A stretch of DNA of 64,000 bases from Candidatus Omnitrophota bacterium (GCA_041649175.1 JBAZNR010000001.1:655497-719496); one strand, 5' to 3'. Shown: positions 1 through 64,000, numbered from the stretch's first letter. Notes: generated by a model not told the origin, from the letters alone. Numbers and translations: made by a program.

Positions 1-406
1 ATCCGAATTGTTGCGGCAAGACCTGAGCCTTAAAGATGCCATTGTTATCGGTGAGCCGGACTATGCGATGGATTCGCTGCCGTATTATGTTAATAACCAA
101 ATTTTTATTCCCAGGGAAAGGCGGTTTGGAAAGGCAGTTCAATTCACCAAGGAAAATGAGCAGGCGTTTTCTTTGGGCGGACTGCTAGAAACGGCTCAGG
201 AAATAAAGAATAAGCTCCAAAGGCCGGTGATCATTGCCTTGGGGCATGATTTAAAGAAAGATACGCCGTATCGATTCTTCGGCTATAACAAAGTTTTTGT
301 TTATTCTCCGGAGCAATTGCGGCGGCTTAGTGAACAAACAAGGCAAATTGCTAGTTTTCGCGGCGCGCTAACCGATGAAAATTACGATATTTTTATCGTC
401 AAATAA
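1..406 (+). CDS. hypothetical protein, 5'-truncated at window edge
   Basis: The open frame runs off the window start; the ORF track gives 8..406. No recognisable motif. Confidence 0.35.
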   Translation, partial: SELLRQDLSLKDAIVIGEPDYAMDSLPYYVNNQIFIPRERRFGKAVQFTKENEQAFSLGGLLETAQEIKNKLQRPVIIALGHDLKKDTPYRFFGYNKVFVYSPEQLRRLSEQTRQIASFRGALTDENYDIFIVK

Positions 407-611
407 ATTAAAAGCCTTTCAAGTCAGTAAAGAACCTGAAGCAGAATTGTCATTTTTGTCATAAGCGATTGACTGCCAATGCCTTTAATCCTTGACAAAA
501 ATAGGGTCTTTTGTATACTGACTTTCACTGCGCAAATAAGTAGAGTAAAGCCTCAAACAATAATGCGCGTATATGAGATTCCTTCCTCAAAATCAAATCT
601 AAGGAGAAACG

Positions 612-1397
612 ATGAAAGTTGTAATTCTCTGCGGTGGTCAAGGTTCCAGGATCAAAGATGTTTCTGACATTATCCCTAAGCCGATGCTCCCCATCGGAGA
701 CAAGCCGATGCTTTGGCATATTATGAAAATGTATGCGCATTATGGACTTAAAGATTTTATTCTTTGCCTAGGTTACAAAGGATGGATTATTAAAGAATTT
801 TTTCTGAATTATTACGCCAAAACATCCGATCTTAGCCTGACATTGGGAACCCAAAATTCTCTTATCTATCACAGTAAAAACGAAGAAACCGATTGGCATG
901 TGACCTTAGCCGAAACAGGAGAAGAAGCCAATACCGGCCAGCGGGTTTGGGCTATTCGCAATTATCTCAAAGACTGTGAACACTTTTGTTTTACTTATGG
1001 CGATGGCGTGGCCAACGTTGATATCAATGATCTGGTCAAAGCGCACAAAAGATCCGGCCTTTTGATGACGGTTACGGGTGTTCATCCGTCTGGGCGCTTT
1101 GGAGAGATCAAAATGAAGGGAAATCGTATTTGTGGATTTAATGAAAAACCTAATGTCAGCGCTGGTTTGATCAACGGCGGTTTTATGGTGATCAGCCGCA
1201 AGGCCATTGAAAAGTATTTTGGCAACGGAAAACAAGACCTCATCTTGGAAAGCGAGATCATCCCAAGAATCGTCAAAGACGGACAGGTGGGAATTTATAA
1301 ACATGGCGGATTTTGGCAATGTGTGGATACAGCCCGAGAGTATCATCAGCTTAATCAGCTTTGGGCAAAACAAAAAGCACCTTGGAAGATCTGGTAG
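612..1397 (+). CDS. rfbF: glucose-1-phosphate cytidylyltransferase
   Basis: 261 aa. N-terminal MKVVILCGGQGSRI nucleotidyltransferase G-rich loop. Length and overall pattern typical of RfbF/DdhA. Followed by rfbG/rfbH homologs. Confidence 0.85.
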   Translation: MKVVILCGGQGSRIKDVSDIIPKPMLPIGDKPMLWHIMKMYAHYGLKDFILCLGYKGWIIKEFFLNYYAKTSDLSLTLGTQNSLIYHSKNEETDWHVTLAETGEEANTGQRVWAIRNYLKDCEHFCFTYGDGVANVDINDLVKAHKRSGLLMTVTGVHPSGRFGEIKMKGNRICGFNEKPNVSAGLINGGFMVISRKAIEKYFGNGKQDLILESEIIPRIVKDGQVGIYKHGGFWQCVDTAREYHQLNQLWAKQKAPWKIW

Positions 1398-1408
1398 AGT
1401 GAAAACGA

Positions 1409-2383
1409 ATGTCATTCTGGAGAAATAAAAAAGTCCTTATTACCGGCCATGAAGGTTTTTTGGGGTCTTGGCTTACGAAGACTTTGATAGAAAGAAAAGC
1501 GAATATCGTCGGGCTTGATCAAGCTATTGGTCGGCCCGTTTCTGTTTTAAACGGTTTTCGAGACCGCTTAACGGCTATTAAAGGTGATGTATCCGACTAT
1601 GAACTTGTTCACCGGATCATTAAACAGCATAAGCCTCAGGTGATCTTTCATTTGGCGGCACAGGCAACAGTTGAATCTTCTTTAAAAAATCCACGTAGGG
1701 CTTTAAAAACGAATATTGAAGGAGCTTGGAACATCTTAGAGGCTTGTCGCGCGCAGAGATCGGTTAAGGCTGTTGTTTTTTCTTCCAGCGACAAAGCCTA
1801 TGGTTCTCAGAAAAAACTTCCCTATACCGAAGATATGCCTTTACAGGGAAAACATCCGTATGATGTTTCGAAAAGTTGCGCGGACCTTATTTGTCAAACC
1901 TATGCACACACATTTCAAGTTCCTGTGTGCATAACACGTTGCGGAAATATTTACGGGCCGGGAGATTTTCATGATTCTCGCATTGTTCCCGACGCGGTAA
2001 AAAGCGTGCTTAAAGGAAAACGTCTTATTATTCGCAGCAACGGGCGTTATACACGCGATTATATTTATGTCGAGGATATTGTTCGCGGGTATATTGTTTT
2101 GGCGGAAAAAATCCAATCGTTAAAACTCTTAGGACAAGCGTTTAATTTTAGCAATGAAAAACCATTAAGCGTCTTAAGCCTCTTCTCTGAGATCGTTTCT
2201 TCGGCGAAAAAGATAACCAAACTTAAGAAAATAGAACCAAAAATATTAAATCGAGCGCAATTTGAAATTCAACATCAATATCTTTCTTCACGAAAAGCGA
2301 ACCGTGTTTTAGGATGGAAAGCCCATTACGATCTAAAGCAAGGTTTAGATAAAACTATTCGCTGGTACCAATTACATGGATAA
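1409..2383 (+). CDS. rfbG: CDP-glucose 4,6-dehydratase
   Basis: 324 aa. N-terminal FWRNKKVLITGHEGFLGSWL Rossmann motif characteristic of RfbG/DdhB. YxxxK SDR region. Sits between rfbF and rfbH homologs. Confidence 0.8.
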   Translation: MSFWRNKKVLITGHEGFLGSWLTKTLIERKANIVGLDQAIGRPVSVLNGFRDRLTAIKGDVSDYELVHRIIKQHKPQVIFHLAAQATVESSLKNPRRALKTNIEGAWNILEACRAQRSVKAVVFSSSDKAYGSQKKLPYTEDMPLQGKHPYDVSKSCADLICQTYAHTFQVPVCITRCGNIYGPGDFHDSRIVPDAVKSVLKGKRLIIRSNGRYTRDYIYVEDIVRGYIVLAEKIQSLKLLGQAFNFSNEKPLSVLSLFSEIVSSAKKITKLKKIEPKILNRAQFEIQHQYLSSRKANRVLGWKAHYDLKQGLDKTIRWYQLHG

Positions 2384-3731
2384 AGCACAAAAAATAAAAC
2401 AGCTGATCAGTGAGCAGGTCAAAGAATTTTATCAAGCCCGCCATATGGTTAAGAAATTTATTCCCGGCGAGACGTGGATTTCCTATGCCGGCAGGGTTTT
2501 TGATGAAAAAGAAATTCAAGCGCTGGTCGATAGTTCTTTAGATTTTTGGTTAACACTAGGGCCTCATGGAAAAGAATTTGAACAAAGACTAGCGCAATAT
2601 ATCAAAGCGCGTTTTTGTATCCTAGCAAATTCCGGCTCATCGGCTAATCTTTTGGCCTTAACGGGTTTGACGTCGCATTTGATAGAAAAACCTATTTTAC
2701 CTGGAAGCGAAATTATTACACTGGCGGCTGGTTTTCCGACGACAGTTGCGCCAATTTTCCAATGCAATTGTATCCCGGTTTTTGTCGACATTCTAGGCAA
2801 TACAAAAAATATCGATCCGTCAAAGCTAGAAGAAGCCTTAAGTCCTAAAACGCGCGCGGTCATGATCGCGCACACGCTTGGAAATCCTTTTGATATTGAC
2901 GCGGTCAGCGCTTTTTGCAAAAAACATGATCTGTATTTAATTGAAGACAATTGCGATGCCTTAGGAAGCGAATATCGCGGAAAGAAAACCGGGAATTTTG
3001 GCCATGTGGCAACCCAAAGTTTTTATCCGGCCCATCATATTACGCTTGGTGAAGGCGGTGCCGTTTTAACCAATGATGCGAAACTTAAAAGAGCTATCTT
3101 AAGTTTTCGAGATTGGGGCAGGGATTGTTGGTGCGATCCCGGGAAAGATAATACCTGCGGGACAAGGTTCGCAGGAATGCATGGCGAACTTCCAACTGGC
3201 TATGATCATAAATATGTTTACGCGCATTTAGGATATAACCTTAAACCATTGGATCTTCAAGCGGCTATCGGATGCGCGCAGTTAGAAAAACTTCCTCAAT
3301 TCACCCAGGCACGCCGGAAGAATTTTGAAACATTTCATAATGCGTTTAAGAAATACGAAGACTATTTTATCCTGCCCGAGGCGACACAAAACTCAAGCCC
3401 TAGCTGGTTCGGGTTTATGCTGACGGTTCGAGACGGCGCTGATTTCACCAGAAAAGAGATTATCGATCATCTTGAATCGAGAAAAATACAAACCCGAATG
3501 CTTTTTGGCGGAAACTTAATAAAACAGCCGGCTTTGATCGAAGCAAAAAAACGCGGATTTTCTTATCGTATTTCCGGGGATTTGATACATACTGATAAAG
3601 TGGCTCAAGACGCATTTTGGTTCGGTGTTTATCCGGGGTTAACTCAAGAAGAGATCGAATATATGATCAACACTATAGATGATTTTATGGCAACCAAACA
3701 TTCAAAGAAGGTTTTAATAAAACAAAAATAA
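2376..3731 (+). CDS. rfbH: CDP-6-deoxy-D-xylo-4-hexulose-3-dehydrase (E1; DegT/DnrJ/EryC1 fold)
   Basis: 451 aa. DegT-family fold (SGSSANLLAL). The PLP-lysine position reads SFYPAHHIT, so His replaces Lys as in E1/DdhC. Cys-rich GRDCWCDPGKDNTCGTR is consistent with the E1 [2Fe-2S] site. Confidence 0.75.
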   Translation: MDKAQKIKQLISEQVKEFYQARHMVKKFIPGETWISYAGRVFDEKEIQALVDSSLDFWLTLGPHGKEFEQRLAQYIKARFCILANSGSSANLLALTGLTSHLIEKPILPGSEIITLAAGFPTTVAPIFQCNCIPVFVDILGNTKNIDPSKLEEALSPKTRAVMIAHTLGNPFDIDAVSAFCKKHDLYLIEDNCDALGSEYRGKKTGNFGHVATQSFYPAHHITLGEGGAVLTNDAKLKRAILSFRDWGRDCWCDPGKDNTCGTRFAGMHGELPTGYDHKYVYAHLGYNLKPLDLQAAIGCAQLEKLPQFTQARRKNFETFHNAFKKYEDYFILPEATQNSSPSWFGFMLTVRDGADFTRKEIIDHLESRKIQTRMLFGGNLIKQPALIEAKKRGFSYRISGDLIHTDKVAQDAFWFGVYPGLTQEEIEYMINTIDDFMATKHSKKVLIKQK

Positions 3732-3734
3732 TCT

Positions 3735-4646
3735 ATGCGTATTCTCATGACCGGAAGCACAGGATTTATCGGATCGCATTTGGCCAAAGCCTTGTATTTT
3801 TCCGGGCAACATGACCTTGTTTTAGTCAAGAGAGCTCATTCCGATCTTTCCTTGATCAAACAGCTGAATAGCAAAGTCCGCATGTATTCCTTAAGCGAGT
3901 CCGCCGATAATATTTACGATATTATGGAAAAAGAAAAACCGGATATCGTTATCCATTTAGCGTCTCTTTTCTTAAGCAAACATAACCCTTCGCAGATCGA
4001 CGGACTGATCCAATCGAACATCACCTTTCCGGTGAAGCTCTTAGACGCCATGGCATCTGCCGGCGTTAAGAAAATCATCAATACCGGAACTTCTTGGGAG
4101 CATTTTAACGGCAGTAAAGATTACGATCCCGTTTGCCTTTATGCGGCGACAAAAAAAGCCTTGGAAGATATCCTACTTTATTATGTGAACGCAAAGAAAT
4201 TTTCGGCGTTAACTTTAAAATTGTTTGATACTTATGGGCCAGGCGACCCTCGTCCGAAATTATTTGCACTGCTTAAAAAACACCTTCGGGAGAGCTCAAC
4301 TTTTGTTCTTTCACCGGGAAAACAGCTTCTAGATCTTCTCTATATTGAAGATGTGGTCGGCGCTTATCTTAGCGCGGTTAATTATCTGAGCAAAAAAAAG
4401 ACCGTGATGCATGAAGCTTTCTCGATCGGCTCAGGCCGCCCTAGAACTTTAAAAGAAGTTGTTTCTACATTTGAGAAAGTTGTTGGGAAAAAGATGAACA
4501 TTGAATGGGGCGGACAACCATATCGGGAACGCGAAGTGATGTTCTCAAAAGCAGACATTGCGAAAGCAAAAGAAAAATTAAGGTGGAAACCGAAATATTC
4601 CCTGGAACAAGGTATCGCAAAAATGATCTCTGAGGAGGTAATTTAA
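3735..4646 (+). CDS. NAD-dependent epimerase/dehydratase, probable CDP-3,6-dideoxyhexose synthase (RfbS/RfbJ-like)
   Basis: 303 aa. MRILMTGSTGFIGSHL Rossmann motif. Size and context match CDP-paratose/abequose synthase. Confidence 0.55.
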   Translation: MRILMTGSTGFIGSHLAKALYFSGQHDLVLVKRAHSDLSLIKQLNSKVRMYSLSESADNIYDIMEKEKPDIVIHLASLFLSKHNPSQIDGLIQSNITFPVKLLDAMASAGVKKIINTGTSWEHFNGSKDYDPVCLYAATKKALEDILLYYVNAKKFSALTLKLFDTYGPGDPRPKLFALLKKHLRESSTFVLSPGKQLLDLLYIEDVVGAYLSAVNYLSKKKTVMHEAFSIGSGRPRTLKEVVSTFEKVVGKKMNIEWGGQPYREREVMFSKADIAKAKEKLRWKPKYSLEQGIAKMISEEVI

Positions 4647-5095
4647 TGATCGAAGGTGTTGAAGTCATAGCGTTAAAGCAGATTTCCGATGAGCGTGGCA
4701 AGATCATGCATATGCTCAAATCGACCGATAAGCATTTTAAGAAATTCGGTGAGATCTATTTTTCCTGTGTTCATCCCGGCGCTATTAAGGGATGGCACCG
4801 GCACAAAAAGATGACTTTAAATTATGCCGTGCCGTTTGGAAAGATCAAGCTTGTTTTGTTTGATGACAGAGCGAAATCAAAGACAAAAGGTGAACTAACA
4901 GAGATGTTTTTAAGCCCCGAGCATTATCAGCTTGTTATTATCCCGCCTTTGGTTTGGAACGGATTCAAAGGATTAGGTGTTGAGACGTCCATTGTCACTA
5001 ATTGCGCGACATTAGCTCATGACCCCCAAGAGATCGAACGGTTAAGCCCGTTTGACCCCAGCATTCCCTATGATTGGTCTTGCAAACACGGATAA
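4646..5095 (+). CDS. RmlC-like cupin (sugar 3,5-epimerase / ketoisomerase family)
   Basis: 149 aa. Small cupin with His-containing motifs (GWHRHKK). Lies in the sugar-nucleotide operon. ATGA overlap with the upstream gene. Confidence 0.45.
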   Translation: MIEGVEVIALKQISDERGKIMHMLKSTDKHFKKFGEIYFSCVHPGAIKGWHRHKKMTLNYAVPFGKIKLVLFDDRAKSKTKGELTEMFLSPEHYQLVIIPPLVWNGFKGLGVETSIVTNCATLAHDPQEIERLSPFDPSIPYDWSCKHG

Positions 5096-5097
5096 AT

Positions 5098-5898
5098 ATG
5101 ATACAGCTTAGCAAAAGAATTCTCATCTATATTCCGTGTTATAACTGCGAGCAGAAAATCGTTCAAGTTCTTAAAGAAATTCCTGTCGAATTTTACGGTC
5201 AAAGTGAATGTTTGGTGATCGACAATCAAAGTACCGACAAAACCGCGCAAGTTGTTTTAGATGAAATAAAACGATCCGCAATTCCTCTAAAGATCCATCT
5301 GATCCGCACAAACGAAAATTTAGGTTATGCCGGCTCGCAAAAATTGGCCTATCAAATTGCCGTTGACGCGCCATCGGTCGAATATATTCTAATGCTGCAC
5401 GGTGACGGACAATATCCTCCGGAACAAACGAAACAATTCTTGCCGTATATCGGCCAAGACTATGCTTTAGTGAATGGTTTTCGCGATAAGAAAACATATC
5501 CTTCTCTAGAAGAAACTCCCTTCCTGACATATATCATTATTAAATTCTTAAGCTGGCTGGAAAGTCTTTTGACGGGACTTAAACACAAAGAATGGCATAC
5601 CGGCTTTGTGATGTATCGCAAGGATTTTTTAGCGGCGGTGGCGTTTGCGCGTTTTTCTGCGTATCGCCATATCGACGGGGAATTCTTGATGTGCGCTGGG
5701 ATTTTAAGGAAGAAAACGGCTTCCGTTCCTATTTATAAAAAATATAAAGATTGTGATTATTTTCGTGGAGCGGAGCGGGTGAAATATATCAGCCATGTTT
5801 TTAAGATCATTCTAAGATTCTTGTCCGGTTACTATCACAGGATCTTAAGCGAAAAACCTTTTCCAAAAGTTGCCAGCACTTTCGATCTTCTCACTTAA
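5098..5898 (+). CDS. family 2 glycosyltransferase
   Basis: ILIYIPCYNCEQ...LVIDNQSTDKT: GT2 N-terminal DxD-type signature. The track ORF starts at 5074; a later ATG at 5098 avoids overlap. Confidence 0.7.
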   Translation: MIQLSKRILIYIPCYNCEQKIVQVLKEIPVEFYGQSECLVIDNQSTDKTAQVVLDEIKRSAIPLKIHLIRTNENLGYAGSQKLAYQIAVDAPSVEYILMLHGDGQYPPEQTKQFLPYIGQDYALVNGFRDKKTYPSLEETPFLTYIIIKFLSWLESLLTGLKHKEWHTGFVMYRKDFLAAVAFARFSAYRHIDGEFLMCAGILRKKTASVPIYKKYKDCDYFRGAERVKYISHVFKIILRFLSGYYHRILSEKPFPKVASTFDLLT

Positions 5899-5902
5899 AA
5901 GC

Positions 5903-7435
5903 CTACGCCCATAAGTTCCTATCCAAACTTCGATATTGAATAGCTTCGGCAATATGTTCGGGCAAAATTTGCTCTGCGCCTGCCAAGTCGCCGATCGTCC
6001 GGGATATCTTCAAGATTTTGTCGTAAGCCCTGGCGGAAAGCCCCAGTTCTTCTAAGGCCATCTTTAAAAGATTTCGCCCTTCCTCATCAATGGGGCAATG
6101 TTTCTTAATATCCGCATGGCTCATCTGTGCATTACAAAAAACACCGGGTTCTTTGAATCTCTCTTTTTGGATCTTTCGCGCGTTAAGGGTTCTGGATTTG
6201 ATCTGTTGAGAAGTTTCGTTAGAAATATTGGAAATAAGGTCGCGGTATTTGACGGAAGGCACGTCTAAATGAATATCGATCCTGTCTAAAAGAGGGCCGG
6301 AGATCTTAGATAAATATTTCTGAATTTTTTGCGGAGTACAGTAACATTCTTTTTTTAGATCCGTATGCCAGCCGCACGGACAAGGGTTCATGGCGGCTAC
6401 TAGCATAAATTTTGATGGAAATCGGGATGATTTACTGGCCCTGGATACGGTTACGCAATGGTCTTCTAAAGGCTGGCGCAAAGATTCTAAGACGTCTCGA
6501 TGAAATTCCGGAAGCTCATCAAGAAAAAGGATCCCGTTATGCGCTAAGCTCACCTCGCCAGGTTTTGGGATGGAGCCTCCGCCGACCAAGGCCACATCGG
6601 AGGTTGTGTGGTGCGGCGAGCGAAACGGCCTGGTTGTGATAATACCGAGTTCCGGCCTGATCATGCCGACGACAGAGTGAATGCGGGTTGTTTCTAAAGC
6701 TTCTTCCAAAGTGATATCGGGTAAAATAGTAGGAAGCCGTTTGGCAAGCATGGTTTTCCCGCTACCGGGCGGCCCGATCAAAAGGCAATTATGTCCTCCG
6801 GCCGCGGCTACTTCCAGCCCTCTTTTGACATGAGTTTGGCCTTTTACGTCAGCGAAATCTATTTCATAATGGTTGGCGTTTTTAAAAAGATCCGGGATAT
6901 TTATTTTGAACGGGTCAACAGAACTGGGTTCTTTGAGAAGCTGAATAACTTGTGTTAATGTTTTAACCGGATAAACAGGGATTTTTTTAGCCATCGCGGC
7001 TTCGGCGGCGTTGCGGTAAGGCAGGATCAATCCGCGGAATTTATTGGAGAAAGCAGACATGGCAACTGATAAAGCCCCTGTTACCGGACGTATCTGCCCG
7101 TCTAAGGCAAGTTCGCCTAAGATGATGTATTCGCCAAGTGATGAGCTGTCGATTTGATTGGTCGCGGCCAGTATTCCCAGAGAAATAGCCAGGTCGAAAG
7201 AAGGGCCTTCCTTTTTGATATCAGCTGGGGCCAGGTTGACGGTAATGCGTTCAGCGGGAAATTTGTATCCGCTATTTTTGATAGCTGAGCGGACGCGTTC
7301 CTTGCTTTCTTTGACGGCATTATCCGGAAGTCCGACAACAGTTACGCTGGGAAGTCCATGAGCGACATCAACTTCGATCGTTAATGGATAAGCGTCAAGG
7401 CCGCAAACACCAAAACTCTGTATTTTTGATAACAT
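5903..7435 (-). CDS. yifB: YifB/ComM family Mg-chelatase-like AAA+ ATPase
   Basis: 510 aa. N-terminus MLSKIQSFGVCGLDAYPLTIEVDV is the hallmark of YifB/ComM. Walker A GPPGSGKT. Confidence 0.9.
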   Translation of the reverse strand: MLSKIQSFGVCGLDAYPLTIEVDVAHGLPSVTVVGLPDNAVKESKERVRSAIKNSGYKFPAERITVNLAPADIKKEGPSFDLAISLGILAATNQIDSSSLGEYIILGELALDGQIRPVTGALSVAMSAFSNKFRGLILPYRNAAEAAMAKKIPVYPVKTLTQVIQLLKEPSSVDPFKINIPDLFKNANHYEIDFADVKGQTHVKRGLEVAAAGGHNCLLIGPPGSGKTMLAKRLPTILPDITLEEALETTRIHSVVGMIRPELGIITTRPFRSPHHTTSDVALVGGGSIPKPGEVSLAHNGILFLDELPEFHRDVLESLRQPLEDHCVTVSRASKSSRFPSKFMLVAAMNPCPCGWHTDLKKECYCTPQKIQKYLSKISGPLLDRIDIHLDVPSVKYRDLISNISNETSQQIKSRTLNARKIQKERFKEPGVFCNAQMSHADIKKHCPIDEEGRNLLKMALEELGLSARAYDKILKISRTIGDLAGAEQILPEHIAEAIQYRSLDRNLWA

Positions 7436-7574
7436 AACCTGTGAAAAATTTTGGAATTTTTGAGGCGGGCGGGGAGAAAAGGGAAAATGCCTTGCTTTTT
7501 TAATAGTGCCTACTTATAATGTACACTAACATAATTCGAAGTTTACGTCAAGTAAGTCAAAAGAGGCTAAATTA

Positions 7575-8027
7575 ATGGTAGCGCAGGATTTTCTAAGCGA
7601 TATTGTTCGCAATAAGATACTGATCATTACCTTTGCGGCATGGATTTTCGCGCAATGTATTAAGGTTTTTCTGGGCGTTATTAGAGAAAAAAGGTTTAAT
7701 TTTCGCTGGTTCATCGGAACCGGCGGCATGCCGTCTAGCCATGCGGCCGGGGCAACAGCCTTAGCAACAACCTGTGGATTAACGCTGGGATTTGCTTCTC
7801 CCGTATTTGCCCTAGCAACAGTCTTTGCGTTGGTTACCATGTTTGATGCTCAAGGCGTTCGCCGGGAAACCGGACAACAAGCGACCATCCTTAATAAAAT
7901 CCTGGAAGATATTTACTGGAAGGGAAAAATCGAGTCTGATCGGCTGAAGGAGCTGATCGGGCATACGCCGGTTCAGGTTTTTGTCGGGTCTTTATTCGGG
8001 CTTTTTGTCGCGCTTATTATGTATTGA
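7575..8027 (+). CDS. divergent PAP2 family membrane protein (DUF212/YuiD-like)
   Basis: 150 aa. TM helices plus a GMPSSHAAGATALA motif typical of the divergent PAP2 family. Confidence 0.6.
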   Translation: MVAQDFLSDIVRNKILIITFAAWIFAQCIKVFLGVIREKRFNFRWFIGTGGMPSSHAAGATALATTCGLTLGFASPVFALATVFALVTMFDAQGVRRETGQQATILNKILEDIYWKGKIESDRLKELIGHTPVQVFVGSLFGLFVALIMY

Positions 8028-8050
8028 ACAATAAATAGGGAGGCAATGCA

Positions 8051-8851
8051 GTGAAAAAAAATTTGATCCTTGTTATTGTGGTCGTTCTTGTTATCGGAGC
8101 CTTAGGGTTCTTTCTAGCTTCTGGAAAAGGCGGATCAAGCTCTGACCGTCCGACACCCGCCAATCAGCTGTATCAAAAAGCCTGCGAACTTGAATCTCAA
8201 AATGAAATATTAGAAGCTATCGATATCTGCAAGAATATCATTGCTGACTTCCCTAATTTTTCCGATATCAACACTGTCCAAAAGAAATTAGAAGATCTTA
8301 ACTTAAGGCTCATCCTTTCCGCGACCGAAACTCCTAAAACAGCCTCCTATGAAGTAAAACCCGGAGATTCTTTAGCTAAAATCTCTAAAGAGTTCAACGT
8401 GACCGTAGACCTGATCAAAAAAAGTAATAATTTGACTAGCGATACGATTCGAATTGGGCAAAAACTGCGTATTTGGAAAGGTGTTTTTAGCGTTTTTGTT
8501 GATAAGTCTCAAAATATCCTTATGCTTAAAAGCGATGATGATGTTGTGAAGGTCTATACGGTTTCAACCGGAAAAAACAATAATACGCCGGTGGGAACAT
8601 TTACCATTGTCAGCAAGCTGGTCAATCCTGTGTGGTATAAAAGCGGGGCGGTTATTCCTCCTCAAAGCCCGGAAAATGCTTTGGGAAGCCGCTGGATGGG
8701 ATTTGACATTGCCGGTTATGGTATTCACGGAACGATCGAACCTCAAACTCTCGGCCAGATCACGGCCGGATGTGTCCGCATGCTCAACGCAGAAGTTGAA
8801 GAGCTCTATAGCCTTCTTCCTAACGGAACAAAAGTTACCGTTGTCGATTAA
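8051..8851 (+). CDS. LysM domain-containing L,D-transpeptidase
   Basis: N-terminal signal/TM. LysM (YEVKPGDSLAKISKEFNVTVDLIK...IGQKLRI). C-terminal YkuD catalytic motif HGT...GQITAGCVRM. Confidence 0.8.
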   Translation: MKKNLILVIVVVLVIGALGFFLASGKGGSSSDRPTPANQLYQKACELESQNEILEAIDICKNIIADFPNFSDINTVQKKLEDLNLRLILSATETPKTASYEVKPGDSLAKISKEFNVTVDLIKKSNNLTSDTIRIGQKLRIWKGVFSVFVDKSQNILMLKSDDDVVKVYTVSTGKNNNTPVGTFTIVSKLVNPVWYKSGAVIPPQSPENALGSRWMGFDIAGYGIHGTIEPQTLGQITAGCVRMLNAEVEELYSLLPNGTKVTVVD

Positions 8852-8875
8852 ACATTTTAACCCAAAGAAAATCCT

Positions 8876-9829
8876 ATGGCCGCATTAGATTTTGAAAAAC
8901 CGATTATTGAACTTGAAGCTAAGATCGCTGAATTAGGAAAATTCAGCACAGAAAAAAAGATCAATTTGTCTTCCGAGATCGAAAAACTCGAAAGCAAATT
9001 AGAAAAGATGAAAAAGGATATTTATAGCAATCTGACTTCTTGGCAAAGGGTCCAGATCGCTCGACATCCGGAACGGCCATACACTTTAGATTATATCCGT
9101 ATGATCACAACTGATTTCCTAGAGCTGCACGGCGATAGGCTTTTTGCCGATGATCTTGCGATGATCGCCGGTTTTGCTAAGATCGATGACAGAAAAGTCC
9201 TGGTGATAGGCCATCAAAAGGGGCGAAATACCAAAGAAAATGTGATGCGAAATTTTGGTTGCGCTCATCCGGAAGGATATCGAAAGGCCATACGGTTGAT
9301 GTTATTGGCTGAAAAACTTAAGATTCCCGTTGTTATTTTTATTGATACGCCCGGAGCTTATCCTGGTGTTGGCGCCGAAGAGCGCGGGCAAGCGCAAGCG
9401 ATCGCGTGCAATTTACGCGATATGGTCAAGATCTCCACGCCGATCGTGGCTACTGTTATCGGTGAAGGGGGAAGCGGCGGTGCTTTGGGAATAGGTATTG
9501 CCGATAGAGTTTGTATTTTACAAAATGCTTATTATTCGGTTATCTCGCCGGAAGGCTGTGCGTCCATTCTTTGGCGTAGCAGCACCAAGGCTGCGGAGGC
9601 GGCCGAAGCGCTTCGCTTAACGGGAGAAAATTTAGTTAAATTTGGCGTTGCTGATGAAATTATTCCGGAACCTCCCGGCGGTGCCCACCGCGATCCACAA
9701 TTAGTGGCAGCTATAGTGAAAAAAGTTATTATAAAATATTTAAAGCAACTTTCCGGCTTGTCCAAAGAAGAGCTCTTAGACGCTCGCTACGAAAAATTCC
9801 GTAAATTAGGCGAATTTACGACGGTATAA
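8876..9829 (+). CDS. accA: acetyl-CoA carboxylase carboxyltransferase subunit alpha
   Basis: 317 aa. LDFEKPIIELEAKI N-terminus. Crotonase-like fold with GEGGSGGALG. Canonical AccA. Confidence 0.9.
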   Translation: MAALDFEKPIIELEAKIAELGKFSTEKKINLSSEIEKLESKLEKMKKDIYSNLTSWQRVQIARHPERPYTLDYIRMITTDFLELHGDRLFADDLAMIAGFAKIDDRKVLVIGHQKGRNTKENVMRNFGCAHPEGYRKAIRLMLLAEKLKIPVVIFIDTPGAYPGVGAEERGQAQAIACNLRDMVKISTPIVATVIGEGGSGGALGIGIADRVCILQNAYYSVISPEGCASILWRSSTKAAEAAEALRLTGENLVKFGVADEIIPEPPGGAHRDPQLVAAIVKKVIIKYLKQLSGLSKEELLDARYEKFRKLGEFTTV

Positions 9830-9863
9830 TCTTGCCCTAAAAATCATTTTAAGAATTTCAAAC

Positions 9864-10298
9864 ATGACGAGAGAGCGTTGTCATCATATCGGCCTTTTTG
9901 TTCGCGACCTTAAGAAAATGGACCGGTTTTATACGCGGCATCTTGGTTTCAAATTAGAACGAAGCCGGATGATCGATCAAAAAAATATCCGGGAAATCTT
10001 TGGGATCAATTCATCTTGCGAGATGCGTTATTATGCCTTAGACGATTTGCGGGTGGAGATCTTTTGTTTTTATGATATTAAACTGCGTAAATATCATCCT
10101 GAAACACAAGGCTATAATCATTGGACGCTTTTGGTAGATGATAAAGATAAATTTTGTAACCGTCTTCGCAGGAAAAGAATAAAAGTCCTTAAGCTCATTC
10201 GGCCGCAAGGTTTCACGTATTTTATTAAAGATCCGGAAGACAATTTAATTGAGATCAAAGAATATGCCGACACCGTCCCTTTCCAAAAGAAACATTAA
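9864..10298 (+). CDS. VOC/glyoxalase family protein
   Basis: 144 aa. HIGLFVRDLKKMDRFYTRHLGF: glyoxalase/bleomycin-resistance fold signature. Confidence 0.55.
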   Translation: MTRERCHHIGLFVRDLKKMDRFYTRHLGFKLERSRMIDQKNIREIFGINSSCEMRYYALDDLRVEIFCFYDIKLRKYHPETQGYNHWTLLVDDKDKFCNRLRRKRIKVLKLIRPQGFTYFIKDPEDNLIEIKEYADTVPFQKKH

Positions 10299-11304
10299 AG
10301 GGTTTTCGTATGAAGAGCTGGTAGATTATTTTGGATCTATCAAAGAAAAGCCTTTTCGCGCAACGCAGGTGTTTGAATGGATCTATCAAAAAGGCGCGTC
10401 TGGTTTTGAAGCGATGAGCAGTCTTCCCATTTCTTTGCGCAACAGACTGCAGGAAGATCTTGTGTTCAATTCCATTGTTTTAGAAAAACAAAACGGCTCA
10501 GCGGACCAAACCAATAAATTTTTATTTTCTTTAAACGATAAAGAGAAAATTGAAACTGTTTTGATCCCCGCGCAAGAACGGACTACGGTTTGCGTGTCTA
10601 CTCAAGCGGGATGTAAATTTAAGTGCGGGTTTTGCGCCAGCGGTTTGGGAGGGTTGCGGAGAAATTTAGATTGCGGCGAGATCATCGATCAGATCTTATA
10701 CGTGAAGCAGCATTCTGAAAATCGTCCCTTATCTCACGTTGTTTTTATGGGAGTAGGCGAGCCGCTGGATAATTATGATAATGTCGTTAAAGCCATTCGC
10801 ATCATTAATTCTCCGCAAGGTGATCCTATCGCTGCCCGACGGATCACGATCTCAACGTGTGGGTTGATCCCTCAGATCCAAAAACTTTCCCAAGAAAAGA
10901 TCCAGGTTGAATTAGCCGTTTCTTTGCACGGCTCCAATAATGATATTCGCGGGCAACTGATGCCGGTCAATCGAAAGTATCCGTTAGCGGATCTTGTCGC
11001 GGCTTGCAGAAGCTATATTCAAAAAACCAACCGACAGGTGACCTTTGAATATATCTTGATCAAGAATTTGACATGCACAGAAAAATCTGCCGAAGAGCTG
11101 GGAAAACTTTTCAAGGGGATGATCTGTAAAATAAATTTAATTCCGTATAACAAAGTGGAAGAATTTCCTCATGAACCGCCTACAAAGATGGAAATGCTTC
11201 TTTTTAAGCAAAGGCTAGCGCAGCTGGGCGTTCACGCCACGATCCGTATGCCGCGCGGTAAAGATGTCAACGCGGCCTGCGGGCAGTTGAGGCATTCATC
11301 GTGA
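10249..11304 (+). CDS. rlmN: 23S rRNA (adenine2503-C2)-methyltransferase, radical SAM
   Basis: CVSTQAGCKFKCGFCASG radical-SAM CxxxCxxC. RATQVFEWIYQKG N-terminal motif. The start may be the ATG at 10264. Confidence 0.85.
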   Translation: MRSKNMPTPSLSKRNIKGFSYEELVDYFGSIKEKPFRATQVFEWIYQKGASGFEAMSSLPISLRNRLQEDLVFNSIVLEKQNGSADQTNKFLFSLNDKEKIETVLIPAQERTTVCVSTQAGCKFKCGFCASGLGGLRRNLDCGEIIDQILYVKQHSENRPLSHVVFMGVGEPLDNYDNVVKAIRIINSPQGDPIAARRITISTCGLIPQIQKLSQEKIQVELAVSLHGSNNDIRGQLMPVNRKYPLADLVAACRSYIQKTNRQVTFEYILIKNLTCTEKSAEELGKLFKGMICKINLIPYNKVEEFPHEPPTKMEMLLFKQRLAQLGVHATIRMPRGKDVNAACGQLRHSS

Positions 11305-11354
11305 ATGCAAGAAGTATCAATCATTATTCAGCAAAAAAGAAACGAGAAAATAGC

Positions 11355-12029
11355 ATGAAAATTCTTCCTACTGTCTTCTTCTTGCTGTTCGTGTCTTCTC
11401 AACATGTTTTTGCTGACGCTTCTAATCTAGCGGTGGTCAAGCTGCGTATGAGAGAAGAAGTTTATAATGCTGAGCGAGATATGCAGGCCAGTCATCTCGT
11501 GTATTTTCTTCATGTCCTCGATCTTTCGAAGACGGCATTGGTTTTAATCGATGTATGGGAACACAACCCGCTCAATGTCGAAATTCAAGTAAAACCGGCC
11601 CGTGATAATATTGTCCGGCTTTTGCAATTTGCCCGCGCAAATCATATACGCATTATCCATGCGGCCTCGGGAAAATCTATTCATCCTGACTGCAGGCCGT
11701 TGCCGGGGGAATTGATTGTCCAAAAGGGAAAAAATTCTGTTATGGAGAAAAATTTTCTCAAATATCTAAGGGGGATCGATACGGTAATTTATACCGGATT
11801 TCAGCTCAATTATTGTGTTATGTTCAATTCTTCCGGCATTTTAACGGCATGGCATAATAACAAAAATGTTATTATTGTGCGCGATGCCACCTCAGCTTTG
11901 GAAACAGTGGAAACACTATCCAATAGATGGTGTTTTTTTGCTACCCTTAGTATGATTGAGGGTCAATTTGGCAGCTCTATGGCAACAGACGACCTGCTTT
12001 ATGCTTCTTTTGAGCCGAAAGAAAATTAA
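11355..12029 (+). CDS. secreted isochorismatase-family (cysteine hydrolase) protein
   Basis: Signal peptide MKILPTVFFLLFVSSQHVFA. LVLIDVW...TGFQLNYCVMF resembles the isochorismatase catalytic Cys region. The track ORF begins at 11301. Confidence 0.45.
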   Translation: MKILPTVFFLLFVSSQHVFADASNLAVVKLRMREEVYNAERDMQASHLVYFLHVLDLSKTALVLIDVWEHNPLNVEIQVKPARDNIVRLLQFARANHIRIIHAASGKSIHPDCRPLPGELIVQKGKNSVMEKNFLKYLRGIDTVIYTGFQLNYCVMFNSSGILTAWHNNKNVIIVRDATSALETVETLSNRWCFFATLSMIEGQFGSSMATDDLLYASFEPKEN

Positions 12030-12053
12030 TATAAAATATATCGAGAAATAAGG

Positions 12054-12081
12054 GAGCCACGCTGCTGATATCAGCAGCGTG
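12054..12081. terminator. 28-bp perfect palindrome between convergent genes (bidirectional terminator candidate)
   Basis: GCCACGCTGCTGAT/ATCAGCAGCGTGGC read directly from the sequence. Sits between the 3' ends of 11355..12029(+) and 12103..12465(-). Confidence 0.45.
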
Positions 12082-12102
12082 GCCTGCCTATTTAAAATAA
12101 AT

Positions 12103-12465
12103 TTATTTTTCTGTCTTTTGTGCTGAGTCTTTATCGAGAACAAAATCCGGCTTCATCAGCGGCTCATAGTTGCCGGGAGTTTTAAGCGGACATGTCACAA
12201 CATCCCAAATGCCTGATCCTGTCCGCCCGATCGTGTAAGCAACGCCCTTCCAGAAACCATTAAAAACTCCGACGCTTTTGTTTTCTTTAGCTTCGGCGCT
12301 TTTTTTCCACTGAGCATCAACTTGTTTGGCGATCTCAAGAGGAGCGGTCACGATATTGACAATACCGCGGTTAAATTTTTGAAGAGGATTATCGGCGGCA
12401 AAGGCAGGTTGAGCAAGAAATGTCAGGAAGAGAACACTGATGAAGAGAAGCATTCGTTTTCGCAT
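12103..12465 (-). CDS. small secreted protein (signal peptide), function unknown
   Basis: 120 aa. N-terminal MRKRMLLFISVLFLTFLAQPAFA signal peptide. Confidence 0.5.
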   Translation of the reverse strand: MRKRMLLFISVLFLTFLAQPAFAADNPLQKFNRGIVNIVTAPLEIAKQVDAQWKKSAEAKENKSVGVFNGFWKGVAYTIGRTGSGIWDVVTCPLKTPGNYEPLMKPDFVLDKDSAQKTEK

Positions 12466-12568
12466 AAAAAATCTTTCTATCAGTTTGAGTAAAATTTTTT
12501 TCTAAAAAAATATTAACACCGGAATTTTAGGAAGTCAACGGCTTATTTCCTAAAATAAAAAAAGTTAA

Positions 12569-12651
12569 TGCCGAAGGTGGGAGTTGAACCCACACGCCCG
12601 TGAAGGCAACGGTTTTTGAGACCGCCGCGTATGCCATTCCGCCACTTCGGC
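12569..12651 (-). tRNA. tRNA-Leu(CAA)
   Basis: The reverse complement folds as a cloverleaf. Acceptor GCCGAAG/CTTCGGC. Anticodon loop CTCAAAA. Long variable arm. T-loop TTCAACT. Confidence 0.85.
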
Positions 12652-12739
12652 AATATTTCTTACCGTGGAAGCCACGTTGTTAATTCGGTTTTTCCCTCGC
12701 GTGACCGCTCGGGACTACGCGCGCTAAAGCTCGCTTCGT

Positions 12740-12775
12740 GAGACCGCCGCGTATGCCATTCCGCCACTTCGGCAA
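12740..12775 (-). repeat. 36-bp duplicate of the 5' part of tRNA-Leu (positions 1-34 plus 2 nt upstream)
   Basis: Identical to 12618..12653. No T-arm or 3' acceptor follows, so it is not a functional tRNA. Confidence 0.7.
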
Positions 12776-12780
12776 GAAAA

Positions 12781-13170
12781 CTATTTTATAAAAATCTTTT
12801 GGACGCGATTATTGGCCAGATAAATGACAATAAACCCGTGATAAAGAACAGAGATGATATTTTTAAAATGCACCGGAACGGTTGTTTCTAGTGTTCCGTT
12901 CAGATAAATAATCCCAAAAAAGAGTAAGAGTTTTGTCAGCAAAACAACGGATGAAAAATAGATCAGCAATCGGTAAGCTGTAATATTAAGACGTAAAATC
13001 CCAATTCCTAAAGAAAACGACAACAGAGAAGTGATAATAACGAAGACAAGAACGTTGAGCGTTTTTGTGTTTGTCGCAAGGGCCAGAGAAGCCATAACGG
13101 CACAAAATGTTATAGCCCCTATCAAAATTTCAATGAACGCGATACCTAAAAGTATTTTGGGGCGTGTCAT
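12781..13170 (-). CDS. integral membrane protein, unknown function
   Basis: 129 aa with four predicted hydrophobic helices. Confidence 0.45.
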   Translation of the reverse strand: MTRPKILLGIAFIEILIGAITFCAVMASLALATNTKTLNVLVFVIITSLLSFSLGIGILRLNITAYRLLIYFSSVVLLTKLLLFFGIIYLNGTLETTVPVHFKNIISVLYHGFIVIYLANNRVQKIFIK

Positions 13171-13207
13171 GACCCGTCGTGCTGCATAACTTTAAATTTT
13201 TTGAAAA

Positions 13208-13283
13208 TGGTGGAGCTGGAGGGGATCGAACCCTCGACCTCTTGCATGCCATGCAAGCACTCTCCCAGCTGAGCTACAGCCCC
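13208..13283 (-). tRNA. tRNA-Ala(GGC)
   Basis: The reverse complement reads GGGGCTGTAGCTCAGCTGGGAGAG...CTTGCATGGCATGCAAG...GGTTCGATCCCCTCCAGCTCCACCA. G3:U70 Ala identity pair. Anticodon GGC. CCA is encoded. Confidence 0.9.
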
Positions 13284-13398
13284 GCACCAATCACTTTTCA
13301 AAGGACATAAACACAGCACTCTCTCCCGACTTTTCTAATAAATTTTTTGTTGTCGGGACTCCGACTTCTCCTAAAACAATGAAAAGGAAACGTCGGAG

Positions 13399-13417
13399 CC
13401 AGCTGAGCTACAGCCCC
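13399..13417 (-). repeat. 19-bp duplicate of the 5' end of tRNA-Ala
   Basis: ccagctgagctacagcccc is identical to 13265..13283. Confidence 0.6.
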
Positions 13418-13542
13418 AATCCCTCGAGAAATAAAAAACACGGCATTTAACTTGCGTCAATATAGCATTTCGGAATATCTTTGTCAACGCTATATAAAAG
13501 TGAAACAGCCTCTTTTTTCCTCAAAAGCAGGTGTTGACGCTC

Positions 13543-13573
13543 GATTTACGGTTGTGTTAGAATGAGCTCTCTT
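13543..13573 (+). promoter_or_regulatory. sigma70-like promoter upstream of leuS
   Basis: TTGACG, a 17-nt spacer, then TAGAAT. About 35 nt upstream of the leuS ATG. Confidence 0.45.
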
Positions 13574-13606
13574 TATTCTTAAAACTCATCAGGAAAATAT
13601 CAATAT

Positions 13607-16087
13607 ATGCCCTATACGGTTGAAGAAATACGAAAAATTGAAGAATATTGGCAAAAGGCCTGGGATGATCAAAAGGCCTTTCAGGCTGTTTTTGACCCCA
13701 AGAAGCCAAAGTATTACGTTCTTGAAATGTTCCCGTATCCGTCGGGGAAGATCCATATGGGGCATGTGCGCAATTATACCATTGCGGATGTACTGGCACG
13801 TTTTAAGCTGATGCAAGGACACAACGTCTTACATCCTATCGGCTACGATGCTTTTGGCCAGCCCGCGGAAAATGCCGCTATCAAAAACAAGATTGATCCT
13901 GCCCAGTGGACTCGCCGATGCATCAGCCAAATGCACGATGAATTAAAACGTATGGGATTTTCTTACGATTGGGAAAGAGAATTGTCCACCTGTGACGCTG
14001 AATACTATCGGTGGAACCAGTGGATCTTTCTAAAGATGCTGGAAAAAGGTTTAGCATACAAAAAAGCTTCCGCGGTCAATTGGTGTCCGAGCTGTGAAAC
14101 AACATTAGCTAACGAAGAAGTTATTAATGAAGCTTGCTGGCGTTGCAAAACTCCGGTCATTCAAAAAGATTTGGAACAGTGGTATCTAAAGATCACTCAA
14201 TACTGTGAACCGCTTTTGGAAGATCTTAAAAAACTGCACGATTGGCCTGCCAGAGTTGTGGCGATGCAAAGCAATTGGATCGGAAAAAGCTTCGGCGTTG
14301 AGATCTATTTCAAAATCTCCGCCCTCGACGGAAAAACACAAGAAACATTACCGGTTTTTACTACTCGTCCTGATACGATTTTTGGGGCAACTTATGTTGT
14401 CTTGGCCCCGGAACATCCTCTTGTTAAGAAATTGATCAGCGGTTCTTCTCAGGAAAAGAAAATCTTAGCGTTCATCGATAAAGTTACTAAAGAAAGCAAA
14501 ACCGACCGCGTTGCCGCCGGGCTTAAAAAGCAAGGAATTTTTACCGGCGCCTATGCGGTTAATCCAGTGAACAATGAAGAAATCCCTATTTGGATCGCCG
14601 ATTATGTTTTGATGGAATACGGCACGGGCGCGATCATGGCGGTGCCTACTCACGACCAACGTGATTTTCTTTTTGCCAAAGAAAATAAATTACCGATGCG
14701 TATTGTTATTCAAGATCCTAAAAATCCGGATCAAAAGGCGGAAGAATTAAAAGAAGCTTATGAGGGCGAGGGGGCTCAGGTTAATTCCGCGCAATTTGAT
14801 GGTTTACCTAATGAAGAAGCAAAAAAGAAGATCGCCGAATGGATGACAAAAGCAAATATCGGAAAAATCACCACTCATTGGCGTTTGCGCGATTGGCTTA
14901 TTTCCCGCCAGCGTTATTGGGGAACACCTATCCCGATCATCTATTGTAAGCATTGTGGTGTTGTCCCTGTTCCCCAAAAAGATCTTCCTGTCAAACTGCC
15001 CGAAAATATTAAGATCACCGGCCAAGGCGGAAGCCCTCTTTCTCATGTTAAAGAATTTGTGGATGTTAAATGTCCCACCTGCGGGCATCTGGCTCGTCGG
15101 GAAACCGACACGATGGCCACATTCTTTGATTCTTCCTGGTATTTCTTGCGCTTTTGCTCGGCGCGCGATCAAGAGGAAGTTTTCAAAAAAGAAGAAGCCG
15201 CTTACTGGATGCCGGTGGATCAATATATCGGCGGCATTGAACATGCCATTTTGCATCTTTTGTATTCGAGATTTTTTACAAAATTCTTTAAGGATTTAGG
15301 ATTAATCAAGTTTGATGAGCCGTTCATTCGTCTTTTAACACAAGGGATGGTTTTAAAAGACGGAGAAGTGATGTCGAAGTCCAAAGGCAATACCGTTGAT
15401 CCTGATTCGGTGATTACTAAGTATGGAGCCGACACGTTAAGGCTTTTTATTTTGTTCGCCGCGCCGCCCGAAGATCAGTTGGAATGGAATGACAGCGCCA
15501 TGGAAGGGTCTTTTCGATTTTTATCCAGGGTTTGGAGATTGGTCGAAGATCGATACGGCGAAGACAAAGGGAAAATCGACAGTTTAGAATGGGACGAAGA
15601 AGATAAAGAACTTGAGCGAGAAAGAAATATTGCCATCAAAAAGGTCACGGAAGATTTTCAAAATTATAAGTTTAATACGGCCATCAGCAGTTTGATGACT
15701 TTGTGCAATAAAATAGAGAAATATAAATGCACGAATCCAAATAAGGCGATCATTCAATCCGCTTTAAAAACTTTAGCTTTGCTTTTAACGCCGCTCGTTC
15801 CGCATATTTGTGAAGAATTATGGAAAAAAATGGGCGGAAAAAAAATAGTTGCTCATAGCGATTGGCCACGCTATGATGAAAAAGGTATTCAGCAAGATAC
15901 AGTTTGGATCATTGCCCAGGTAAACGGAAAATTGCGCGGGAAATTTAGTGTTGCTCTAAATACGGCAGAAGAGGAATTAAAGAGCGTGATTTTATCGGAT
16001 GCGAAGATTAAAGAGCATCTCCTAGGAAAAACGATCAAGCGGTTTATTGTTGTGCCCAATAAGTTAGTTAATATCGCGGTGGAATAA
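13607..16087 (+). CDS. leuS: leucine--tRNA ligase
   Basis: 826 aa. HMGH motif ([13 protein letters not shown]) and KMSKS (VMSKSKGN). Editing (CP1) domain present. Confidence 0.95.
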
Positions 16088-16091
16088 ACGT

Positions 16092-16910
16092 ATGCCTCAA
16101 GGCGACCTCAAGGAATTTCTCTTCAAGCAAAGAAACTTCTTTAAGCTTAGCACGCTTATCATTCTATTTCTCTTGATTATTATTCAATTTTTTGGCCTTA
16201 TTCTCCAATCTCGAATTTTTCCCGAAGCTTTGTCGGTGGTCATTGCGTTTATTTGCATTATCTATCTTTGGTTGGCCGAACAAAAAGATATTGAGCGGTT
16301 GCAGCGTTCTAATATCGGGCTTCTTGCCGCCCAAGAAGAATTAAAAACAAGCCATATTGATACAGTGATGGCACTTGTCTTAAGCCAGGAAGCTAAGGAC
16401 CATTATACGTATGGCCATTCGGAAAGAGTTCGCCAGTATTCAGTGATCATCGCTCAGGAATTAAAGCTGCCGGAACATCAGGTCATGACGATTGCTCGGG
16501 GAGCAAAGTTGCATGATATCGGAAAGATCGGTATCAAAGACGAGATTCTATTTTCTGATGGGAAATTAACTTCCGAACAATATGATGTTATCAAAACACA
16601 CCCTTTAAAAGGCGTGGCCATTCTTGAGCCGCTTAAATTTTTAGAGCGGGAAAAACTGATCGTTCGCCATCATCATGAGCGTTATGACGGCGCCGGTTAT
16701 CCGGACAAGCTAAAGGGTGAAGAAATTCCCCTAGAGGCTCGTATTGTTGGCGTTGCTGATGCGTTTGATGCGATGCGTTCTCGCCGCCGTTACCGCAGCG
16801 ATCTCTCCAAGGAAGAAATTATTATGCAACTGGTGAGTAATTCCGGTACGCAGTTTGATCCCAAAGTTGTGGATGTTTTTGTACGCAATATCGACCGTTT
16901 TTATGTGTGA
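16092..16910 (+). CDS. HD-GYP domain cyclic-di-GMP phosphodiesterase with N-terminal TM region
   Basis: HD motif (HSERVRQYS...LHDIGK) and HHERYDGAGYPD (GYP). Two N-terminal hydrophobic helices. Confidence 0.8.
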   Translation: MPQGDLKEFLFKQRNFFKLSTLIILFLLIIIQFFGLILQSRIFPEALSVVIAFICIIYLWLAEQKDIERLQRSNIGLLAAQEELKTSHIDTVMALVLSQEAKDHYTYGHSERVRQYSVIIAQELKLPEHQVMTIARGAKLHDIGKIGIKDEILFSDGKLTSEQYDVIKTHPLKGVAILEPLKFLEREKLIVRHHHERYDGAGYPDKLKGEEIPLEARIVGVADAFDAMRSRRRYRSDLSKEEIIMQLVSNSGTQFDPKVVDVFVRNIDRFYV

Positions 16911-17244
16911 TCTGACCAAGCAAGAACGCCTTGTTCTTGTTCTTTTTATTTTTATCCTCCTTTTAGGAAGCCTCCTAAGTTATCTTTTTAAAACCAATCC
17001 TCGCTTTGCTTGTGCGGTTGAGATCTTAGATACGGATCGTATCTATTACAAAACGGATATCAATCAAGCGGCGCATGATGAACTGATTGCCATTCCTGGT
17101 ATTGGGCCGGCAACGGCTAAACGCATCCTGTCTTATCGTCAAGAACACGGGCCTTTCCGATCGCTGGAAGAATTAAGATCGATCAAAGGTATCAGCCTCC
17201 AGAACTATCAAAAAATAGTTCAATTCCTAAAAGTTAAAAATTAA
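16903..17244 (+). CDS. comEA: ComEA family helix-hairpin-helix DNA-binding protein
   Basis: DINQAAHDELIAIPGIGPATAKRILSYRQEHGPFRSLEELRSIKGIS: ComEA HhH tandem. N-terminal TM helix. 8-bp overlap with the upstream gene. Confidence 0.8.
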   Translation: MCDLTKQERLVLVLFIFILLLGSLLSYLFKTNPRFACAVEILDTDRIYYKTDINQAAHDELIAIPGIGPATAKRILSYRQEHGPFRSLEELRSIKGISLQNYQKIVQFLKVKN

Positions 17245-17264
17245 TTTCTAAAACATCATCATCC

Positions 17265-19781
17265 GTGAGAACACATCGGCCTCTTATCGGCGTAACTTTG
17301 TGCTTTGCCGCTGGAATTGCTTTAAACTCTTGGCTAGCTTATTTTTTTATTGTTGCGTGGATTGCGGCATTTTTGTCAGGGTTGGCGAGCTTGATCTTGA
17401 TCCGACGAAAAATCCTTTCAGAAATCCTTCTTCTGATCTCTTTTGTTTTCCTTGGTTCCTTATTTTCTCATCTCCAGCAAAAACTCCCCAATCATCATAT
17501 TTATCTTGTAAGCCGGTATACCCGTAATATTCCGGTAGAGATCAAGGGAATTATTTGTTCGGATGTCCAGGACCGCGCTTTTTCCAGGACCAAGAAGCTA
17601 ATGTTTACACTGGACACCAAATTGATTAAAACGGACGGCAAATGGAAAAAGACGACCGGGAAAATACTTGTCCATAGTTTTAGCCGGACCGAAGTTTCTT
17701 ACGGAGATTATGTGCGCCTTGAGGGAAAACTTTTTAAGCCTTTTAATTTTAAGACGGAACACGGGAGCGAGTTTTCTTACCGTGATTATCTTTCTCGCCG
17801 GGGCATAAAGTTATTATTCAGTGTTAAAAAAACCGCTTTGGTCGATGTTATTCAAAAAGGGATGGGGAGCTCTGTCGGGGCCGCCTCGGTGCAATTAAAG
17901 AATAATTTTAAGAAACTATTTCGAGAACATCTTTCGTTTTCCGAGGCGGCCCTGATGGAAGGAATTATCCTGGGGGACCGCTATCATATTCCTCGCCCCG
18001 TAACGGATCTGTTCGCGCAAACCGGGACAGCTCATATTTTAGCGATCAGCGGACAAAATATCGTGATTGTCGCGTTCTTTCTCTATCTAGTGCTTCTGAC
18101 GGTTCCGATCCATAGAAAATGGCGGTATATCCTTATTATTGTTCTGCTTGCATTTTATGCGTTTTTGACTGGTTCACAGCCGTCCGTTGTGCGGGCGACT
18201 ATCATGGTCTCGGTTTTTATCGCTAGTTTTTTAACAGAACGGGAAACAGACGGCATTAATTCTCTTTGCCTGGCAGCATTAACGATCCTTCTTATCAATC
18301 CCTCCAATCTTTTTGATATTGGGTTTCAATTGTCGTTTATCAGTGTTTTTGCGATCTTCGACTTTTTTCCTAAGATTATGCGGTTTTTTTCGAACCATTT
18401 TCCATGCTTTACCCGTCCGCCGCTTTTCTTCGTTGCAGAAGCTTTTGCTGTTTCTTTGGCGGCGTGGATGGGGGTAGCGGGGCTTATTGCCTACTATTTC
18501 CACATTATTACGCCGATCACAATTCTAGCCAATTTACCGATCGTTCCTTGCATGACGGCCATTATTCCTTTGGGTTTGGGGCTTTTATTAGTTGGATGGA
18601 TGTCTCCTTGGTTCATGTCAGCCTTTGCCGCCTGCTTAAAAATGATCCTTAACGCGATGGTTTTTTGTGTTTATTTTTTTAGCCAATGTCCGGGATCTTA
18701 TTTCTACATAAAAAACGTATCTCTTTGGCAGGTGATGATTTACTATTGTTTGATTTTCTTATTTTTCCATTTTCCGCAGGCTGTCAAGTTGACAAAGTTA
18801 GGGAAGTGTGATAAAGTGAGCGCCATGAAAAATAAATTTATTTTGTGTTTGTGTGCGGCTTTTCTCTTGGCTTTTACAACACCTTGCCTGGCTTTCTGGA
18901 TCTGGACACCGGAAACCAATAAATGGGTCAATCCTAAATATTCCGTAAAAGAAACACCCGCCGAACAGCTTGAGTACGCCAAGGGCATTCAAGCGGCTAA
19001 AGATTATAAAGTCGCCGTTAATGAATTTGAGAAACTCATTAAATATTATCCGCGTTCCCGCGAAGCCGCCGAGGCTCAGTATTTTATCGGGCTATGCTGG
19101 GAAGAGCAAGGCAGAGCCTTTGATGCCTATAAGGCCTATCAAAAAACAATCGAAAAATACCCTTTTAATGACCGTTCCGCGGAGATCATTGAGCGCCAGT
19201 ACAAAATCGGTGAGCAAGTGCTGGAAGGTGACGTTAAGAAATCAGGGATCTTAAACGCTGTTGTCGGCGGAGATTATAATGTGGTCGATGTCTTTCGCAC
19301 TGTTATTAAAAACGCGCCTTATGGAGTTTATGCCGCTGTATCTCAATATAAGATCGGCCTATATCTTCAAGAAAAAGGGTTGTATCAGGAAGCCAGAGAT
19401 GAATTCGAGAAAGTGGTCAACGATTATCCGGAAAGCGAATGGGTCAAAGCCGCAAAATATCAGATTGCTTTGGTAGATGCCAAACGTTCTACCCAAGCGC
19501 AGTATGATCAGCGTGTTACTCAAGCGGCTGTTAAAGAATTCGAAGAATTTACCGCGGCTTATCCGGATGCGGAATTATCCGAAAAGGCTAAGAAAGAGAT
19601 CCAGAAATTGCGCTCCAAAGAGGCTGAAAATAATTTTCTCATCGGACGTTTTTATGAAAAACAAAAACAGGATGATGCGGCGCGTATTTATTATGAGGTT
19701 ATTATCAATGATTATCATGAGACAACCTGGGCCGTAAAAGCACAAGAACGGCTGCGCTTAATAGACCTTAGGAAAAAATAG
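17265..19781 (+). CDS. comEC: ComEC/Rec2 competence-domain membrane protein continuing in-frame into a TPR (BamD/YbgF-like) domain; no metallo-beta-lactamase domain
   Basis: 838-aa single ORF. Residues about 1-520 carry DUF4131 plus the polytopic ComEC competence domain. Residues 521-838 carry a signal-like helix and TPRs. There is no HxHxDH motif anywhere. Confidence 0.7.
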   Translation: MRTHRPLIGVTLCFAAGIALNSWLAYFFIVAWIAAFLSGLASLILIRRKILSEILLLISFVFLGSLFSHLQQKLPNHHIYLVSRYTRNIPVEIKGIICSDVQDRAFSRTKKLMFTLDTKLIKTDGKWKKTTGKILVHSFSRTEVSYGDYVRLEGKLFKPFNFKTEHGSEFSYRDYLSRRGIKLLFSVKKTALVDVIQKGMGSSVGAASVQLKNNFKKLFREHLSFSEAALMEGIILGDRYHIPRPVTDLFAQTGTAHILAISGQNIVIVAFFLYLVLLTVPIHRKWRYILIIVLLAFYAFLTGSQPSVVRATIMVSVFIASFLTERETDGINSLCLAALTILLINPSNLFDIGFQLSFISVFAIFDFFPKIMRFFSNHFPCFTRPPLFFVAEAFAVSLAAWMGVAGLIAYYFHIITPITILANLPIVPCMTAIIPLGLGLLLVGWMSPWFMSAFAACLKMILNAMVFCVYFFSQCPGSYFYIKNVSLWQVMIYYCLIFLFFHFPQAVKLTKLGKCDKVSAMKNKFILCLCAAFLLAFTTPCLAFWIWTPETNKWVNPKYSVKETPAEQLEYAKGIQAAKDYKVAVNEFEKLIKYYPRSREAAEAQYFIGLCWEEQGRAFDAYKAYQKTIEKYPFNDRSAEIIERQYKIGEQVLEGDVKKSGILNAVVGGDYNVVDVFRTVIKNAPYGVYAAVSQYKIGLYLQEKGLYQEARDEFEKVVNDYPESEWVKAAKYQIALVDAKRSTQAQYDQRVTQAAVKEFEEFTAAYPDAELSEKAKKEIQKLRSKEAENNFLIGRFYEKQKQDDAARIYYEVIINDYHETTWAVKAQERLRLIDLRKK
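18825..19781 (+). CDS. possible independent BamD/YbgF-like TPR protein translated from an internal in-frame ATG
   Basis: MKNKFILCLCAAFLLAFTTPCLA looks like a signal peptide, followed by TPR repeats. It is in the same frame as comEC with no intervening stop, so fusion versus internal start is unresolved. Confidence 0.35.
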   Translation: MKNKFILCLCAAFLLAFTTPCLAFWIWTPETNKWVNPKYSVKETPAEQLEYAKGIQAAKDYKVAVNEFEKLIKYYPRSREAAEAQYFIGLCWEEQGRAFDAYKAYQKTIEKYPFNDRSAEIIERQYKIGEQVLEGDVKKSGILNAVVGGDYNVVDVFRTVIKNAPYGVYAAVSQYKIGLYLQEKGLYQEARDEFEKVVNDYPESEWVKAAKYQIALVDAKRSTQAQYDQRVTQAAVKEFEEFTAAYPDAELSEKAKKEIQKLRSKEAENNFLIGRFYEKQKQDDAARIYYEVIINDYHETTWAVKAQERLRLIDLRKK

Positions 19782-19785
19782 CCTG

Positions 19786-20316
19786 ATGAAGACTTTTGTT
19801 CGGTCGTTTACACTTTTTTTGATGTTATCCATCTTAGCCGGTTGCGGATATTCAACGCGCTCGAATCTTGCCGGCAATTTCCGCAGTATCAGTATAGAAC
19901 CATTTAAGAACACGGTCTCTTACAGCGCTGAGCAGGCCACAAAAAACCTGTATATCCCTCTCTTGGAAGTTAAAATTACCAATGCCGTTACCGATCGATT
20001 TCTCTTTGACGGAAATTTAAAAATCGCGGATAAGGGAAAAGCTGACCTTGCCCTGGAAGGAAGTTTGCTTAATTACGAACGCAATGCCTTGCGCTATACG
20101 GATGATGAAGATGTTCAGGAATATCGCATTAGCATCGTGGTTTCTATGACACTGTTTGACAAGTCGGGGGAAGTTGTTTGGTCAGAGCCTAGTTTTGCCG
20201 GTGAAGCGACTTATTTTGTGACGGGGCCTTTGGCAAGATCTGAGAATGCGGCTATTGAAGACGCGTTAACCGACTTGGCCCGCCGTATTGTGGAAAGAAC
20301 AGTAGAAAATTGGTAA
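19786..20316 (+). CDS. lptE: LPS-assembly lipoprotein LptE
   Basis: Lipoprotein signal MKTFVRSFTLFLMLSILAGCGY. About 176 aa. The conserved leuS...lptE-holA neighbourhood supports the call. Confidence 0.65.
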   Translation: MKTFVRSFTLFLMLSILAGCGYSTRSNLAGNFRSISIEPFKNTVSYSAEQATKNLYIPLLEVKITNAVTDRFLFDGNLKIADKGKADLALEGSLLNYERNALRYTDDEDVQEYRISIVVSMTLFDKSGEVVWSEPSFAGEATYFVTGPLARSENAAIEDALTDLARRIVERTVENW

Positions 20317-20322
20317 TGAAAA

Positions 20323-20964
20323 ATGACCTACCTGTTTTTAGGGGAGGATACCGCTGCTAAAGATGTTAAGCTCCGCGAAATAAAGCAAAAAGCTTTCCCT
20401 AATTCTGATGCCCTGCAGTTTGACTTCGAAGTTTTACACGCCTATAAATTAGAACCTGAAATTCTCAAAAAAAGTTTAATGGCCTTGCCGGCTGTTGCGC
20501 CTCAAAGACTGGTGATGATCCGGGAAGGCCAGAAACTAACGGCCCATCATAAGGAAATTCTTCTAGAATTTATTCAAGGCTCTAGCCAGCATTGCATTTT
20601 GGTCATTGATGTGGAGACCTCCAAGGAAGAGGACGCGTTCGTTAAGAAGATCTCAACAACCGCTCAGGTTATTCGTTTTCAACAACAGGTTTCCTCCAAT
20701 GCTTTTGATCTGGCGCGGGCTGTGACTAGCGGGCAAACAACACAAGCTTTAGAAATTCTTTCGCAGATCTTGACAAGCGGAGATCACCCACTGCAGATCA
20801 TGGGCGCCTTGGTATGGCAGTGGCAAAAATCACGACGGCAAATTCCCACGGAAAGATTTAAAAAAGGCCTCTTAGCGTTGCAAGAGGCCGATTTTAATAT
20901 TAAGCGCAGTCGCTTAAAAGCGGAACATGCGATGGAAATATTGATCGTTAAGCTATCGACTTAA
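20323..20964 (+). CDS. holA: DNA polymerase III subunit delta (short form)
   Basis: 213 aa, delta-subunit-like helical pattern. Immediately downstream of lptE, as in the proteobacterial rlpB-holA arrangement. Confidence 0.55.
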   Translation: MTYLFLGEDTAAKDVKLREIKQKAFPNSDALQFDFEVLHAYKLEPEILKKSLMALPAVAPQRLVMIREGQKLTAHHKEILLEFIQGSSQHCILVIDVETSKEEDAFVKKISTTAQVIRFQQQVSSNAFDLARAVTSGQTTQALEILSQILTSGDHPLQIMGALVWQWQKSRRQIPTERFKKGLLALQEADFNIKRSRLKAEHAMEILIVKLST

Positions 20965-21229
20965 GAAGCTGGCTGAAATGAGATTTACGACGGGCAGCGG
21001 TATTTTTATGGAGGAGATTACGTTTCGCGGCCTTATCGATCTTTTTGAAAACAACTTTTAAGGCAGCTTTGGCTTCTTCGAGCTTTTTCTCGCTGACTAA
21101 AGCCTGAAATTTCTTCAAAGTTTTCTTAAGTTCGGTTTTTATCGTTAAGTTACGCGTATGTCTTTTTTTGTTGATGCGTAAGGCTTTAACACCTGATCTA
21201 CGTTGTGGCAAGAGAACCGCTCCTTTCAA
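20948..21229 (-). CDS. rpsT: 30S ribosomal protein S20
   Basis: C-terminal LHKNTAARRKSHFSQLLKSIA matches the S20 consensus (IHKNKAARHKS). The true start may be a downstream non-ATG codon. Confidence 0.75.
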   Translation of the reverse strand: MKGAVLLPQRRSGVKALRINKKRHTRNLTIKTELKKTLKKFQALVSEKKLEEAKAALKVVFKKIDKAAKRNLLHKNTAARRKSHFSQLLKSIA

Positions 21230-21268
21230 TTTTTAAGTTGCGGGTCAATATAGCAAAGACAAATTGTT

Positions 21269-22840
21269 ATGTCAACTAATAAATATATGCCGTCTGATTC
21301 TAACCGCGGGATCATCAAATCCACATCCATTATTTCTTTGGGGACGCTTTTTTCTCGTCTTTTAGGATTTATCCGGGATATTATCTTAGCGAAGCTATTC
21401 GGGACCGGGCAAAGCGCCGATGCTTTCTTTGTGGCGTTTAGGATCCCCAATATGTTTCGCGATGTTTTAGGGGAAGGGGCTACTAATTCTACGGTCGTTC
21501 CTGTTTTTGCCGAATATGTTGTTCAAAAAGATAAGGTTCGGATATGGAATTTCTTCAGCGTTATCCTCACTTTACTGCTTATGGTGCTTAGTGTTGTAAC
21601 GATCTTAGGGATTGTTTTTTCTCCTTGGATCGTACGGGTGATCGCTCCCGGATTTGGCGCTCAGACGCCGAAATTATTACTAACGATCCAGCTAACACAG
21701 CTTATGTTCCCGTATCTTGTGTTTATCGGGCTGACGGCGTATTTTATGGGGATCCTTTTTACGCTAAGGTCTTTTGCTTCATCGGCTTTTGGCCCGTGTT
21801 TACTAAATATTGCCATGATTGTTAGCGCCTTGATCGCGTCGCGCACGATGGCAGAACCGGTTTTTGGTTTGGCGATCGGAGTTCTTGTCGGAGGCGTTCT
21901 GCAGTTATTGGTTCAGGTCAGATCACTATCGAAAAATGATATCCGTTTTCAGAAACCAAAAACATTAGCGCATCCCGGAGCTCAAAAAGTTGGCCGGCTT
22001 CTTTTTCCGCGCTTATTAGGGACGGCTGTTTATCAACTCAATGTTTTTGTGGATACGTTTTGTGCTTCCTTATCGTCGATAGTAGGATTAGGAGGTGTTT
22101 CGGCTCTTTATTATGCGACGCGAATTATCCAATTTCCCTTGGGAGTGGTAAGTGTTGCTTTGGCCTCGGCTATTTTGCCGGTGATGGCAGGGTTTGCCAG
22201 CCAACAGAATATGGATGACTTCAAGCGAACACTGGTTTTCTCTTTGAAGAATATCTTTCTGGTCATGGTACCGACCAGTGTTTTCTTGGTTTTGTTCTCG
22301 ATCCCGATTATTAAAATCCTTTTTGAACGCGGAGAATTTGGCCAATATTCGACGGCCATTACTTCTTCGGCGCTTTTGTTTTCCGCGATCGGCTTAGTAA
22401 GTTTTGCCGGAGCCCGCATTATGGTAACGGCCTTTCATTCTCTGCAGGATACAAAAACTCCGGTTAAAGTAGCCGGGATATGCCTGATGGTCAATCTCGT
22501 TTTGAATTTTGCTTTGATGCATCCGCTAAAGATCGGCGGCATCGCTTTGGCAAGTTCCATATCGGGGACGATCAATTTTCTAGCGCTATTTTCGATCATG
22601 GATAAAAGGATCAAAGGCCTCAGCGAACAGCTGGGAGAATATCTGTTAAGAATTATTCTCATTTCGGTAGTGATGGGCTTGGCGGCCGTTCTCATCTGGC
22701 CTTGGCTTATCGTTTTTGATCTGACAACGCGTTTTGTGATGATCGGCATCCTTTCTTTTATCATCTTCGCGGCCATGAGCCTCGCGCTAAGAATAGAACA
22801 AGTGGTCACCATATTCCGATGGATCTTAAATCAAAAATAG
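21269..22840 (+). CDS. murJ: lipid II flippase MurJ
   Basis: 523 aa polytopic protein. N-terminus SLGTLFSRLLGFIRDIILAKLFGTG is typical of MurJ/MviN. Confidence 0.9.
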   Translation: MSTNKYMPSDSNRGIIKSTSIISLGTLFSRLLGFIRDIILAKLFGTGQSADAFFVAFRIPNMFRDVLGEGATNSTVVPVFAEYVVQKDKVRIWNFFSVILTLLLMVLSVVTILGIVFSPWIVRVIAPGFGAQTPKLLLTIQLTQLMFPYLVFIGLTAYFMGILFTLRSFASSAFGPCLLNIAMIVSALIASRTMAEPVFGLAIGVLVGGVLQLLVQVRSLSKNDIRFQKPKTLAHPGAQKVGRLLFPRLLGTAVYQLNVFVDTFCASLSSIVGLGGVSALYYATRIIQFPLGVVSVALASAILPVMAGFASQQNMDDFKRTLVFSLKNIFLVMVPTSVFLVLFSIPIIKILFERGEFGQYSTAITSSALLFSAIGLVSFAGARIMVTAFHSLQDTKTPVKVAGICLMVNLVLNFALMHPLKIGGIALASSISGTINFLALFSIMDKRIKGLSEQLGEYLLRIILISVVMGLAAVLIWPWLIVFDLTTRFVMIGILSFIIFAAMSLALRIEQVVTIFRWILNQK

Positions 22841-24090
22841 ACAAACTTCCCTTAACAAGCGGAGTTTATTTGATGAAGGGAGCCGACAACGCTGTTATTT
22901 ATGTCGGAAAGGCTGTTTCTCTGCGTAAGCGCGTCCAATCGTATTTTCATTTATCCAAAAAGGAATTGTCTAAAACGAGCCGATTAGTAAAAGAAATTTG
23001 CGATATCGACTATTTGCCTACGGCCAGCGAAGCGGAAGCCCTTATTTTAGAAGCAAGCCTCATCAAAGAGTATCAGCCAAAGTACAATGTGGATCTGCGT
23101 GATGATAAGAGCTATCCCTTTATTGAGATCACAAAAGAAAAATTTCCTAAAATATCCGTTGTTCGCCCGAATACCAAGAAAAAAGCTTTAGAAAGTTTTG
23201 GCCCCCGAAAACCGGGTCGTTATTTTGGCCCGTACGTGGATGCGAGTTTGATCCGTCAGGCCTTAACGATCATCCGCAGGATCTTTCATTTTCGCACCTG
23301 TGAACCTTTTCCCAAAAAAGCATGCCTGGATTACCATATCGGGCTTTGCGATGCTCCGTGTATCAAGAATATCAGCGAGCAAGATTATGCGAAAAATATC
23401 CATAAGGTTTCTCTTGTTTTAGAAGGAAAGAAAGATGAATTATCCCGCCAGCTGCGCGCGGAGATGGAGGCGTTAGCGAAAGAAAAAGAATTTGAAGCGG
23501 CGGCGGTTGTGCGCGACCAGATCCGTTCCATTGGCGCGCTTTATTCGGGGACTAAAGACGTTAATTATTATAAGGAAATTGATCAGCTTCAGCGGGTACT
23601 TCAGTTGTCACGACGGCCGGAACGTATTGAGGCGTTTGATATTTCTAATACCATGGGGCGTCAAGCCGTCGGCAGCATGGTGTCGTTTCTAGACGGAAAA
23701 CCAGACAAGAGGAACTATCGGCGTTTTAAGATCCGCGAGGTCAAAGGCATTGATGATTTTAAAATGATAGCCGAGATCGTCCGTCGACGGTATCGTCGGT
23801 TAAAAGAAGAACGGCTTAAATTTCCGGATCTCATTTTGATCGATGGGGGAAAAGGTCAGCTTTTTGCCGCTCTAGAAGAGTTGCATAAGTTGAGTATCAA
23901 TATTCCGCTTGCATCCATCGCCAAGCGCGAAGAAGAACTTTTTCTTCCGGGGAAAAGAGAATCTATTAAGCTTCCCAAAGATTCTTTGGCACTTCAACTC
24001 ATACAACGCATCCGCGATGAAGCTCATCGCTTTGCGATCAATTATCATCGCCTGTTGCGGGCGAGAAAGGCGTTAAATGAAGAACGCTAA
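22819..24090 (+). CDS. uvrC: excinuclease ABC subunit C, short form lacking the C-terminal (HhH)2
   Basis: GIY-YIG (GVYLMKG...IYVGKA). Cys cluster FHFRTCEPFPKKACLDYHIGLCDAPC. UVR domain. RNase H-like endonuclease domain. Ends at 423 aa without the HhH pair. Confidence 0.8.
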   Translation: MDLKSKIDKLPLTSGVYLMKGADNAVIYVGKAVSLRKRVQSYFHLSKKELSKTSRLVKEICDIDYLPTASEAEALILEASLIKEYQPKYNVDLRDDKSYPFIEITKEKFPKISVVRPNTKKKALESFGPRKPGRYFGPYVDASLIRQALTIIRRIFHFRTCEPFPKKACLDYHIGLCDAPCIKNISEQDYAKNIHKVSLVLEGKKDELSRQLRAEMEALAKEKEFEAAAVVRDQIRSIGALYSGTKDVNYYKEIDQLQRVLQLSRRPERIEAFDISNTMGRQAVGSMVSFLDGKPDKRNYRRFKIREVKGIDDFKMIAEIVRRRYRRLKEERLKFPDLILIDGGKGQLFAALEELHKLSINIPLASIAKREEELFLPGKRESIKLPKDSLALQLIQRIRDEAHRFAINYHRLLRARKALNEER

Positions 24091-24367
24091 ATTAACAAAG
24101 TTTGAGTGGGCTGTTTTGAAAGCCACCACCCAAATTCCTATTGGCCAAACACGTTCTTACGCTTGGGTGGCAAAGAAAATCGGCAAGCCTAAAGCCATGC
24201 GCGCCGTCGGGCAAGCCCTCAATAAGAATCCTTTTCCGCTCATTATTCCTTGTCATCGGGTTATTCGAAAGAATGGTTTGACCGGCGGTTTCGCGAAGGG
24301 AAGTGCTACGAAAGTAGATCTTTTGAATATGGAAAAAAATATCGTGAAGGCTTTTTCATCAAAATAG
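24077..24367 (+). CDS. MGMT-family DNA-binding protein (O6-alkylguanine-DNA alkyltransferase C-terminal domain-like)
   Basis: 96 aa containing the IPCHRVI active-site motif (PCHRV). Confidence 0.75.
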   Translation: MKNAKLTKFEWAVLKATTQIPIGQTRSYAWVAKKIGKPKAMRAVGQALNKNPFPLIIPCHRVIRKNGLTGGFAKGSATKVDLLNMEKNIVKAFSSK

Positions 24368-24376
24368 TAAAAACGC

Positions 24377-24400
24377 GGGATATCCCGTGAACTTTTCTGA
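24377..24400 (+). terminator. hairpin terminator candidate after the MGMT-like gene
   Basis: Perfect palindrome ACGGGATATCCCGT followed by a T-rich AACTTTTCTG. Confidence 0.4.
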
Positions 24401-24457
24401 ATTCTGATGTAGAATAGATCAAAGTTTCAATCTCTCCAAAGAAACGAAAGGTATTTT

Positions 24458-25546
24458 ATGAGACTCGATAAAGTCTTGCGAATGATGGTCGACAAGGAAG
24501 CTTCAGATCTATTTTTGCGGGTCAATGCCCCCGTGCGGGCTCGAATTCACGGGAAAATTCAAGTATTAGATGCTCAAGTTCTCTCTAAAGAAGAGATGAT
24601 GACTTTAACAGATTTCATTTTAGCCAATGATGAACGGCGGGCGACATTCGCGCGAAATTTAGATATTGATTTTATCCATCATACTCCGGATATTGGACGG
24701 TTTCGTATCAATGTTTTTACGCAGCGCGGAACGCCTTCTATTGTGGCGCGTTATGTTACGGATAAAGTACAATCCTTTGAAGACTTGAATTTGCCTGTTG
24801 AACTGTGCCGGCAATTCTGTAATGAACCTCGCGGCTTGATCTTGGTTTGCGGTCCGGCGGGAAGCGGAAAATCAACGGCCATTGCCAGCATGATCGAAAA
24901 TATCAATGCTACCGATGAACGGCATATCATTACCATCGAAGACCCGATCGAATTTCTTTTCAAAGATAAAAAAAGTACTATTAACCAAAGAGAATTAGGC
25001 ATTGATGTCCATTCCTATCCGCTGGCCCTACGTTTTATTACTCAGCAAAGCCCTGACCTTATTTTTATCGGAACGATCCGTGATACCGAAACAATGGCAG
25101 CAGCCATATCGGCGGCGGAACTTGGCGCTTTAGTGATGTCGACATTCCACACGATCAACGCCATTCAAACTATTGAACGAATTATTAATTTCTTCCCGCC
25201 TTACTTGCACGCTGAAGTCAGGATGCAACTGTCTTTGCTTTTGAAGGGGATTGTTTCTTTGCGCCTTATTCCGCGTAAAGACGGCAAGGGAAGAATTCCT
25301 GCTTATGAAACGATGGTGGTGACTCCGACGATCGCCCGTTTGATCAGAGAAGGAAATATTACACAAATCCAGTCTTTCATCGACGAAGGCCAGTTGCTTG
25401 GGATGCAGTCGTTCAAACAATCCTTGGTGCGCTTGGTGAGGGAAGGCTTTGTGGAGGAAGAAGATGCCCGCAGGCTCGCCGATAGTAAAGATGAATTTAA
25501 TCTGGAATTACGCGGAATAAAAAGGTTTTCTTCGAATAATCTTTGA
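24458..25546 (+). CDS. pilT: type IV pilus retraction ATPase PilT
   Basis: 362 aa. Walker A LILVCGPAGSGKST. PilT-type N-terminus (ASDLFLRVNAPVRARIHG). Confidence 0.85.
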   Translation: MRLDKVLRMMVDKEASDLFLRVNAPVRARIHGKIQVLDAQVLSKEEMMTLTDFILANDERRATFARNLDIDFIHHTPDIGRFRINVFTQRGTPSIVARYVTDKVQSFEDLNLPVELCRQFCNEPRGLILVCGPAGSGKSTAIASMIENINATDERHIITIEDPIEFLFKDKKSTINQRELGIDVHSYPLALRFITQQSPDLIFIGTIRDTETMAAAISAAELGALVMSTFHTINAIQTIERIINFFPPYLHAEVRMQLSLLLKGIVSLRLIPRKDGKGRIPAYETMVVTPTIARLIREGNITQIQSFIDEGQLLGMQSFKQSLVRLVREGFVEEEDARRLADSKDEFNLELRGIKRFSSNNL

Positions 25547-25562
25547 GGGAATCAGGGAAGTT

Positions 25563-25600
25563 TAAAGCGGGCCCCGACGCTATTCGTCGGGGCCCGCTTA
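25563..25600 (+). terminator. rho-independent terminator
   Basis: GCGGGCCCCGACG-ctatt-CGTCGGGGCCCGC: perfect 13-bp stem followed by a T-containing tail. Confidence 0.7.
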
Positions 25601-25677
25601 ATTAATTGTGTTTCTTTAAAGCTGTGTTATAATACCGCGTTATTTTTTCTAAGAAAGTACTCTACAGTGATATTGTT

Positions 25678-26776
25678 ATGATTGACGACATTCGAAAAAA
25701 AATAGAATCTCTGGAATCCAAGCTGTCTTACCTTCGGGGGTTTCTTTGACCTGCCGCGTAAAATAGAGACGATGTCCGCTATTCAGGCCAAGATGTCCGA
25801 ACCTGCCTTTTGGGATGACAATTCAAAAGCAAATAAATTGATGCGCGAATTAAAGGTTCTTAAATCTGAAGTTGAACCGTTCCAGGATCAGGTCAAAAAA
25901 ATAGGGGATTTAAAGGAATTTCTGGAGATCTCCAAAAATGATCAGGATTTTCTCCTTCAGATCAAATCCGACGTTGATACAATAGAAAAAGATATTAATG
26001 CGACGGAATTGCGTGCTTTTTTATCAGGAGAATTTGACCATAATAATGCTATTCTAAGCATCAATGCCGGGGCCGGCGGGACCGAATCCTGCGATTGGGC
26101 CAATATGCTTCTTCGTATGTATTTGCGCTGGGCGGATAATAAGAATTATAAAGTAAAAACTTTGGATATTTTGCCCGGGGAAGAAGCCGGCATAAAAAAC
26201 GTGACTATTTCGATAGAAGGTGAAGCGGCGTACGGATTTTTGAAAGCGGAAAAAGGCGTTCATCGTTTGGTCCGAATTTCTCCTTTTGATTCTAATAAAC
26301 GCCGTCACACCTCGTTTGCTTCTGTTGATGTTATTCCGGAGATCGAGGATGACATTGAAATTGAGATCGATACAGATGATCTGCGTATTGATATTTTCCG
26401 TTCCTCCGGGCCCGGCGGGCAAAGCGTTAATACCACCGATTCAGCGGTGCGCTTAACACATCTTCCGACGGGTGTTGTGGTCCAGTGCCAAAACGAACGC
26501 TCGCAGCTGCAGAACCGGCAAACAGCCATGAAGATCTTACGCGCGCGGCTTTATGAAATCAGACAAAAAGAAAAAGATGATAAAATGTCTGTTGAGTACG
26601 GCGAGAAACAAAAGATCGAATGGGGAAGCCAGATCCGTTCTTACGTCATGCAGCCGTATACTTTAGTTAAAGATCATCGCAGTGATGTCGAAACCGGCAA
26701 TGTCCTGAAAGTCTTAGACGGGGATATTGACTTTTTCATTGAATCCTTTTTAAAAATAAAATCAAAGAAAAGCTAA
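25678..26776 (+). CDS. prfB: peptide chain release factor 2, with programmed +1 frameshift near 25747
   Basis: ORF-0 [23 protein letters not shown] ends at the in-frame TGA within GGGGG-TTT-CTT-TGA-C (SD-like plus CUU UGA C slip site). The +1 frame continues into the 25772..26776 ORF, which carries RF2 motifs SPF and GGQ. Confidence 0.9.
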
Positions 26777-26777
26777 T

Positions 26778-29756
26778 ATGTTCGATTTTTTTATCCGTAG
26801 TTCTATCGTCAATTCCGCTCAACGGTTTATTGACCGCTTAACCCCTGAGGTTAATGTCCATATCCCTAAGGATCTGCCTTTGCCTTCCATCGGTATTATT
26901 AAAAGAATGAGCGCTGTCGTTTCTCAAGTAAATGGGTTGGAAGAAAAGGTGCGAAAATTATCCGACGAACAATTGAGACTAGCCACCGAACAATTCAAAC
27001 AAAAGATAAGAGAATCTATCAAATCTAACGAAGAAGAAGTTAAGAAAATAAATTCTCTTTATATCGCTTCTTTTTCGCAGGATGAAAAAGAATCATTAAG
27101 CTTAGATCTTAATCGCGCCAAAGAAGACCTGCGCCGTGTGAGAGAAAATACCTTGCGAGAGATTCTGCCGGAAGCCTTTGCCGTTGTCCGTGAAGCCGGG
27201 CGGCGTAAATTAAATATGCGCCATTTCGACATTCAACTTATCGGTGGTATGGTTTTACACGAGGGAAAAATTACCGAAATGGCGACCGGTGAAGGAAAAA
27301 CATTAGTAGCAACCTTAGCGGCATATCTTAATGCCTTAGCCGGAAAAGGTGTTCATGTGGTGACCGTTAACGATTATTTAGCCAAGCGCGACCGGGAATG
27401 GATGGGGCCTCTTTATGAAATGTTGGGTCTTACCGTTGGCGTCATTCAACATGATATGGACAGCCGTCAACGTCAACAAGCTTACGGTTGTGACATTACG
27501 TACGGAACGAACAATGAATTTGGTTTTGATTATCTGCGCGACAATATGGTCAATTACAAAGAAGAGATGGTCCAGCCCGGCCATCACTTCGCTATTGTTG
27601 ACGAAGTGGACAGTATTTTAGTTGATGAAGCCAGAACGCCTTTGATCATTTCCGGCCCGGCGGAAGAATCGACCGATAAATACTATCGCGCCAATGAGAT
27701 CATTCAAAAACTCAAAGGGCGCCGTGTTACCGAAAAAGAAGAAATCGACGCCAAGCACCGCGGTGAAGATCTTTCTAAGGGATTTGATTATGTGGCCGAG
27801 GAAAAAGCAAAATCAATTTCTTTGACCGAAGACGGCGAATTAAAATCAGCCAAGCTTTTTGGTGTTGCGACATTGCATGATATTGAAACGACCGAATACC
27901 GCCACCATATTTTACAGGCCTTAAGAGCCAGAGAATTTTTCCGCCTGGACGTTGATTATGTTGTGCGCGACGGAAAAGTCGTGATCGTCGATGAATTTAC
28001 CGGGCGTATGATGCCGGGACGCCGCTGGTCGGACGGCCTTCATCAAGCGGTTGAAGCGAAAGAAGGCATTAAGATCGAGCGGGAAAATCAAACATTGGCC
28101 ACCATCACGTTCCAAAATTATTTCCGTATGTATGAAAAACTTTCAGGGATGACCGGTACGGCTTATACGGAAGCCAATGAATTTAAGCAGATCTATAAAC
28201 TTGATTGTATCGTGATGCCGACCAACCGAGTTTTAAGCCGGACAAATCATCCGGATTCGATTTATAAGACCGAGCAGGAAAAATTTAATGCTGTTGTTGA
28301 GGAGATCAATACATTGCATATCAAAGGTCGTCCGGTTTTAGTCGGGACGATCTCCATTGAAAGATCCGAATATTTATCTAGCCTCTTAAAGCGCCGCGGC
28401 ATCGCGCATCAAGTTCTTAACGCGAAGTATCATGAGTTAGAAGCGCATATCGTTGCGCAAGCCGGACGCTATAAAGCGGTCACTATCGCCACCAACATGG
28501 CCGGACGCGGAACAGATATTGTTTTGGGCGGAAACGCGGAATATCTCGCCAGGAGTTTAGCCGAAGAAAAAAGCAAAGAAGCCGCAGAGCAGCCTGCTCA
28601 GGAAGATTCGTATCAAAAATTTCTTGTACAATTTAAAACACAAACCAAAGAAGAGCATGAAAAGGTCATTGTGGCCGGCGGCCTACATGTTTTAGGGACC
28701 GAGCGCCATGAATCGCGGCGCATTGATAATCAGTTGCGCGGGCGTTCCGGACGTCAGGGCGATCCGGGCTCATCAAGATTTTATGTTTCTTTGGAAGATG
28801 ATCTGATGCGCCTTTTTGGTTCTGACCGGATCATGAATATCATGAATACTTTAGGGATGGAAGAAGGCCAAGTGATCGAGCACCCCTTAGTGACGCGCGC
28901 CATTGAGATCGCTCAAAAGAGAGTGGAAACGCATAACTTTGAAATTCGTAAGCAGCTTTTGGAATATGACAATGTGATGAATAAACAGCGTGAGGTTATT
29001 TATCGCATGCGCCGTTCTATTCTCGATGGAGAAAATATCAAAGAACGTATCCTGCAGGCCATCGACGATGCCGGGTATAATTTGACACTGCAATATTTAT
29101 CCAATGAGCCGCAAGATATTGAAGGCATGATATCAGCGCTTAAATCACAATTTGGTTTTAATCTGCAAGCTTCCTTGGACGAATTATCAACAATGACCAA
29201 AGAGCAACTGACAGATTTTATCATTGAACAATTAAAAAACGCCTATCACGAGAAAGAAAAAGAAGTTGCGCCGGAACATCTGCGCGGCCTCGAGCGGATC
29301 ATTTTGCTTCAGACGATCGATTCTAAGTGGAAAGATCATCTTTACGCGATGGATCAATTAAAAGAGGGAATTCATTACCGCGCGTTTGCCCAGCGTGATC
29401 CATTGGTGGAATATCAGCGGGAAGGTTTCTTGATGTTTGAACAGATGTATGCTTCCATCAGTGAAGAAGTCGCGCAGACGATGTTTAAGGTGCAAGCCGT
29501 TGCGCCTAAAGAACAGTTCAAGGGTGTTTTTAGCTCCCTGCCGCAACAATTTGTGCATAGCGATTTTTCAAGTCTTTCGCAACAAGCCGGGCAACGTAAA
29601 GCTCAGCAGCAACCAGATCAGCCACAACCACAAGAACGCCAAAAACCTGCAGCGCCTCAAACATATCATAGAGCCGGTCCCGACGTGGGGCGTAACGATC
29701 CGTGCCCTTGCGGCAGCGGGAAAAAATATAAAAAATGTTGTGGCCGCAATTCCTAA
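26778..29756 (+). CDS. secA: preprotein translocase ATPase SecA
   Basis: 992 aa. DEAD-like motor. C-terminal zinc finger [14 protein letters not shown]. Confidence 0.95.
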
Positions 29757-29786
29757 TATCATGACACAAAAATATCTTCGATACGC

Positions 29787-31349
29787 ATGACAAATTCACG
29801 ATCTGTATTCTCCTACGATTTTTTTAAACATCCTCTTTTTTTGTGCCTTTTAAGCGCCAGCTTTCTTGTTTTATCTTTTCCTCAATTTGATATCTGGATT
29901 TTTGCTTGGGTTGCTCTTATTCCGCTCATGGCGGCTTTAGACGGAAAAAAGATCCTCGCGTCATTTTTCTTAAGTTATTTCACGGGTGTATTATTTTTTG
30001 CCGGAACCCTTTTCTGGTTTATTCATGTGACTCTTTTAGGGATGATCTTGCTTATTTTATACTTTGCCGTTTATTTTGGATTATTTGGGCTCGGGTATTA
30101 TTTCTTCTCTAAACAAGCGGTTCTTTCCAAAATCTTTGTTTTGCCGTCGCTTTGGGTTATTTTAGAATTAGCAAGGTCGCGTTTATTAAGCGGTTTTGGC
30201 TGGGTGAGCATGGGGCATTCTCAATATAAAAATCTGCCGCTCATTCAAGTTGCCGATATCGCGGGGATGTTCGTTATTTCTTTTGTTGTGGTGATGGCTA
30301 ATGTTCTTTTCAAGGAAGTGATGACAAAAAAACTTAGCCGCGCGTATATCAAGAAAGAAATCTTAATTCCGGCTGTTTTAGTTATTTTTGTTTTAACGTC
30401 TTTTTTGGTTTACGGATCTTATCGGTTGAACCAGCCAAGAACGCCGGCGCAATTTAACATAGCGGTCATCCAGGCCAATATCGCGCAGGAGATGAAATGG
30501 AATGAGGAATTCTGGCCGGCGATCTTAAAGAAACATTTAGACTTAACGCAAGAAGCGGCTCAGCAAAAACCGGATCTGATCATCTGGCCGGAAACAGCTT
30601 TTCCGGGATTTGTGTGGGAGTCGCCGGAACTTTTCTCTAGCTTAAGAGAAGTCGTGGCGAAAAATAAGATCCCTCTTCTTTTAGGCCTGGTGATACAAAA
30701 TGACGGCGCGTATTATAATTCAGCCATCCTTATCAATAAAGACGGGAAAATCATCAAGCAGCATGACAAGTTACATCTGGTTCCCTTTGGAGAATATGTT
30801 CCCTTAAGGGATGTTTTTCCTTTTTTGGCGGATTTGGCTCCCATCGGGGATTTTACTCCGGGGATGGAATATACGCTTTTTCCTGCCATGGTCGAGGCAA
30901 AACCGAAAGATAGGTCTATCGGAGATTTTTCTGTCCTCATCTGTTTTGAAGACACTGTTCCTGAGATTTCCGCGAAATTTACGCAAGCGAAAACAAATCT
31001 TTTGATCAATATGACCAATGATGCCTGGTTTAAAGACACTAAAGCTCCGTTTTTGCATTTACAGGCGGCGGTTTTTCGTACCATTGAAAATCGTAAAAAC
31101 TTAGTGCGCGCCGCCAATACGGGAGTGAGTTGTTTTATCGATGAGTTTGGAAAAATAACGAATTATGTTCAAAATAAAAATGGCAAGAAGACTTATGTGG
31201 CCGGTTACGCCACCGGCGATGTCGCTCTTAATACGACACAAACGTTTTACACAAAACATCCAGATCTTTTTACATATTTTTGTTTTGGCGGTATACTAAT
31301 GGGGATCGCGTTAAAGAAATTAAAAATTTCAGCATGGACCAAATCTTAA
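29787..31349 (+). CDS. lnt: apolipoprotein N-acyltransferase
   Basis: 520 aa. N-terminal polytopic region plus C-terminal CN-hydrolase domain (catalytic E/K/C region LICFED). Confidence 0.85.
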   Translation: MTNSRSVFSYDFFKHPLFLCLLSASFLVLSFPQFDIWIFAWVALIPLMAALDGKKILASFFLSYFTGVLFFAGTLFWFIHVTLLGMILLILYFAVYFGLFGLGYYFFSKQAVLSKIFVLPSLWVILELARSRLLSGFGWVSMGHSQYKNLPLIQVADIAGMFVISFVVVMANVLFKEVMTKKLSRAYIKKEILIPAVLVIFVLTSFLVYGSYRLNQPRTPAQFNIAVIQANIAQEMKWNEEFWPAILKKHLDLTQEAAQQKPDLIIWPETAFPGFVWESPELFSSLREVVAKNKIPLLLGLVIQNDGAYYNSAILINKDGKIIKQHDKLHLVPFGEYVPLRDVFPFLADLAPIGDFTPGMEYTLFPAMVEAKPKDRSIGDFSVLICFEDTVPEISAKFTQAKTNLLINMTNDAWFKDTKAPFLHLQAAVFRTIENRKNLVRAANTGVSCFIDEFGKITNYVQNKNGKKTYVAGYATGDVALNTTQTFYTKHPDLFTYFCFGGILMGIALKKLKISAWTKS

Positions 31350-31356
31350 GCGGAGC

Positions 31357-32082
31357 TTGGCAATGAAGAAACCTCCTATCAGTATTGTTATTTTATCCTG
31401 CGGGCTTTTCTTGGCCTATGGGAAAATTATTTTGCAATATCAAGGGCTTAATCCTTGGCTGACGGCTGTTTCCTGGGTTTTTGTGATCAGTAGCGTCGGA
31501 CTTTTATTCTTGCAAGAATGGGCCCGGAAGATCTTATTTTTCTTAAGCTTTTTTTTGATCGTATTTTACGCGTACGCGTTTAACTTCATCGCGCTGCTGA
31601 ATCAGCACATTACGCCACTTTCATTTATCGCGATCGTTATGCCATTGGTCTTAACGGTTTTCTTCCTTAATCTTTCCGGCGTAAAGAAATATTTCCAGAA
31701 AATGCTGATCCAGCCCAAAGGGACCATTCTTGCAATCGATGATGACCGTGGCTTGCTCAAACTGCTGAAAGTAAATCTTACTTCAAAGGGATTTGATGTT
31801 GTAACCGCTTTAACAGGCGAGCAAGGATTAGAATTAGCGAGAAAAAGGCATCCCAATTTGATCCTGCTGGATGTTATTTTGCCGGGGAAAAAGGGGCGGC
31901 AGGTTTGCAAAGAATTAAAGGAAGACCCAAAAACGAAAGATATTCCGGTTGTTTTCCTAACGGCCAAAGATTCTCCCGACGATGTTCAAGCCGAGAAGGA
32001 AGCCGGGGCGGTGGCGCATATCACCAAGCCGATCGATTCCAAGAAACTTTTTGCTGACATTAGCAGGATACTTGGAATTTAA
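31357..32082 (+). CDS. membrane-anchored single-domain response regulator (REC only)
   Basis: Three or four N-terminal TM helices, then ILAIDDDRGLL...LILLDVILPG...VVFLTAK receiver motifs. No output domain. Confidence 0.65.
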   Translation: MAMKKPPISIVILSCGLFLAYGKIILQYQGLNPWLTAVSWVFVISSVGLLFLQEWARKILFFLSFFLIVFYAYAFNFIALLNQHITPLSFIAIVMPLVLTVFFLNLSGVKKYFQKMLIQPKGTILAIDDDRGLLKLLKVNLTSKGFDVVTALTGEQGLELARKRHPNLILLDVILPGKKGRQVCKELKEDPKTKDIPVVFLTAKDSPDDVQAEKEAGAVAHITKPIDSKKLFADISRILGI

Positions 32083-32101
32083 ATCAACAGGGAGCAAGGT
32101 C

Positions 32102-32584
32102 ATGGACATCAAATCCGTTAAGATCAATAAACCTGAAGATGTGAATGTTATTATCGGGCAAGCCCATTTTATTAAAACCGTGGAAGATCTCTATGAAGCG
32201 ATCGTTTCGGCGGCCGGGCAAATAAAATTTGGGTTGGCGTTTTGCGAGGCTTCGGGAGATTGCAAGATCCGCGCGGAAGGCAATGATGAGGCGCTTAAGA
32301 AACTAGCTGTCGATAATGCCATGAATTTATCCGCCGGGCATAGTTTTGTGATTATGCTGTCGAACGGATTTCCGATCAATATCTTAAATCAGATCAAGAG
32401 TGTTGTTGAGGTATGCACGATCTTTGCGGCCACGGCGAATCCATTGGAGGTGATCATTGCCGATAACGGTTTTGGCCGAGGGATCCTAGGTGTCATTGAC
32501 GGGTCAAAACCTAAAGGCATTGAAGATGAAAAGGATATCAAATGGCGTAAAGATCTTTTGCGCAAATTTGGGTATAAGCGTTAA
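32102..32584 (+). CDS. adenosine-specific kinase family (PF04008-like) protein
   Basis: 160 aa. MDIKSVKINKPEDVNVIIGQAHFIKTVEDL pattern recalled as Adenosine_kin family. The track ORF begins at 31982 and overlaps the upstream gene. Confidence 0.4.
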   Translation: MDIKSVKINKPEDVNVIIGQAHFIKTVEDLYEAIVSAAGQIKFGLAFCEASGDCKIRAEGNDEALKKLAVDNAMNLSAGHSFVIMLSNGFPINILNQIKSVVEVCTIFAATANPLEVIIADNGFGRGILGVIDGSKPKGIEDEKDIKWRKDLLRKFGYKR

Positions 32585-32629
32585 TTTTTAGCTTTACACC
32601 TTCCTAAAAATCGCTATTATTCTCCTATT

Positions 32630-33586
32630 ATGATGAGCATTAATGACCGAATAAAAACATTTAAAAGGGACTTTGCGCGAAATAGCCTCTATGTTTCCTC
32701 GGCGGTCCTCAATCGCCTGCCGTATCCCTTCGTAAGGCTCTTAACACATCTTTTTATTGCCATCGGTTTTCGTTGTGCAGTACGTCAGCGCCGGATCGCC
32801 GCCGAAAGCCTTCAGATCGCCTTTGGCCGGCAAAAGACCCAAGCTGAAATAAAGAAAATTACCCGTGATTGTTTTGAGAATTTTGGAAGAGGGATGATCG
32901 AGCTTATTTATTTTATGGGCCATCCTAAGATGATCAAGCAGCGTGTTCAATTTGAAGGAAAAGAATATTTAGACGCGGCGCTGCGCCAAGGTAACGGTGT
33001 TATTGCCGTCAGCGCTCATTTTGGGAATTTTCCTCTCATGCTTTTGCGTTTTGCCCAGGAAGGGTATAAAACGAACGCGATCATTCGTCCGGCTCGCGAT
33101 CAAAAGATCGAGGAATACTTTTTTGCTTTACGTACCAAGTTGGGGCTTAATACGATCTACAGTCATCCCAGAAAAGATTGCGTGAATAATTCTTTGAAAG
33201 TGTTGCGCAATAATGAATTTCTGTTCATTCCGTTGGACCAAAATTTTGGCAGTGCGGGTGGAGTTTTTGTTGATTTCTTCGGACAAAAAGCAGCCACCGC
33301 GACAGGGCCGGTCATTTTCGCGATGCGGGCGGGCGCTCCGCTTTTGCCGATCTTTGTGATCCGTCAAAAAGATGATACGCATAAGATCATCATTGATCCG
33401 CCGCTTTATCTACAAGAAGGAAAAGACAGTGCGGATACGATCTTCATCAATACGGCGCGCATTACTCAAGTGATCGAACGCTACATCACGGCATATCCTC
33501 AAGAGTGGGGATGGATGCATCGAAGGTGGAAGAGCCGCCCGGCGTCTGAGGCGCAAAATCCAACCTCAACGGAGGTAATGGTATAA
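32630..33586 (+). CDS. lipid A biosynthesis (Kdo2-lipid IVA) acyltransferase family, LpxL/HtrB-like
   Basis: 318 aa. Pattern of the bacterial lipid A late acyltransferase family (HFGNFPL acyltransferase HX4D-like region). N-terminal anchor. Confidence 0.65.
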   Translation: MMSINDRIKTFKRDFARNSLYVSSAVLNRLPYPFVRLLTHLFIAIGFRCAVRQRRIAAESLQIAFGRQKTQAEIKKITRDCFENFGRGMIELIYFMGHPKMIKQRVQFEGKEYLDAALRQGNGVIAVSAHFGNFPLMLLRFAQEGYKTNAIIRPARDQKIEEYFFALRTKLGLNTIYSHPRKDCVNNSLKVLRNNEFLFIPLDQNFGSAGGVFVDFFGQKAATATGPVIFAMRAGAPLLPIFVIRQKDDTHKIIIDPPLYLQEGKDSADTIFINTARITQVIERYITAYPQEWGWMHRRWKSRPASEAQNPTSTEVMV

Positions 33587-33757
33587 ATGAATGTTAAGAA
33601 GAATATTCTATTTTTTGTGGGAGGCTTCACGGTATTTGTGATCGGGATCGGGCTCGTCTTGACATTTTGGCAAGATGTTGTTAGCGTGTTTCGTGGCATG
33701 GTGGGAATTGTCCTGGCATTGGCGGGAATTTTGATCCTTGTGTTGGTTAAAGATTAA
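33587..33757 (+). CDS. small 2-TM membrane protein (56 aa)
   Basis: MNVKKNILFFVGGFTVFVIGIGLVLTFWQDVVSVFRGMVGIVLALAGILILVLVKD. Starts 1 nt after the lpxL-like stop. Below the 60-aa cutoff of the ORF track. Confidence 0.4.
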   Translation: MNVKKNILFFVGGFTVFVIGIGLVLTFWQDVVSVFRGMVGIVLALAGILILVLVKD

Positions 33758-33780
33758 CCCTTATTTAAGGTAGGCCATCT

Positions 33781-34377
33781 ATGAAAAAACAATTAAAGCG
33801 TTATTTTATATACGGTTTAACGATCTTTTTACCGATTATGCTGACCGTTTATCTTATCATTCTCACCTTTAATTTTATTGATGGGTTTTTGGGAAAAGCC
33901 ATCAAGCCGATCTTCATCAATATTTTTGGATTTTATTTTAACGGAACAAGCATTCTTATTTTTATTCTTCTGATATTTTCGATCGGGTTTGTAACTACGC
34001 ATTTTTTGGGAAAAAAGCTTTATCCTTGGTTCGAAAAACAACTTTTAAAATTACCGTTTTTTAGGCAGGTATACCCTGCGATGAAGGAAATTGCTTTGTT
34101 TCTTTTTTCCCATGAAAGGCCGGCGTTTAAACAGGTTGTCTTGGTCGAATATCCGCGCAAAGGCGCCTATTCACTGGGGTTTTTGATGAATGATTCCGCT
34201 AAAAGCATTTGCCAAAAAATCGGAAAAGAAACTTGCAATGTCCTCATTCCCACTTCGCCAAGCCCGTTTTCCGGGTTTGTGGTCATTATCCCCAAGGATG
34301 AAGTTATTCTGACGGATATGACGGTTGAACAGGCAGTTAAATTCTTTGTTTCCGATGGTGTTGTTAATCCTGAATGA
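33781..34377 (+). CDS. DUF502 family membrane protein
   Basis: 198 aa. Two N-terminal TM helices. FRQVYPAMKE conserved region typical of DUF502. Confidence 0.55.
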   Translation: MKKQLKRYFIYGLTIFLPIMLTVYLIILTFNFIDGFLGKAIKPIFINIFGFYFNGTSILIFILLIFSIGFVTTHFLGKKLYPWFEKQLLKLPFFRQVYPAMKEIALFLFSHERPAFKQVVLVEYPRKGAYSLGFLMNDSAKSICQKIGKETCNVLIPTSPSPFSGFVVIIPKDEVILTDMTVEQAVKFFVSDGVVNPE

Positions 34378-34381
34378 GCGC

Positions 34382-35038
34382 ATGCTAAAAGATATTAAGC
34401 TGGTGATCTTTGACTTGGATGGAACATTGGTAGACGCTTATCCGGCGATCGTGCGCAGTTTTAACTTGACGATGCGCAAGTTGAATTTACCAACGCAAAA
34501 AAGCACGGTTATCCATCGTGCGGTCGGCTGGGGCGATAAGAATTTATTAAAACCATTTGTCGGCGATAAAAATATTTCTATGGCTTTACGGATCTACCGC
34601 AAGGACCATAAGACTTCTTTACGCCAAAAGACGAAATTTTTGCCTCACGCGAAAGACTTGTTGGCGTATCTTAAAAAGAAAAAATATCGTTTAGCGATCG
34701 CCAGTAATCGCCCGACCAAGTTCACGCACATTATCTTGGAACATCTTAAAGTTAAAGATTGGTTTGACTATATTCTTTGTGGCGATAAAATGAAAAGGTC
34801 AAAACCGCATCCGGATATTTTGCTAAAGACCTTAAATAGGTTCTCTCTTCGCCCTCAAGAAGCGGTTTATGTGGGCGATATGACGGTTGATGTCTTAGCC
34901 GGGAAAAGAGCCAAGATCAAAACGATCGCGGTTGCGACCGGATCAAACACAAAAAAAGAATTACAAAAATTAAAGCCGTTTCGTCTGATCGATCACGTCG
35001 GCGAATTAAAAAAGATCTTAGACGGCGCGGCCGGTTAA
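34382..35038 (+). CDS. HAD-superfamily hydrolase (phosphoglycolate phosphatase-like)
   Basis: Motif I VIFDLDGTLVD, motif II SNR and motif IV GD. The upstream ORF start at 34325 overlaps the DUF502 gene. Confidence 0.7.
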   Translation: MLKDIKLVIFDLDGTLVDAYPAIVRSFNLTMRKLNLPTQKSTVIHRAVGWGDKNLLKPFVGDKNISMALRIYRKDHKTSLRQKTKFLPHAKDLLAYLKKKKYRLAIASNRPTKFTHIILEHLKVKDWFDYILCGDKMKRSKPHPDILLKTLNRFSLRPQEAVYVGDMTVDVLAGKRAKIKTIAVATGSNTKKELQKLKPFRLIDHVGELKKILDGAAG

Positions 35039-35226
35039 AAACTTTTTGATTATCAATCTTGAAAGGAGAATGTAATGGGAAAAAGAAAAAGAAGAGGAAA
35101 ACTCAAGTGGCGTTCTAAAAGAGCACGGCATGGCAAAAGCCCGACAAAAGGGCATTAAACGCGCCGTTTTAAATAAAAGTGACAATCAGCTTAGAACTAT
35201 TTTCTAAAAAAAGAGGAAGGTTACTA

Positions 35227-37638
35227 ATGAACAGCAAAAAAATTAAATGGGGTATATCCGCTTTCATTTTTTTCATTGTTTGCGCCGCCCTTTTGACGAT
35301 TGCTCCGTCTGTTTTTGCCAGTGAAGCCGATATGATCGTTCCTGATCTAAGCACGGCGACATTTTTGAATACCGATGGGCGCACCATGTTGACGTGGGGG
35401 ATAGGGATCTGTATTTTTGGGTTTATTTTTGGTATGGTGCAGTATGTCCAGATCAAGAAGATGCCTGTCCATAAGTCGATGCATGAGATCTCCGAGCTTA
35501 TTTTTGAAACATGCAAAACGTATTTGATCACGCAGGGAAAATTTATTTTGATCTTGGAGGCCTTGATCGGCATTGTGATCGTGGCTTATTTTGGTTGGTT
35601 GCGGCATTTTGAAGCCAACAAAGTCGTTATTATCCTTATCTGCAGTTTGGTTGGTATTGCCGGAAGTTATTTTGTGGCGTGGTTCGGGATGCGCATTAAT
35701 ACCTTTGCCAATTCGCGCTCGGCCTTTGCCAGCTTATCCGGTAAACCGTTTCCGGTCAGTGCCATTCCTTTAAAAGCCGGGATGAGCATCGGTATGCTTC
35801 TTATTTCAACCGAACTTTTTGTTATGTTGTGTATTTTGCTTTTCATTAATCCCGAATACGCGGGCCCGTGTTTTATCGGTTTCGCCATCGGTGAATCATT
35901 GGGTGCTTCGGTTTTAAGATTGGCGGGCGGTATTTTTACTAAGATCGCCGATATCGGTTCTGATCTGATGAAGATCGTTTTCAATATTAAAGAAGACGAT
36001 GCCAGAAATCCTGGCGTTATTGCCGATTGTACGGGAGATAATGCCGGTGATTCTGTCGGGCCGACGGCTGACGGTTTTGAAACATATGGTGTTACGGGCG
36101 TTGCGCTGATCACCTTTATTTTATTGGCCGTTCACGGGCCGCTTTTACAGGCGCAGCTTTTGGCGTGGATCTTTGTCATGCGCTTAGTGATGATCATCGC
36201 TAGCGGCCTTTCTTATTGGATCAATGACATGATCTCTAAGGCGCGATACAGCCAGGCAACAGAAATGAATTTCGAAGTACCTTTGACCTCTCTTGTTTGG
36301 ATCACCTCTTTGGTATCGGTTGCTTTGACATACGGCGTTTCGTATCTTTTGATCGCGCCTTTAGGTGACGGGACGATCTGGTGGAAATTAGCGTCGATCA
36401 TTACCTGCGGGACAATGGCGGGCGCGATCATCCCTGAAGCGGTCAAGATCTTTACGTCGACCGATTCAGCCTATGTGAGAAATATCCTCAATTCTTCTCG
36501 TAAGGGCGGAGCTTCCCTGAACATCCTAGCAGGTTTAACGACGGGAAACTTCAGCGCTTACTGGATGGGATTTGCGATTTTATTTTTAATGTGGATCTCA
36601 TATCAGGTAAGTATGTTAGGGTTAGATCAATTGATGTTAGCACCTTCCGTATTCGCTTTCGGTTTGGTGGCGTTCGGATTTTTAGGGATGGGGCCGGTCA
36701 CCATTGCCGTAGATTCTTACGGGCCGGTGGCGGATAATGCCCAATCGATCTATGAGCTTTCTTTGATCGAAACAATTCCCAATATCAAAGAAGAGATCAA
36801 AAGGGATTTTGGGTTTGAACCGCAATTTGAAAAATCCAAATATCTTCTAGAGGCCAATGACGGGGCAGGTAATACGTTTAAGGCGACCACCAAGCCGGTT
36901 TTGATTGGCACAGCGGTTGTGGGCGCTACAACGATGATCTTTTCCATTATTGTTCTTCTGACAAATGGTTTAGTTGATAATATTGATAAACTCTCTATTC
37001 TATATCCGCCGTTTCTTTTAGGGCTGATGGCGGGTGGGGCTGTTATTTATTGGTTTACCGGAGCCACCATTCACGCGGTTACGTCCGGCGCTTATCACGC
37101 GGTTGCGTTTATCAAGGGAAATATAAAACTTGAAGGCGTTCAAAGAGCCTCAACGGAAGATAGTAAAAAGGTTGTTGAAATTTGCACAAAGTTCGCTCAA
37201 AAAGGAATGGTCAATCTTTTCTTGGCGGCCTTGTTCAGCACCTTGGCATTTGCTTGTTTTGATTCGTACTTTTTTATCGGATATTTGATTTCCATCGCGC
37301 TTTTTGGGCTTTTCCAAGCTATCTTTATGGCGAATGCCGGCGGAGCTTGGGATAATGCCAAAAAGGTTGTTGAAGTTGAACTGCGTGAAAAGGGAACGGA
37401 ACTTCATGCCGCGACGGTTATCGGCGATACGGTCGGTGATCCTTTTAAAGATACATCGGCGGTGGCGATTAATCCGATCATCAAGTTCACGACTCTCTTT
37501 GGGCTTTTAGCCATTGAAATTGCTATTCAATTAAGCCGGACGATGAATTCGGTTTTAGCAGGTGTGTTTTTTGCTATTTCCGTTTTCTTTGTGCTTCGCT
37601 CATTTTACGATATGCGCATTGCGACCTCAAAGGATTAA
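35227..37638 (+). CDS. hppA: membrane-bound proton/sodium-translocating pyrophosphatase
   Basis: About 800 aa polytopic protein. GDTVGDPFKDT and DNAGDSVGP signature motifs of V-type PPases. Confidence 0.9.
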   Translation: MNSKKIKWGISAFIFFIVCAALLTIAPSVFASEADMIVPDLSTATFLNTDGRTMLTWGIGICIFGFIFGMVQYVQIKKMPVHKSMHEISELIFETCKTYLITQGKFILILEALIGIVIVAYFGWLRHFEANKVVIILICSLVGIAGSYFVAWFGMRINTFANSRSAFASLSGKPFPVSAIPLKAGMSIGMLLISTELFVMLCILLFINPEYAGPCFIGFAIGESLGASVLRLAGGIFTKIADIGSDLMKIVFNIKEDDARNPGVIADCTGDNAGDSVGPTADGFETYGVTGVALITFILLAVHGPLLQAQLLAWIFVMRLVMIIASGLSYWINDMISKARYSQATEMNFEVPLTSLVWITSLVSVALTYGVSYLLIAPLGDGTIWWKLASIITCGTMAGAIIPEAVKIFTSTDSAYVRNILNSSRKGGASLNILAGLTTGNFSAYWMGFAILFLMWISYQVSMLGLDQLMLAPSVFAFGLVAFGFLGMGPVTIAVDSYGPVADNAQSIYELSLIETIPNIKEEIKRDFGFEPQFEKSKYLLEANDGAGNTFKATTKPVLIGTAVVGATTMIFSIIVLLTNGLVDNIDKLSILYPPFLLGLMAGGAVIYWFTGATIHAVTSGAYHAVAFIKGNIKLEGVQRASTEDSKKVVEICTKFAQKGMVNLFLAALFSTLAFACFDSYFFIGYLISIALFGLFQAIFMANAGGAWDNAKKVVEVELREKGTELHAATVIGDTVGDPFKDTSAVAINPIIKFTTLFGLLAIEIAIQLSRTMNSVLAGVFFAISVFFVLRSFYDMRIATSKD

Positions 37639-37745
37639 AGAGGGAAATCTTATCAGTGATGTTGTCGCGGTTGGTTTGTCTAAAATTTCTCGACAGGGTT
37701 ATAGGCTCCTGTTAGAATATTTTTACGATTTTAGAAAAGATCATT

Positions 37746-38171
37746 TTGTCATTTAACGAAAGGCAGATAGGAAAAGTGTTTTTAAGGCGCTGTCGTTTAG
37801 GAATTGCGGTATTAATTGTATCGTTGAGCTTGTCGCTGAGCGGTTGCGCCACCTTAATTATAGGAAGCATCGCTGCGGCCGGTGGTTATGCGATTAGTCA
37901 AGATACAATTCAGGGTGAGACAGAAAAGGATTTTGAAACCGTTTGGCAGTCGGCGGTTGACATTGTTTCTATTATGGGAACGATCAGTTCGCAAAGTCAG
38001 GAACTGGGAAGGATCTCCGGTATTGTCAACGGCGCGAAAATCACAGTTCATGTTACCCAGCTTACTTCCTCAACCATCAGAGTCAAAGTAAAAGCCCGCA
38101 AGGCCCTTTTCCCTAGCATCGCGAATGCCCAGAATATCTTTATCAAGATCGTTAACCGAGCCAATGAATAG
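37746..38171 (+). CDS. lipoprotein, unknown function
   Basis: Signal peptide with lipobox LSLSLSGCAT. 141 aa. Confidence 0.45.
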   Translation: MSFNERQIGKVFLRRCRLGIAVLIVSLSLSLSGCATLIIGSIAAAGGYAISQDTIQGETEKDFETVWQSAVDIVSIMGTISSQSQELGRISGIVNGAKITVHVTQLTSSTIRVKVKARKALFPSIANAQNIFIKIVNRANE

Positions 38172-38208
38172 GTTGGCAGGGGTGTGACAATCCTTAAAGA
38201 TAACATAA

Positions 38209-38243
38209 TTGACATCTGCATAAAGTTTGCTAGAATTGGTACG
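38209..38243 (+). promoter_or_regulatory. sigma70-like promoter for the tRNA-Phe/tRNA-Thr pair
   Basis: TTGACA, a 16-nt spacer, then TAGAAT, about 20 nt upstream of tRNA-Phe. Confidence 0.45.
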
Positions 38244-38261
38244 CCTAAAAAAAGATTTATT

Positions 38262-38334
38262 GCCGAGATAGCTCAGGTAGTAGAGCGCAGGCCTGAAAAG
38301 CCTGGCGTCCCCAGTGCAAGTCTGGGTCTCGGCA
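38262..38334 (+). tRNA. tRNA-Phe(GAA), T-loop reads TGCAAGT (G at position 55)
   Basis: Acceptor GCCGAGA/TCTCGGC. D-arm TAGCTCAGGTAGTAGAGC. Anticodon loop CTGAAAA. The T-arm pairs CCCAG/CTGGG. Confidence 0.7.
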
Positions 38335-38382
38335 CTTCTTTTGATCATCCCCTCGTTGAACTTTTCCTTAAAAGTATAAAAT

Positions 38383-38454
38383 GCTGGCGTAGCTCAGTTG
38401 GTAGAGCAGCGGTTTCGTAAACCGCAGGCCGGAGGTTCAATTCCTCTCGCCAGC
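38383..38454 (+). tRNA. tRNA-Thr(CGT)
   Basis: Acceptor GCTGGCG/CGCCAGC. Anticodon loop TTCGTAA. T-loop TTCAATT. CCA is not encoded. Confidence 0.8.
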
Positions 38455-38492
38455 TTAAAATTTCATCGTTAAAAAGTAATAGAAAGGCTGTC

Positions 38493-40403
38493 GTGGATTT
38501 CTTCCGAAAAGATTCTTTTAAAACCGGATGGCTGATCGCGATCGTTATTGCTTTAACTTTTACGGCGTATTCTTTTATTTTGGGCGCTTCCTTCCGGCAG
38601 ATCGACGATCGCGGATGTATCGTCGACAATGCGGATATCCGAAGCTTCTCTAATATCGGGAAGATCTTTAAAAAAGGATTTTTTGAGATCGACCATTCGT
38701 ATTACCGCCCCTTGGTCCATTTAAGTTTCATGACGGAATACCATTTCTTTGGACTCAATCCTTTACCGTATTATTTAAACAATATTTTCCTGCACATAGC
38801 GAATGCGCTAATCGTCTTTTTTCTTTTTCGGTATTTCTTCAAAGATCTTGTGATAGCTTTTTTCGTTTCTCTGCTTTTTGCGATCCATCCTATCCAGTGG
38901 GAAAGCGTATCTAACGTTGCCGGACGATCTTCCTTGTTATGTTCCTTTTTTTATTTGAGCGCTTTTTTCAGTTTTTGCCTATTTCTCGACAGGAAGAAAA
39001 TAGCGCTTTATGTTCTTTCTTTGCTGTTGTTCGCGCTGGCTTTATTGTGCAAAGAAATAGCCGCCGTATTGCCGTTTTTGGTCGTTTCCTATATTTTCTT
39101 TTTGGCCGACAGATCAAAAAAGACATTTCGTGAATTATTGCAATGGGCTTTACCGTTTTTTATCATCTTAGCTTTGTACTTTCTTTTGCGGCAGATGTTG
39201 GGGATCACCGAAATATTTCGCGTGCCCAAAGGTCAGGAAGTTTTTGCATTTACGACATTTTTAAGAAGCGTCATTACCCATTTAAGATTATTCTTATTTC
39301 CGGTCGATCTTTATTTCTTAAGATCCAAAGAGCTTTTTACCGATTTTGTTAACATAGAGTTTCTTCTGACCTTAGCGTTCTTTTTTGTGGTGGGCTTTGT
39401 TGTATTTCGATATTGGCGAAGGATGCCCAACTACTTTAAATTCTTTTTATGTTGGTTTTGGATAGAGTTATTGCCTGTCTCGCAAATTATCGGCGGTGTT
39501 GGCCCTCAGCCCGGTTACATTGCCACCTTTGAACATTTTCTTTATGTCCCTTCGATCGCTATTTTTGCCTCCCTCGTGTTTCTTTTTAAAAACATCATTC
39601 CCAAGACCGTAGATCTTAAGATCATTTCAAAGTCTTCCTGGATCGTTATCATTTCAGGACTGCTGATGTTTTTTTTCTTGATAACTATCAAACAAAACAT
39701 TTATGTCAAAGATGAGATCCGGATGCTTAAGGAAAGTATTCGCTACAATCCAAATAGTTTCCAGATCCAGCAAAATTTAGGGATCATCCACGCGCGAAAA
39801 GGGTTATTCAAAGACGCGGGAGATTATTTTAAGAACTCTTTGGAGATAAATCCTGATAGCGTCGTTAGCCGCATTGCGCTCGGCAAAGCTCTTTGCGACC
39901 AGGGGCTTTACTGGGATGGTATCGGGGAATATGAGAAGATCCAAAATGCGGGGCCTGAGGCCGATCTATTGAAAAAAAACCTTCGCGCAACTTATGAATT
40001 TCTCGCCCGTCGATATAAGCAGGATATAGAAAAAGATCCCGAAAATCCCAAACTTTATTACAGTCTTGGTGTTGTGTATTCAAAGACCGAAAAGATGCCG
40101 GAGGCTATTGAGGAATACAAAAGATCTGTCGCTCTTGACCCGAATTTTAAGAATGCTCTTTTTAATTTGGGAACCGGCTACGCTATTTTAGGGAAATTTG
40201 ACGATGCCGCTTTTTGGCTAGAAAAAGCTGTCAGCCTCAAAACGGAACCGAAAGAAGATCTGGATTATCAGGCCTTTTCGTATTTGTCTTTGATCTATGA
40301 AAAATTAGGGCAGCCTCAGAAGTCTGAGGCTGCCCTCAAAGAAAGCATCCGCCCCGGCTTGGCTCTGCCAGAAACTCAAAATGGCCGTAGTCAGGAAAAG
40401 TAA
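38493..40403 (+). CDS. polytopic membrane protein with C-terminal TPR repeats (PMT/GT39-like or DUF-type glycosyltransferase-like)
   Basis: About 11 TM helices in the N-terminal 400 aa. TPR-like repeats at the C-terminus (YYSLGVVYSKTEKMPEAIEEYKRSVALDPN). Confidence 0.5.
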   Translation: MDFFRKDSFKTGWLIAIVIALTFTAYSFILGASFRQIDDRGCIVDNADIRSFSNIGKIFKKGFFEIDHSYYRPLVHLSFMTEYHFFGLNPLPYYLNNIFLHIANALIVFFLFRYFFKDLVIAFFVSLLFAIHPIQWESVSNVAGRSSLLCSFFYLSAFFSFCLFLDRKKIALYVLSLLLFALALLCKEIAAVLPFLVVSYIFFLADRSKKTFRELLQWALPFFIILALYFLLRQMLGITEIFRVPKGQEVFAFTTFLRSVITHLRLFLFPVDLYFLRSKELFTDFVNIEFLLTLAFFFVVGFVVFRYWRRMPNYFKFFLCWFWIELLPVSQIIGGVGPQPGYIATFEHFLYVPSIAIFASLVFLFKNIIPKTVDLKIISKSSWIVIISGLLMFFFLITIKQNIYVKDEIRMLKESIRYNPNSFQIQQNLGIIHARKGLFKDAGDYFKNSLEINPDSVVSRIALGKALCDQGLYWDGIGEYEKIQNAGPEADLLKKNLRATYEFLARRYKQDIEKDPENPKLYYSLGVVYSKTEKMPEAIEEYKRSVALDPNFKNALFNLGTGYAILGKFDDAAFWLEKAVSLKTEPKEDLDYQAFSYLSLIYEKLGQPQKSEAALKESIRPGLALPETQNGRSQEK

Positions 40404-40454
40404 GAAAGTGATATAATAAGTTTCAATTTTCAAACATCAATAAGCGGTAATGCA

Positions 40455-41726
40455 ATGGACAAATTTTTTGAAAACCTGAAAAATAAAGATTTCTTTTGCC
40501 TTTGGCTGGCGCAGATCATTTCGCAATTTGGCGATCGCGTCAACCAAATGGCCTTGATCGGCTTGGTGGCTGGACTTAAGCCCGGTTCGGCAATACACTT
40601 GGCGAAAATCTTATCATTTACCATCATCCCTGTTTTTATCGTCGGGCCTATCGCCGGTGTTTATGTGGACCGCTGGGACAGAAGGACCACTCTTTTTATC
40701 TGTGATTTTTTGCGCGGGCTTTTTATTTTGAGCATTCCGCTTGTTTTTATGATGAAGGGATCGATGATCCCTATTTATATTGTTGTTTTTCTCGCGTTTT
40801 GCCTGAGCCGCTTTTATGTCCCTGCCAAGATGTCTATTATTCCTGACTTGGTGGAAGAGAAAAATTTGCTTATCGCCAATTCCTTAATCAACACGACCGG
40901 CATGATCGCTTTTGTATTAGGTTGCGCGGTGGGCGGATTTATCGTTGAGAAAATCGGCGCTGACGGAGGATTTGTCACGGGGGCGGTAACGTTTTTCATT
41001 TCAGGGCTTCTTGTTTTTAAAATGAACGGAAAGCCGAAGCTAAGAATTAACCGGGACGAATTATTGGGGCTGGGAAAAGAAGTCGTCGGTGTTATTCAAA
41101 AATCTGTTATCGGAGAGATCAAAGAAGGAGTTTTGTACTTTCTGCAGCATAAAGAGATCCGTTTTATTGCCAGTATGATGTTTCTTCTTTTCGCGGCGGC
41201 CGGGGCTATTTATATCGTTATTATTGTTTTCGTTCAAAATGCGTTTAATACGGTCACCAAAGATCTGGGGATCTTGGCGGTATTTTTAGGGATCGGGCTT
41301 TTTGTCGGGTCGCTTCTTTACGGGCGCTGGGGAGAAAAGAGTTCGCAATTCAAGACCATCTTCTTTTGTCTTATTTTGGGCGGCTTAGCGCTTTTAGCTT
41401 TCTCTATCGCGGTGGAACATTTTACAAACCGTATTTTAGCGATCGCCTTAGCATTTATTCTGGGCCTGGTGGTCGGGCCTATCGTCATTGCGGCTAATAC
41501 GATCGTGCATCAAGTTGGTGATGCAAAAATGCTAGGAAAGGTTTTTAGTTCTCTGGAAATTGTTATGCATTTAGCGTTTCTTTTGACGATGCTTCTAAGC
41601 GCGGCGGCCAGTGAATATATTGATGCCTTTTGGATCTTAGTTGCGTCAGGTTCGGTTTTTGTTATGATCGGTTTTGTCGGGATCTTACGGCATCGGGAAA
41701 ACCAGAAAATTCCGGGAGTAGCATAA
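40455..41726 (+). CDS. MFS transporter
   Basis: 423 aa, 12 predicted TM helices. MFS motif region GPIAGVYVDRWDRR. Confidence 0.7.
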   Translation: MDKFFENLKNKDFFCLWLAQIISQFGDRVNQMALIGLVAGLKPGSAIHLAKILSFTIIPVFIVGPIAGVYVDRWDRRTTLFICDFLRGLFILSIPLVFMMKGSMIPIYIVVFLAFCLSRFYVPAKMSIIPDLVEEKNLLIANSLINTTGMIAFVLGCAVGGFIVEKIGADGGFVTGAVTFFISGLLVFKMNGKPKLRINRDELLGLGKEVVGVIQKSVIGEIKEGVLYFLQHKEIRFIASMMFLLFAAAGAIYIVIIVFVQNAFNTVTKDLGILAVFLGIGLFVGSLLYGRWGEKSSQFKTIFFCLILGGLALLAFSIAVEHFTNRILAIALAFILGLVVGPIVIAANTIVHQVGDAKMLGKVFSSLEIVMHLAFLLTMLLSAAASEYIDAFWILVASGSVFVMIGFVGILRHRENQKIPGVA

Positions 41727-42332
41727 ATGTTAAAAAACTTTGCGGTTTTTGCGTCCGGTCATGGAAGCAATTTAGAAGCGATCATTCGTGCTGTTAAAAA
41801 GGGAAGTATTAAAGCGCGTTTAGCCTTGGTTGTGTCGGACAAAAGCAACGCTTACGCGCTTACGCGCGCCAAGAAAGCGAATATCAAAACTCTTGTTGTG
41901 TCTTCAGAAAATTTTCCGGACCGCGAAAGTTTTGACCGGGAAGTTATTAAACATTTGAAAGATGAAAAGATCGACTTTATTGTTTTAGCCGGATTTATGC
42001 GCATTTTAAGCGCGGTTTTTATCAATGAATACCGCGATCGCATCCTTAATGTGCATCCCGCGCTTTTACCCAGCTTTAAAGGCGCGCACGCCATCAAAGA
42101 CGCTTTTGATCATGGAGTGAAAGTGACAGGGGTAACGGTGCATTTCGTTGATGAAAAAGTTGATAACGGAGCTATTATTCTGCAGCAAGAAGTGAAAGTC
42201 TCGCCCAAAGATACCCTTGAAACTTTAGAAGAAAAGATCCATCGCGTGGAACACAAGCTCTATCCTCAGGCGATCAGTCTTTTTGTCAGAGACAAGATAT
42301 CTGCATCGGGGCGAAAAGTAAAAACCGCTTAA
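41727..42332 (+). CDS. purN: phosphoribosylglycinamide formyltransferase
   Basis: FASGHGSNLEAII N-terminus. NVHPALLPSFKG formyltransferase motif. Confidence 0.85.
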   Translation: MLKNFAVFASGHGSNLEAIIRAVKKGSIKARLALVVSDKSNAYALTRAKKANIKTLVVSSENFPDRESFDREVIKHLKDEKIDFIVLAGFMRILSAVFINEYRDRILNVHPALLPSFKGAHAIKDAFDHGVKVTGVTVHFVDEKVDNGAIILQQEVKVSPKDTLETLEEKIHRVEHKLYPQAISLFVRDKISASGRKVKTA

Positions 42333-42336
42333 AATC

Positions 42337-43215
42337 CTATTCCTTGATCTCGTTTATCAAAGACTTTCCGAACGAATAACTTTTTTCTTGGCGTAAGTCG
42401 CGAAGCTCAACCGTTAGAAAATCTTCGAATTGGTAGGTTTGAATAACGTGGGCGGCTATCTTGATGATCTCATCCGAAGGGGCATTTTGCGGCTTAAAGT
42501 CGCTTTGCGTATATTTGAATTTGATACGGTTAACGATTTGTTGTGCTAGAAAATTCGGCCAGATGATATCTTGCGGCCCCAGATGATCGCCCTGTTTATC
42601 ATCTTTGATCAGCGGATTTCCGGAAGATTCGGTTAAAACTCTTTGAATATATTCCTCGTATGGTAATATCTGCGTCTGATATTTCTTAAAATCTTCCAAA
42701 AGAAAAGTATTCTTAACTTCCAATCCATTCCTTATATCGGCGATGACCAAGACGATAAAATCCGGCGGTTGTTGCGTATTAAAATAAACGCGGCCAATGG
42801 TGCTTAGGATATTTTGATAACTTTTAGTGAATTCTTCCGTGTAAACGGTGGTGATGCTGCTATTATTCGCGGAAGATCTTGTCACTGGAATAATGTCATA
42901 TTCGAATAGAAAGTTCTTATCATCCAGCTTTCCGTTGATATATTGAACAGAAAACTGTGCGACGGAGGCAGAATTTGTCGATTGATTTTGGCCGGCTTTA
43001 ATGGAGAGGATCTCTTGATCTAAAGGCAAATAGACCCAAAGAGTTTTTCCGGCTGTTTTTAAGACAGGGGAAAGATTGTATTCTTCGCTTGAGATTTTCA
43101 AGAATTGTTGCTGAGCTTGCGAGGGAAGGTAATTGGCTTCTTTGGTACTGCAACCGGCGCAAACAACAAATAAGAAAAAGAATCCAATGGGGATGAATTT
43201 TCTAAAAATAGCCAT
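42337..43215 (-). CDS. lipoprotein, unknown function
   Basis: Signal with lipobox FVVCAGCST. 292 aa. Confidence 0.45.
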   Translation of the reverse strand: MAIFRKFIPIGFFFLFVVCAGCSTKEANYLPSQAQQQFLKISSEEYNLSPVLKTAGKTLWVYLPLDQEILSIKAGQNQSTNSASVAQFSVQYINGKLDDKNFLFEYDIIPVTRSSANNSSITTVYTEEFTKSYQNILSTIGRVYFNTQQPPDFIVLVIADIRNGLEVKNTFLLEDFKKYQTQILPYEEYIQRVLTESSGNPLIKDDKQGDHLGPQDIIWPNFLAQQIVNRIKFKYTQSDFKPQNAPSDEIIKIAAHVIQTYQFEDFLTVELRDLRQEKSYSFGKSLINEIKE

Positions 43216-43218
43216 AAA

Positions 43219-44892
43219 TTATATTTTGCCGCGAGAAAGCGGCTTAAGGTCGAATTTATTGAAAATAGATTCGATCTCGTCGTATTCTAATTCTTCTTTT
43301 TTGATAAGTTCTTGAGCGAAATATTCCAAAAGCTCTCTTTTTTCGCTTAAGATACCGGTAACTTCCTTAAGACAGCTGTTGAGGATTTCCTGGACATCGT
43401 TATTGAGAGTTGTCTTCATTTCCTCGGAAAGAAAAGAGGACGTTGAGGAATTTGAGAAAGCGTAGAAATCTCCGATTTTCCCTGAGCGGCCCATGCCAAA
43501 ACGCCAAACCATATCATGAGCGCAATGCATGGCGGTCTGGAAGTCTCCAGCCACACCGCTGCCGGTTGTCCCAAATTTGATTTGTTCGGCGGCATAACTT
43601 GCCAAGCAAACCTTGATCGTTGCCAGCCAATATTCCTTGCTGTGAATATTGATCTCCTCGGCGGGGTGATGGGCTACAAATCCTAAAGAACCGCGGTGTG
43701 GGATAATAGTTGCCTTAATGACATCATCTGTTGGATGTGTTAAATAGCTGATAATGGCATGGCCGGCTTCATGATAGGCTACCCAAATTTTTTCTTTCTC
43801 GCTCAACTGCACGTTAGATCTTAATCCAAAAATAACGCGGTCATAGGATTCCGAGAGGTCTTTCATGGATACGGTCTCTCTTTTGTTGCGCAAGGCAACA
43901 ATGGCGGCTTCCCGAACCATATTTTCAATGTCCGACGGAGAAAACCACAAAGCTTTCTGAGATAAGATCTTCGTATTAATGGCGGTATCGGCCTTGATCT
44001 TGGAGAGATAGAACTCAAAGAGGTCTTTGCGTTCTTTGAGGTTGGGCCGGCCGACATAAAGTTTTCTGTCGAAACGGCCGGCCCGCATAATCGCCGGGTC
44101 AAGTTCTTCTTCGGGAACATTGGTGGCGGCAATGACGACAATGTTATTTTCTTTCTGCCGCAAACCGTCTAATTCTGTAAGAAATTGATTGATGGTCGCG
44201 TTATGATCCATCGTTCCGCCGCCAAAACCTTTATCGGCCATACGCGGCCGGGCAAAAGAATCAATTTCATCAATGAAAATAATACATCCGCCTTCAATGT
44301 CAGCTAAAGCACGGGCTTCTTTAAAGAGAGTTCTAATTCTTTGAGATCCGACACCGATAAAAATCCCCACAAATTCACTTCCCACCGCCGATAAAAAGGG
44401 AAGTCCGGCTTCGGTGGCAATGGCTTTGGCAAGGTAAGTTTTCCCGCATCCCGGCGGGCCTACCAGCATTGTCCCTTTAATGATCTTTCCGCCGATAGCT
44501 TTTAGCATACGGCGGTCTTTTAAAAGCTCGACAAGTTCCCAAGCTTCTTTTTTGACTTGGTCCATCCCGATGACTTCGTTCCACTTGACGTTGACTTTGG
44601 CGGTTTTAATTCTTTCTTGGCCGATTTTGGCAAATCCGCCTCCGGCCACAAAATACATATTAACGAAAGCAAAGATAAAGGCCTGTACAACGCCGCCCAG
44701 CATAAAGATCACCAAATAAATGGACATTTGGGCCATCAATTGATTTTTGCTGAAAGACTCCATCCCTAAAAAGCTTTTGCTCCCAAAATAGATCATTAGG
44801 ATCAGGATAAGAAGAATAGAGGATAGCCCGGCAATGATGGCGATTTTTACCCAGTAGAGCTTAAAGAGGACGGACAATTTATTCTTTTTCAT
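43219..44892 (-). CDS. FtsH-family membrane AAA+ zinc metalloprotease
   Basis: N-terminal TM helices. Walker A GPPGCGKT. SRH region. HEAGHAI zinc motif. Confidence 0.8.
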   Translation of the reverse strand: MKKNKLSVLFKLYWVKIAIIAGLSSILLILILMIYFGSKSFLGMESFSKNQLMAQMSIYLVIFMLGGVVQAFIFAFVNMYFVAGGGFAKIGQERIKTAKVNVKWNEVIGMDQVKKEAWELVELLKDRRMLKAIGGKIIKGTMLVGPPGCGKTYLAKAIATEAGLPFLSAVGSEFVGIFIGVGSQRIRTLFKEARALADIEGGCIIFIDEIDSFARPRMADKGFGGGTMDHNATINQFLTELDGLRQKENNIVVIAATNVPEEELDPAIMRAGRFDRKLYVGRPNLKERKDLFEFYLSKIKADTAINTKILSQKALWFSPSDIENMVREAAIVALRNKRETVSMKDLSESYDRVIFGLRSNVQLSEKEKIWVAYHEAGHAIISYLTHPTDDVIKATIIPHRGSLGFVAHHPAEEINIHSKEYWLATIKVCLASYAAEQIKFGTTGSGVAGDFQTAMHCAHDMVWRFGMGRSGKIGDFYAFSNSSTSSFLSEEMKTTLNNDVQEILNSCLKEVTGILSEKRELLEYFAQELIKKEELEYDEIESIFNKFDLKPLSRGKI

Positions 44893-45139
44893 GCGGTTAA
44901 GTCCTTTCGCCGGTTTTTTGGCGTTTTAAAGGGATCGATATTTTTTGGCGTGTATGTTGTTTATTTCGTTGGTTTTAAGAGTATCATATTGCGCTTACGA
45001 AGTCAATTGTCCGACGAAAGAAATTACCGCTTTTATCGTTTTCAAGGCTCAATAAACCTTGACTTTCAAAACAAACTGTGATATTTTGTCATAATATTTT
45101 ACTGGAAAAATTAATAACGTTTGCAAAAAAGGAAATTGA

Positions 45140-46414
<1,275 letters not shown>

Positions 46415-46483
46415 AGCTATCAGTCGTCAGTCCTCAGCCATCAGCCTTTGCTGAAGACTGAAAGCTGAAAGCTGAAAGCTAAG

Positions 46484-46780
46484 ATGTTAAAAAATGCTTT
46501 CTGGCTTTTTACGGTTGCGGCGATCTTACTTGTGGTCTTTTTGCCGTCGTATACAAAGATGCAAGACTTGCGGCAAAGAAACGCTGATTACGCCCAGCAG
46601 ATGCAACATTTAAAAGAAGAAAACAAATACTTAACGGAAGAAAAGCGGCGCTTAGAAAAAGACCCTGTTTATTTAGAGAAGGTTGCGCGCGAAAAGATGG
46701 GGATTGTCCGCGACGGCGAAGTGGTTTATAAGATAACGCCGGTTCAGCAAAATAAAGTTGTAACGCCGAAACAAAGATAA
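46484..46780 (+). CDS. ftsB: septum formation initiator FtsB/DivIC family
   Basis: 98 aa. N-terminal TM, coiled-coil, then the LEKVAREKMGIVRDGEVVYKI C-terminal pattern. Confidence 0.6.
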   Translation: MLKNAFWLFTVAAILLVVFLPSYTKMQDLRQRNADYAQQMQHLKEENKYLTEEKRRLEKDPVYLEKVAREKMGIVRDGEVVYKITPVQQNKVVTPKQR

Positions 46781-46800
46781 AATTTATTCAGCACCCATAT

Positions 46801-46877
<77 letters not shown>

Positions 46878-46882
46878 ACTTA

Positions 46883-46925
46883 ACCCTTTGTAGGCCTAGC
46901 GCTTGCAAAGGGTTTCGTTTTTGTG
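46883..46925 (+). terminator. rho-independent terminator after tRNA-fMet
   Basis: AACCCTTTG ... CAAAGGGTT stem followed by TCGTTTTTG. Confidence 0.55.
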
Positions 46926-47083
46926 CCTTCCGTCAAAATCCCGCCGTGCTAGCACTGTGCTAGCAAAATAAATTTTCCTTCGGAATCAGTGGAGCCAATT
47001 ACCCATTGTTTGATAATGGTGTATTATGTTTGAGGATTTTGGTATCATTGAATAAACCGCATTAACGAAAATGTGAGGACGAT

Positions 47084-47776
47084 TTGATCAGGGCAGGAGT
47101 TTTAACCAAAAGAGAGAAGCTTTGTTTAAAGTATCGCTGGGAGTTCTTGAGAAGAAACAGGGAATACCAGAAAGACTACCGCTACATCACTATAAATCTT
47201 AAAGTCACAGATATTATCCGCAATCAATATCCGAAACACCTTGTTGATGAGGCCTTAAGTATCCTTTCAAAATGGGATTTATTAAATCTTATCCCTCCCG
47301 GGTTGTCATTCAATGCTCTTCTTGAAAGTGACAAAAAGCTAAAGAGTTTTCACATGGATTCCTTGTTTGTGAATGATTTTGCCATTGATATGTATGACTC
47401 TCCGGATTCCTTGAGCCCAAAGGATCTCTACATTAAAGGTTCGCTGGTGAGGATATACGTTAATATGAGATTTCCTAAAGAGAAAATACTCGACGAGTTT
47501 GAGCTGTTAGTCGATAAGTGGCAGAAGCCATTGAAAAAGATGATGAAGAAAGTTTTTCATGATAAGCCGGAAAAAAGATTGCAGATCAGTCAATATGAAA
47601 AGTACTTAAAAGTGTATGATTCTCATAGAAAAGGAATGTCCATGGCCCAATTGGCCAAGAAATTTTATCCCGGCTATATCGAATCATCAGGGAAAGACTA
47701 TGCTGAGCGAAAAGTTTTAAGAGACATTAACGGCTGTCTGCGTTTGATTCACGGAGGGTACAAACAAATAAGGTAA
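47084..47776 (+). CDS. element-encoded putative transcriptional regulator (N-terminal WEFLRRN-EY-DY motif, C-terminal HTH-like)
   Basis: 230 aa. KYRWEFLRRNREYQKDYRY N-terminal motif seen in mobile-element regulators. C-terminal GMSMAQLAKKFYPGY resembles an HTH. Confidence 0.4.
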   Translation: MIRAGVLTKREKLCLKYRWEFLRRNREYQKDYRYITINLKVTDIIRNQYPKHLVDEALSILSKWDLLNLIPPGLSFNALLESDKKLKSFHMDSLFVNDFAIDMYDSPDSLSPKDLYIKGSLVRIYVNMRFPKEKILDEFELLVDKWQKPLKKMMKKVFHDKPEKRLQISQYEKYLKVYDSHRKGMSMAQLAKKFYPGYIESSGKDYAERKVLRDINGCLRLIHGGYKQIR

Positions 47777-47869
47777 CCACCTTGTTTGTCAATGACACAC
47801 GTTGTTTGGTCAAGTAAAGTGATCCTGTAACCACAAGTTGCAGGATTTTTTTATTTTATCGAGGAGGAA

Positions 47870-48190
47870 GTGATGATCAAGCTAACAGAAATTGAGATTG
47901 TGCCAGTAAGACCCAATAAGGGGTTGGTTGCATTCGCGTCGTTTATTCTCAATGATTCGTTTTTTATCGGCGATGTGGCCATTTACACGCGCATCGATCA
48001 GCCCGGATACAGGCTGGTTTATCCGGTGAGATATTTAGTCACCGGATTAAGAGTCCATTGTTTTAAACCGATTCATAAATCGGCGGCGGATGATATTGAA
48101 AACCAAGTCAGCCGTTACTATGAAAACTTGATTGAGAAAGCGAAGAAGACGGAAGGAACACCTCATGATCGATTATCAGAAATTGATTAA
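47870..48190 (+). CDS. SpoVG-like nucleic-acid-binding protein
   Basis: 106 aa. LTEIEIVPVRPNKGLVAFASFILNDSFFIGDVAIYTRIDQPGYRLVYP parallels the SpoVG core (ITDVRI..V...G..KA.ASI.LD..FVV.DIRVI). Confidence 0.5.
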   Translation: MMIKLTEIEIVPVRPNKGLVAFASFILNDSFFIGDVAIYTRIDQPGYRLVYPVRYLVTGLRVHCFKPIHKSAADDIENQVSRYYENLIEKAKKTEGTPHDRLSEID

Positions 48191-50540
48191 GAATGTGCCC
48201 GATGAATTAAAGAAGTTGCCCAATTGGGTCGGGTGCAAGATTGTGCCCAGCAAAGACCGGCCGGGTAAGACCGATAAAATCCCCATGAATGCCTTGACCG
48301 GCGCCCACGCTAAGTCCAACGACCCCTCCACGTGGACAGATTTTGAATCCGCATTAGATTTATCCATTCAACGTAAATACGATGCCATTGGTTTTGTGTT
48401 TCGACCACCGTATGTCGGTGTTGATTGTGATGAATGCCGCAAGGATGGAAAAATTTCTGATAAGGCGCAAGGCATTTTAAAACGGATTAACTGCTATACA
48501 GAAATTTCTCCAAGCGGCACAGGCGTTCATTCGATTTGTAAAGGAGAAATTAGCCGGGCCCTCAATCAGTCAAAGAAGGGTCTGGAAATTTATACTAACG
48601 GCCGGTTTTTTACCGTCACTGGCGATCGATTAGAAGAGTACCCAGCAGTAATAGAAGATCACACAGCATTCTTAAATCAGTTAATCGAGGAATATTCACC
48701 CGCCAAGTCAAAGACAAAAAAATCGTCAAAGAAAAGTCATCGAAATACGGAAGAAGTTTTAAAAGCGATTGCCCAAAGCAAAGACGCGGATAAGTTCAGT
48801 CAGCTTTTTAACGGAGAATGGAAAGACAATTATGGATCGCAGAGCGAAGCAGATTTGGCGCTGTGCGGCAAATTGGCGTTTTGGACGGCGCGGGATCCGG
48901 CGCTCATAGATTCCATCTTCCGGCAATCGAAATTGTTTCGAGAGAAGTGGGATACAAAACACTATGCCGATGGCCGGACCTATGGCCAAGGTGTGATTGA
49001 TGAGGCGATTAGTGGTTGTGATGAAGTTTTCACCTCAGCAAGACCAAAAATTTCTCAAGGCGAGATCATCACAAAAGAATGCGAAGAGCTCATCAAAGAT
49101 TGCTTTCGCGATCAACAAGGGAGTTTCTATGTGGTGTTACCGATTAATCAGCATTTGGAAGTTTGCCAAACCAAAAGCACAAGATTCCGCAACTGGATAG
49201 CGAAAGGTTATCGCGCCAGACACAAAACCCCGCCTAATAGCGAATCCATTAATCAGGCCATTATTCAGTTGGAAGCCAAATGCGAAGACTCACGGCAAAT
49301 CGAGCTTTTTAACCGTGTGGGTCATTACGGTGGAGCGATTTATTTCGACTTAACGACTCCGGATTGGCGGGGTGTACGCATTACGCCAAGCGGATGGGAG
49401 ATCATTTATCTGCCGCCTATTTTCCGTCGTTATAGTCATCAAAATGAACAAGTCATGCCGGTATTAGGCGGCGATCCGAAAGACATCCTCCGGTTTTGTA
49501 ATCTCAACGAGGATGACCAATGTCTTTTTATCGTGACTACGGCCACCTATTTTATTCCCAACATTCCTCATGTGATCATCAGCCAAAACGGTGAACAGGG
49601 GAGTGGAAAATCCTACAACAGCCGCGCGATCAAAAGGCTGGTTGATCCTTCCAAAGTTGAATTAATCTCTTCGCCCAAGGACCTCGAACAAGCACAAATG
49701 ACTGCGGACAAACATTGGGTGAGCGCGTTCGACAATCTTTCCAAAATTATCGAGTGGTTCAGCGATTTTCTCTGCCGAGGTGTCACCGGCGAAGGCGACA
49801 TGAAACGCAGCCTTTATACCAATGATGATGAATTTATCCGGTCCTATCGCCGCTGTTTCGTCATCAATGGCATCGGTAGTTTGATGTGGCGGCCGGATTT
49901 ACTGGATCGTTCCATCCTCTTCGATATTCCGATTTTAAAAGATGGTCGCTCCGAGGAGCAGATTAACGAGGAATGGAGAAATGCTCTGCCGGGTATTTTA
50001 GGGGGTTTCTTCACCGCTATCTCAAAAGCCATGAATCATGTGAACAGTGTCACTGGTCATGAAAAATTCCGGATGGCCGACTATGTGCGCTGGGGCATGA
50101 CGCTTGCGGATGAACTTGGATTTTCTCGTCAGGAATTCTTAAATAATTATAAGGAATCGGTTGACCATAAATGGGAAAACACGGCTGAGGAGAGTTCGTT
50201 AGTTAAGAGGTTGATGACTTTAGTCATGACCAATAACGGCGAGTGGTCAGGATCAACAGCAGAGTTGTTGGAGAGGATCACCCCGGAGGGAATAAAGGAC
50301 AAAACCCTTCCTAGCACGGCCCGCTGGTTATCGAGCGAGTTGATGCGCATTGCCCCGGTTATGCGTAGCACAGGGATTGATATTATTCGTTTACCTAAAC
50401 GGGAGCCCGGGACAGGGCGGCGCCTTTTTGTTTTGCGTAAAATTGACAAAAAAGTCTGTGAGATGGGCTGTGAGCAGGGTGTGAGTAGCAATGATCAAAA
50501 CGAGTCAGCTCACAGCCTTTTTGATAAAAGACCGTTTTAA
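48165..50540 (+). CDS. bifunctional primase-polymerase (prim-pol) / PriCT-2 / D5-like helicase replication protein
   Basis: N-terminal prim-pol region (YVGVDCDEC). PriCT_2-like SQSEADLALCGKLAFWTARDPALIDSIFRQSKLFREKWD. Downstream Walker A NGEQGSGKSY. The track ORF starts at 48132; the ATG at 48165 is used here. Confidence 0.8.
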   Translation: MIDYQKLIKNVPDELKKLPNWVGCKIVPSKDRPGKTDKIPMNALTGAHAKSNDPSTWTDFESALDLSIQRKYDAIGFVFRPPYVGVDCDECRKDGKISDKAQGILKRINCYTEISPSGTGVHSICKGEISRALNQSKKGLEIYTNGRFFTVTGDRLEEYPAVIEDHTAFLNQLIEEYSPAKSKTKKSSKKSHRNTEEVLKAIAQSKDADKFSQLFNGEWKDNYGSQSEADLALCGKLAFWTARDPALIDSIFRQSKLFREKWDTKHYADGRTYGQGVIDEAISGCDEVFTSARPKISQGEIITKECEELIKDCFRDQQGSFYVVLPINQHLEVCQTKSTRFRNWIAKGYRARHKTPPNSESINQAIIQLEAKCEDSRQIELFNRVGHYGGAIYFDLTTPDWRGVRITPSGWEIIYLPPIFRRYSHQNEQVMPVLGGDPKDILRFCNLNEDDQCLFIVTTATYFIPNIPHVIISQNGEQGSGKSYNSRAIKRLVDPSKVELISSPKDLEQAQMTADKHWVSAFDNLSKIIEWFSDFLCRGVTGEGDMKRSLYTNDDEFIRSYRRCFVINGIGSLMWRPDLLDRSILFDIPILKDGRSEEQINEEWRNALPGILGGFFTAISKAMNHVNSVTGHEKFRMADYVRWGMTLADELGFSRQEFLNNYKESVDHKWENTAEESSLVKRLMTLVMTNNGEWSGSTAELLERITPEGIKDKTLPSTARWLSSELMRIAPVMRSTGIDIIRLPKREPGTGRRLFVLRKIDKKVCEMGCEQGVSSNDQNESAHSLFDKRPF

Positions 50541-50690
50541 AGTGTGAGTACAAAAATCTGCTCACGCTCAACTCACAGCATTGTTCACAGGGTTAAATGT
50601 TTAAAACACAACTGGTTAAATGAAAGTGTGAGCTGTGTGAGGCTAATTTTCTTTAGGAATAAAAAATAAGAGAAAAGAGGCTCACACGAC
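50456..50690. repeat. iteron-like repeat field (about 10 copies of YTGTGAG / CTCACAG) flanking an AT-rich stretch; candidate origin of replication
   Basis: Copies read at 50456, 50468, 50479, 50508(rc), 50542, 50559(rc), 50571(rc), 50626, 50634 and 50679(rc). 10-bp inverted repeat GGCTGTGAGC...GCTCACAGCC at 50467/50507. Confidence 0.5.
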
Positions 50691-50988
50691 GGGCAAAAAG
50701 GAGCGGAAGGGCGGGGTGTAAGGATGGGATTCTTAGCTTCACAACGTTCACAAATAAAATGGGTCCTTCCAGGGGGGTGTGGGGATGAGGGTCGGGCGAG
50801 GCGCATGTTGTCAGTGATACAAAATTTTAAAAAAGTGATGTCATGTCCATGAAATTGGCAAAATCGTTGTTGATGGTTGTTGTTCGTCGCTGTTGGTGCT
50901 TATTGTTTCATATTGTTGATGACGGATTCGGACATTGAGTGACATCAAAAATGTCCGAATGTCCTATTCAAAGAAAGGAGATGTCGCA

Positions 50989-51171
50989 ATGCAGACAGAT
51001 GAGTTGATCACGGTACAAGACTTGGCCAAGCGGTTAAACGTTCCGGTCAGCTGGATTTACCAGCGGACAAGGCGCGGACAGCACAGCATTCCGCATATCA
51101 AGCTGGGCAAATATGTGCGCTTTAACTGGCTTCAGGTTGTTCAATTTTTGCAGGAAAATAACCAGCGTTAA
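50989..51171 (+). CDS. AlpA-type excisionase/transcriptional regulator (HTH)
   Basis: 60 aa. LITVQDLAKRLNVPVSWIYQRTRRG...IPHIKLGKYVRFNWLQV matches the Phage_AlpA/Xis HTH pattern. AGGAGA RBS 8 nt upstream of this ATG; the track ORF starts earlier at 50935. Confidence 0.7.
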   Translation: MQTDELITVQDLAKRLNVPVSWIYQRTRRGQHSIPHIKLGKYVRFNWLQVVQFLQENNQR

Positions 51172-51260
51172 AGTCGACGAATGCCTTGAAAAGGGCGCAA
51201 CTTATGGCACAATACGCCCCCTATTGGATGTGGTTTAATGTTGGTTAAGGATGTTCAACT

Positions 51261-52451
51261 ATGGCTCAAGGTAGTATTGTAAAACGATGTAAGGTTTGCC
51301 GACGGGAAGGCAGGAATCAATTTGAGGCCTGCGCTCACGCTGAGCGGGTCTATGCCATTTCTTACCGCGTTGGCAGTAAATCGATTTTTAAAACCGTCGG
51401 TCCCAACAAAAAAGAAGCCGAAGCGGTCCTTGCCAAGACGCTTTCTGAGGTCAATAACGGAACGTTCTATCAAGCAGAGGAAATTTCGCTAAACGACTTT
51501 GTCGACAAATGGCTCGATGAATACGCCGCGCCCCGGATCAAAGCCAATACGCTTTACAAATATAAAAATGCCCTTCAAACGCACGTGCGTCCAGCTTTGG
51601 GCCATCACTATCTTTCCAAAATAAATCAGAACGATATCCGGGCGCTTATGTCGAAGCTGATTAAAATAAAATCAGCCAAGACGTGTAACAACCTTTTGAC
51701 GATGTTAAAGACGATCTTTAAATACGCCCGCCGTTGGGGCTATATTCGGATCAGTCCGACCGAGGATGTTGATAAATATCGTGTTGAACGGGAAGAAATG
51801 GATTTCTTGCGTCCGGAGGAGATAACGTTGTTACTCAAGCATTGCCGCGAACCGTTTAAAACATTTGTGTTAACCGCCGTCTTGACCGGCATGCGTAAGG
51901 CTGAGCTTTTAGGATTGCAGTGGGGTGACATCGATTGGAACAGTAGCACGATCTTTGTCAAAAGAAGTTTGAAATATCGGTATGAAAGTAAAATTAACGG
52001 CGAGAAGAGTTGGTATTTCGACACGCCTAAAACGAAATATTCTGTTCGGCCAATATCGATGTCACCGCGGCTCAAGGAAGCTTTGGAGATTCACCGTATT
52101 ACCGCACCCATCAATGAATCTGATTTAATTTTCGTAAATAGCGCAGGCAGTCCGTTAGATCCGGATAATACGATCAAAAGAGAATTTCAACCCGCACTTC
52201 GAATGGCCGGTCTACGCATCGTTCGCTTCCACGACTTACGTCACACCTACACATCCCTTCTCATCGCCCAAGGGGAGAACATCAAATTCATCCAATCCCA
52301 ACTCGGCCATGCCTCAATCCAAACCACCATGGATCGTTACGGTCATATCCTGCCGAATACCAACAAAGGAGTTGGGGAACGGTTGGATCGATTGGTGTTT
52401 GGAGAGGTTCCCCAGGCACCCATATCCCAAACATCTTCGGTCATTGAATAA
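51261..52451 (+). CDS. int: tyrosine-type site-specific integrase
   Basis: 396 aa. C-terminal catalytic residues in HDLRHTYTSLL...LGH...TMDRYGHI (R, H-x-x-R, Y). Phage-integrase N-terminal arm-binding region. Confidence 0.9.
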   Translation: MAQGSIVKRCKVCRREGRNQFEACAHAERVYAISYRVGSKSIFKTVGPNKKEAEAVLAKTLSEVNNGTFYQAEEISLNDFVDKWLDEYAAPRIKANTLYKYKNALQTHVRPALGHHYLSKINQNDIRALMSKLIKIKSAKTCNNLLTMLKTIFKYARRWGYIRISPTEDVDKYRVEREEMDFLRPEEITLLLKHCREPFKTFVLTAVLTGMRKAELLGLQWGDIDWNSSTIFVKRSLKYRYESKINGEKSWYFDTPKTKYSVRPISMSPRLKEALEIHRITAPINESDLIFVNSAGSPLDPDNTIKREFQPALRMAGLRIVRFHDLRHTYTSLLIAQGENIKFIQSQLGHASIQTTMDRYGHILPNTNKGVGERLDRLVFGEVPQAPISQTSSVIE

Positions 52452-52504
52452 ATACAATGTTCTATATTATGGAACAGTTGTCTTATTTTTTGGGACGGAC
52501 AACT

Positions 52505-52545
52505 CGATTGACCAACGGGCCATTTTGTGCTATAAGGTGCTATAC
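52505..52545 (+). promoter_or_regulatory. promoter with tandem GTGCTATA operator-like direct repeat upstream of the HTH gene
   Basis: TTGACC, a 17-nt spacer, then TATAAG. GTGCTATAAG GTGCTATACT direct repeat overlapping the -10. Confidence 0.4.
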
Positions 52546-52586
52546 TCCTAATCGTGAAAAAATAAACATTTCAAGGAGTTCTATCT

Positions 52587-52772
52587 ATGGAAATTGTTAA
52601 GAAATTAGAGTTGTATCGTTTAGAAAACAAAATCACCCAAGAGGAACTAGCAGAGGAGCTGGGTGTGGCCTTTTCCACCGTCAACCGCTGGTTTAACAGC
52701 AGGACAGTTCCCAGTCAGATCCAGCAGTATCATATTGAAAAATATTTGAATAAAAAGGTTCGAAGAAAATAA
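52587..52772 (+). CDS. XRE-family helix-turn-helix transcriptional regulator
   Basis: 61 aa. ITQEELAEELGVAFSTVNRWFN: classic Cro/C1-type HTH. Confidence 0.75.
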   Translation: MEIVKKLELYRLENKITQEELAEELGVAFSTVNRWFNSRTVPSQIQQYHIEKYLNKKVRRK

Positions 52773-52926
52773 AAGTATTGCAGGTTTTTATTTATAGGAT
52801 AGCCAGAGTCACAGCTAGAGTGACAGCCAGAGTCCAGTACCAGTTCAGTACTAGAGCAGTACTAGTGTAAAAATTGATCAGCACCGACCCAGTTGGGACT
52901 AAGTCCCGTGAAGAAGTGAAGAAAAC

Positions 52927-53631
52927 GTGATGATAGAAAAGAGAAAATCAAAAGGTATTGTAAGTTGGCCGGAAGACGACAGGCCCAGAGAGAAGTTGCT
53001 TAAAAAGGGCGCGGGCGCTTTGAGCAATTCAGAACTTTTGGCCATTTTGTTGCGTACCGGAACAAACGGTACCAGCGCCATTGATCTTGCTCGGAATGTG
53101 TTGAAGAAATTTGGTACGTTTCGGGAGATGGCGCACACGGACACCCGAGACTGGAAAGAATTCAAAGGTTTAGGCGGCGCTAAGATTGCCCACATTCAGG
53201 CCGCGCTTGAGATCGGGAGGCGCTATCAACAGGATGTTGTGTCCACCGGGAAGCAGAAGATCGCTTCCGCCAAAGACGTTGTTGCTTTAGTCCTGCCCCA
53301 CATGCGCGACCTTAAGACCGAGGTCTTTAAGGTCGTCTATCTCGATAATAATAATCGAATCATTGATATTTCCGATGCCGCGATAGGAACGGTAGACCAT
53401 GCCTTTCCCATCATCCGCGAAATAATCCATTCTGCTTTACAAAAATTCGCCAAGTCGATTGTTTGTGTGCATAACCATCCAAGCGGTGAAACTGCGCCAA
53501 GCATGCAGGATAAGAAATTTACCAAAGATTTATGCGATGCCGCGCGCCTCATGGAAATCAAGGTGCTGGATCATGTCATTATCGCTGGTGATAAACATTT
53601 TAGTTTTGCTGATGAAGGGCTTATATGCTGA
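52927..53631 (+). CDS. radC: RadC-like JAB-domain protein
   Basis: RPREKLLKKGAGALSNSELLAILLRTG N-terminal HhH-like segment. JAMM motif HNHPSG-E. 7-nt overlap with the downstream SNF2 gene. Confidence 0.85.
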   Translation: MMIEKRKSKGIVSWPEDDRPREKLLKKGAGALSNSELLAILLRTGTNGTSAIDLARNVLKKFGTFREMAHTDTRDWKEFKGLGGAKIAHIQAALEIGRRYQQDVVSTGKQKIASAKDVVALVLPHMRDLKTEVFKVVYLDNNNRIIDISDAAIGTVDHAFPIIREIIHSALQKFAKSIVCVHNHPSGETAPSMQDKKFTKDLCDAARLMEIKVLDHVIIAGDKHFSFADEGLIC

Positions 53632-56507
53632 CAGATTATCACGCCAAATATTTTGCATATGAGCTCACTAAACGATGCGCTTCAGACAGTTTAGAGAAAT
53701 TATCCGCAACCCTTTCTAATGCCCAAGTTGATTTAAATCCCCATCAAATTGAAGCCGCGCTTTTTGCTTTTCGATCACCGCTTTCCAAAGGCGCGATTCT
53801 CGCCGATGAAGTTGGTCTTGGTAAAACAATTGAGGCAGGCATTGTTATTTCCCAGAAGTGGGCGGAGCGGCAGAGAAAAATTCTTATTATTGTTCCAGCG
53901 AATTTAAGAAAACAATGGAACGAAGAGTTGTTAGATAAATTTTTCATACCTTCGATTATTCTCGAGAAAAAATCATTTAACGAAGAAATAAAAAAAGGAA
54001 ATCTGAATCCTTTGAATCAGAAGGATTTAGTTGTTATTTGTTCTTACCATTTTGCCAGATCCAAAGACGTTTATATCAAACAAGCTGGTTTTGATTTAGT
54101 AATTATTGATGAAGCTCATCGCCTACGGAATGTTTACAAAGAGTCAAATAAGATTGCCAATGCGATTAAGAACTCATTAAAAGATTTCCCCAAAATACTT
54201 TTAACAGCTACTCCGCTTCAAAATTCACTTATTGAACTTTACGGACTAGTCAGTGTTGTTGACGAACAAGTTTTTGGTGATTTGGAAAGCTTTAAAGCTC
54301 AATACTGCCACAGTGATCCCCCAAATTATGCGGAATTAAAAGAACGGATTAAACCTGTTTGTCTCCGAACACTAAGAAGGCAGGTTTTGGAATATATCAA
54401 ATATACCAACCGCATGGCGATCACTCAGGAGTTTTATCCCCGCCAAGAAGAGCAAGACCTCTACAACTTGGTCACTGAATACCTTCAACGGGATAGGCTT
54501 TATGCACTTCCAAAAGCTCAAAGGCACTTGATGACGCTGATTTTAAGAAAACTTTTAGCATCGTCCACATATGCCATTGCTGGAACATTGCTGGGGTTAG
54601 CTCGTAAACTGGAATTTTTACTTAAAAATCAAGACAAGCCGGAAGTGGTTGAAGATGTTTTATCTCAAGATTATGAGGCGTATGAGGAAACAAAGGATGA
54701 GTGGATTGATGATGAAGAAGGCGACGGGGAGGAAAAAGATGAGCCGCCGCAAACAAAATTAACTGCGGAAGATGTTGAGAATATAAATGAGGAAATTGAT
54801 TTATTGAAGCAAATGCATGAATTGGCAAAGTCTATCGTTAAGAACTCCAAAGGAGAGGTTTTGTTGACTGCCCTTCAGAAAGGATTTGAGGAAGCTCAAA
54901 AAAAGGGCGCATTGAAGAAAGCGATTATCTTTACTGAATCCACTCGTACGCAGAGTTATATTCTTGAAATTTTAAATCAAACGGAATACGCAAACAGAAT
55001 TGTACTTTTTAATGGAAATAACAATAGTCCACAGGCTAGAGAGATTCTTAAAAAGTGGGTTGAGAAAAATAAAGACACAGATCGAATCACAGATTCTTCG
55101 ACGGCCAATATGAGAGCAGCGTTGGTTGATTTTTTCCGCAATGAAGCCGTGATTATGATTGCAACCGAAGCCGCGGCTGAGGGCATTAATCTTCAGTTTT
55201 GTTCTTTGATTGTTAATTATGATCTCCCTTGGAATCCGCAACGCATTGAACAACGTATAGGTCGGTGTCATCGTTATGGTCAAAAACATGATGTGGTGGT
55301 TGTTAATTTTTTGAATAAAAAGAATGCTGCGGATGTCAGGGTCTATGAATTGCTTGAGAAGAAGTTTCAGCTTTTTAGCGGGGTGTTTGGGGCTAGTGAT
55401 GAAATCTTGGGAGCATTGGAATCTGGGGTGGATTTTGAGCGCCGCATCGCACAAATTTATCAAAATTGCCGTACTGAGGAGCAGATTCAAATCTCATTCG
55501 ACCAGCTACAAAAAGATTTAGAAGAAAACATCTCAGAGAAAATCACCCAAACAAAACAGCGCCTTCTGGAAAGTTTTGACGAAGAAGTGGCCGAGAAATT
55601 GAAAATGAATTCTATTCAGAGTAAAGAATATTTGGGCAAGTATGAGGCTTGGTTGTGGGACTTAACGCGGTATTTTCTTGAGCCCTATGCCCGATTTGAT
55701 CAGGGGGATCACTCCTTCACTTTAGTTAAAAACCCATTTCCTACAGAAAGCATTGACCCCGGTCCTTACAGGATTGGAAAACATATTGATGATGCGCATA
55801 TTTATAGAGTAGGACACCCGTTAGCCCAAAAAGTCATTAGCCAGTTTAAGAGTAAAAATCTATCAACGGTGGAAGTGCAGTTTGACTACGAGAAATCCGG
55901 AAAGAAAATTTCAATATTGGAAGGCTTGGTTAACCGGACGGGGTGGCTTTCCGTCTATAACTTCACTATTCAGTCTTTTGAAGAAGAAGATCATGTTGTT
56001 TTATGCGGTTTAACTGAGGATGGTCAAGAGCTTAACGCGGATCAATGCCGAAGGCTTTTTTCACTTCCCGGAAGCGTTATGAATGAGACGGTGCTGGCAG
56101 AAAATACAAAAATTAGAATCAAGGAGATCATTGGCAAACGGCAGGCCATGATTTTAGATGCCAATATGCAGCGTAATTCCGGCTTCTTCGATAAAGAAAT
56201 CGATAAGTTAGACAAGTGGGCTGAAGACAAGCGCAATTCGCTGAAATTATCTTTAAAAGACTTAGACGATGAGATTAAAGAACTCAAAAAGACGGCAAAA
56301 CAGGCCCAGAGCCTGCCTGATAAATTAGCCGCACAGAAAAAGGTTAAGGCGCTGGAGAAGAAGCGTGACGAAGCTTGGCGAGAATACGATGTCACTGGCC
56401 GCAAAGTTGAAGAGGACAAAGATAATCTTATTGAATCAATTGAAAAAAAGCTTACTGCCAAAGAAACGTTGGCAGAAGTTTTTACCATACGCTGGAAAGT
56501 TGTTTGA
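53625..56507 (+). CDS. SNF2-family helicase with uncharacterised about 400-aa coiled-coil C-terminal extension
   Basis: Motif I ILADEVGLGKTIEAG. Motif II VIIDEAHRLRN. Motif III LLLTATPLQNSLIELYGL. Motif VI QRIGRCHRYGQ. C-terminal 560-960 has no recognisable domain but a K/E-rich coiled coil. Confidence 0.85.
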   Translation: MLTDYHAKYFAYELTKRCASDSLEKLSATLSNAQVDLNPHQIEAALFAFRSPLSKGAILADEVGLGKTIEAGIVISQKWAERQRKILIIVPANLRKQWNEELLDKFFIPSIILEKKSFNEEIKKGNLNPLNQKDLVVICSYHFARSKDVYIKQAGFDLVIIDEAHRLRNVYKESNKIANAIKNSLKDFPKILLTATPLQNSLIELYGLVSVVDEQVFGDLESFKAQYCHSDPPNYAELKERIKPVCLRTLRRQVLEYIKYTNRMAITQEFYPRQEEQDLYNLVTEYLQRDRLYALPKAQRHLMTLILRKLLASSTYAIAGTLLGLARKLEFLLKNQDKPEVVEDVLSQDYEAYEETKDEWIDDEEGDGEEKDEPPQTKLTAEDVENINEEIDLLKQMHELAKSIVKNSKGEVLLTALQKGFEEAQKKGALKKAIIFTESTRTQSYILEILNQTEYANRIVLFNGNNNSPQAREILKKWVEKNKDTDRITDSSTANMRAALVDFFRNEAVIMIATEAAAEGINLQFCSLIVNYDLPWNPQRIEQRIGRCHRYGQKHDVVVVNFLNKKNAADVRVYELLEKKFQLFSGVFGASDEILGALESGVDFERRIAQIYQNCRTEEQIQISFDQLQKDLEENISEKITQTKQRLLESFDEEVAEKLKMNSIQSKEYLGKYEAWLWDLTRYFLEPYARFDQGDHSFTLVKNPFPTESIDPGPYRIGKHIDDAHIYRVGHPLAQKVISQFKSKNLSTVEVQFDYEKSGKKISILEGLVNRTGWLSVYNFTIQSFEEEDHVVLCGLTEDGQELNADQCRRLFSLPGSVMNETVLAENTKIRIKEIIGKRQAMILDANMQRNSGFFDKEIDKLDKWAEDKRNSLKLSLKDLDDEIKELKKTAKQAQSLPDKLAAQKKVKALEKKRDEAWREYDVTGRKVEEDKDNLIESIEKKLTAKETLAEVFTIRWKVV

Positions 56508-56525
56508 TTTTAATTAAAGGAGACC

Positions 56526-58529
56526 ATGATGGGTGAACCAAAGAAAATGGATTTACGCTCGATGGATATGACCGAAGAGCATAAAGCAAAATTGAAGCAG
56601 ATTTTTCCGCATGTGTTTAATGAGGACAAGATTGATTTTGAACGCCTTAAGCAAACGCTAGGTGAAGATATTGACGCTGGATTGGAACGTTTCGGCTTAA
56701 CCTGGCCGGGGAAAGCCGAATGCATGAAGATCATTCAACAGCCAAGCATTGGTACCTTAAAACCCTGTAAGGAAGAATCCGTAAACTTTGACACAACTGA
56801 GAATCTTTTTATTGAGGGTGATAATCTGGAAGTTTTGAAGCTTTTGCAAAAGTCATATTATGGTAAGGTCAAAATGATCTACATCGACCCACCTTATAAC
56901 ACGGGTAGGGAATTTATTTATCCTGATAAATATTCTGAGACCTTGGAAACCTATTTGGCTTATACCGGTCAGGTTGATGAAGAAGGGAAAAAATTTTCGA
57001 CAAATACAGAGGCCGATGGGCGGTTTCATTCAAAATGGATAAATATGATGTATCCACGTCTCTTCCTTGCGAGAAATTTATTGAAAGACGATGGGGTGAT
57101 TTTTATTAGTATTGATGATAATGAAGCAAATAATTTGAGAAAAATATGCGATGAGATTTTTGGAGAAGAGAATTTTCGTGGAGAAATAATAAGGGCGACG
57201 GGTACAACAACCGGGCAAGACGGGAGAAAAATCGGGAGTTCTTATGATCTCTGTTTATGCTATTCCAAAAGTCAAGCTTATAAGCTTATAGGGTTGCCTT
57301 TGGTCGGTAAAGATTTGAATAGATTTAACAATGATGACAATAATGGTAAGGGGAAGTACGCATTATTGCAATTAAGGAAGACTGGCAATGCTGACAGAAA
57401 AGAGGATAGGGAGAAGATGTTTTATCCGATAGTAGCACCGGATGGCACCAAGGTGTTCCCTGTTGGCCCATCTGATTATTTGAGTCGCTGGAGAGTGGGG
57501 CCTAAAACTTACGACGAATTCTTAAAAAACGATCTTGTTGTATGGAAGAAATCCAGCGATGAAGAAAATGATGAAGATGATGAGCTTGATGATCAAATAG
57601 AAGATGTTGAGCAAGAAGAATCGATCGAGGCGACAGAGAACATTGATATATCTGGATATAAATCTGATTGGAGGCCTTATGTAAAATATTATCTGTCAGG
57701 AAGAACAAAACAAGTGTCTAATTTGTGGACAGATATCGACGGGAATAAAAAGGGTAGTTTAGAATTAAAAGAAATATTCAGTAAGAAGAAAGTTTTTGAT
57801 AACCCAAAGCCGACGGATTTTATCAGTAGACTAATCCGAATTAGTTGTGAAAAATCTGATATTGCGCTCGATTTCTTTGCGGGGAGTAGTACTACCGCCC
57901 ATGCGATACTTGAACTGAACAAACAAGACAACGGTAACCGTAAATTTATCCTCATTCAGCTTCCCGAATCTTGCACGGAAAAGAGTGAAGCTTTTAAAGC
58001 CGGATATAAAACTATTGCCGATATTGGTAAAGAGCGTATTCGTCGAGTTATTAAAAAAATTCAAGATGAAACCAAGGATGAATTAGATTTTCAGAATAAT
58101 AAAATGGACTTGGGTTTTAAGGTCTTTAAGCTTGATCAATCCAATTTCAAGATTTGGGACGGCGCAGTTGAGCAAACTTCGGATGGAAAAAAGATTGAGA
58201 AACAGCTAATGTTGCAAATTGAGCATATTAATCCAAAGGCTACTGAAGACGATGTTTTGTATGAATTGTTACTTAAATCCGGGTTCCCACTAACGACGAA
58301 AGTTGGATCTTTACAATTAGCTGGTAAGAAAGTTTATTCGATTGAGGGTGGTGCGTTATTGGTTTGTTTGGATAAAGCATTAACCAAGGAAGTCATAACA
58401 GAAATGGCCCGCAAAGAGCCAGCCCGCGTTATTTGCCTTGATGCTGGCTTTAGTGGGAACGATCAATTGAAAACAAATGCGGTTCAAATTATGAAGTCGC
58501 ATAAAGTGGAAGATTTTAGGACAGTTTAA
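56526..58529 (+). CDS. mod: Type III restriction-modification Mod subunit (N6-adenine DNA methyltransferase, beta class)
   Basis: Motif IV IYIDPPYNTG precedes motif I ALDFFAGSSTTAHA (permuted order typical of Type III Mod). Mod-like N-terminus LKQIFPHVFNEDKIDFERLKQ. AGGAG RBS. Confidence 0.85.
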   Translation: MMGEPKKMDLRSMDMTEEHKAKLKQIFPHVFNEDKIDFERLKQTLGEDIDAGLERFGLTWPGKAECMKIIQQPSIGTLKPCKEESVNFDTTENLFIEGDNLEVLKLLQKSYYGKVKMIYIDPPYNTGREFIYPDKYSETLETYLAYTGQVDEEGKKFSTNTEADGRFHSKWINMMYPRLFLARNLLKDDGVIFISIDDNEANNLRKICDEIFGEENFRGEIIRATGTTTGQDGRKIGSSYDLCLCYSKSQAYKLIGLPLVGKDLNRFNNDDNNGKGKYALLQLRKTGNADRKEDREKMFYPIVAPDGTKVFPVGPSDYLSRWRVGPKTYDEFLKNDLVVWKKSSDEENDEDDELDDQIEDVEQEESIEATENIDISGYKSDWRPYVKYYLSGRTKQVSNLWTDIDGNKKGSLELKEIFSKKKVFDNPKPTDFISRLIRISCEKSDIALDFFAGSSTTAHAILELNKQDNGNRKFILIQLPESCTEKSEAFKAGYKTIADIGKERIRRVIKKIQDETKDELDFQNNKMDLGFKVFKLDQSNFKIWDGAVEQTSDGKKIEKQLMLQIEHINPKATEDDVLYELLLKSGFPLTTKVGSLQLAGKKVYSIEGGALLVCLDKALTKEVITEMARKEPARVICLDAGFSGNDQLKTNAVQIMKSHKVEDFRTV

Positions 58530-58531
58530 AA

Positions 58532-61432
58532 ATGAAATTCAAATTTGATGCCAATCAGCAATATCAGTTAGACGCTGTAACCGCGGTGGTTGAGCTCTTT
58601 AAAGGGCAGCGTGAAAACCGTGGAGCTTACGAGATCAGCTTTCGCAAAGATACCCAATTTATGGGTCAATCGATGACGCAAACAACTCTTGGCTTGGGGA
58701 ACAATTTGGATATTGATGACAATATTCTGCAAGATAACCTCGTTTTAACTCAAAAAAATAACAGCATTTTTCAAGAAACCTCTGTTCATTCTCGAGGGCG
58801 TAATTTTTCTGTAGAAATGGAAACAGGAACGGGCAAGACTTACGTTTATTTAAGAACGCTTTTTGAGTTGAACAAGGTTTATGGTTTTAAGAAATTTATT
58901 ATCGTTGTGCCGTCGGTGGCGATTCGAGAGGGAGTTGTAACATCAATTAAGCAAATGGAAACTCATTTCAAGGAATTATATAACAATGTGTCATTTGACA
59001 GATTTCTTTACGATTCCAAAGATGTGGCCAAGCTTCGCGGATTTGCTACGAGCAATGAAATGCAGCTGATGATTATCAACATCGATTCATTTAACAAAAA
59101 ATCTATCAACATCATTTATGACTATCGCGACCAGATGAGCGGCTATAAGCCGATTGAATTTGTGCAGGCAACGAATCCGATTGTTGTGATGGATGAGCCG
59201 CAGAATATGGAAAGCGATAAGGCTAAGGAAGCCATTGCCTCTTTGAATCCGTTATGTACTTTGCGTTATTCAGCGACCCACAGAGATAAGTACAATTTGA
59301 TTTATCAACTCGATCCGATTAAAGCCTTTCAAATGAGATTGGTTAAAAAGATTTCGGTTAATTCAGTAACAGCGGAGAGTGACCCCACGCAGACGTACGT
59401 GAAGGTGGAGGAAATCAAGAATCAAAGCGGTACGTTTAAGGTAAAACTTTCTTATTTTGAACAGACCAAAGAAGGTGTTCAAAAGAAAAATAAACAATTC
59501 AAACAGCACGACGATCTTTTTGTTGTTTCCAAAGAATATGAGCCGTACCGCAATGGGTTTGTCATTGATGAGATTAACGCGCGGCCGGGAATGGAATTTG
59601 TGCGCTTTGCCAATGGTATTCGTTTAGGTCTTGGAGAAGAACAGGGCGGCAATCGAGATGATGTTGTAAAGAAACAAATCAAGGAGACGATTAAAACCCA
59701 TTTTGAAAAGGAATATCAAGTCAGGGATACGGGTATTAAGGTTTTGTCTTTATTCTTTTTGGATCGGGTTGAGAATTATCGTGTTCATAAAAAGGATGGA
59801 TACGAACTTGGAAAATATGCTCAATGGTTTGAAGAAATTTATACCAAGTTGGCACAAGAATATCGGACGTTGTTTAAGCAGGACGTTGTAGCCGCCGATA
59901 AAGTTCACAACGGTTATTTTGCCAAGGATAAGAAGGGTGATTACAAGAACACTTCGGGTGACACAAAGGACGACGAAGATACTTATTCGTTGATCATGCA
60001 GGATAAGGAAAAGCTTTTGGATTTATCTAATCCGCTTAAATTTATATTCTCGCATTCGGCACTTCGGGAAGGCTGGGATAACCCCAATGTGTTTCAGATC
60101 TGTAATTTAAGGGAGATGGGGACCGTTACCGAACGCAGGCAAACAATAGGACGAGGACTGCGGCTGCCGGTTTCTGCGTTAACCGGTGAAAGAGTCCGTG
60201 ATGAATATGTGAACAATTTGGTTGTTATCTGTACAGAATCGTTCAAGGACTTTGTGGAAGGCTTACAGAAAGAATTGGAGGATGATTGCGGCGTTGTCTT
60301 TGGACGGTTGCCCATTGAGGCTTTTGTTGGGATTGATTTTCAGCAGTATGGCCTCGATAAGATTGATAAGGCATCTTCTGAGGAGATTTGGCGCCATCTT
60401 AAAAAGGATAAAGTGATCGCGGATGATGGATTAATTTTGTCAACTTTTAGAGAAAAGGTAGATGCGCACATTTTTTCAGTCCCGGAGAAATACAAAGAAG
60501 TCACGAATGATATTATTCGGGCAATTGAGCGGCATCAAATGGATAAACATATTGAGGATCATAATAAAAGAGTAAAGGTGAAGGTTAATGAAGAAGTTCT
60601 TTTAGATCCTGAATTTGAGAAGTTTTGGCGGGCGATCAATACAAAAACAATTTATTCCGTAAAATACTCGACCGATGAGCTTATTGAAAAAGTTGTGCAG
60701 GCAATCTCCAAAATGCCGCGTATTGAGCCGCTGAAATTAAGATCGATATTAGTTGGGCTTGATATTGCTCAAAGCGGGATAAAAGCTGTGATGGAGAAAA
60801 CTCCGGATATTGAGTACGCCAGCAGGGGAGTTTATTTGCCAGATATTTTATCCTATGTGCAAAGTAAGGTTGAACTAACGCGCAGTACAATTTTTCAAAT
60901 ATTAAAGAAGTCCGGCCGTTTAGATGAGTTTACTATCAATCCTCAGCAATTCATGGATTGTGTTGTTAAAGAAATCCGGGATGTTCTTCATCGAATGATC
61001 ATTGAAGGGATTCAGTATGAAAAACTAGATGAAATATCTTATGAGATGTCTTTATTCCGGGTTGACGAACACAAGATGATGTTTGCGCAGGACAAAATTG
61101 TCCCTACGCGCAAATCTGTTTATGACTATATTTTATGGGAATCTGGAGTTGAAAAACGATTTGCTGAAGGGTTAGAGGGTTTAAAGAACATCAAATATTT
61201 TATTAAATTGCCCGGGTGGTTTAAGATTGAAACCCCTATTGGCACTTATAATCCAGATTGGGCCATTCTTAAGGAAAACGGAAAAATTGTTTATATGATT
61301 CGAGAGACAAAGGCGACGAAGGAACAACTGAAATTGCGTCTCCCTGAAGTCGATAAAATTGAATGCGGCCGCCAGCACTTTCTTGCAATCGGGGTGGACT
61401 ACGCTGTGGCGACGAGTGTGGAAGAATTATGA
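58532..61432 (+). CDS. res: Type III restriction enzyme Res subunit (helicase-nuclease)
   Basis: Motif I METGTGKTYV. Motif II variant VVMDEPQN. Helicase C region. C-terminal PD-(D/E)xK candidate NPDWAIL...IVYMIRETKAT. Starts 2 nt after the mod stop. Confidence 0.8.
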   Translation: MKFKFDANQQYQLDAVTAVVELFKGQRENRGAYEISFRKDTQFMGQSMTQTTLGLGNNLDIDDNILQDNLVLTQKNNSIFQETSVHSRGRNFSVEMETGTGKTYVYLRTLFELNKVYGFKKFIIVVPSVAIREGVVTSIKQMETHFKELYNNVSFDRFLYDSKDVAKLRGFATSNEMQLMIINIDSFNKKSINIIYDYRDQMSGYKPIEFVQATNPIVVMDEPQNMESDKAKEAIASLNPLCTLRYSATHRDKYNLIYQLDPIKAFQMRLVKKISVNSVTAESDPTQTYVKVEEIKNQSGTFKVKLSYFEQTKEGVQKKNKQFKQHDDLFVVSKEYEPYRNGFVIDEINARPGMEFVRFANGIRLGLGEEQGGNRDDVVKKQIKETIKTHFEKEYQVRDTGIKVLSLFFLDRVENYRVHKKDGYELGKYAQWFEEIYTKLAQEYRTLFKQDVVAADKVHNGYFAKDKKGDYKNTSGDTKDDEDTYSLIMQDKEKLLDLSNPLKFIFSHSALREGWDNPNVFQICNLREMGTVTERRQTIGRGLRLPVSALTGERVRDEYVNNLVVICTESFKDFVEGLQKELEDDCGVVFGRLPIEAFVGIDFQQYGLDKIDKASSEEIWRHLKKDKVIADDGLILSTFREKVDAHIFSVPEKYKEVTNDIIRAIERHQMDKHIEDHNKRVKVKVNEEVLLDPEFEKFWRAINTKTIYSVKYSTDELIEKVVQAISKMPRIEPLKLRSILVGLDIAQSGIKAVMEKTPDIEYASRGVYLPDILSYVQSKVELTRSTIFQILKKSGRLDEFTINPQQFMDCVVKEIRDVLHRMIIEGIQYEKLDEISYEMSLFRVDEHKMMFAQDKIVPTRKSVYDYILWESGVEKRFAEGLEGLKNIKYFIKLPGWFKIETPIGTYNPDWAILKENGKIVYMIRETKATKEQLKLRLPEVDKIECGRQHFLAIGVDYAVATSVEEL

Positions 61433-61491
61433 TAAGAATGTCGGGACGATAAGACCGTTAATCCTATTTTAAAAGCGAGTTAATAAATATC

Positions 61492-62169
61492 ATGAGCGAT
61501 AAATATAAGGAATTATTTGATTTATCTTTGAGAATTTTGGAGGAAGAACAGCAACGAACGAATAGGCTTGATGAAAAAGCTTCCAAATATTTTAGCGTCC
61601 TATCTTTTTTGATTGGCATTTACGGTGTTTTTTGTTCACGGATTATTAGCGATTGCATTCCATTCAAAGGTTGGATGGATATCAGTTTAATAAGTTTGGG
61701 GTTTCTTAATCTTGCAGGATTAATTGTCTCTTGGTTCTTATGTTTTGCTGTCTTCAGACAACACGTTATTGTTAAGATTCCCTTGAACGATGAAATGATC
61801 AAGTTCTTTAATGACAATGAAGTGGTTGATATTCACTACACATTGTCAAAGGCCAATAAAGATGCGCTTGTGGAGAATCGGCTTATTACCGACAAGAAAT
61901 CTTATCTATTAGTGTGGACGTATAAAATACTTTCATGGGTATTTGTTTTAATGGTCGTTATGATGTTTGTTTTTGGGCTTAAAATATGGGCTACAAAAAA
62001 TCACTATAAGAGTGGAGGTGTTGTAATGACTGAGGGAAATAAACCTAAAGAGGAACCCAAGGAAGATCTTAAGCCGCCGATGTATGACCGTATTACAGAA
62101 GGTTATGATCCATCGAAGACAAGAAAGATCGAAAAAGGGGTTGTCGAAAAAGATAAGGAAAAGAAGTAG
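61492..62169 (+). CDS. membrane protein, unknown function (coiled-coil N-terminus, 3 TM, K/E-rich tail)
   Basis: 225 aa. Hydrophobic segments SVLSFLIGIYGVFC, ISLISLGFLNLAGLIVSWFLCFAVF and LLVWTYKILSWVFVLMVVMMFVFGL. Confidence 0.5.
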   Translation: MSDKYKELFDLSLRILEEEQQRTNRLDEKASKYFSVLSFLIGIYGVFCSRIISDCIPFKGWMDISLISLGFLNLAGLIVSWFLCFAVFRQHVIVKIPLNDEMIKFFNDNEVVDIHYTLSKANKDALVENRLITDKKSYLLVWTYKILSWVFVLMVVMMFVFGLKIWATKNHYKSGGVVMTEGNKPKEEPKEDLKPPMYDRITEGYDPSKTRKIEKGVVEKDKEKK

Positions 62170-62192
62170 AGGGCTATTCTCTCCAGAGAAAT

Positions 62193-62363
62193 ATGCCGGA
62201 TGACTTATTCGATGAGTTCATGGAATATGATTTCACGATGGGTGCGGACGTCGTGAAATGCCCGCATTGCGGGGCCGATGTGCTGTGCAGTTTGTTTTTC
62301 GATAACGAAGTCGAATGCCCGGAGTGTGGGAAGAAGTTTCGAAAGGAGGGGAAAGATTCATGA
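62193..62363 (+). CDS. 56-aa zinc-ribbon protein (CPHC-x17-CPEC)
   Basis: MPDDLFDEFMEYDFTMGADVVKCPHCGADVLCSLFFDNEVECPECGKKFRKEGKDS. Below the ORF-track cutoff. Its stop overlaps the next gene's ATG (ATGA). Confidence 0.45.
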   Translation: MPDDLFDEFMEYDFTMGADVVKCPHCGADVLCSLFFDNEVECPECGKKFRKEGKDS

Positions 62364-62845
62364 AAGATCTACTCGACAAGCTATCAACCTATAACCTGTT
62401 TAACTACCTTTTTCCCGGTGTTGTTTTTGTTGTTCTGGGCGAAGCGATAACTGATTACTCTTTTGCTCAGCAGGATGTTGTTTTAGGGTTCTTTTTGTAC
62501 TATTTCATTGGACTTGTGGTCAGCAGGGTTGGATCTCTTGTTGTCGAGCCACTGCTGAAATGGATATCATTTCTTAAATTTGTGGATTATAAAGATTATG
62601 TCGCCGCCACTAAGAAAGATGAAAGAGTCGAGCTTTTATCAGAAGTGAATAATACGTATCGTACATTATGTGCATGTTTTGGTTTGCTTGCTCTGCTTAA
62701 AGTGGTCGAAGTTTTGGGAAGGAAGTTTTCAATCCCTCAAGGATGGGAGCTTTTTATCCTCGTGTTTGCTTTGCTGGTTATTTTCTTGTTTTCGTACAAG
62801 AAGCAATCCGCCTATGTTAAGAAACGAGTAGAGGCTAACAAATAG
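62360..62845 (+). CDS. 4-TM membrane protein, unknown function
   Basis: 161 aa. The track ORF starts at 62315; the internal ATG at 62360 gives translational coupling to the zinc-ribbon ORF. Four hydrophobic helices. Confidence 0.5.
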   Translation: MKDLLDKLSTYNLFNYLFPGVVFVVLGEAITDYSFAQQDVVLGFFLYYFIGLVVSRVGSLVVEPLLKWISFLKFVDYKDYVAATKKDERVELLSEVNNTYRTLCACFGLLALLKVVEVLGRKFSIPQGWELFILVFALLVIFLFSYKKQSAYVKKRVEANK

Positions 62846-62865
62846 GATCAAATAGCGAGGTTATT

Positions 62866-63948
62866 ATGGCAAATAAAGCGAAATTCACTTTTTTCAATGT
62901 CGGTCAGGGCGATGCAACCTTGTTGGAGTTGCCATCGGGACAATATATGCTCATTGACAACAAGGGAGGAGGAAAAGTTGATGTACGAAAGTATTTAAAG
63001 ACTATTCTCCCCAAAAAGGACGATAAATATTTTTTGAATTATTTTATGCTAACGCATGCCCATGTGGATCATGTGGGGTCTGTTAATGAATTGTTTGATG
63101 ATTTTGAAATAGGGGAAATTTGGTATACAGGGTTTGAATTTAAGAAGAAGGAAGAAAAAGATTTGCCCGAGCAGTATAAGCAGTTTTTAAAGAAAATTAA
63201 GGAGCGCGAGAAAAAGTATTCGGATAAGGATATCGCCGTAGAGAATGATTTGATTAATTTGCAGATAGGTGATGTCAAATTTGAATTCATGGCGCCTCCA
63301 ACGCGTGAGGTATGGGATAAGCTTAAAGAGTCAAAAGAAATTAAATCTTATTTGCAGAGGTTAGAAGAAAGTGTTGAAGAGAGTGCCAAAAAATCACTAT
63401 CTGATCTTATTCATGTGGGTTCAATTATTTGTCGAATAACCTACATGAATTCAAGTGTTTTGATTACGGGGGACGGGGAGTTATTGACGTGGAAGTATTG
63501 GATTATGCCGAAGTTTTCGCGCAGTTGCTTTTCGAAATTGCTCCATGCGTCCCATCATGGTTCAAAAGGATTTTTTATCTCTCAGTTTGATTGTGCTAAA
63601 GATGAAACTTTTGATGAAAATACCGATGGGTGCTATACCGATGGCTTGCTGTCAATCTCCCCATCAATTGTTGTTGTGACAAATAAGACTAAACCCGGAG
63701 ATAAAGATCACGAGAGCCCGCCCAATGAATATGCATTGAAACTTTATGCATCGTTCAAGAATGTGAACAGAACTCTTAAGTTTACGAGTGACGGTTCTAT
63801 CCAATATGTTATTCCGGATGAGCAGATTAGTGCATTAAATATTGATTCTGATAAAAGGTTTGCGGTGGACTCTTCGTCGGAAAAAGCTTCTACAACTTTT
63901 GAGAAACCGAGAAGCCCGGCCGTACTATTCCCCAATCGATTCGGATAG
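62866..63948 (+). CDS. standalone ComEC-type metallo-beta-lactamase-fold hydrolase (putative nuclease) with about 150-aa C-terminal extension
   Basis: FTFFNVGQGDATLLELP (ComEC-MBL signature) and HAHVDHVGS (HxHxDH). Further His/Asp motifs (LHASHHGSK). No TM segments. Confidence 0.7.
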   Translation: MANKAKFTFFNVGQGDATLLELPSGQYMLIDNKGGGKVDVRKYLKTILPKKDDKYFLNYFMLTHAHVDHVGSVNELFDDFEIGEIWYTGFEFKKKEEKDLPEQYKQFLKKIKEREKKYSDKDIAVENDLINLQIGDVKFEFMAPPTREVWDKLKESKEIKSYLQRLEESVEESAKKSLSDLIHVGSIICRITYMNSSVLITGDGELLTWKYWIMPKFSRSCFSKLLHASHHGSKGFFISQFDCAKDETFDENTDGCYTDGLLSISPSIVVVTNKTKPGDKDHESPPNEYALKLYASFKNVNRTLKFTSDGSIQYVIPDEQISALNIDSDKRFAVDSSSEKASTTFEKPRSPAVLFPNRFG

Positions 63949-63952
63949 AAAT

Positions 63953-64000
63953 ATGTTTAGCAAAGAGGAACAAGATGCGATTGAAGAATTTTTTAAAGGG
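63953..64000 (+). CDS. hypothetical protein, 3'-truncated at window end
   Basis: ATG at 63953 five nt after the MBL gene stop. MFSKEEQDAIEEFFKG... runs off the window. Confidence 0.3.
   Translation, partial: MFSKEEQDAIEEFFKG

Follow-up and report, generated by a model that had tools for sequence, protein, structure and literature searches.

A putative Type III-associated SNF2 ATPase family and a probable RadC leader gene at a restriction-modification locus of Candidatus Omnitrophota

Introduction

[quoted passage not shown] In other defence systems, a SNF2 helicase stands beside the methyltransferase: this pairing is common to class 1 DISARM and ARMADA, and both proteins are BREX-like (10.1101/2025.09.15.676423; PMC13463889). 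Single-gene SNF2 defence proteins such as HmaA also exist (PMC11232893). According to published accounts, the function of the SNF2 helicase in DISARM, BREX-3 and ARMADA is still to be worked out. Here we describe a locus in which radC and a SNF2 gene precede the mod and res genes of a Type III system, and which a sequence-only reading had taken for a hybrid of Type III R-M and a DISARM-like front end.

Results

The four genes lie on one strand of the window, i.e. the whole 64,000-nt stretch of DNA that was analysed, and are listed with their surroundings in Table 1. The order and junctions given by the sequence-only reading were all confirmed: radC and the SNF2 gene overlap by 7 nt (ATATGCTGA), an 18-nt spacer with an AGGAG separates SNF2 from mod, and 2 nt separate mod from res. 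The start of radC is more likely the ATG at 52930, giving a gene of 52930..53631 with the product on record as MFA5059528.1, and its 3' codons hold a Shine-Dalgarno-like GAAGGG for SNF2. Between 52.4 and 62.4 kb, promoter-like sites were fewer than in shuffled sequence and the terminator scan gave no convincing intergenic terminator; from the gene spacing only, co-transcription may be inferred.

Table 1. Features of the locus and of the element that carries it
Feature	Position	Strand	Remark
tRNA-Met	46801..46877	+	ARAGORN; left end, or attachment site, of the integrated element carrying the locus
Mobile-element backbone	47084..52772	+	Pfam and NCBIfam; also present in L084
orf230	within 47084..52772	+	Backbone gene
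NrS-1-type primase-polymerase	48132-50540	+	Backbone gene
Excisionase-like HTH	50935-51171	+	Backbone gene
Tyrosine integrase	51261-52451	+	Backbone gene
XRE-type HTH	52587-52772	+	61 aa; backbone gene upstream of radC
radC	52927-53631 as first called	+	ORF call
SNF2-family ATPase gene	53625-56507	+	960 aa
SNF2 motor region, DrmD_b-like	53706..55655	+	About aa 28-677
Family-specific C-terminal module	55656..56504	+	aa 678-960, last 283 aa
mod	56526-58529	+	Type III Mod, beta-class N6-adenine methyltransferase
res	58532-61432	+	Type III Res, SF2 ATPase and C-terminal PD-(D/E)xK endonuclease
Further defence-type cargo	61492..63948	+	Three genes, outside the system
orf225	within 61492..63948	+	Cargo, without family match
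PDC-M48A-like gene	62315-62845	+	Cargo
MBL-fold protein	62866-63948	+	Cargo

In this Candidatus Omnitrophota genome, the locus is carried as cargo beside an element integrated at a tRNA-Met. Nucleotide homology to a related element (L084) starts at 46829, inside the 3' half of the tRNA-Met, and the two backbones share an integrase (96% identical), an excisionase-like protein (95%) and an HTH protein (82%). Between 46.7 and 64 kb, the tRNA-Met 3' end does not occur a second time, and the window probably ends short of the right attachment site of the element. The XRE-type HTH gene, which the sequence-only reading does not mention, is part of the integrase backbone. On plasmids, SNF2 is overlapped by small HTH genes, but these show no similarity to the XRE-type gene, and the idea that it is their counterpart was rejected. 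Another genome (L180) keeps all four genes, from radC to res, as a block of 81% nucleotide identity between unrelated flanks; homology stops at 61432, and the cargo genes that follow res in the window are not conserved beside the block there.

Mod matches N6_N4_Mtase (PF01555) and, over its full length, the PADLOC MTase_III model (701 bits). Res matches ResIII and RE_endonuc (PF19778, covering aa 861-961) and, again over its full length, PADLOC REase_III (954 bits). All catalytic motifs of the four genes are intact. In Mod, DPPY121 precedes motif I at 449 (D-F-F-A-G-S-S), and Res carries TGTGKT99, DEPQ221, QTIGRGLR537 and PD917...E933-T-K935. The canonical Type III signatures claimed earlier are therefore present in both proteins, except that motif I of Mod reads FAGSS and not a strict FxGxG. 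This form is normal in the family, since homologues have GSG, GSA, GSS or GSC there, so that G, A, S or C all occur at the last motif position. The central target-recognition region of Mod is variable and differs in L088 and L180, where the ends are 70-82% identical. A motif search of Res confirmed that it has no CxxC pairs of the DUF1998 type. Moreover, mod stands directly 5' of res in one operon, and this order is conserved in relatives. By homology and motifs, Mod and Res are a bona fide Type III R-M pair, in which Mod would methylate one strand of a short asymmetric site and Res, using ATP, would communicate between unmodified sites and then cut foreign DNA.

The SNF2 protein is composed of SNF2-rel_dom and Helicase_C domains, with intact GLGKT64 (Walker A), DEAH162 and QRIGRCHR543 (motif VI), and a C-terminal module. 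The motor finds its best profile matches among the DrmD models: 701 bits with NF038318 (DrmD_b; cutoff 950), of which positions 22-656 of 868 are covered, 707 bits with PADLOC PDLC02619, and 251 bits with NF038317 (cutoff 610). BrxH profiles score far lower (178-222 bits), and those of HmaA (175 bits) and DrmA (125 bits, a weak match) touch the motor only. The comparison with DrmD and BrxH profiles, proposed as a check on the sequence-only reading, thus bore out the resemblance to DrmD as far as the best profiles go, but left the protein under the curated cutoff. These matches argue that the motor shares ancestry with DrmD-type helicases. Plasmid genes annotated as drmD share with the SNF2 protein about 25% identity in the motor only.

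The tail of the protein had been described as 400 aa of uncharacterised coiled coil. A coiled coil is present, but the tail measures about 380 aa, and only its last 283 residues are without a family match. These are predicted to form a coiled-coil arm bearing a globular domain found only in the SNF2 family: an alpha/beta domain at about aa 689-821, helices at about aa 826-943 that make the return leg of a long antiparallel coiled coil, and a final strand at 946-959 (in AlphaFold2, the longer model has a pLDDT of 82.7 and that of the globular domain one of 94.3). The module alone matched nothing in Pfam, NCBIfam or PADLOC. Foldseek against the PDB gave no match to it at E <= 0.001, with coiled-coil noise only for the long model (best E = 0.03) and nothing for the globular domain (best E = 0.85), and a sequence-profile search of the PDB gave nothing below E = 0.49. 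No effector domain such as a nuclease was recognisable in the SNF2 protein by profile and fold searches. The module itself is nevertheless widespread, with 1,529 clusters at 50% identity, and it is C-terminal in every case.

A genome scan returned at least 590 relatives of the SNF2 protein, the best 80 loci being 53-65% identical over the full length and spread over many phyla. Where the sequence of a genome locus extends at least 9 kb downstream, SNF2, mod and res follow each other on the same strand in about 46 of 48 cases, a recurrence which indicates that the order is more than chance. The same order occurs on plasmids of Salmonella, Klebsiella, E. coli and Rhizobium, IncF and others. There, SNF2 pairs with three other PADLOC Type III subfamilies, so that its linkage spans at least four Mod/Res subfamilies. 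Full-length plasmid matches end at 38.6% identity, and those below are motor-only. The gene stands at the head of the operon and rarely at its tail (mod-res-SNF2, in three loci), and it was not seen between mod and res. When the neighbouring genes are clustered, the only large clusters are those of SNF2, Mod and Res, and all else is variable cargo. The claimed link of SNF2 to Mod and Res is thus upheld by a trio conserved across phyla and plasmids. The window protein fits the family as defined here, namely about 950-1000 aa, a coiled coil with a globular C-terminal module, and a place adjoining mod-res. On this evidence, the SNF2 protein belongs to a discrete, widespread family that nearly always adjoins Type III systems. 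The family is apparently undescribed; a literature search found no description of a SNF2 gene linked to Type III Mod/Res, and a search by plasmid-protein accessions gave no match.

Type III loci also occur without SNF2. In L088-L090, where Res is 94% identical to that of the window, homology begins exactly at the mod start codon and an AlbA_2 gene takes the place of SNF2. The survey of Type III loci proposed earlier found the SNF2 family in 18 of 41 informative Res relatives, but the closest Mod-Res relatives are without it, which is one half of the refuting outcome named with the sequence-only reading. The absence of SNF2 beside a Res so similar shows that it is dispensable for the existence of a Type III locus, which does not make it unrelated; SNF2 is an optional accessory. 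Moreover, unrelated cargo is often inserted at SNF2|mod or mod|res, and cargo genes lie between SNF2 and mod in 38 of 53 loci. These two junctions are thus an insertion hotspot for varied accessory defence genes, and SNF2, like such promiscuous cargo, was gained and lost at exact gene boundaries. One may ask whether SNF2 is then an independent hitchhiker, a stand-alone defence gene or some other gene with no functional tie to Mod and Res. The exact boundaries, the replacement by AlbA_2, the cargo that separates it from mod and the precedent of HmaA as a single-gene defence (PMC11232893) would all agree with this. However, the almost exclusive linkage to Type III genes across phyla and four Mod/Res subfamilies, the position at the operon head, and the protein's lack of a recognisable effector domain all speak against it. 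So does the behaviour of the C-terminal module: the nearest neighbour by module shares the Res clade in 98% of cases, as compared with 85% when the motor is used and 51% expected by chance. We therefore regard an independent hitchhiker as quite unlikely.

RadC is a full-length protein with an HhH-like N-domain and a JAB/JAMM domain (UPF0758_N, PF20582, and JAB, PF04002; NCBIfam NF000642, 235 bits against a cutoff of 180), and its metal site H-x-H-x7-S-x2-D is present: VHNHPSGETAPSMQD (HNHPSG...PS..D). Its clade (76-91% identity) stands directly 5' of an R-M operon in all eight contexts sampled, six of Type I and two of SNF2-Type III, and homology among these loci is confined to radC itself. 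By contrast, radC was never found 5' of SNF2 in the 68 genome loci of the SNF2 family whose upstream sequence reaches 1 kb or more. The GC3 also breaks at the radC/SNF2 junction (0.52 for radC, 0.37-0.42 for SNF2, mod and res). A scan of viral contigs for RadC gave a single close match, which is truncated. Two other origins of radC were rejected. It is not a core gene passed on vertically with a defence hotspot behind it, as RadC is 78-91% identical between MAGs labelled as different candidate phyla, with both flanks unrelated; nor is it the last gene of the integrase backbone, as L171-L173 and L180-L185 have the same RadC without that backbone. The RadC clade thus appears to be highly conserved and horizontally moving.

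These counts also bear on the sequence-only reading, in which the four genes make one composite of a Type III R-M system and a class-1-DISARM-like front end, RadC being integral and acting with SNF2. The tight gene packing, the DrmD models as best matches and the four-gene block kept in L180 between unrelated flanks speak for such a composite, as does a distant lineage (L152/L161) in which radC is directly upstream of SNF2. On the other side, none of the nine genes at 48-64 kb matched DrmB or DrmC, the DrmA profile matched among them only the SNF2 motor, weakly, and no DrmMI model was among the 25 best PADLOC matches listed. With DrmA, DrmB, DrmC and DrmMI all missing, the locus is, by gene content, not DISARM, and the DrmD_b score under its cutoff, the unmatched C-terminal third and the motor-only likeness to drmD-annotated plasmid genes also go against a DISARM hybrid, which is not supported. 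The L180 block does make a unit of the four genes there, but the absence of radC from all 68 SNF2 loci, the six different Type I operons headed by the same RadC clade and the GC3 break do not agree with RadC as a component of a SNF2 system. The composite reading is thus very unlikely. Given the absence from 68 SNF2 loci and the eight contexts out of eight, RadC would rather be a generic R-M leader than a SNF2 partner, although the L180 block and the radC-SNF2 adjacency in L152/L161 leave room for some relation between the two.

Discussion

We consider it likely that the locus is a Type III R-M system with two separable accessory layers, SNF2 being dedicated to Type III and RadC being a generic leader. 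The C-terminal module of SNF2 would dock the motor onto the Mod/Res complex, and the motor, acting as a translocase or remodeller on dsDNA, would make restriction broader or stronger, possibly by clearing DNA-bound proteins or anti-restriction factors or by feeding sites to the enzyme. As no relative of the globular domain could be recognised by fold, an adaptor role for it is a guess. The co-variation of SNF2 with Res could also simply reflect co-inheritance of one operon. As to RadC, its clade appears to head R-M operons of any type as a translationally coupled first gene, and might act in R-M establishment, self-damage control or cassette exchange.

SNF2 might instead serve Mod and not the nuclease, by aiding the finding or modification of host sites, or by balancing methylation against restriction and so limiting self-cutting. 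Type III Mod enzymes such as EcoP1I and EcoP15I methylate without helpers, which counts against this reading, and SNF2 follows res in three loci. Moreover, Mod here is of the PF01555 Type III kind, not PglX or DrmMI-type, and the co-variation figures refer to the Res clade only. In its favour, SNF2 is on the mod side of the operon in most loci, and there are parallels in DrmD-DrmMI (class 1 DISARM), ArmA-ArmB (ARMADA) and BrxHII-PglX (BREX type 3). Indeed, co-deletion of drmD and drmMI in class 1 DISARM nearly abolished protection against one phage (10.1101/2021.12.28.474362). On balance, we find a service to Mod unlikely. The stronger form of the preferred reading is that SNF2 is a third subunit class, whose module docks a DrmD-related translocase onto Mod/Res for wider-reaching restriction, with RadC as a dedicated R-M leader; we put it forward tentatively, as a possibility.

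If true, a dedicated SNF2 partner would add a component to Type III R-M in many phyla and on conjugative IncF plasmids of Klebsiella, Salmonella and E. coli, and would make a "remodeller-assisted" restriction enzyme with a wider reach than plain Type III. In current defence-finding tools, such loci come out simply as "RM type III" with an orphan DrmD-like gene. The trio also offers a minimal three-gene setting for the SNF2 helicases that recur beside methyltransferases in DISARM, BREX-3 and ARMADA, and, if its motor indeed shares ancestry with DrmD, BrxHII and ArmA, it would be the simplest model for all three. The function of the RadC family has been disputed for decades. The RadC-R-M operon linkage is a separate, testable lead on it, and a leader role, if true, would be its first defined biological context.

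Among known systems, the locus resembles classical Type III (EcoP1I, EcoP15I, StyLTI) in having mod then res, a DPPY Mod and an SF2 plus PD-(D/E)xK Res. It differs by the dedicated SNF2 ATPase gene upstream, by the variable cargo inside the operons of its relatives and by a Res distant from the enterobacterial prototype, whose NCBIfam model PRK15483 it matches at 333 bits, below the cutoff of 564. R-M-embedded accessories (PrrC in EcoprrI; RhuM, YhcG, AlbA_2) are, like SNF2, facultative and swapped at gene boundaries (PMC12707154), but SNF2 is Type III-specific, has a fixed position at the operon head and co-varies with the Res clade. RadC, on a mobile element beside defence cargo, recalls the RadC/ArdB "moron" modules (10.1101/2025.09.15.676423); here, however, it has the N-terminal UPF0758 domain and its translation is coupled to that of the first R-M gene, and its neighbours noted in the window include neither ArdB nor toxin-antitoxin genes.

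As for the systems with a SNF2 helicase, the protein described here falls below the cutoffs of the DrmD equivalog and its C-terminal 283 aa have no DrmD match; its partners are a Type III Mod and Res and not DrmMI and DrmABC, and the methyltransferase is a PF01555 Type III Mod, in contrast to the PF13659, PglX-like DrmMI of class 1 DISARM. Unlike HmaA, a SNF2 helicase fused to a NOV_C nuclease, it has no NOV_C. Profile searches found no PglX-like methyltransferase, YprA-type ArmC, PglZ or BrxC domain in the locus. With ArmA-ArmB of ARMADA and BrxHII-PglX of BREX type 3, the locus shares a SNF2/RapA-like helicase beside a methyltransferase, followed by a helicase-nuclease effector; the methyltransferase is a Type III Mod here and PglX-like there, and the effector is Res here and a YprA-type ArmC or PglZ there.

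The four-gene locus and its surroundings

The radC, SNF2-family, mod and res genes are tightly packed: radC and the SNF2-family gene overlap by 7 nt (ATATGCTGA), an 18-nt spacer containing AGGAG precedes mod, and 2 nt separate mod from res. The gene order and junctions described in the sequence-only reading, which took the four genes for one composite restriction system, are thus borne out. For RadC, the ATG at 52930 is the more likely start because its product is the sequence on record. The source genome is a metagenome-assembled Candidatus Omnitrophota, in which NCBI names the products RadC, 'SNF2-related protein', 'site-specific DNA-methyltransferase' and 'DEAD/DEAH box helicase family protein'. 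All four proteins retain intact catalytic motifs, and motif I of Mod (FAGSS) lies inside the range of variation among homologues. [quoted passage not shown]

Features of the locus and its flanks (window coordinates)
Feature	Position	Orientation	Content or profile match	Basis
Integrative element at tRNA-Met	46801-52772		orf230, NrS-1-type primase-polymerase, excisionase-like HTH, tyrosine integrase, XRE HTH	
XRE-type HTH gene	52587-52772		Upstream of radC	
Spacer direct repeats	52798-52863		GAYAGCCAGAGTC twice, 24 nt apart; AGTYCAGTAC in tandem	
radC	52927-53631	Co-directional with SNF2, mod, res	UPF0758_N + JAB; NF000642, 235 bits (cutoff 180)	ORF call; profile search
SNF2-family gene	53625-56507	Co-directional	SNF2-rel_dom + Helicase_C	ORF call; profile search
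mod	56526-58529	Co-directional	N6_N4_Mtase; PADLOC MTase_III, 701 bits	ORF call; profile search
res	58532-61432	Co-directional	ResIII + RE_endonuc; PADLOC REase_III, 954 bits, full length	ORF call; profile search
Genes 3' of res	61492-63948		225-aa ORF without family match, PDC-M48A-like gene, MBL-fold protein	

The small integrative element upstream of radC has a related counterpart at positions 1-5708 of locus L084, at whose start only the tRNA's 3' half is present. At ≥ 90% identity, the tyrosine integrase of this element has 38 members in the protein collection. A right end of the element did not turn up inside the window. L084 has nothing equivalent to the 154-nt spacer that separates the HTH gene from radC, and carries an AlbA_2 gene there; the direct repeats in this spacer may be operator sites. 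On the other side, the genes 3' of res, whose MBL-fold product has weak matches to PDC-M48B, 6A-MBL and LmuA, look like a further candidate defence module; they are not kept beside the block in the related locus L180.

A DrmD-related SNF2 family

The best profile matches of the 960-aa SNF2 protein are DrmD models, as the proposed likeness to DrmD would have it, but both score below cutoff (NF038318, DrmD_b, 701 bits against 950, over profile positions 22-656 of 868 only; NF038317, 251 against 610) and the C-terminus is left unmatched. Residues 600-677 alone retain the DrmD_b match. The C-terminal module (aa 678-960) matches nothing in NCBIfam or PADLOC, and a full-length Pfam scan placed no domain there. 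An exhaustive search with this module returned 1,529 clusters at 50% identity, in which it is always C-terminal, complete host proteins having about 950-1000 aa. AlphaFold2 models show a long coiled coil of antiparallel helices tipped by an alpha/beta globular domain (pLDDT 82.7 for aa 580-960, 94.3 for the globular domain modelled by itself); Foldseek gave no PDB match at E ≤ 0.001 for either model, and the sequence profile of the module found nothing there below E = 0.49. Among plasmids a sharp gap is seen: full-length matches extend down to 38.6% identity and are followed by motor-only matches, which include NCBI-annotated drmD at about 25% identity. Judged by these comparisons, the SNF2 protein belongs to a discrete family, related to DrmD yet distinct from it.

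Association of the SNF2 family with Type III genes

The SNF2-Mod-Res trio recurs in many phyla and on plasmids. Scanning a single genome for each species gave at least 590 SNF2 relatives; the best 80, drawn from many phyla, share 53-65% identity over the full 960-aa length. In tblastn searches with the window proteins, mod and res lie on the same strand downstream of SNF2 in nearly all loci with room for them; by ORF clustering, both are present in 41 of 48 loci with ≥ 9 kb downstream, most of the others showing fragmented copies. The only large clusters among neighbouring ORFs are SNF2, Mod and two Res clades. SNF2 abuts mod directly in only 15/53 loci, and in the remainder one to four unrelated genes intervene at the SNF2/mod or the mod/res boundary (among them AlbA_2/HATPase_c_4, RhuM, OLD-family, AAA_15/21 ATPases, HTH-Peptidase_M78, DUF2130 and YhcG/DUF1016). 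These two junctions act as insertion hotspots for variable accessory genes. Further inserts in these loci (L001-L083) include DUF3800, reverse transcriptase, DUF262, Abi and IS256; examples are L003:15045-16442, L050:6395-7435, L054:8709-10688 and L044:8039-9073.

The plasmid collection contains 45 full-length SNF2 matches, which come from, among others, IncF plasmids (Salmonella, Klebsiella, E. coli) and a plasmid of Rhizobium, with the gene order small HTH, 'SNF2-related protein', optional cargo, methyltransferase and DEAD/DEAH helicase. Examples of such HTH-SNF2-Mod-Res modules are on E. coli NZ_CP018955.1, Klebsiella p19-10_01 and Rhizobium NZ_CP072872.1. The plasmid methyltransferases and helicases hit different PADLOC Type III models (03636/03648 and 03646/03654), so that the link with SNF2 extends over several Type III subfamilies. 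The SNF2 start is overlapped, on plasmids and at some genome loci, by a small HTH gene of the MerR/excisionase-like or XRE type (L081:6232-6432, L082:8763-9008, L083:8811-9038, L019, L026), arranged like R-M controller protein genes and without sequence relation to the window HTH.

Absence of SNF2 from orthologous Type III loci, together with unchanged restriction on its deletion, had been named as a sign of unrelated function. In the nearest Mod-Res relatives (L088-L090, Res 94% identical) SNF2 is indeed absent: the mod start codon marks the precise onset of nucleotide homology to the window, and upstream there is an AlbA_2 gene instead. Conversely, members of the SNF2 family are hardly ever seen away from Type III genes. 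Of the 80 metagenomic relatives nearest to Res (38-63% identity), 41 had enough flank to judge: 15 carry the SNF2 family upstream and three downstream of res, 14 have a different helicase upstream, and nine have no helicase within reach. SNF2 is thus facultative for Type III loci, yet not promiscuous, and we consider it quite improbable that it is an unrelated hitchhiker. As for the different helicase, L128:4044-8103 encodes a 1079-aa SNF2-like protein matching PADLOC 'C3a139 HKD+Snf2', and next come a DUF4391 protein and a Type III mod-res; the 13 other loci (within L118-L160) show comparable weak motor-only matches upstream of mod. The L128-type helicase accompanies the same Res clade as the SNF2 family.

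Nearest neighbours share the Res clade in 98% of cases by the C-terminal module and 85% by the motor, against 51% by chance. This tracking is compatible with a docking role of the module, and could also reflect mere co-inheritance of one operon. Our preferred reading, to which we give about an even chance, is that the SNF2 ATPase has an accessory role as a dsDNA translocase, which the family-specific C-terminal module would recruit to Mod/Res, and which would broaden or strengthen restriction. That SNF2 works with Mod in methylation control seems rather unlikely.

Linkage of RadC to R-M operons

RadC did not prove to be an integral part of the SNF2 system. Of 68 genome loci with ≥ 1 kb of upstream sequence, not one has radC on the same strand upstream of SNF2, and GC3 is 0.52 for radC as against 0.38 for SNF2. 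The window RadC belongs to a very closely conserved clade (76-91% identity; over 100 clusters when grouped at 90%), with members in MAGs labelled as candidate phyla (Omnitrophota, Firestonebacteria, Vogelbacteria). Eight distinct contexts were sampled, solely by length of the carrying contig; in all eight, RadC is followed by an R-M operon, at a distance of -7 to +41 nt from its first gene. Type I systems with differing gene orders make up six of them (L084-87, L171, L172, L173, L181-183, L184-185), and the other two, the window and L180, are SNF2-Type III modules. Nucleotide homology between loci of the clade is restricted to radC itself. L084 has the integrase backbone of the window (integrase 96% identical), then RadC and a Type I system, and L180 keeps the block 52974-61432 at 81% nucleotide identity between flanks unrelated on both sides. 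In a second lineage (L152/L161), radC is directly upstream of SNF2, with a RadC only 35% identical. The last codons of radC (GAT/GAC GAA GGG) are conserved and supply the gene that follows with an SD-like sequence.

Since the same clade precedes Type I and SNF2-Type III operons alike, its linkage appears to be to R-M operons generally within this gene pool, and not to SNF2 specifically. RadC is predicted to be a nucleic-acid-processing JAB enzyme (PMC5512222), translationally coupled to whichever R-M gene comes next. This linkage is an additional finding.

Comparison with known systems

Of the composite four-gene reading, the layout, the Type III pair and the linkage of SNF2 to mod-res stand, while RadC as SNF2 partner and the DISARM hybrid are not supported. 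The locus shows every sequence-level feature of Type III R-M. It differs from DISARM in missing DrmA, DrmB and DrmC, in a methyltransferase that is not of the DrmMI type, and in a SNF2 protein with a sub-cutoff DrmD score and an unmatched C-terminus. A literature search that covered a minority of subscription journals gave no description of a SNF2 partner for Type III, and there may be an earlier mention; a 2025 review of R-M biology, 270,000 characters long, nowhere mentions SNF2. The SNF2-Type III module merits experimental work. The role of DrmD itself was left by the DISARM papers to future work (10.1101/2021.12.28.474362). With class 1 DISARM, ARMADA and BREX type 3, the window shares the theme of a SNF2/RapA-like helicase gene, an adjoining methyltransferase gene and a helicase-nuclease effector (10.1101/2025.09.15.676423; PMC13463889).

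Follow-up and report, generated by a model that had tools for sequence, protein, structure and literature searches.

The last genes in a 64,000-nucleotide stretch of DNA from a Candidatus Omnitrophota bacterium (the window) probably belong to a 6A-MBL-type anti-phage system, in a divergent variant to which a four-transmembrane (4-TM) protein of the PADLOC family PDC-M48A is attached. 6A-MBL figures among the listed defence systems; van den Berg and colleagues are said to have reported it as such in 2024, and operon type 6a was reportedly described by Iyer, Burroughs and Aravind in 2006. A sequence-only reading had taken the genes g1 to g4 for a defence module that matched no named system. The HMM searches that it proposed were run against Pfam and PADLOC, and they identified g3 as a full-length PDC-M48A protein and g4 as a Lactamase_B protein; g4 and g5 also match the NCBIfam 6A-MBL models, at scores below the cut-offs. 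Defence is still the best reading of the context, but the idea of a novel four-gene unit does not hold, and the functional core appears instead to be g3-g4-g5 and a JAB gene, reaching past the end of the window. The genomic setting suggests an anti-phage function in this organism, and we infer conjugation and nuclease activity.

The res gene of a type III restriction-modification (R-M) system stops at 61432 and is followed by five closely packed open reading frames, all on the + strand. As the sequence-only reading had it, four co-directional genes are followed directly by a fifth that runs off the end. The first, g1 (61492-62169), starts 59 nt past the res stop and encodes a 225-aa membrane protein with a Lys/Glu-rich tail. 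It is followed by g2 (62193-62363; 56 aa, a Cys4 zinc-ribbon protein), g3 (62360-62845; 161 aa, 4-TM), g4 (62866-63948; 360 aa, a ComEC-like metallo-hydrolase of the MBL fold) and g5, which starts 4 nt beyond the g4 stop and of which the first 16 codons (63953-64000) lie in the window. The translational coupling proposed for g2 and g3 agrees with the overlap of the g3 ATG and the g2 stop (ATGA), with GGAGG ahead of it; an alternative g3 start at 62315 gives a longer frame, and the homologues are 161-166 aa long. Judging by the conserved homologues found for each of them, g1 to g5 are real genes and not chance reading frames. A promoter and terminator scan of 61000-64000 returned no terminator-like site and nothing exceeding shuffled expectation. 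The G+C content is 0.36-0.41 from 54 kb onward, as against 0.40-0.46 in most of the remaining window.

Several lines of evidence bear on the nature of g4. It matches Pfam Lactamase_B (7.6e-6) above the gathering score, and its AF2 model (pLDDT 85.5) has as its top PDB match the beta-lactamase-like domain of ComEC (9ic4, E 2e-15 in Foldseek). Together with a weak match to TIGR00361 ComEC_Rec2 (22.6 bits, cut-off 190), this agrees with the earlier label "ComEC-type". The motifs GQGD, HAHVDH and HHGS, which are shared with ComEC/Rec2, are invariant across the g4 family (alignment A2), as are D16, H64, H66, D68, H69, H183, D203, H227, H230 and H231; the HxHxDH metal-binding motif, H64-A-H-V-D-H69, is encoded at 63055-63072 on the + strand. 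With its metal motifs intact, g4 looks like a catalytically intact ComEC-like enzyme, presumably a metal-dependent phosphodiesterase and most likely a nuclease. Its substrate need not be DNA, because the second structural match is a phosphorylcholine esterase.

The resemblance to ComEC raises the question of a housekeeping role. The chromosomal ComEC (17265-19781) has DUF4131, Competence and TPR/YfiO domains and, as the earlier reading observed, no MBL domain, so that g4, structurally nearest to just this domain, might be a nuclease that supplies it in trans for DNA uptake. We consider this hardly credible and rejected it on genomic context. All g4 relatives are borne on islands or mobile elements and are linked to Cap2 and JAB genes, with no linkage to competence genes, contrary to the possibility that homologs would prove uniformly chromosomal. 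At 50% identity the g4 clade forms one small cluster rather than a lineage-wide family, and some 45 kb separate g4, in the stretch of lower G+C, from comEC. Unlike ComEC/Rec2, g4 is soluble and free-standing, lacks the DUF4131 and Competence (PF03772) channel domains, and has a conjugation-type tail in a defence rather than a competence context.

Profile comparisons place g4 among defence-related MBL proteins, at a distance from all of them. Against NCBIfam 6A-MBL_enzyme (NF058524) it scores 3.4e-16 and 59.3 bits, below the cut-off of 220; genuine 6A-MBL proteins (L011, L027 and L072 of our numbered comparison loci) reach 366-437 bits. The PADLOC matches are LmuA (1.7e-12), RTasMBL (1.1e-11) and PDC-M48B (3.8e-8), the last with 30.9 bits and a best stretch of residues 1-76, as against 270-627 bits over the full length for genuine PDC-M48B proteins. 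The similarity to other defence MBLs is thus weak but significant (1e-8 to 1e-12). Avs1a, MBL-type LmuA, RTasMBL (DRT) and HamM are likewise stand-alone MBLs of multi-gene anti-phage systems, but their partners are a STAND NTPase, the SMC-like LmuB, a reverse transcriptase and the Hachiman helicase; we know of no E2-E1 control in any of them. HamMAB needs an active MBL (PMC13069673).

The case for the proposed conjugation starts from g5. A 3.2-kb Logan contig (L001), 100% identical to window positions 62254-64000, extends g5 to at least 509 aa; window and contig both end within the gene. This 509-aa fragment contains a Pfam ThiF domain and matches Cap2 (7to3, 3.6e-11) as its top PDB sequence hit. 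An E2 motif, FPHVRMDDGKIC, includes Cys86, and a Rossmann motif, GCGAIG, lies at residue 332; the E2 Cys, the E1 Rossmann motif and Asp/Arg residues are invariant among g5 homologs. The score against NCBIfam 6A-MBL_cap2_3 (NF058523) is 2.6e-39 and 135 bits, short of the cut-off of 320, and the full-length ortholog in L090 scores 130 bits against the same cut-off, while true members score 508-597. The L090 ortholog also matches the PADLOC CBASS E1-E2 model (1.6e-44). L086 and L087 have Cap2 proteins of 568 aa that share 82% identity with the fragment, and in both loci a Prok-JAB gene of 161-162 aa follows. In L090, too, the E2-E1 protein ends at 568 aa and a separate JAB gene with an intact JAMM motif comes next (161-163 aa across the three loci). 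A JAB gene follows Cap2 in every orthologous locus read that far (L002, L003-5, L086, L087/88, L090, L097 and L098), and one is expected from these orthologs just beyond the window. Because the E2-E1 protein stops at 568 aa in L086, L087 and L090 and a separate Prok-JAB gene follows, the two functions are most likely split here as well. The seven-sequence Cap2 alignment (A3) proved too divergent to serve as a seed, and a narrower one (A4) was used; scanning metagenomes with A4 gave only six loci, which makes systems of the window type rare and the statistics on them small.

The far end of g4 appears suited to such an enzyme. Residues 337-360 (...EKPRSPAVLFPNRFG; 63874-63945, + strand) are modelled with pLDDT <50 as a disordered tail that ends ...FPNRFG and is a predicted ubiquitin-like conjugation handle. 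G360 is kept in at least 90% of the g4 family, either as the last residue or with 1-5 residues after it, and the family has NR[FY]G as the motif of its tail, where canonical 6A-MBL proteins have ...APRAG with 0-4 residues after it. In Enterobacter cloacae the CdnD tail, ...KTGRFA, sits in the E1 site of Cap2 and is similar to that of g4 (10.1101/2022.03.31.486616). The conserved terminal or near-terminal Gly and the modelled flexibility of the tail predict a C-terminus suited to E1 adenylation. The sequence-only reading had called this extension unique; it is rather of the Cap2-substrate type. A Gly within the last five residues was considered as a mark of Cap2-linked MBLs and discarded, since PDC-M48B proteins of type b also end ...YIGTLNL; only the motifs R[FY][GA] and APRAG are therefore informative.

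The mechanism that we propose follows the Cap2 model. The Cap2-like g5 would adenylate the terminal Gly of the flexible g4 tail at its E1 site, relay g4 through thioesters on a putative E1 Cys and then on Cys86 of the E2 domain, and ligate it to a target, so that the enzyme is primed or relocated. The JAB peptidase would undo the conjugation and, where 1-5 extra residues follow the Gly, expose it. The g3 protein would be the membrane partner of g4, whether as a tether, a sensor or a second effector, which would place the response at the inner membrane. The literature that we found gives no mechanism for 6A-MBL.

The g3 protein is highly conserved and ties the locus to a second family. It has four hydrophobic segments by hydropathy, and aligns over residues 1-160 with positions 1-160 of the 164 in PADLOC PDC-M48A (PDLC04670, 9.5e-65); it also matches phrog_11864 (1e-36). 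We found 1591 homologues, and mean column identity in the family is 73% (30 sequences, many phyla). Of 81 loci, 75 have an MBL-cluster protein within three genes of the g3 homolog, and 13 of the g3-family loci encode an E2-E1-JAB protein. P2-like coliphages carry a g3-like gene and an MBL-cluster gene directly after gpA. These associations suggest that g3 is a conserved membrane partner of MBL proteins, a membrane role being likely from its sequence. Its AF2 model (pLDDT 77.6) has five helices and no significant fold match in PDB or BFVD. A Csx27-like identity was considered and set aside as a lead only, the scores (4.9e-4 in PADLOC, 0.006 in NCBIfam) being far under the cut-offs. We found no experiments on g3-containing systems in the literature; the name PDC-M48 is absent from the searchable literature, where papers naming PDC-M systems tested other candidates.

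Is g3 part of the system, or has it only landed beside it? It could belong instead to a PDC-M48B-type gene on its other side, as in L002, L086 and L089; such an MBL also lies across from g3 in L097. On this account g3, with or without the zinc-ribbon gene, is a PDC-M48-type remnant or separate element that is missing its own MBL-B, and g4-g5-JAB is a self-sufficient unit that landed in a cargo hotspot. The weak PDC-M48B match of g4 and the two-gene architecture of canonical 6A-MBL fit this account, and DNA homology breaks at gene borders, with every unit also found without the others. We nevertheless regard it as unlikely. In all g4 relatives of at least 73% identity with readable flanks, g3 still adjoins g4 at a distance of about 20 nt, and no PDC-M48B gene occurs in the window, L087, L090 or L095. 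L011, L027 and L072, which pass both NCBIfam 6A-MBL cut-offs, carry a g3 homolog as the first or second gene downstream, and several canonical 6A-MBL operons have g3 and no second MBL gene. Analogous 4-TM proteins occupy the place of g3 in L003-5 and L098. A g3-type protein does not, on present sequences, appear obligatory for the 6A-MBL family, because the canonical operons on enterobacterial plasmids consist of two genes only and have no g3-type gene.

If g3 belongs to the system, the division of labour between it and g4 may be read in another way, by analogy with CBASS: the MBL would be a Cap2-primed upstream sensor or signal enzyme and the membrane protein would kill, giving abortive infection by membrane damage in place of attack by a nuclease. 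The third gene of 6A-MBL-type operons indeed varies as effectors do. It is a g3-type 4-TM protein in L011, L027, L036, L045 and others, a different 4-TM family common to L098 and a Nostoc plasmid, a third 4-TM protein in L003-5 and a patatin-like phospholipase in Gluconobacter pGOX1, and a Lipase_3 protein lies beside PDC-M48B and g3 in L002, L006 and L089. The third 4-TM protein (247 aa in L003) was considered as a g3 homolog and is analogous only (profile comparison E 0.14). In type II CBASS, moreover, the Cap2 substrate is the signalling enzyme and not the effector (PMC11601596; 10.1101/2022.03.31.486616). Against this, neither domain profiles nor the fold search revealed a recognisable ligand-sensing domain in the 161-aa g3, the enterobacterial operons manage with two genes, and the related MBLs of Avs1, Lamassu, DRT and HamMAB count as effectors (PMC13069673). 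MBL-fold enzymes are hydrolases. To our knowledge, no signal product of an MBL-fold enzyme has been described. We hold this wiring to be possible but doubtful, and prefer the reading of g4 as a conjugated enzyme with g3 as its membrane partner.

Upstream of this core the association loosens. The sequence-only reading correctly described g1 as a 3-TM protein (hydrophobic segments at residues 34-52, 62-80 and 145-163 by hydropathy) and g2 as a Cys4 zinc-ribbon (CPHC...CPEC; Pfam Zn_ribbon_3 at 1.6e-6, with further zinc-ribbon models matched), and it joined g1-g2-g3-g4 into one new abortive-infection module. The shared direction, the tight spacing and the lack of a terminator-like site in 61000-64000 speak for such a unit, as does L090, where g1 accompanies the module and the full order from g1 to JAB recurs. 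Elsewhere the two genes assort independently. The g1 family is small (16 matches; phrog_23273, 2.3e-17), and its members occur without the module beside a serine recombinase and an AAA_13 protein (L091-93) or DUF1016 (L094). In L119-121, g1 and the zinc-ribbon gene precede TIR-caspase or SMODS cassettes, and in L119 and L121 the g2 homolog that follows g1 has neither g3 nor an MBL gene downstream. DNA homology of the window to g1 loci of the L119-121 and L091-94 type is confined to 61498-62348. Homologs of either g1 or g2 are absent from all 80 genome loci seeded with g3, and a four-gene unit would leave out Cap2 and JAB, whose genes invariably come after g4; we judge such a unit very improbable. 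The g2 gene lies directly upstream of g3 in L090, L095 and L087, and in comparison with L095 and L090, 14 of its codons differ synonymously and 13-14 non-synonymously. From these distributions, g1 is apparently a facultative neighbour and g2 a conserved connector gene, the two flanking what seems to be a variable slot for defence cargo. The NCBI locus tags of g1 (WC676_02795) and g3 (WC676_02800) are one annotation step apart, so the record appears to have no gene annotated between them.

Comparison with described systems sets out what the locus shares and where it departs. A 6a operon consists of an E2-E1-JAB protein and a specialised MBL (PMC1779556). In the window a specialised MBL gene directly adjoins, and lies upstream of, a Cap2-related E2-E1 (ThiF-type) gene, with the associated JAB gene known from orthologs; a conserved Gly closes the MBL or is followed by a short tail, and the genes are island- or plasmid-borne. 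The sequences are remote from 6A-MBL, however (59 bits where the cut-off is 220, and 135 where it is 320). The orthologs have a separate E2-E1 (568 aa) and JAB (about 162 aa) in place of one triple-module protein of 665-800 aa, the tail is CBASS-cyclase-like NR[FY]G rather than APRAG, and the MBL gene has a PDC-M48A 4-TM gene in front of it. PDC-M48 is a PADLOC candidate in which A is a 4-TM and B an MBL protein; g3 is a high-scoring A beside an MBL protein, but g4 is not a B, and no B is adjacent. PDC-M48B proteins differ also in their ends (PYPEEQEE or YIGTLNL type) and lack an E2-E1/JAB partner. With type II CBASS the locus shares a separate Cap2-like gene, a Cap3-like JAB gene in orthologous loci, a substrate enzyme with a disordered tail ...R-F-G/A (CdnD ends ...GRFA) and frequent membrane or phospholipase partner genes. 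It differs in having an MBL hydrolase in the cyclase position and no recognisable cyclic-nucleotide sensor; no CD-NTase or SMODS match was found among g1-g5 in Pfam, PADLOC or NCBIfam. "MBL pathways" have been classed together with type II CBASS and Pycsar among the systems whose enzyme is conjugated by E2-E1 (PMC11601596).

The surroundings are those of defence islands, as the sequence-only reading had proposed from the mobile-element setting: a type III R-M system beside the module in the window, and DpnII or NgoPII R-M, SIR2-HerA, serine recombinases and T4SS genes near its relatives. The g1/zinc-ribbon pair marks a slot in which MBL-Cap2, TIR-caspase and SMODS cassettes are swapped, and could be a search handle for new cargo.

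The locus and its relatives connect 6A-MBL with the computational candidate PDC-M48: the same highly conserved 4-TM protein accompanies both stand-alone and Cap2/Cap3-controlled MBLs, and the g4 tail resembles the CBASS cyclase tail that Cap2 recognises. A broader reading, which we put forward tentatively and think doubtful as it stands, is that MBL-based defence systems form an undescribed CBASS-like superfamily, with the MBL under regulation as sensor or activator and with the membrane protein as effector. "Type I" would then be a 4-TM protein with an MBL (PADLOC PDC-M48), "type II" would have Cap2/Cap3 control in addition (6A-MBL and the split variant described here), and the three unrelated 4-TM families, patatin and Lipase_3 would be interchangeable membrane-acting partners. 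Alternatively, Cap2, which is Atg7/Atg3-like, may fix the MBL to the membrane itself, whether to a lipid or to the 4-TM protein; a ComEC-like nuclease anchored in this way would be placed where phage DNA enters. At stake is whether ubiquitin-like conjugation controls an enzyme other than a cyclase in bacterial immunity, with the membrane as its site of action.

The five open reading frames that lie 3' of the type III res gene (58532-61432) all run in the same direction. The first, g1 (61492-62169), encodes a 225-aa protein in which hydropathy indicates three hydrophobic segments; g2 (62193-62363) encodes a 56-aa zinc-ribbon protein (ZnR) with the pattern CPHC...CPEC and several Pfam zinc-ribbon matches; and g3 (62360-62845) encodes a 161-aa protein with four hydrophobic segments by hydropathy (4-TM), its start ATG overlapping the g2 stop and preceded by GGAGG. 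The 360-aa product of g4 (62866-63948) matches Pfam Lactamase_B, the metallo-beta-lactamase (MBL) fold, and g5 starts at 63953 and continues past the window end. A terminator scan found no terminator-like site in 61000-64000. A sequence-only reading had described this architecture accurately, as ORF coordinates, sizes, hydropathy and domain matches agree. The public MAG annotation appears to skip the Zn-ribbon gene (WC676_02795 is g1 and WC676_02800 is g3), and its g1 is a 124-aa protein, compared with 225 aa here.

An exact look-up of the g4 protein retrieved contig L001 (3.2 kb), which matches window positions 62254-64000 at 100% identity and on which g5 reaches at least 509 aa. The g5 protein is homologous to Cap2, the E2-E1 enzyme of type II CBASS, and its catalytic residues are intact: it has the E2-type motif FPHVRMDDGKIC, which contains Cys86, and a GCGAIG Rossmann fold of the ThiF type. 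A candidate for the E1 cysteine is Cys512 of the L090 ortholog, within NTGCY. It is matched by Pfam ThiF (3.9e-16) and by the NCBIfam model "anti-phage 6A-MBL system cap2_3 protein" (2.6e-39), and the closest solved structure by sequence is Cap2 (7to3, 3.6e-11). A g5 ortholog scores 1.6e-44 against the PADLOC CBASS E1-E2 model, a fit no worse than that to the 6A-MBL cap2_3 model. Wherever flanks are readable (loci L002, L003-5, L086, L087/88, L090, L097 and L098), two genes lie downstream of the g4 relative. The first encodes a 568-586-aa Cap2-type protein, and the second is a separate Prok-JAB gene (156-177 aa), a homolog of the Cap3 peptidase. The Cap2 proteins of L086 and L087 are 82% identical to g5, and the JAMM motif is intact in the JAB protein of L090. 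From this shared gene order, the window system is very probably g3-g4-Cap2-JAB, the JAB gene being predicted from the orthologs. The E2-E1 gene appears to have been swapped independently of its MBL substrate between L002 and L090 (L002:4171-5931 compared with L090:3030-4736). The L002 MBL is 73% identical to g4 while the two Cap2 proteins are only 19% identical, and the MBL tail shifts along with the Cap2 swap, from ...NRFG to ...GRFA in L002.

The g4 protein is matched by the NCBIfam model "anti-phage 6A-MBL system MBL-fold protein" (3.4e-16). Its relatives comprise 21 proteins at 59-91% identity, the next-best being at most 31% identical, and a profile search covering 1.84 billion representatives groups them in a single cluster at 50% identity. 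The structure model (pLDDT 85.5, pTM 0.86) is confident except for disordered residues 337-360. Among PDB structures it matches the ComEC beta-lactamase-like domain best (9ic4, E 2e-15) and the Pce phosphorylcholine esterase next, and these matches lead us to predict a ComEC-like phosphodiesterase. The catalytic site looks intact, with metal ligands invariant across the family alignment; a nuclease would be the likeliest activity. The chromosomal ComEC (17265-19781) contains DUF4131 and Competence domains with a C-terminal TPR/YfiO (BamD-like) fusion, and this domain content bears out the earlier observation that it lacks an MBL nuclease domain of its own. We found nothing linking it to g4.

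The C-terminal extension of g4, first read as unique, proved to be a disordered tail whose G360 is kept in at least 90% of the family. The G360 equivalent either is the final residue (...FPNRFG) or has 1-5 residues after it (for example RRHVC, KKYVR or Q), and a glycine with an optional short trailer is what characterises ubiquitin-like C-termini whose tail can be removed. For comparison, the tail of the Enterobacter cloacae CBASS cyclase CdnD, which is adenylated in the Cap2 E1 site, ends in ...KTGRFA (10.1101/2022.03.31.486616), and the L002 homolog of g4 ends in ...KPGRFA. The MBL proteins of canonical 6A-MBL systems end in ...APRAG (Nostoc), ...APRAGVINQ (E. coli) and ...APRAGRWR (Gluconobacter), and many more MBL relatives have R[FY][GA] or RLD[DN]xxxA termini.

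The 4-TM protein g3 is a full-length match to PADLOC PDC-M48A (9.5e-65), the membrane component of a candidate system whose B component is an MBL protein. It has 1591 homologues and is unusually conserved, at 47-86% identity over many bacterial phyla and some archaea, with a mean column identity of 73%. In the family alignment (A1), Omnitrophota, Bacteroidota, Proteobacteria, Patescibacteria, Cyanobacteria and archaea share about 50-60% identity, and many polar residues are invariant (K7, N15, D39, R56, E63, D87, N97, N98, R101, K148 and Q149), a constraint that seems far above expectation for a simple pore-former. The N-terminus weakly resembles Csx27, a type VI-B accessory protein (4.9e-4).

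To survey neighbourhoods, ORFs were called in 80 genome loci seeded with the g3 family and the neighbours were clustered. Adjacency of the membrane protein to an MBL is conserved: an MBL-cluster protein lies within three genes of the g3 homolog on the same strand in 75 of 81 loci, mostly directly adjoining it, and 13 g3-family loci have an E2-E1-JAB protein. The MBLs that adjoin g3 homologs without E2-E1 are genuine PDC-M48B proteins (270-627 bits), and their termini differ (PYPEEQEE, YIGTLNL). Three loci pass both NCBIfam 6A-MBL cut-offs; the g3 homolog directly follows the 6A-MBL genes in two (L011 and L027) and a PDC-M48B gene in the third (L072). One membrane protein therefore accompanies both stand-alone and Cap2/Cap3-controlled MBLs, an arrangement that parallels type I and type II CBASS.

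Other MBL operons have other partners. Matches that span at least 80% of the E2-E1-JAB protein occur on more than 200 enterobacterial plasmids, and g3 is absent from the operons of the two inspected (L113 and L116, IncF plasmids from E. coli and E. albertii). There the two-gene 6A-MBL operon adjoins a divergent WYL-domain regulator, reminiscent of CapW-type regulation, and a 172-aa protein predicted to have two TM segments. The canonical pair is followed by a patatin-like phospholipase gene in Gluconobacter oxydans pGOX1 (L115, 2868-7340) and by a 262-aa 4-TM protein on a Nostoc linckia plasmid (L114, 2867-8263). The latter belongs to a family distinct from g3, with WGGxPTT and YGFxRNLLG motifs, which also includes a 232-aa protein encoded ahead of the window-type MBL in L098. 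The 4-TM protein of L003-5 is of a further family, whose profile shows no significant similarity to that of g3. At L002:528-3046, L006:5972-8483 and L089:6368-8890, the PDC-M48B-PDC-M48A pair has a Lipase_3 gene in front of it; one of these three loci belongs to the complete Omnitrophota genome of Candidatus Velamenicoccus archaeovorus LiM. A membrane-acting partner is a recurring theme across MBL operons. The chief rival to the mechanism proposed below would have the MBL act early in the response and the membrane or lipase protein serve as effector.

The first two genes had been read as parts of the same module, and the comparisons separate them from it. Homologs of g1 or g2 were found in none of the 80 g3-seeded genome loci. 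ZnR is a real conserved gene, and it occurs with g3-MBL-Cap2 but without g1 in L095 and L087. There are only 16 relatives of g1, and the complete order g1-ZnR-g3-MBL-Cap2-JAB was seen once more, beside T4SS genes in L090. Without ZnR, g1 lies by DUF1016 in L094 and, in L091-93, by an AAA_13 protein and a serine recombinase. With ZnR, it comes after a DUF499 ATPase and ahead of unrelated cassettes that look defence-like, of TIR-caspase type in L119 and of SMODS type in L121. Pairs of ThsB-type TIR and Peptidase_C14 (caspase) proteins follow g1-ZnR at L119:5630-9415 and in L120, and at L121:3144-8130 there is a SMODS nucleotidyltransferase with a 205-aa protein whose central hydrophobic stretch is, by eye, putatively 2-TM. 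In blastn comparisons breakpoints coincide with gene borders: homology of L119-121 to the window is confined to 61498-62348, that of L086, L089, L097 and L002 begins exactly at 62360, and that of L087 and L095 starts at 62254 and 62193, respectively. Such breakpoints and the varied combinations indicate a mosaic whose independently assorting units are g1, ZnR, g3 and MBL-Cap2-JAB, and the g1-ZnR pair may mark a cargo-exchange hotspot. The ATGA overlap of ZnR and g3 is not decisive because the same junction is a recombination breakpoint.

The five genes lie on an element whose backbone follows tRNA-Met (46801-46877). Its genes encode a DNA-binding protein that is RovC-like (47084-47776), a protein similar to SpoVG (47870-48190) and, at 48132-50540, a prim-pol protein of 802 aa that carries an NrS-1 HBD domain; an ORF of 396 aa (51261-52451) was read earlier as a candidate integrase. 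RadC (52927-53631), a 960-aa SNF2 helicase whose ORF overlaps that of RadC (53625-56507), type III mod (56526-58529) and res form one tight block upstream of g1 (52927-61432). The helicase matches the PADLOC DISARM DrmD model (7e-213) and no further DISARM genes are present; the block looks like a helicase-augmented type III R-M system. G+C falls to 0.36-0.41 from 54 kb on, and the window ends before the far att site. The orthologous module in L086 also has a prim-pol gene of this kind upstream, and the R-M system that separates the two there is a different one. Neighbours of relatives include this prim-pol gene, DpnII or NgoPII R-M, SIR2-HerA, serine recombinases and a PLD-SNF2 protein with an MmeI-like enzyme. 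The P2-like coliphages D8, 11W, 12W and P24E6b have a g3 match near 29 kb. In the one inspected, Escherichia phage D8 (L117, 3501-5089), a 162-aa g3-like protein directly follows the replication gene gpA, at a site known in P2-like phages as a defence hotspot, and beside it is a convergent 361-aa gene whose N-terminal start resembles PDC-M48B-type MBLs. In IMG/VR, an MBL-cluster ORF adjoins the g3 homolog in all 11 loci with sequence downstream of it. Relatives are clearly not uniformly chromosomal and housekeeping, adjoining instead R-M, SIR2-HerA, recombinases and phage gpA, a context that supports the defence reading.

The name 6A-MBL goes back to Iyer, Burroughs and Aravind (2006; PMC1779556), whose row 6a is an operon of two genes, one for a specialised MBL and the other for a triple-module protein, E2-E1-JAB. 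The system has been named among defence systems, and "MBL pathways" have been placed alongside Pycsar and type II CBASS as systems whose enzyme is conjugated to unknown targets by an Atg7-like E2-E1 (PMC11601596). The window locus would work like 6A-MBL, very probably with Cap2 and Cap3 split, but scores below the NCBIfam equivalog cut-offs (59 versus 220 and 135 versus 320 bits). It shares Cap2-like control with type II CBASS, as its orthologous loci share split Cap2 and Cap3 genes, but has no CD-NTase; and it has a true PDC-M48A without PDC-M48B. Given this mixed fit, we file the locus, on its predicted gene content, as a variant: a CBASS-like member of the 6A-MBL family that is split and linked to a membrane protein. 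In the literature covered, which is incomplete, we found no paper linking PDC-M48 to 6A-MBL or describing 6A-MBL membrane partners.

By analogy with Cap2, Cap3 and CD-NTase, g5 would adenylate G360 of g4 and ligate g4 to a target via its E1 and E2 cysteines, and ligation may prime or relocate the enzyme. The JAB peptidase would undo the conjugation and also trim tails where these are present. The g4 MBL would then degrade nucleic acid or another phosphodiester, and the 4-TM protein g3 may be a tether, sensor or executor at the membrane.
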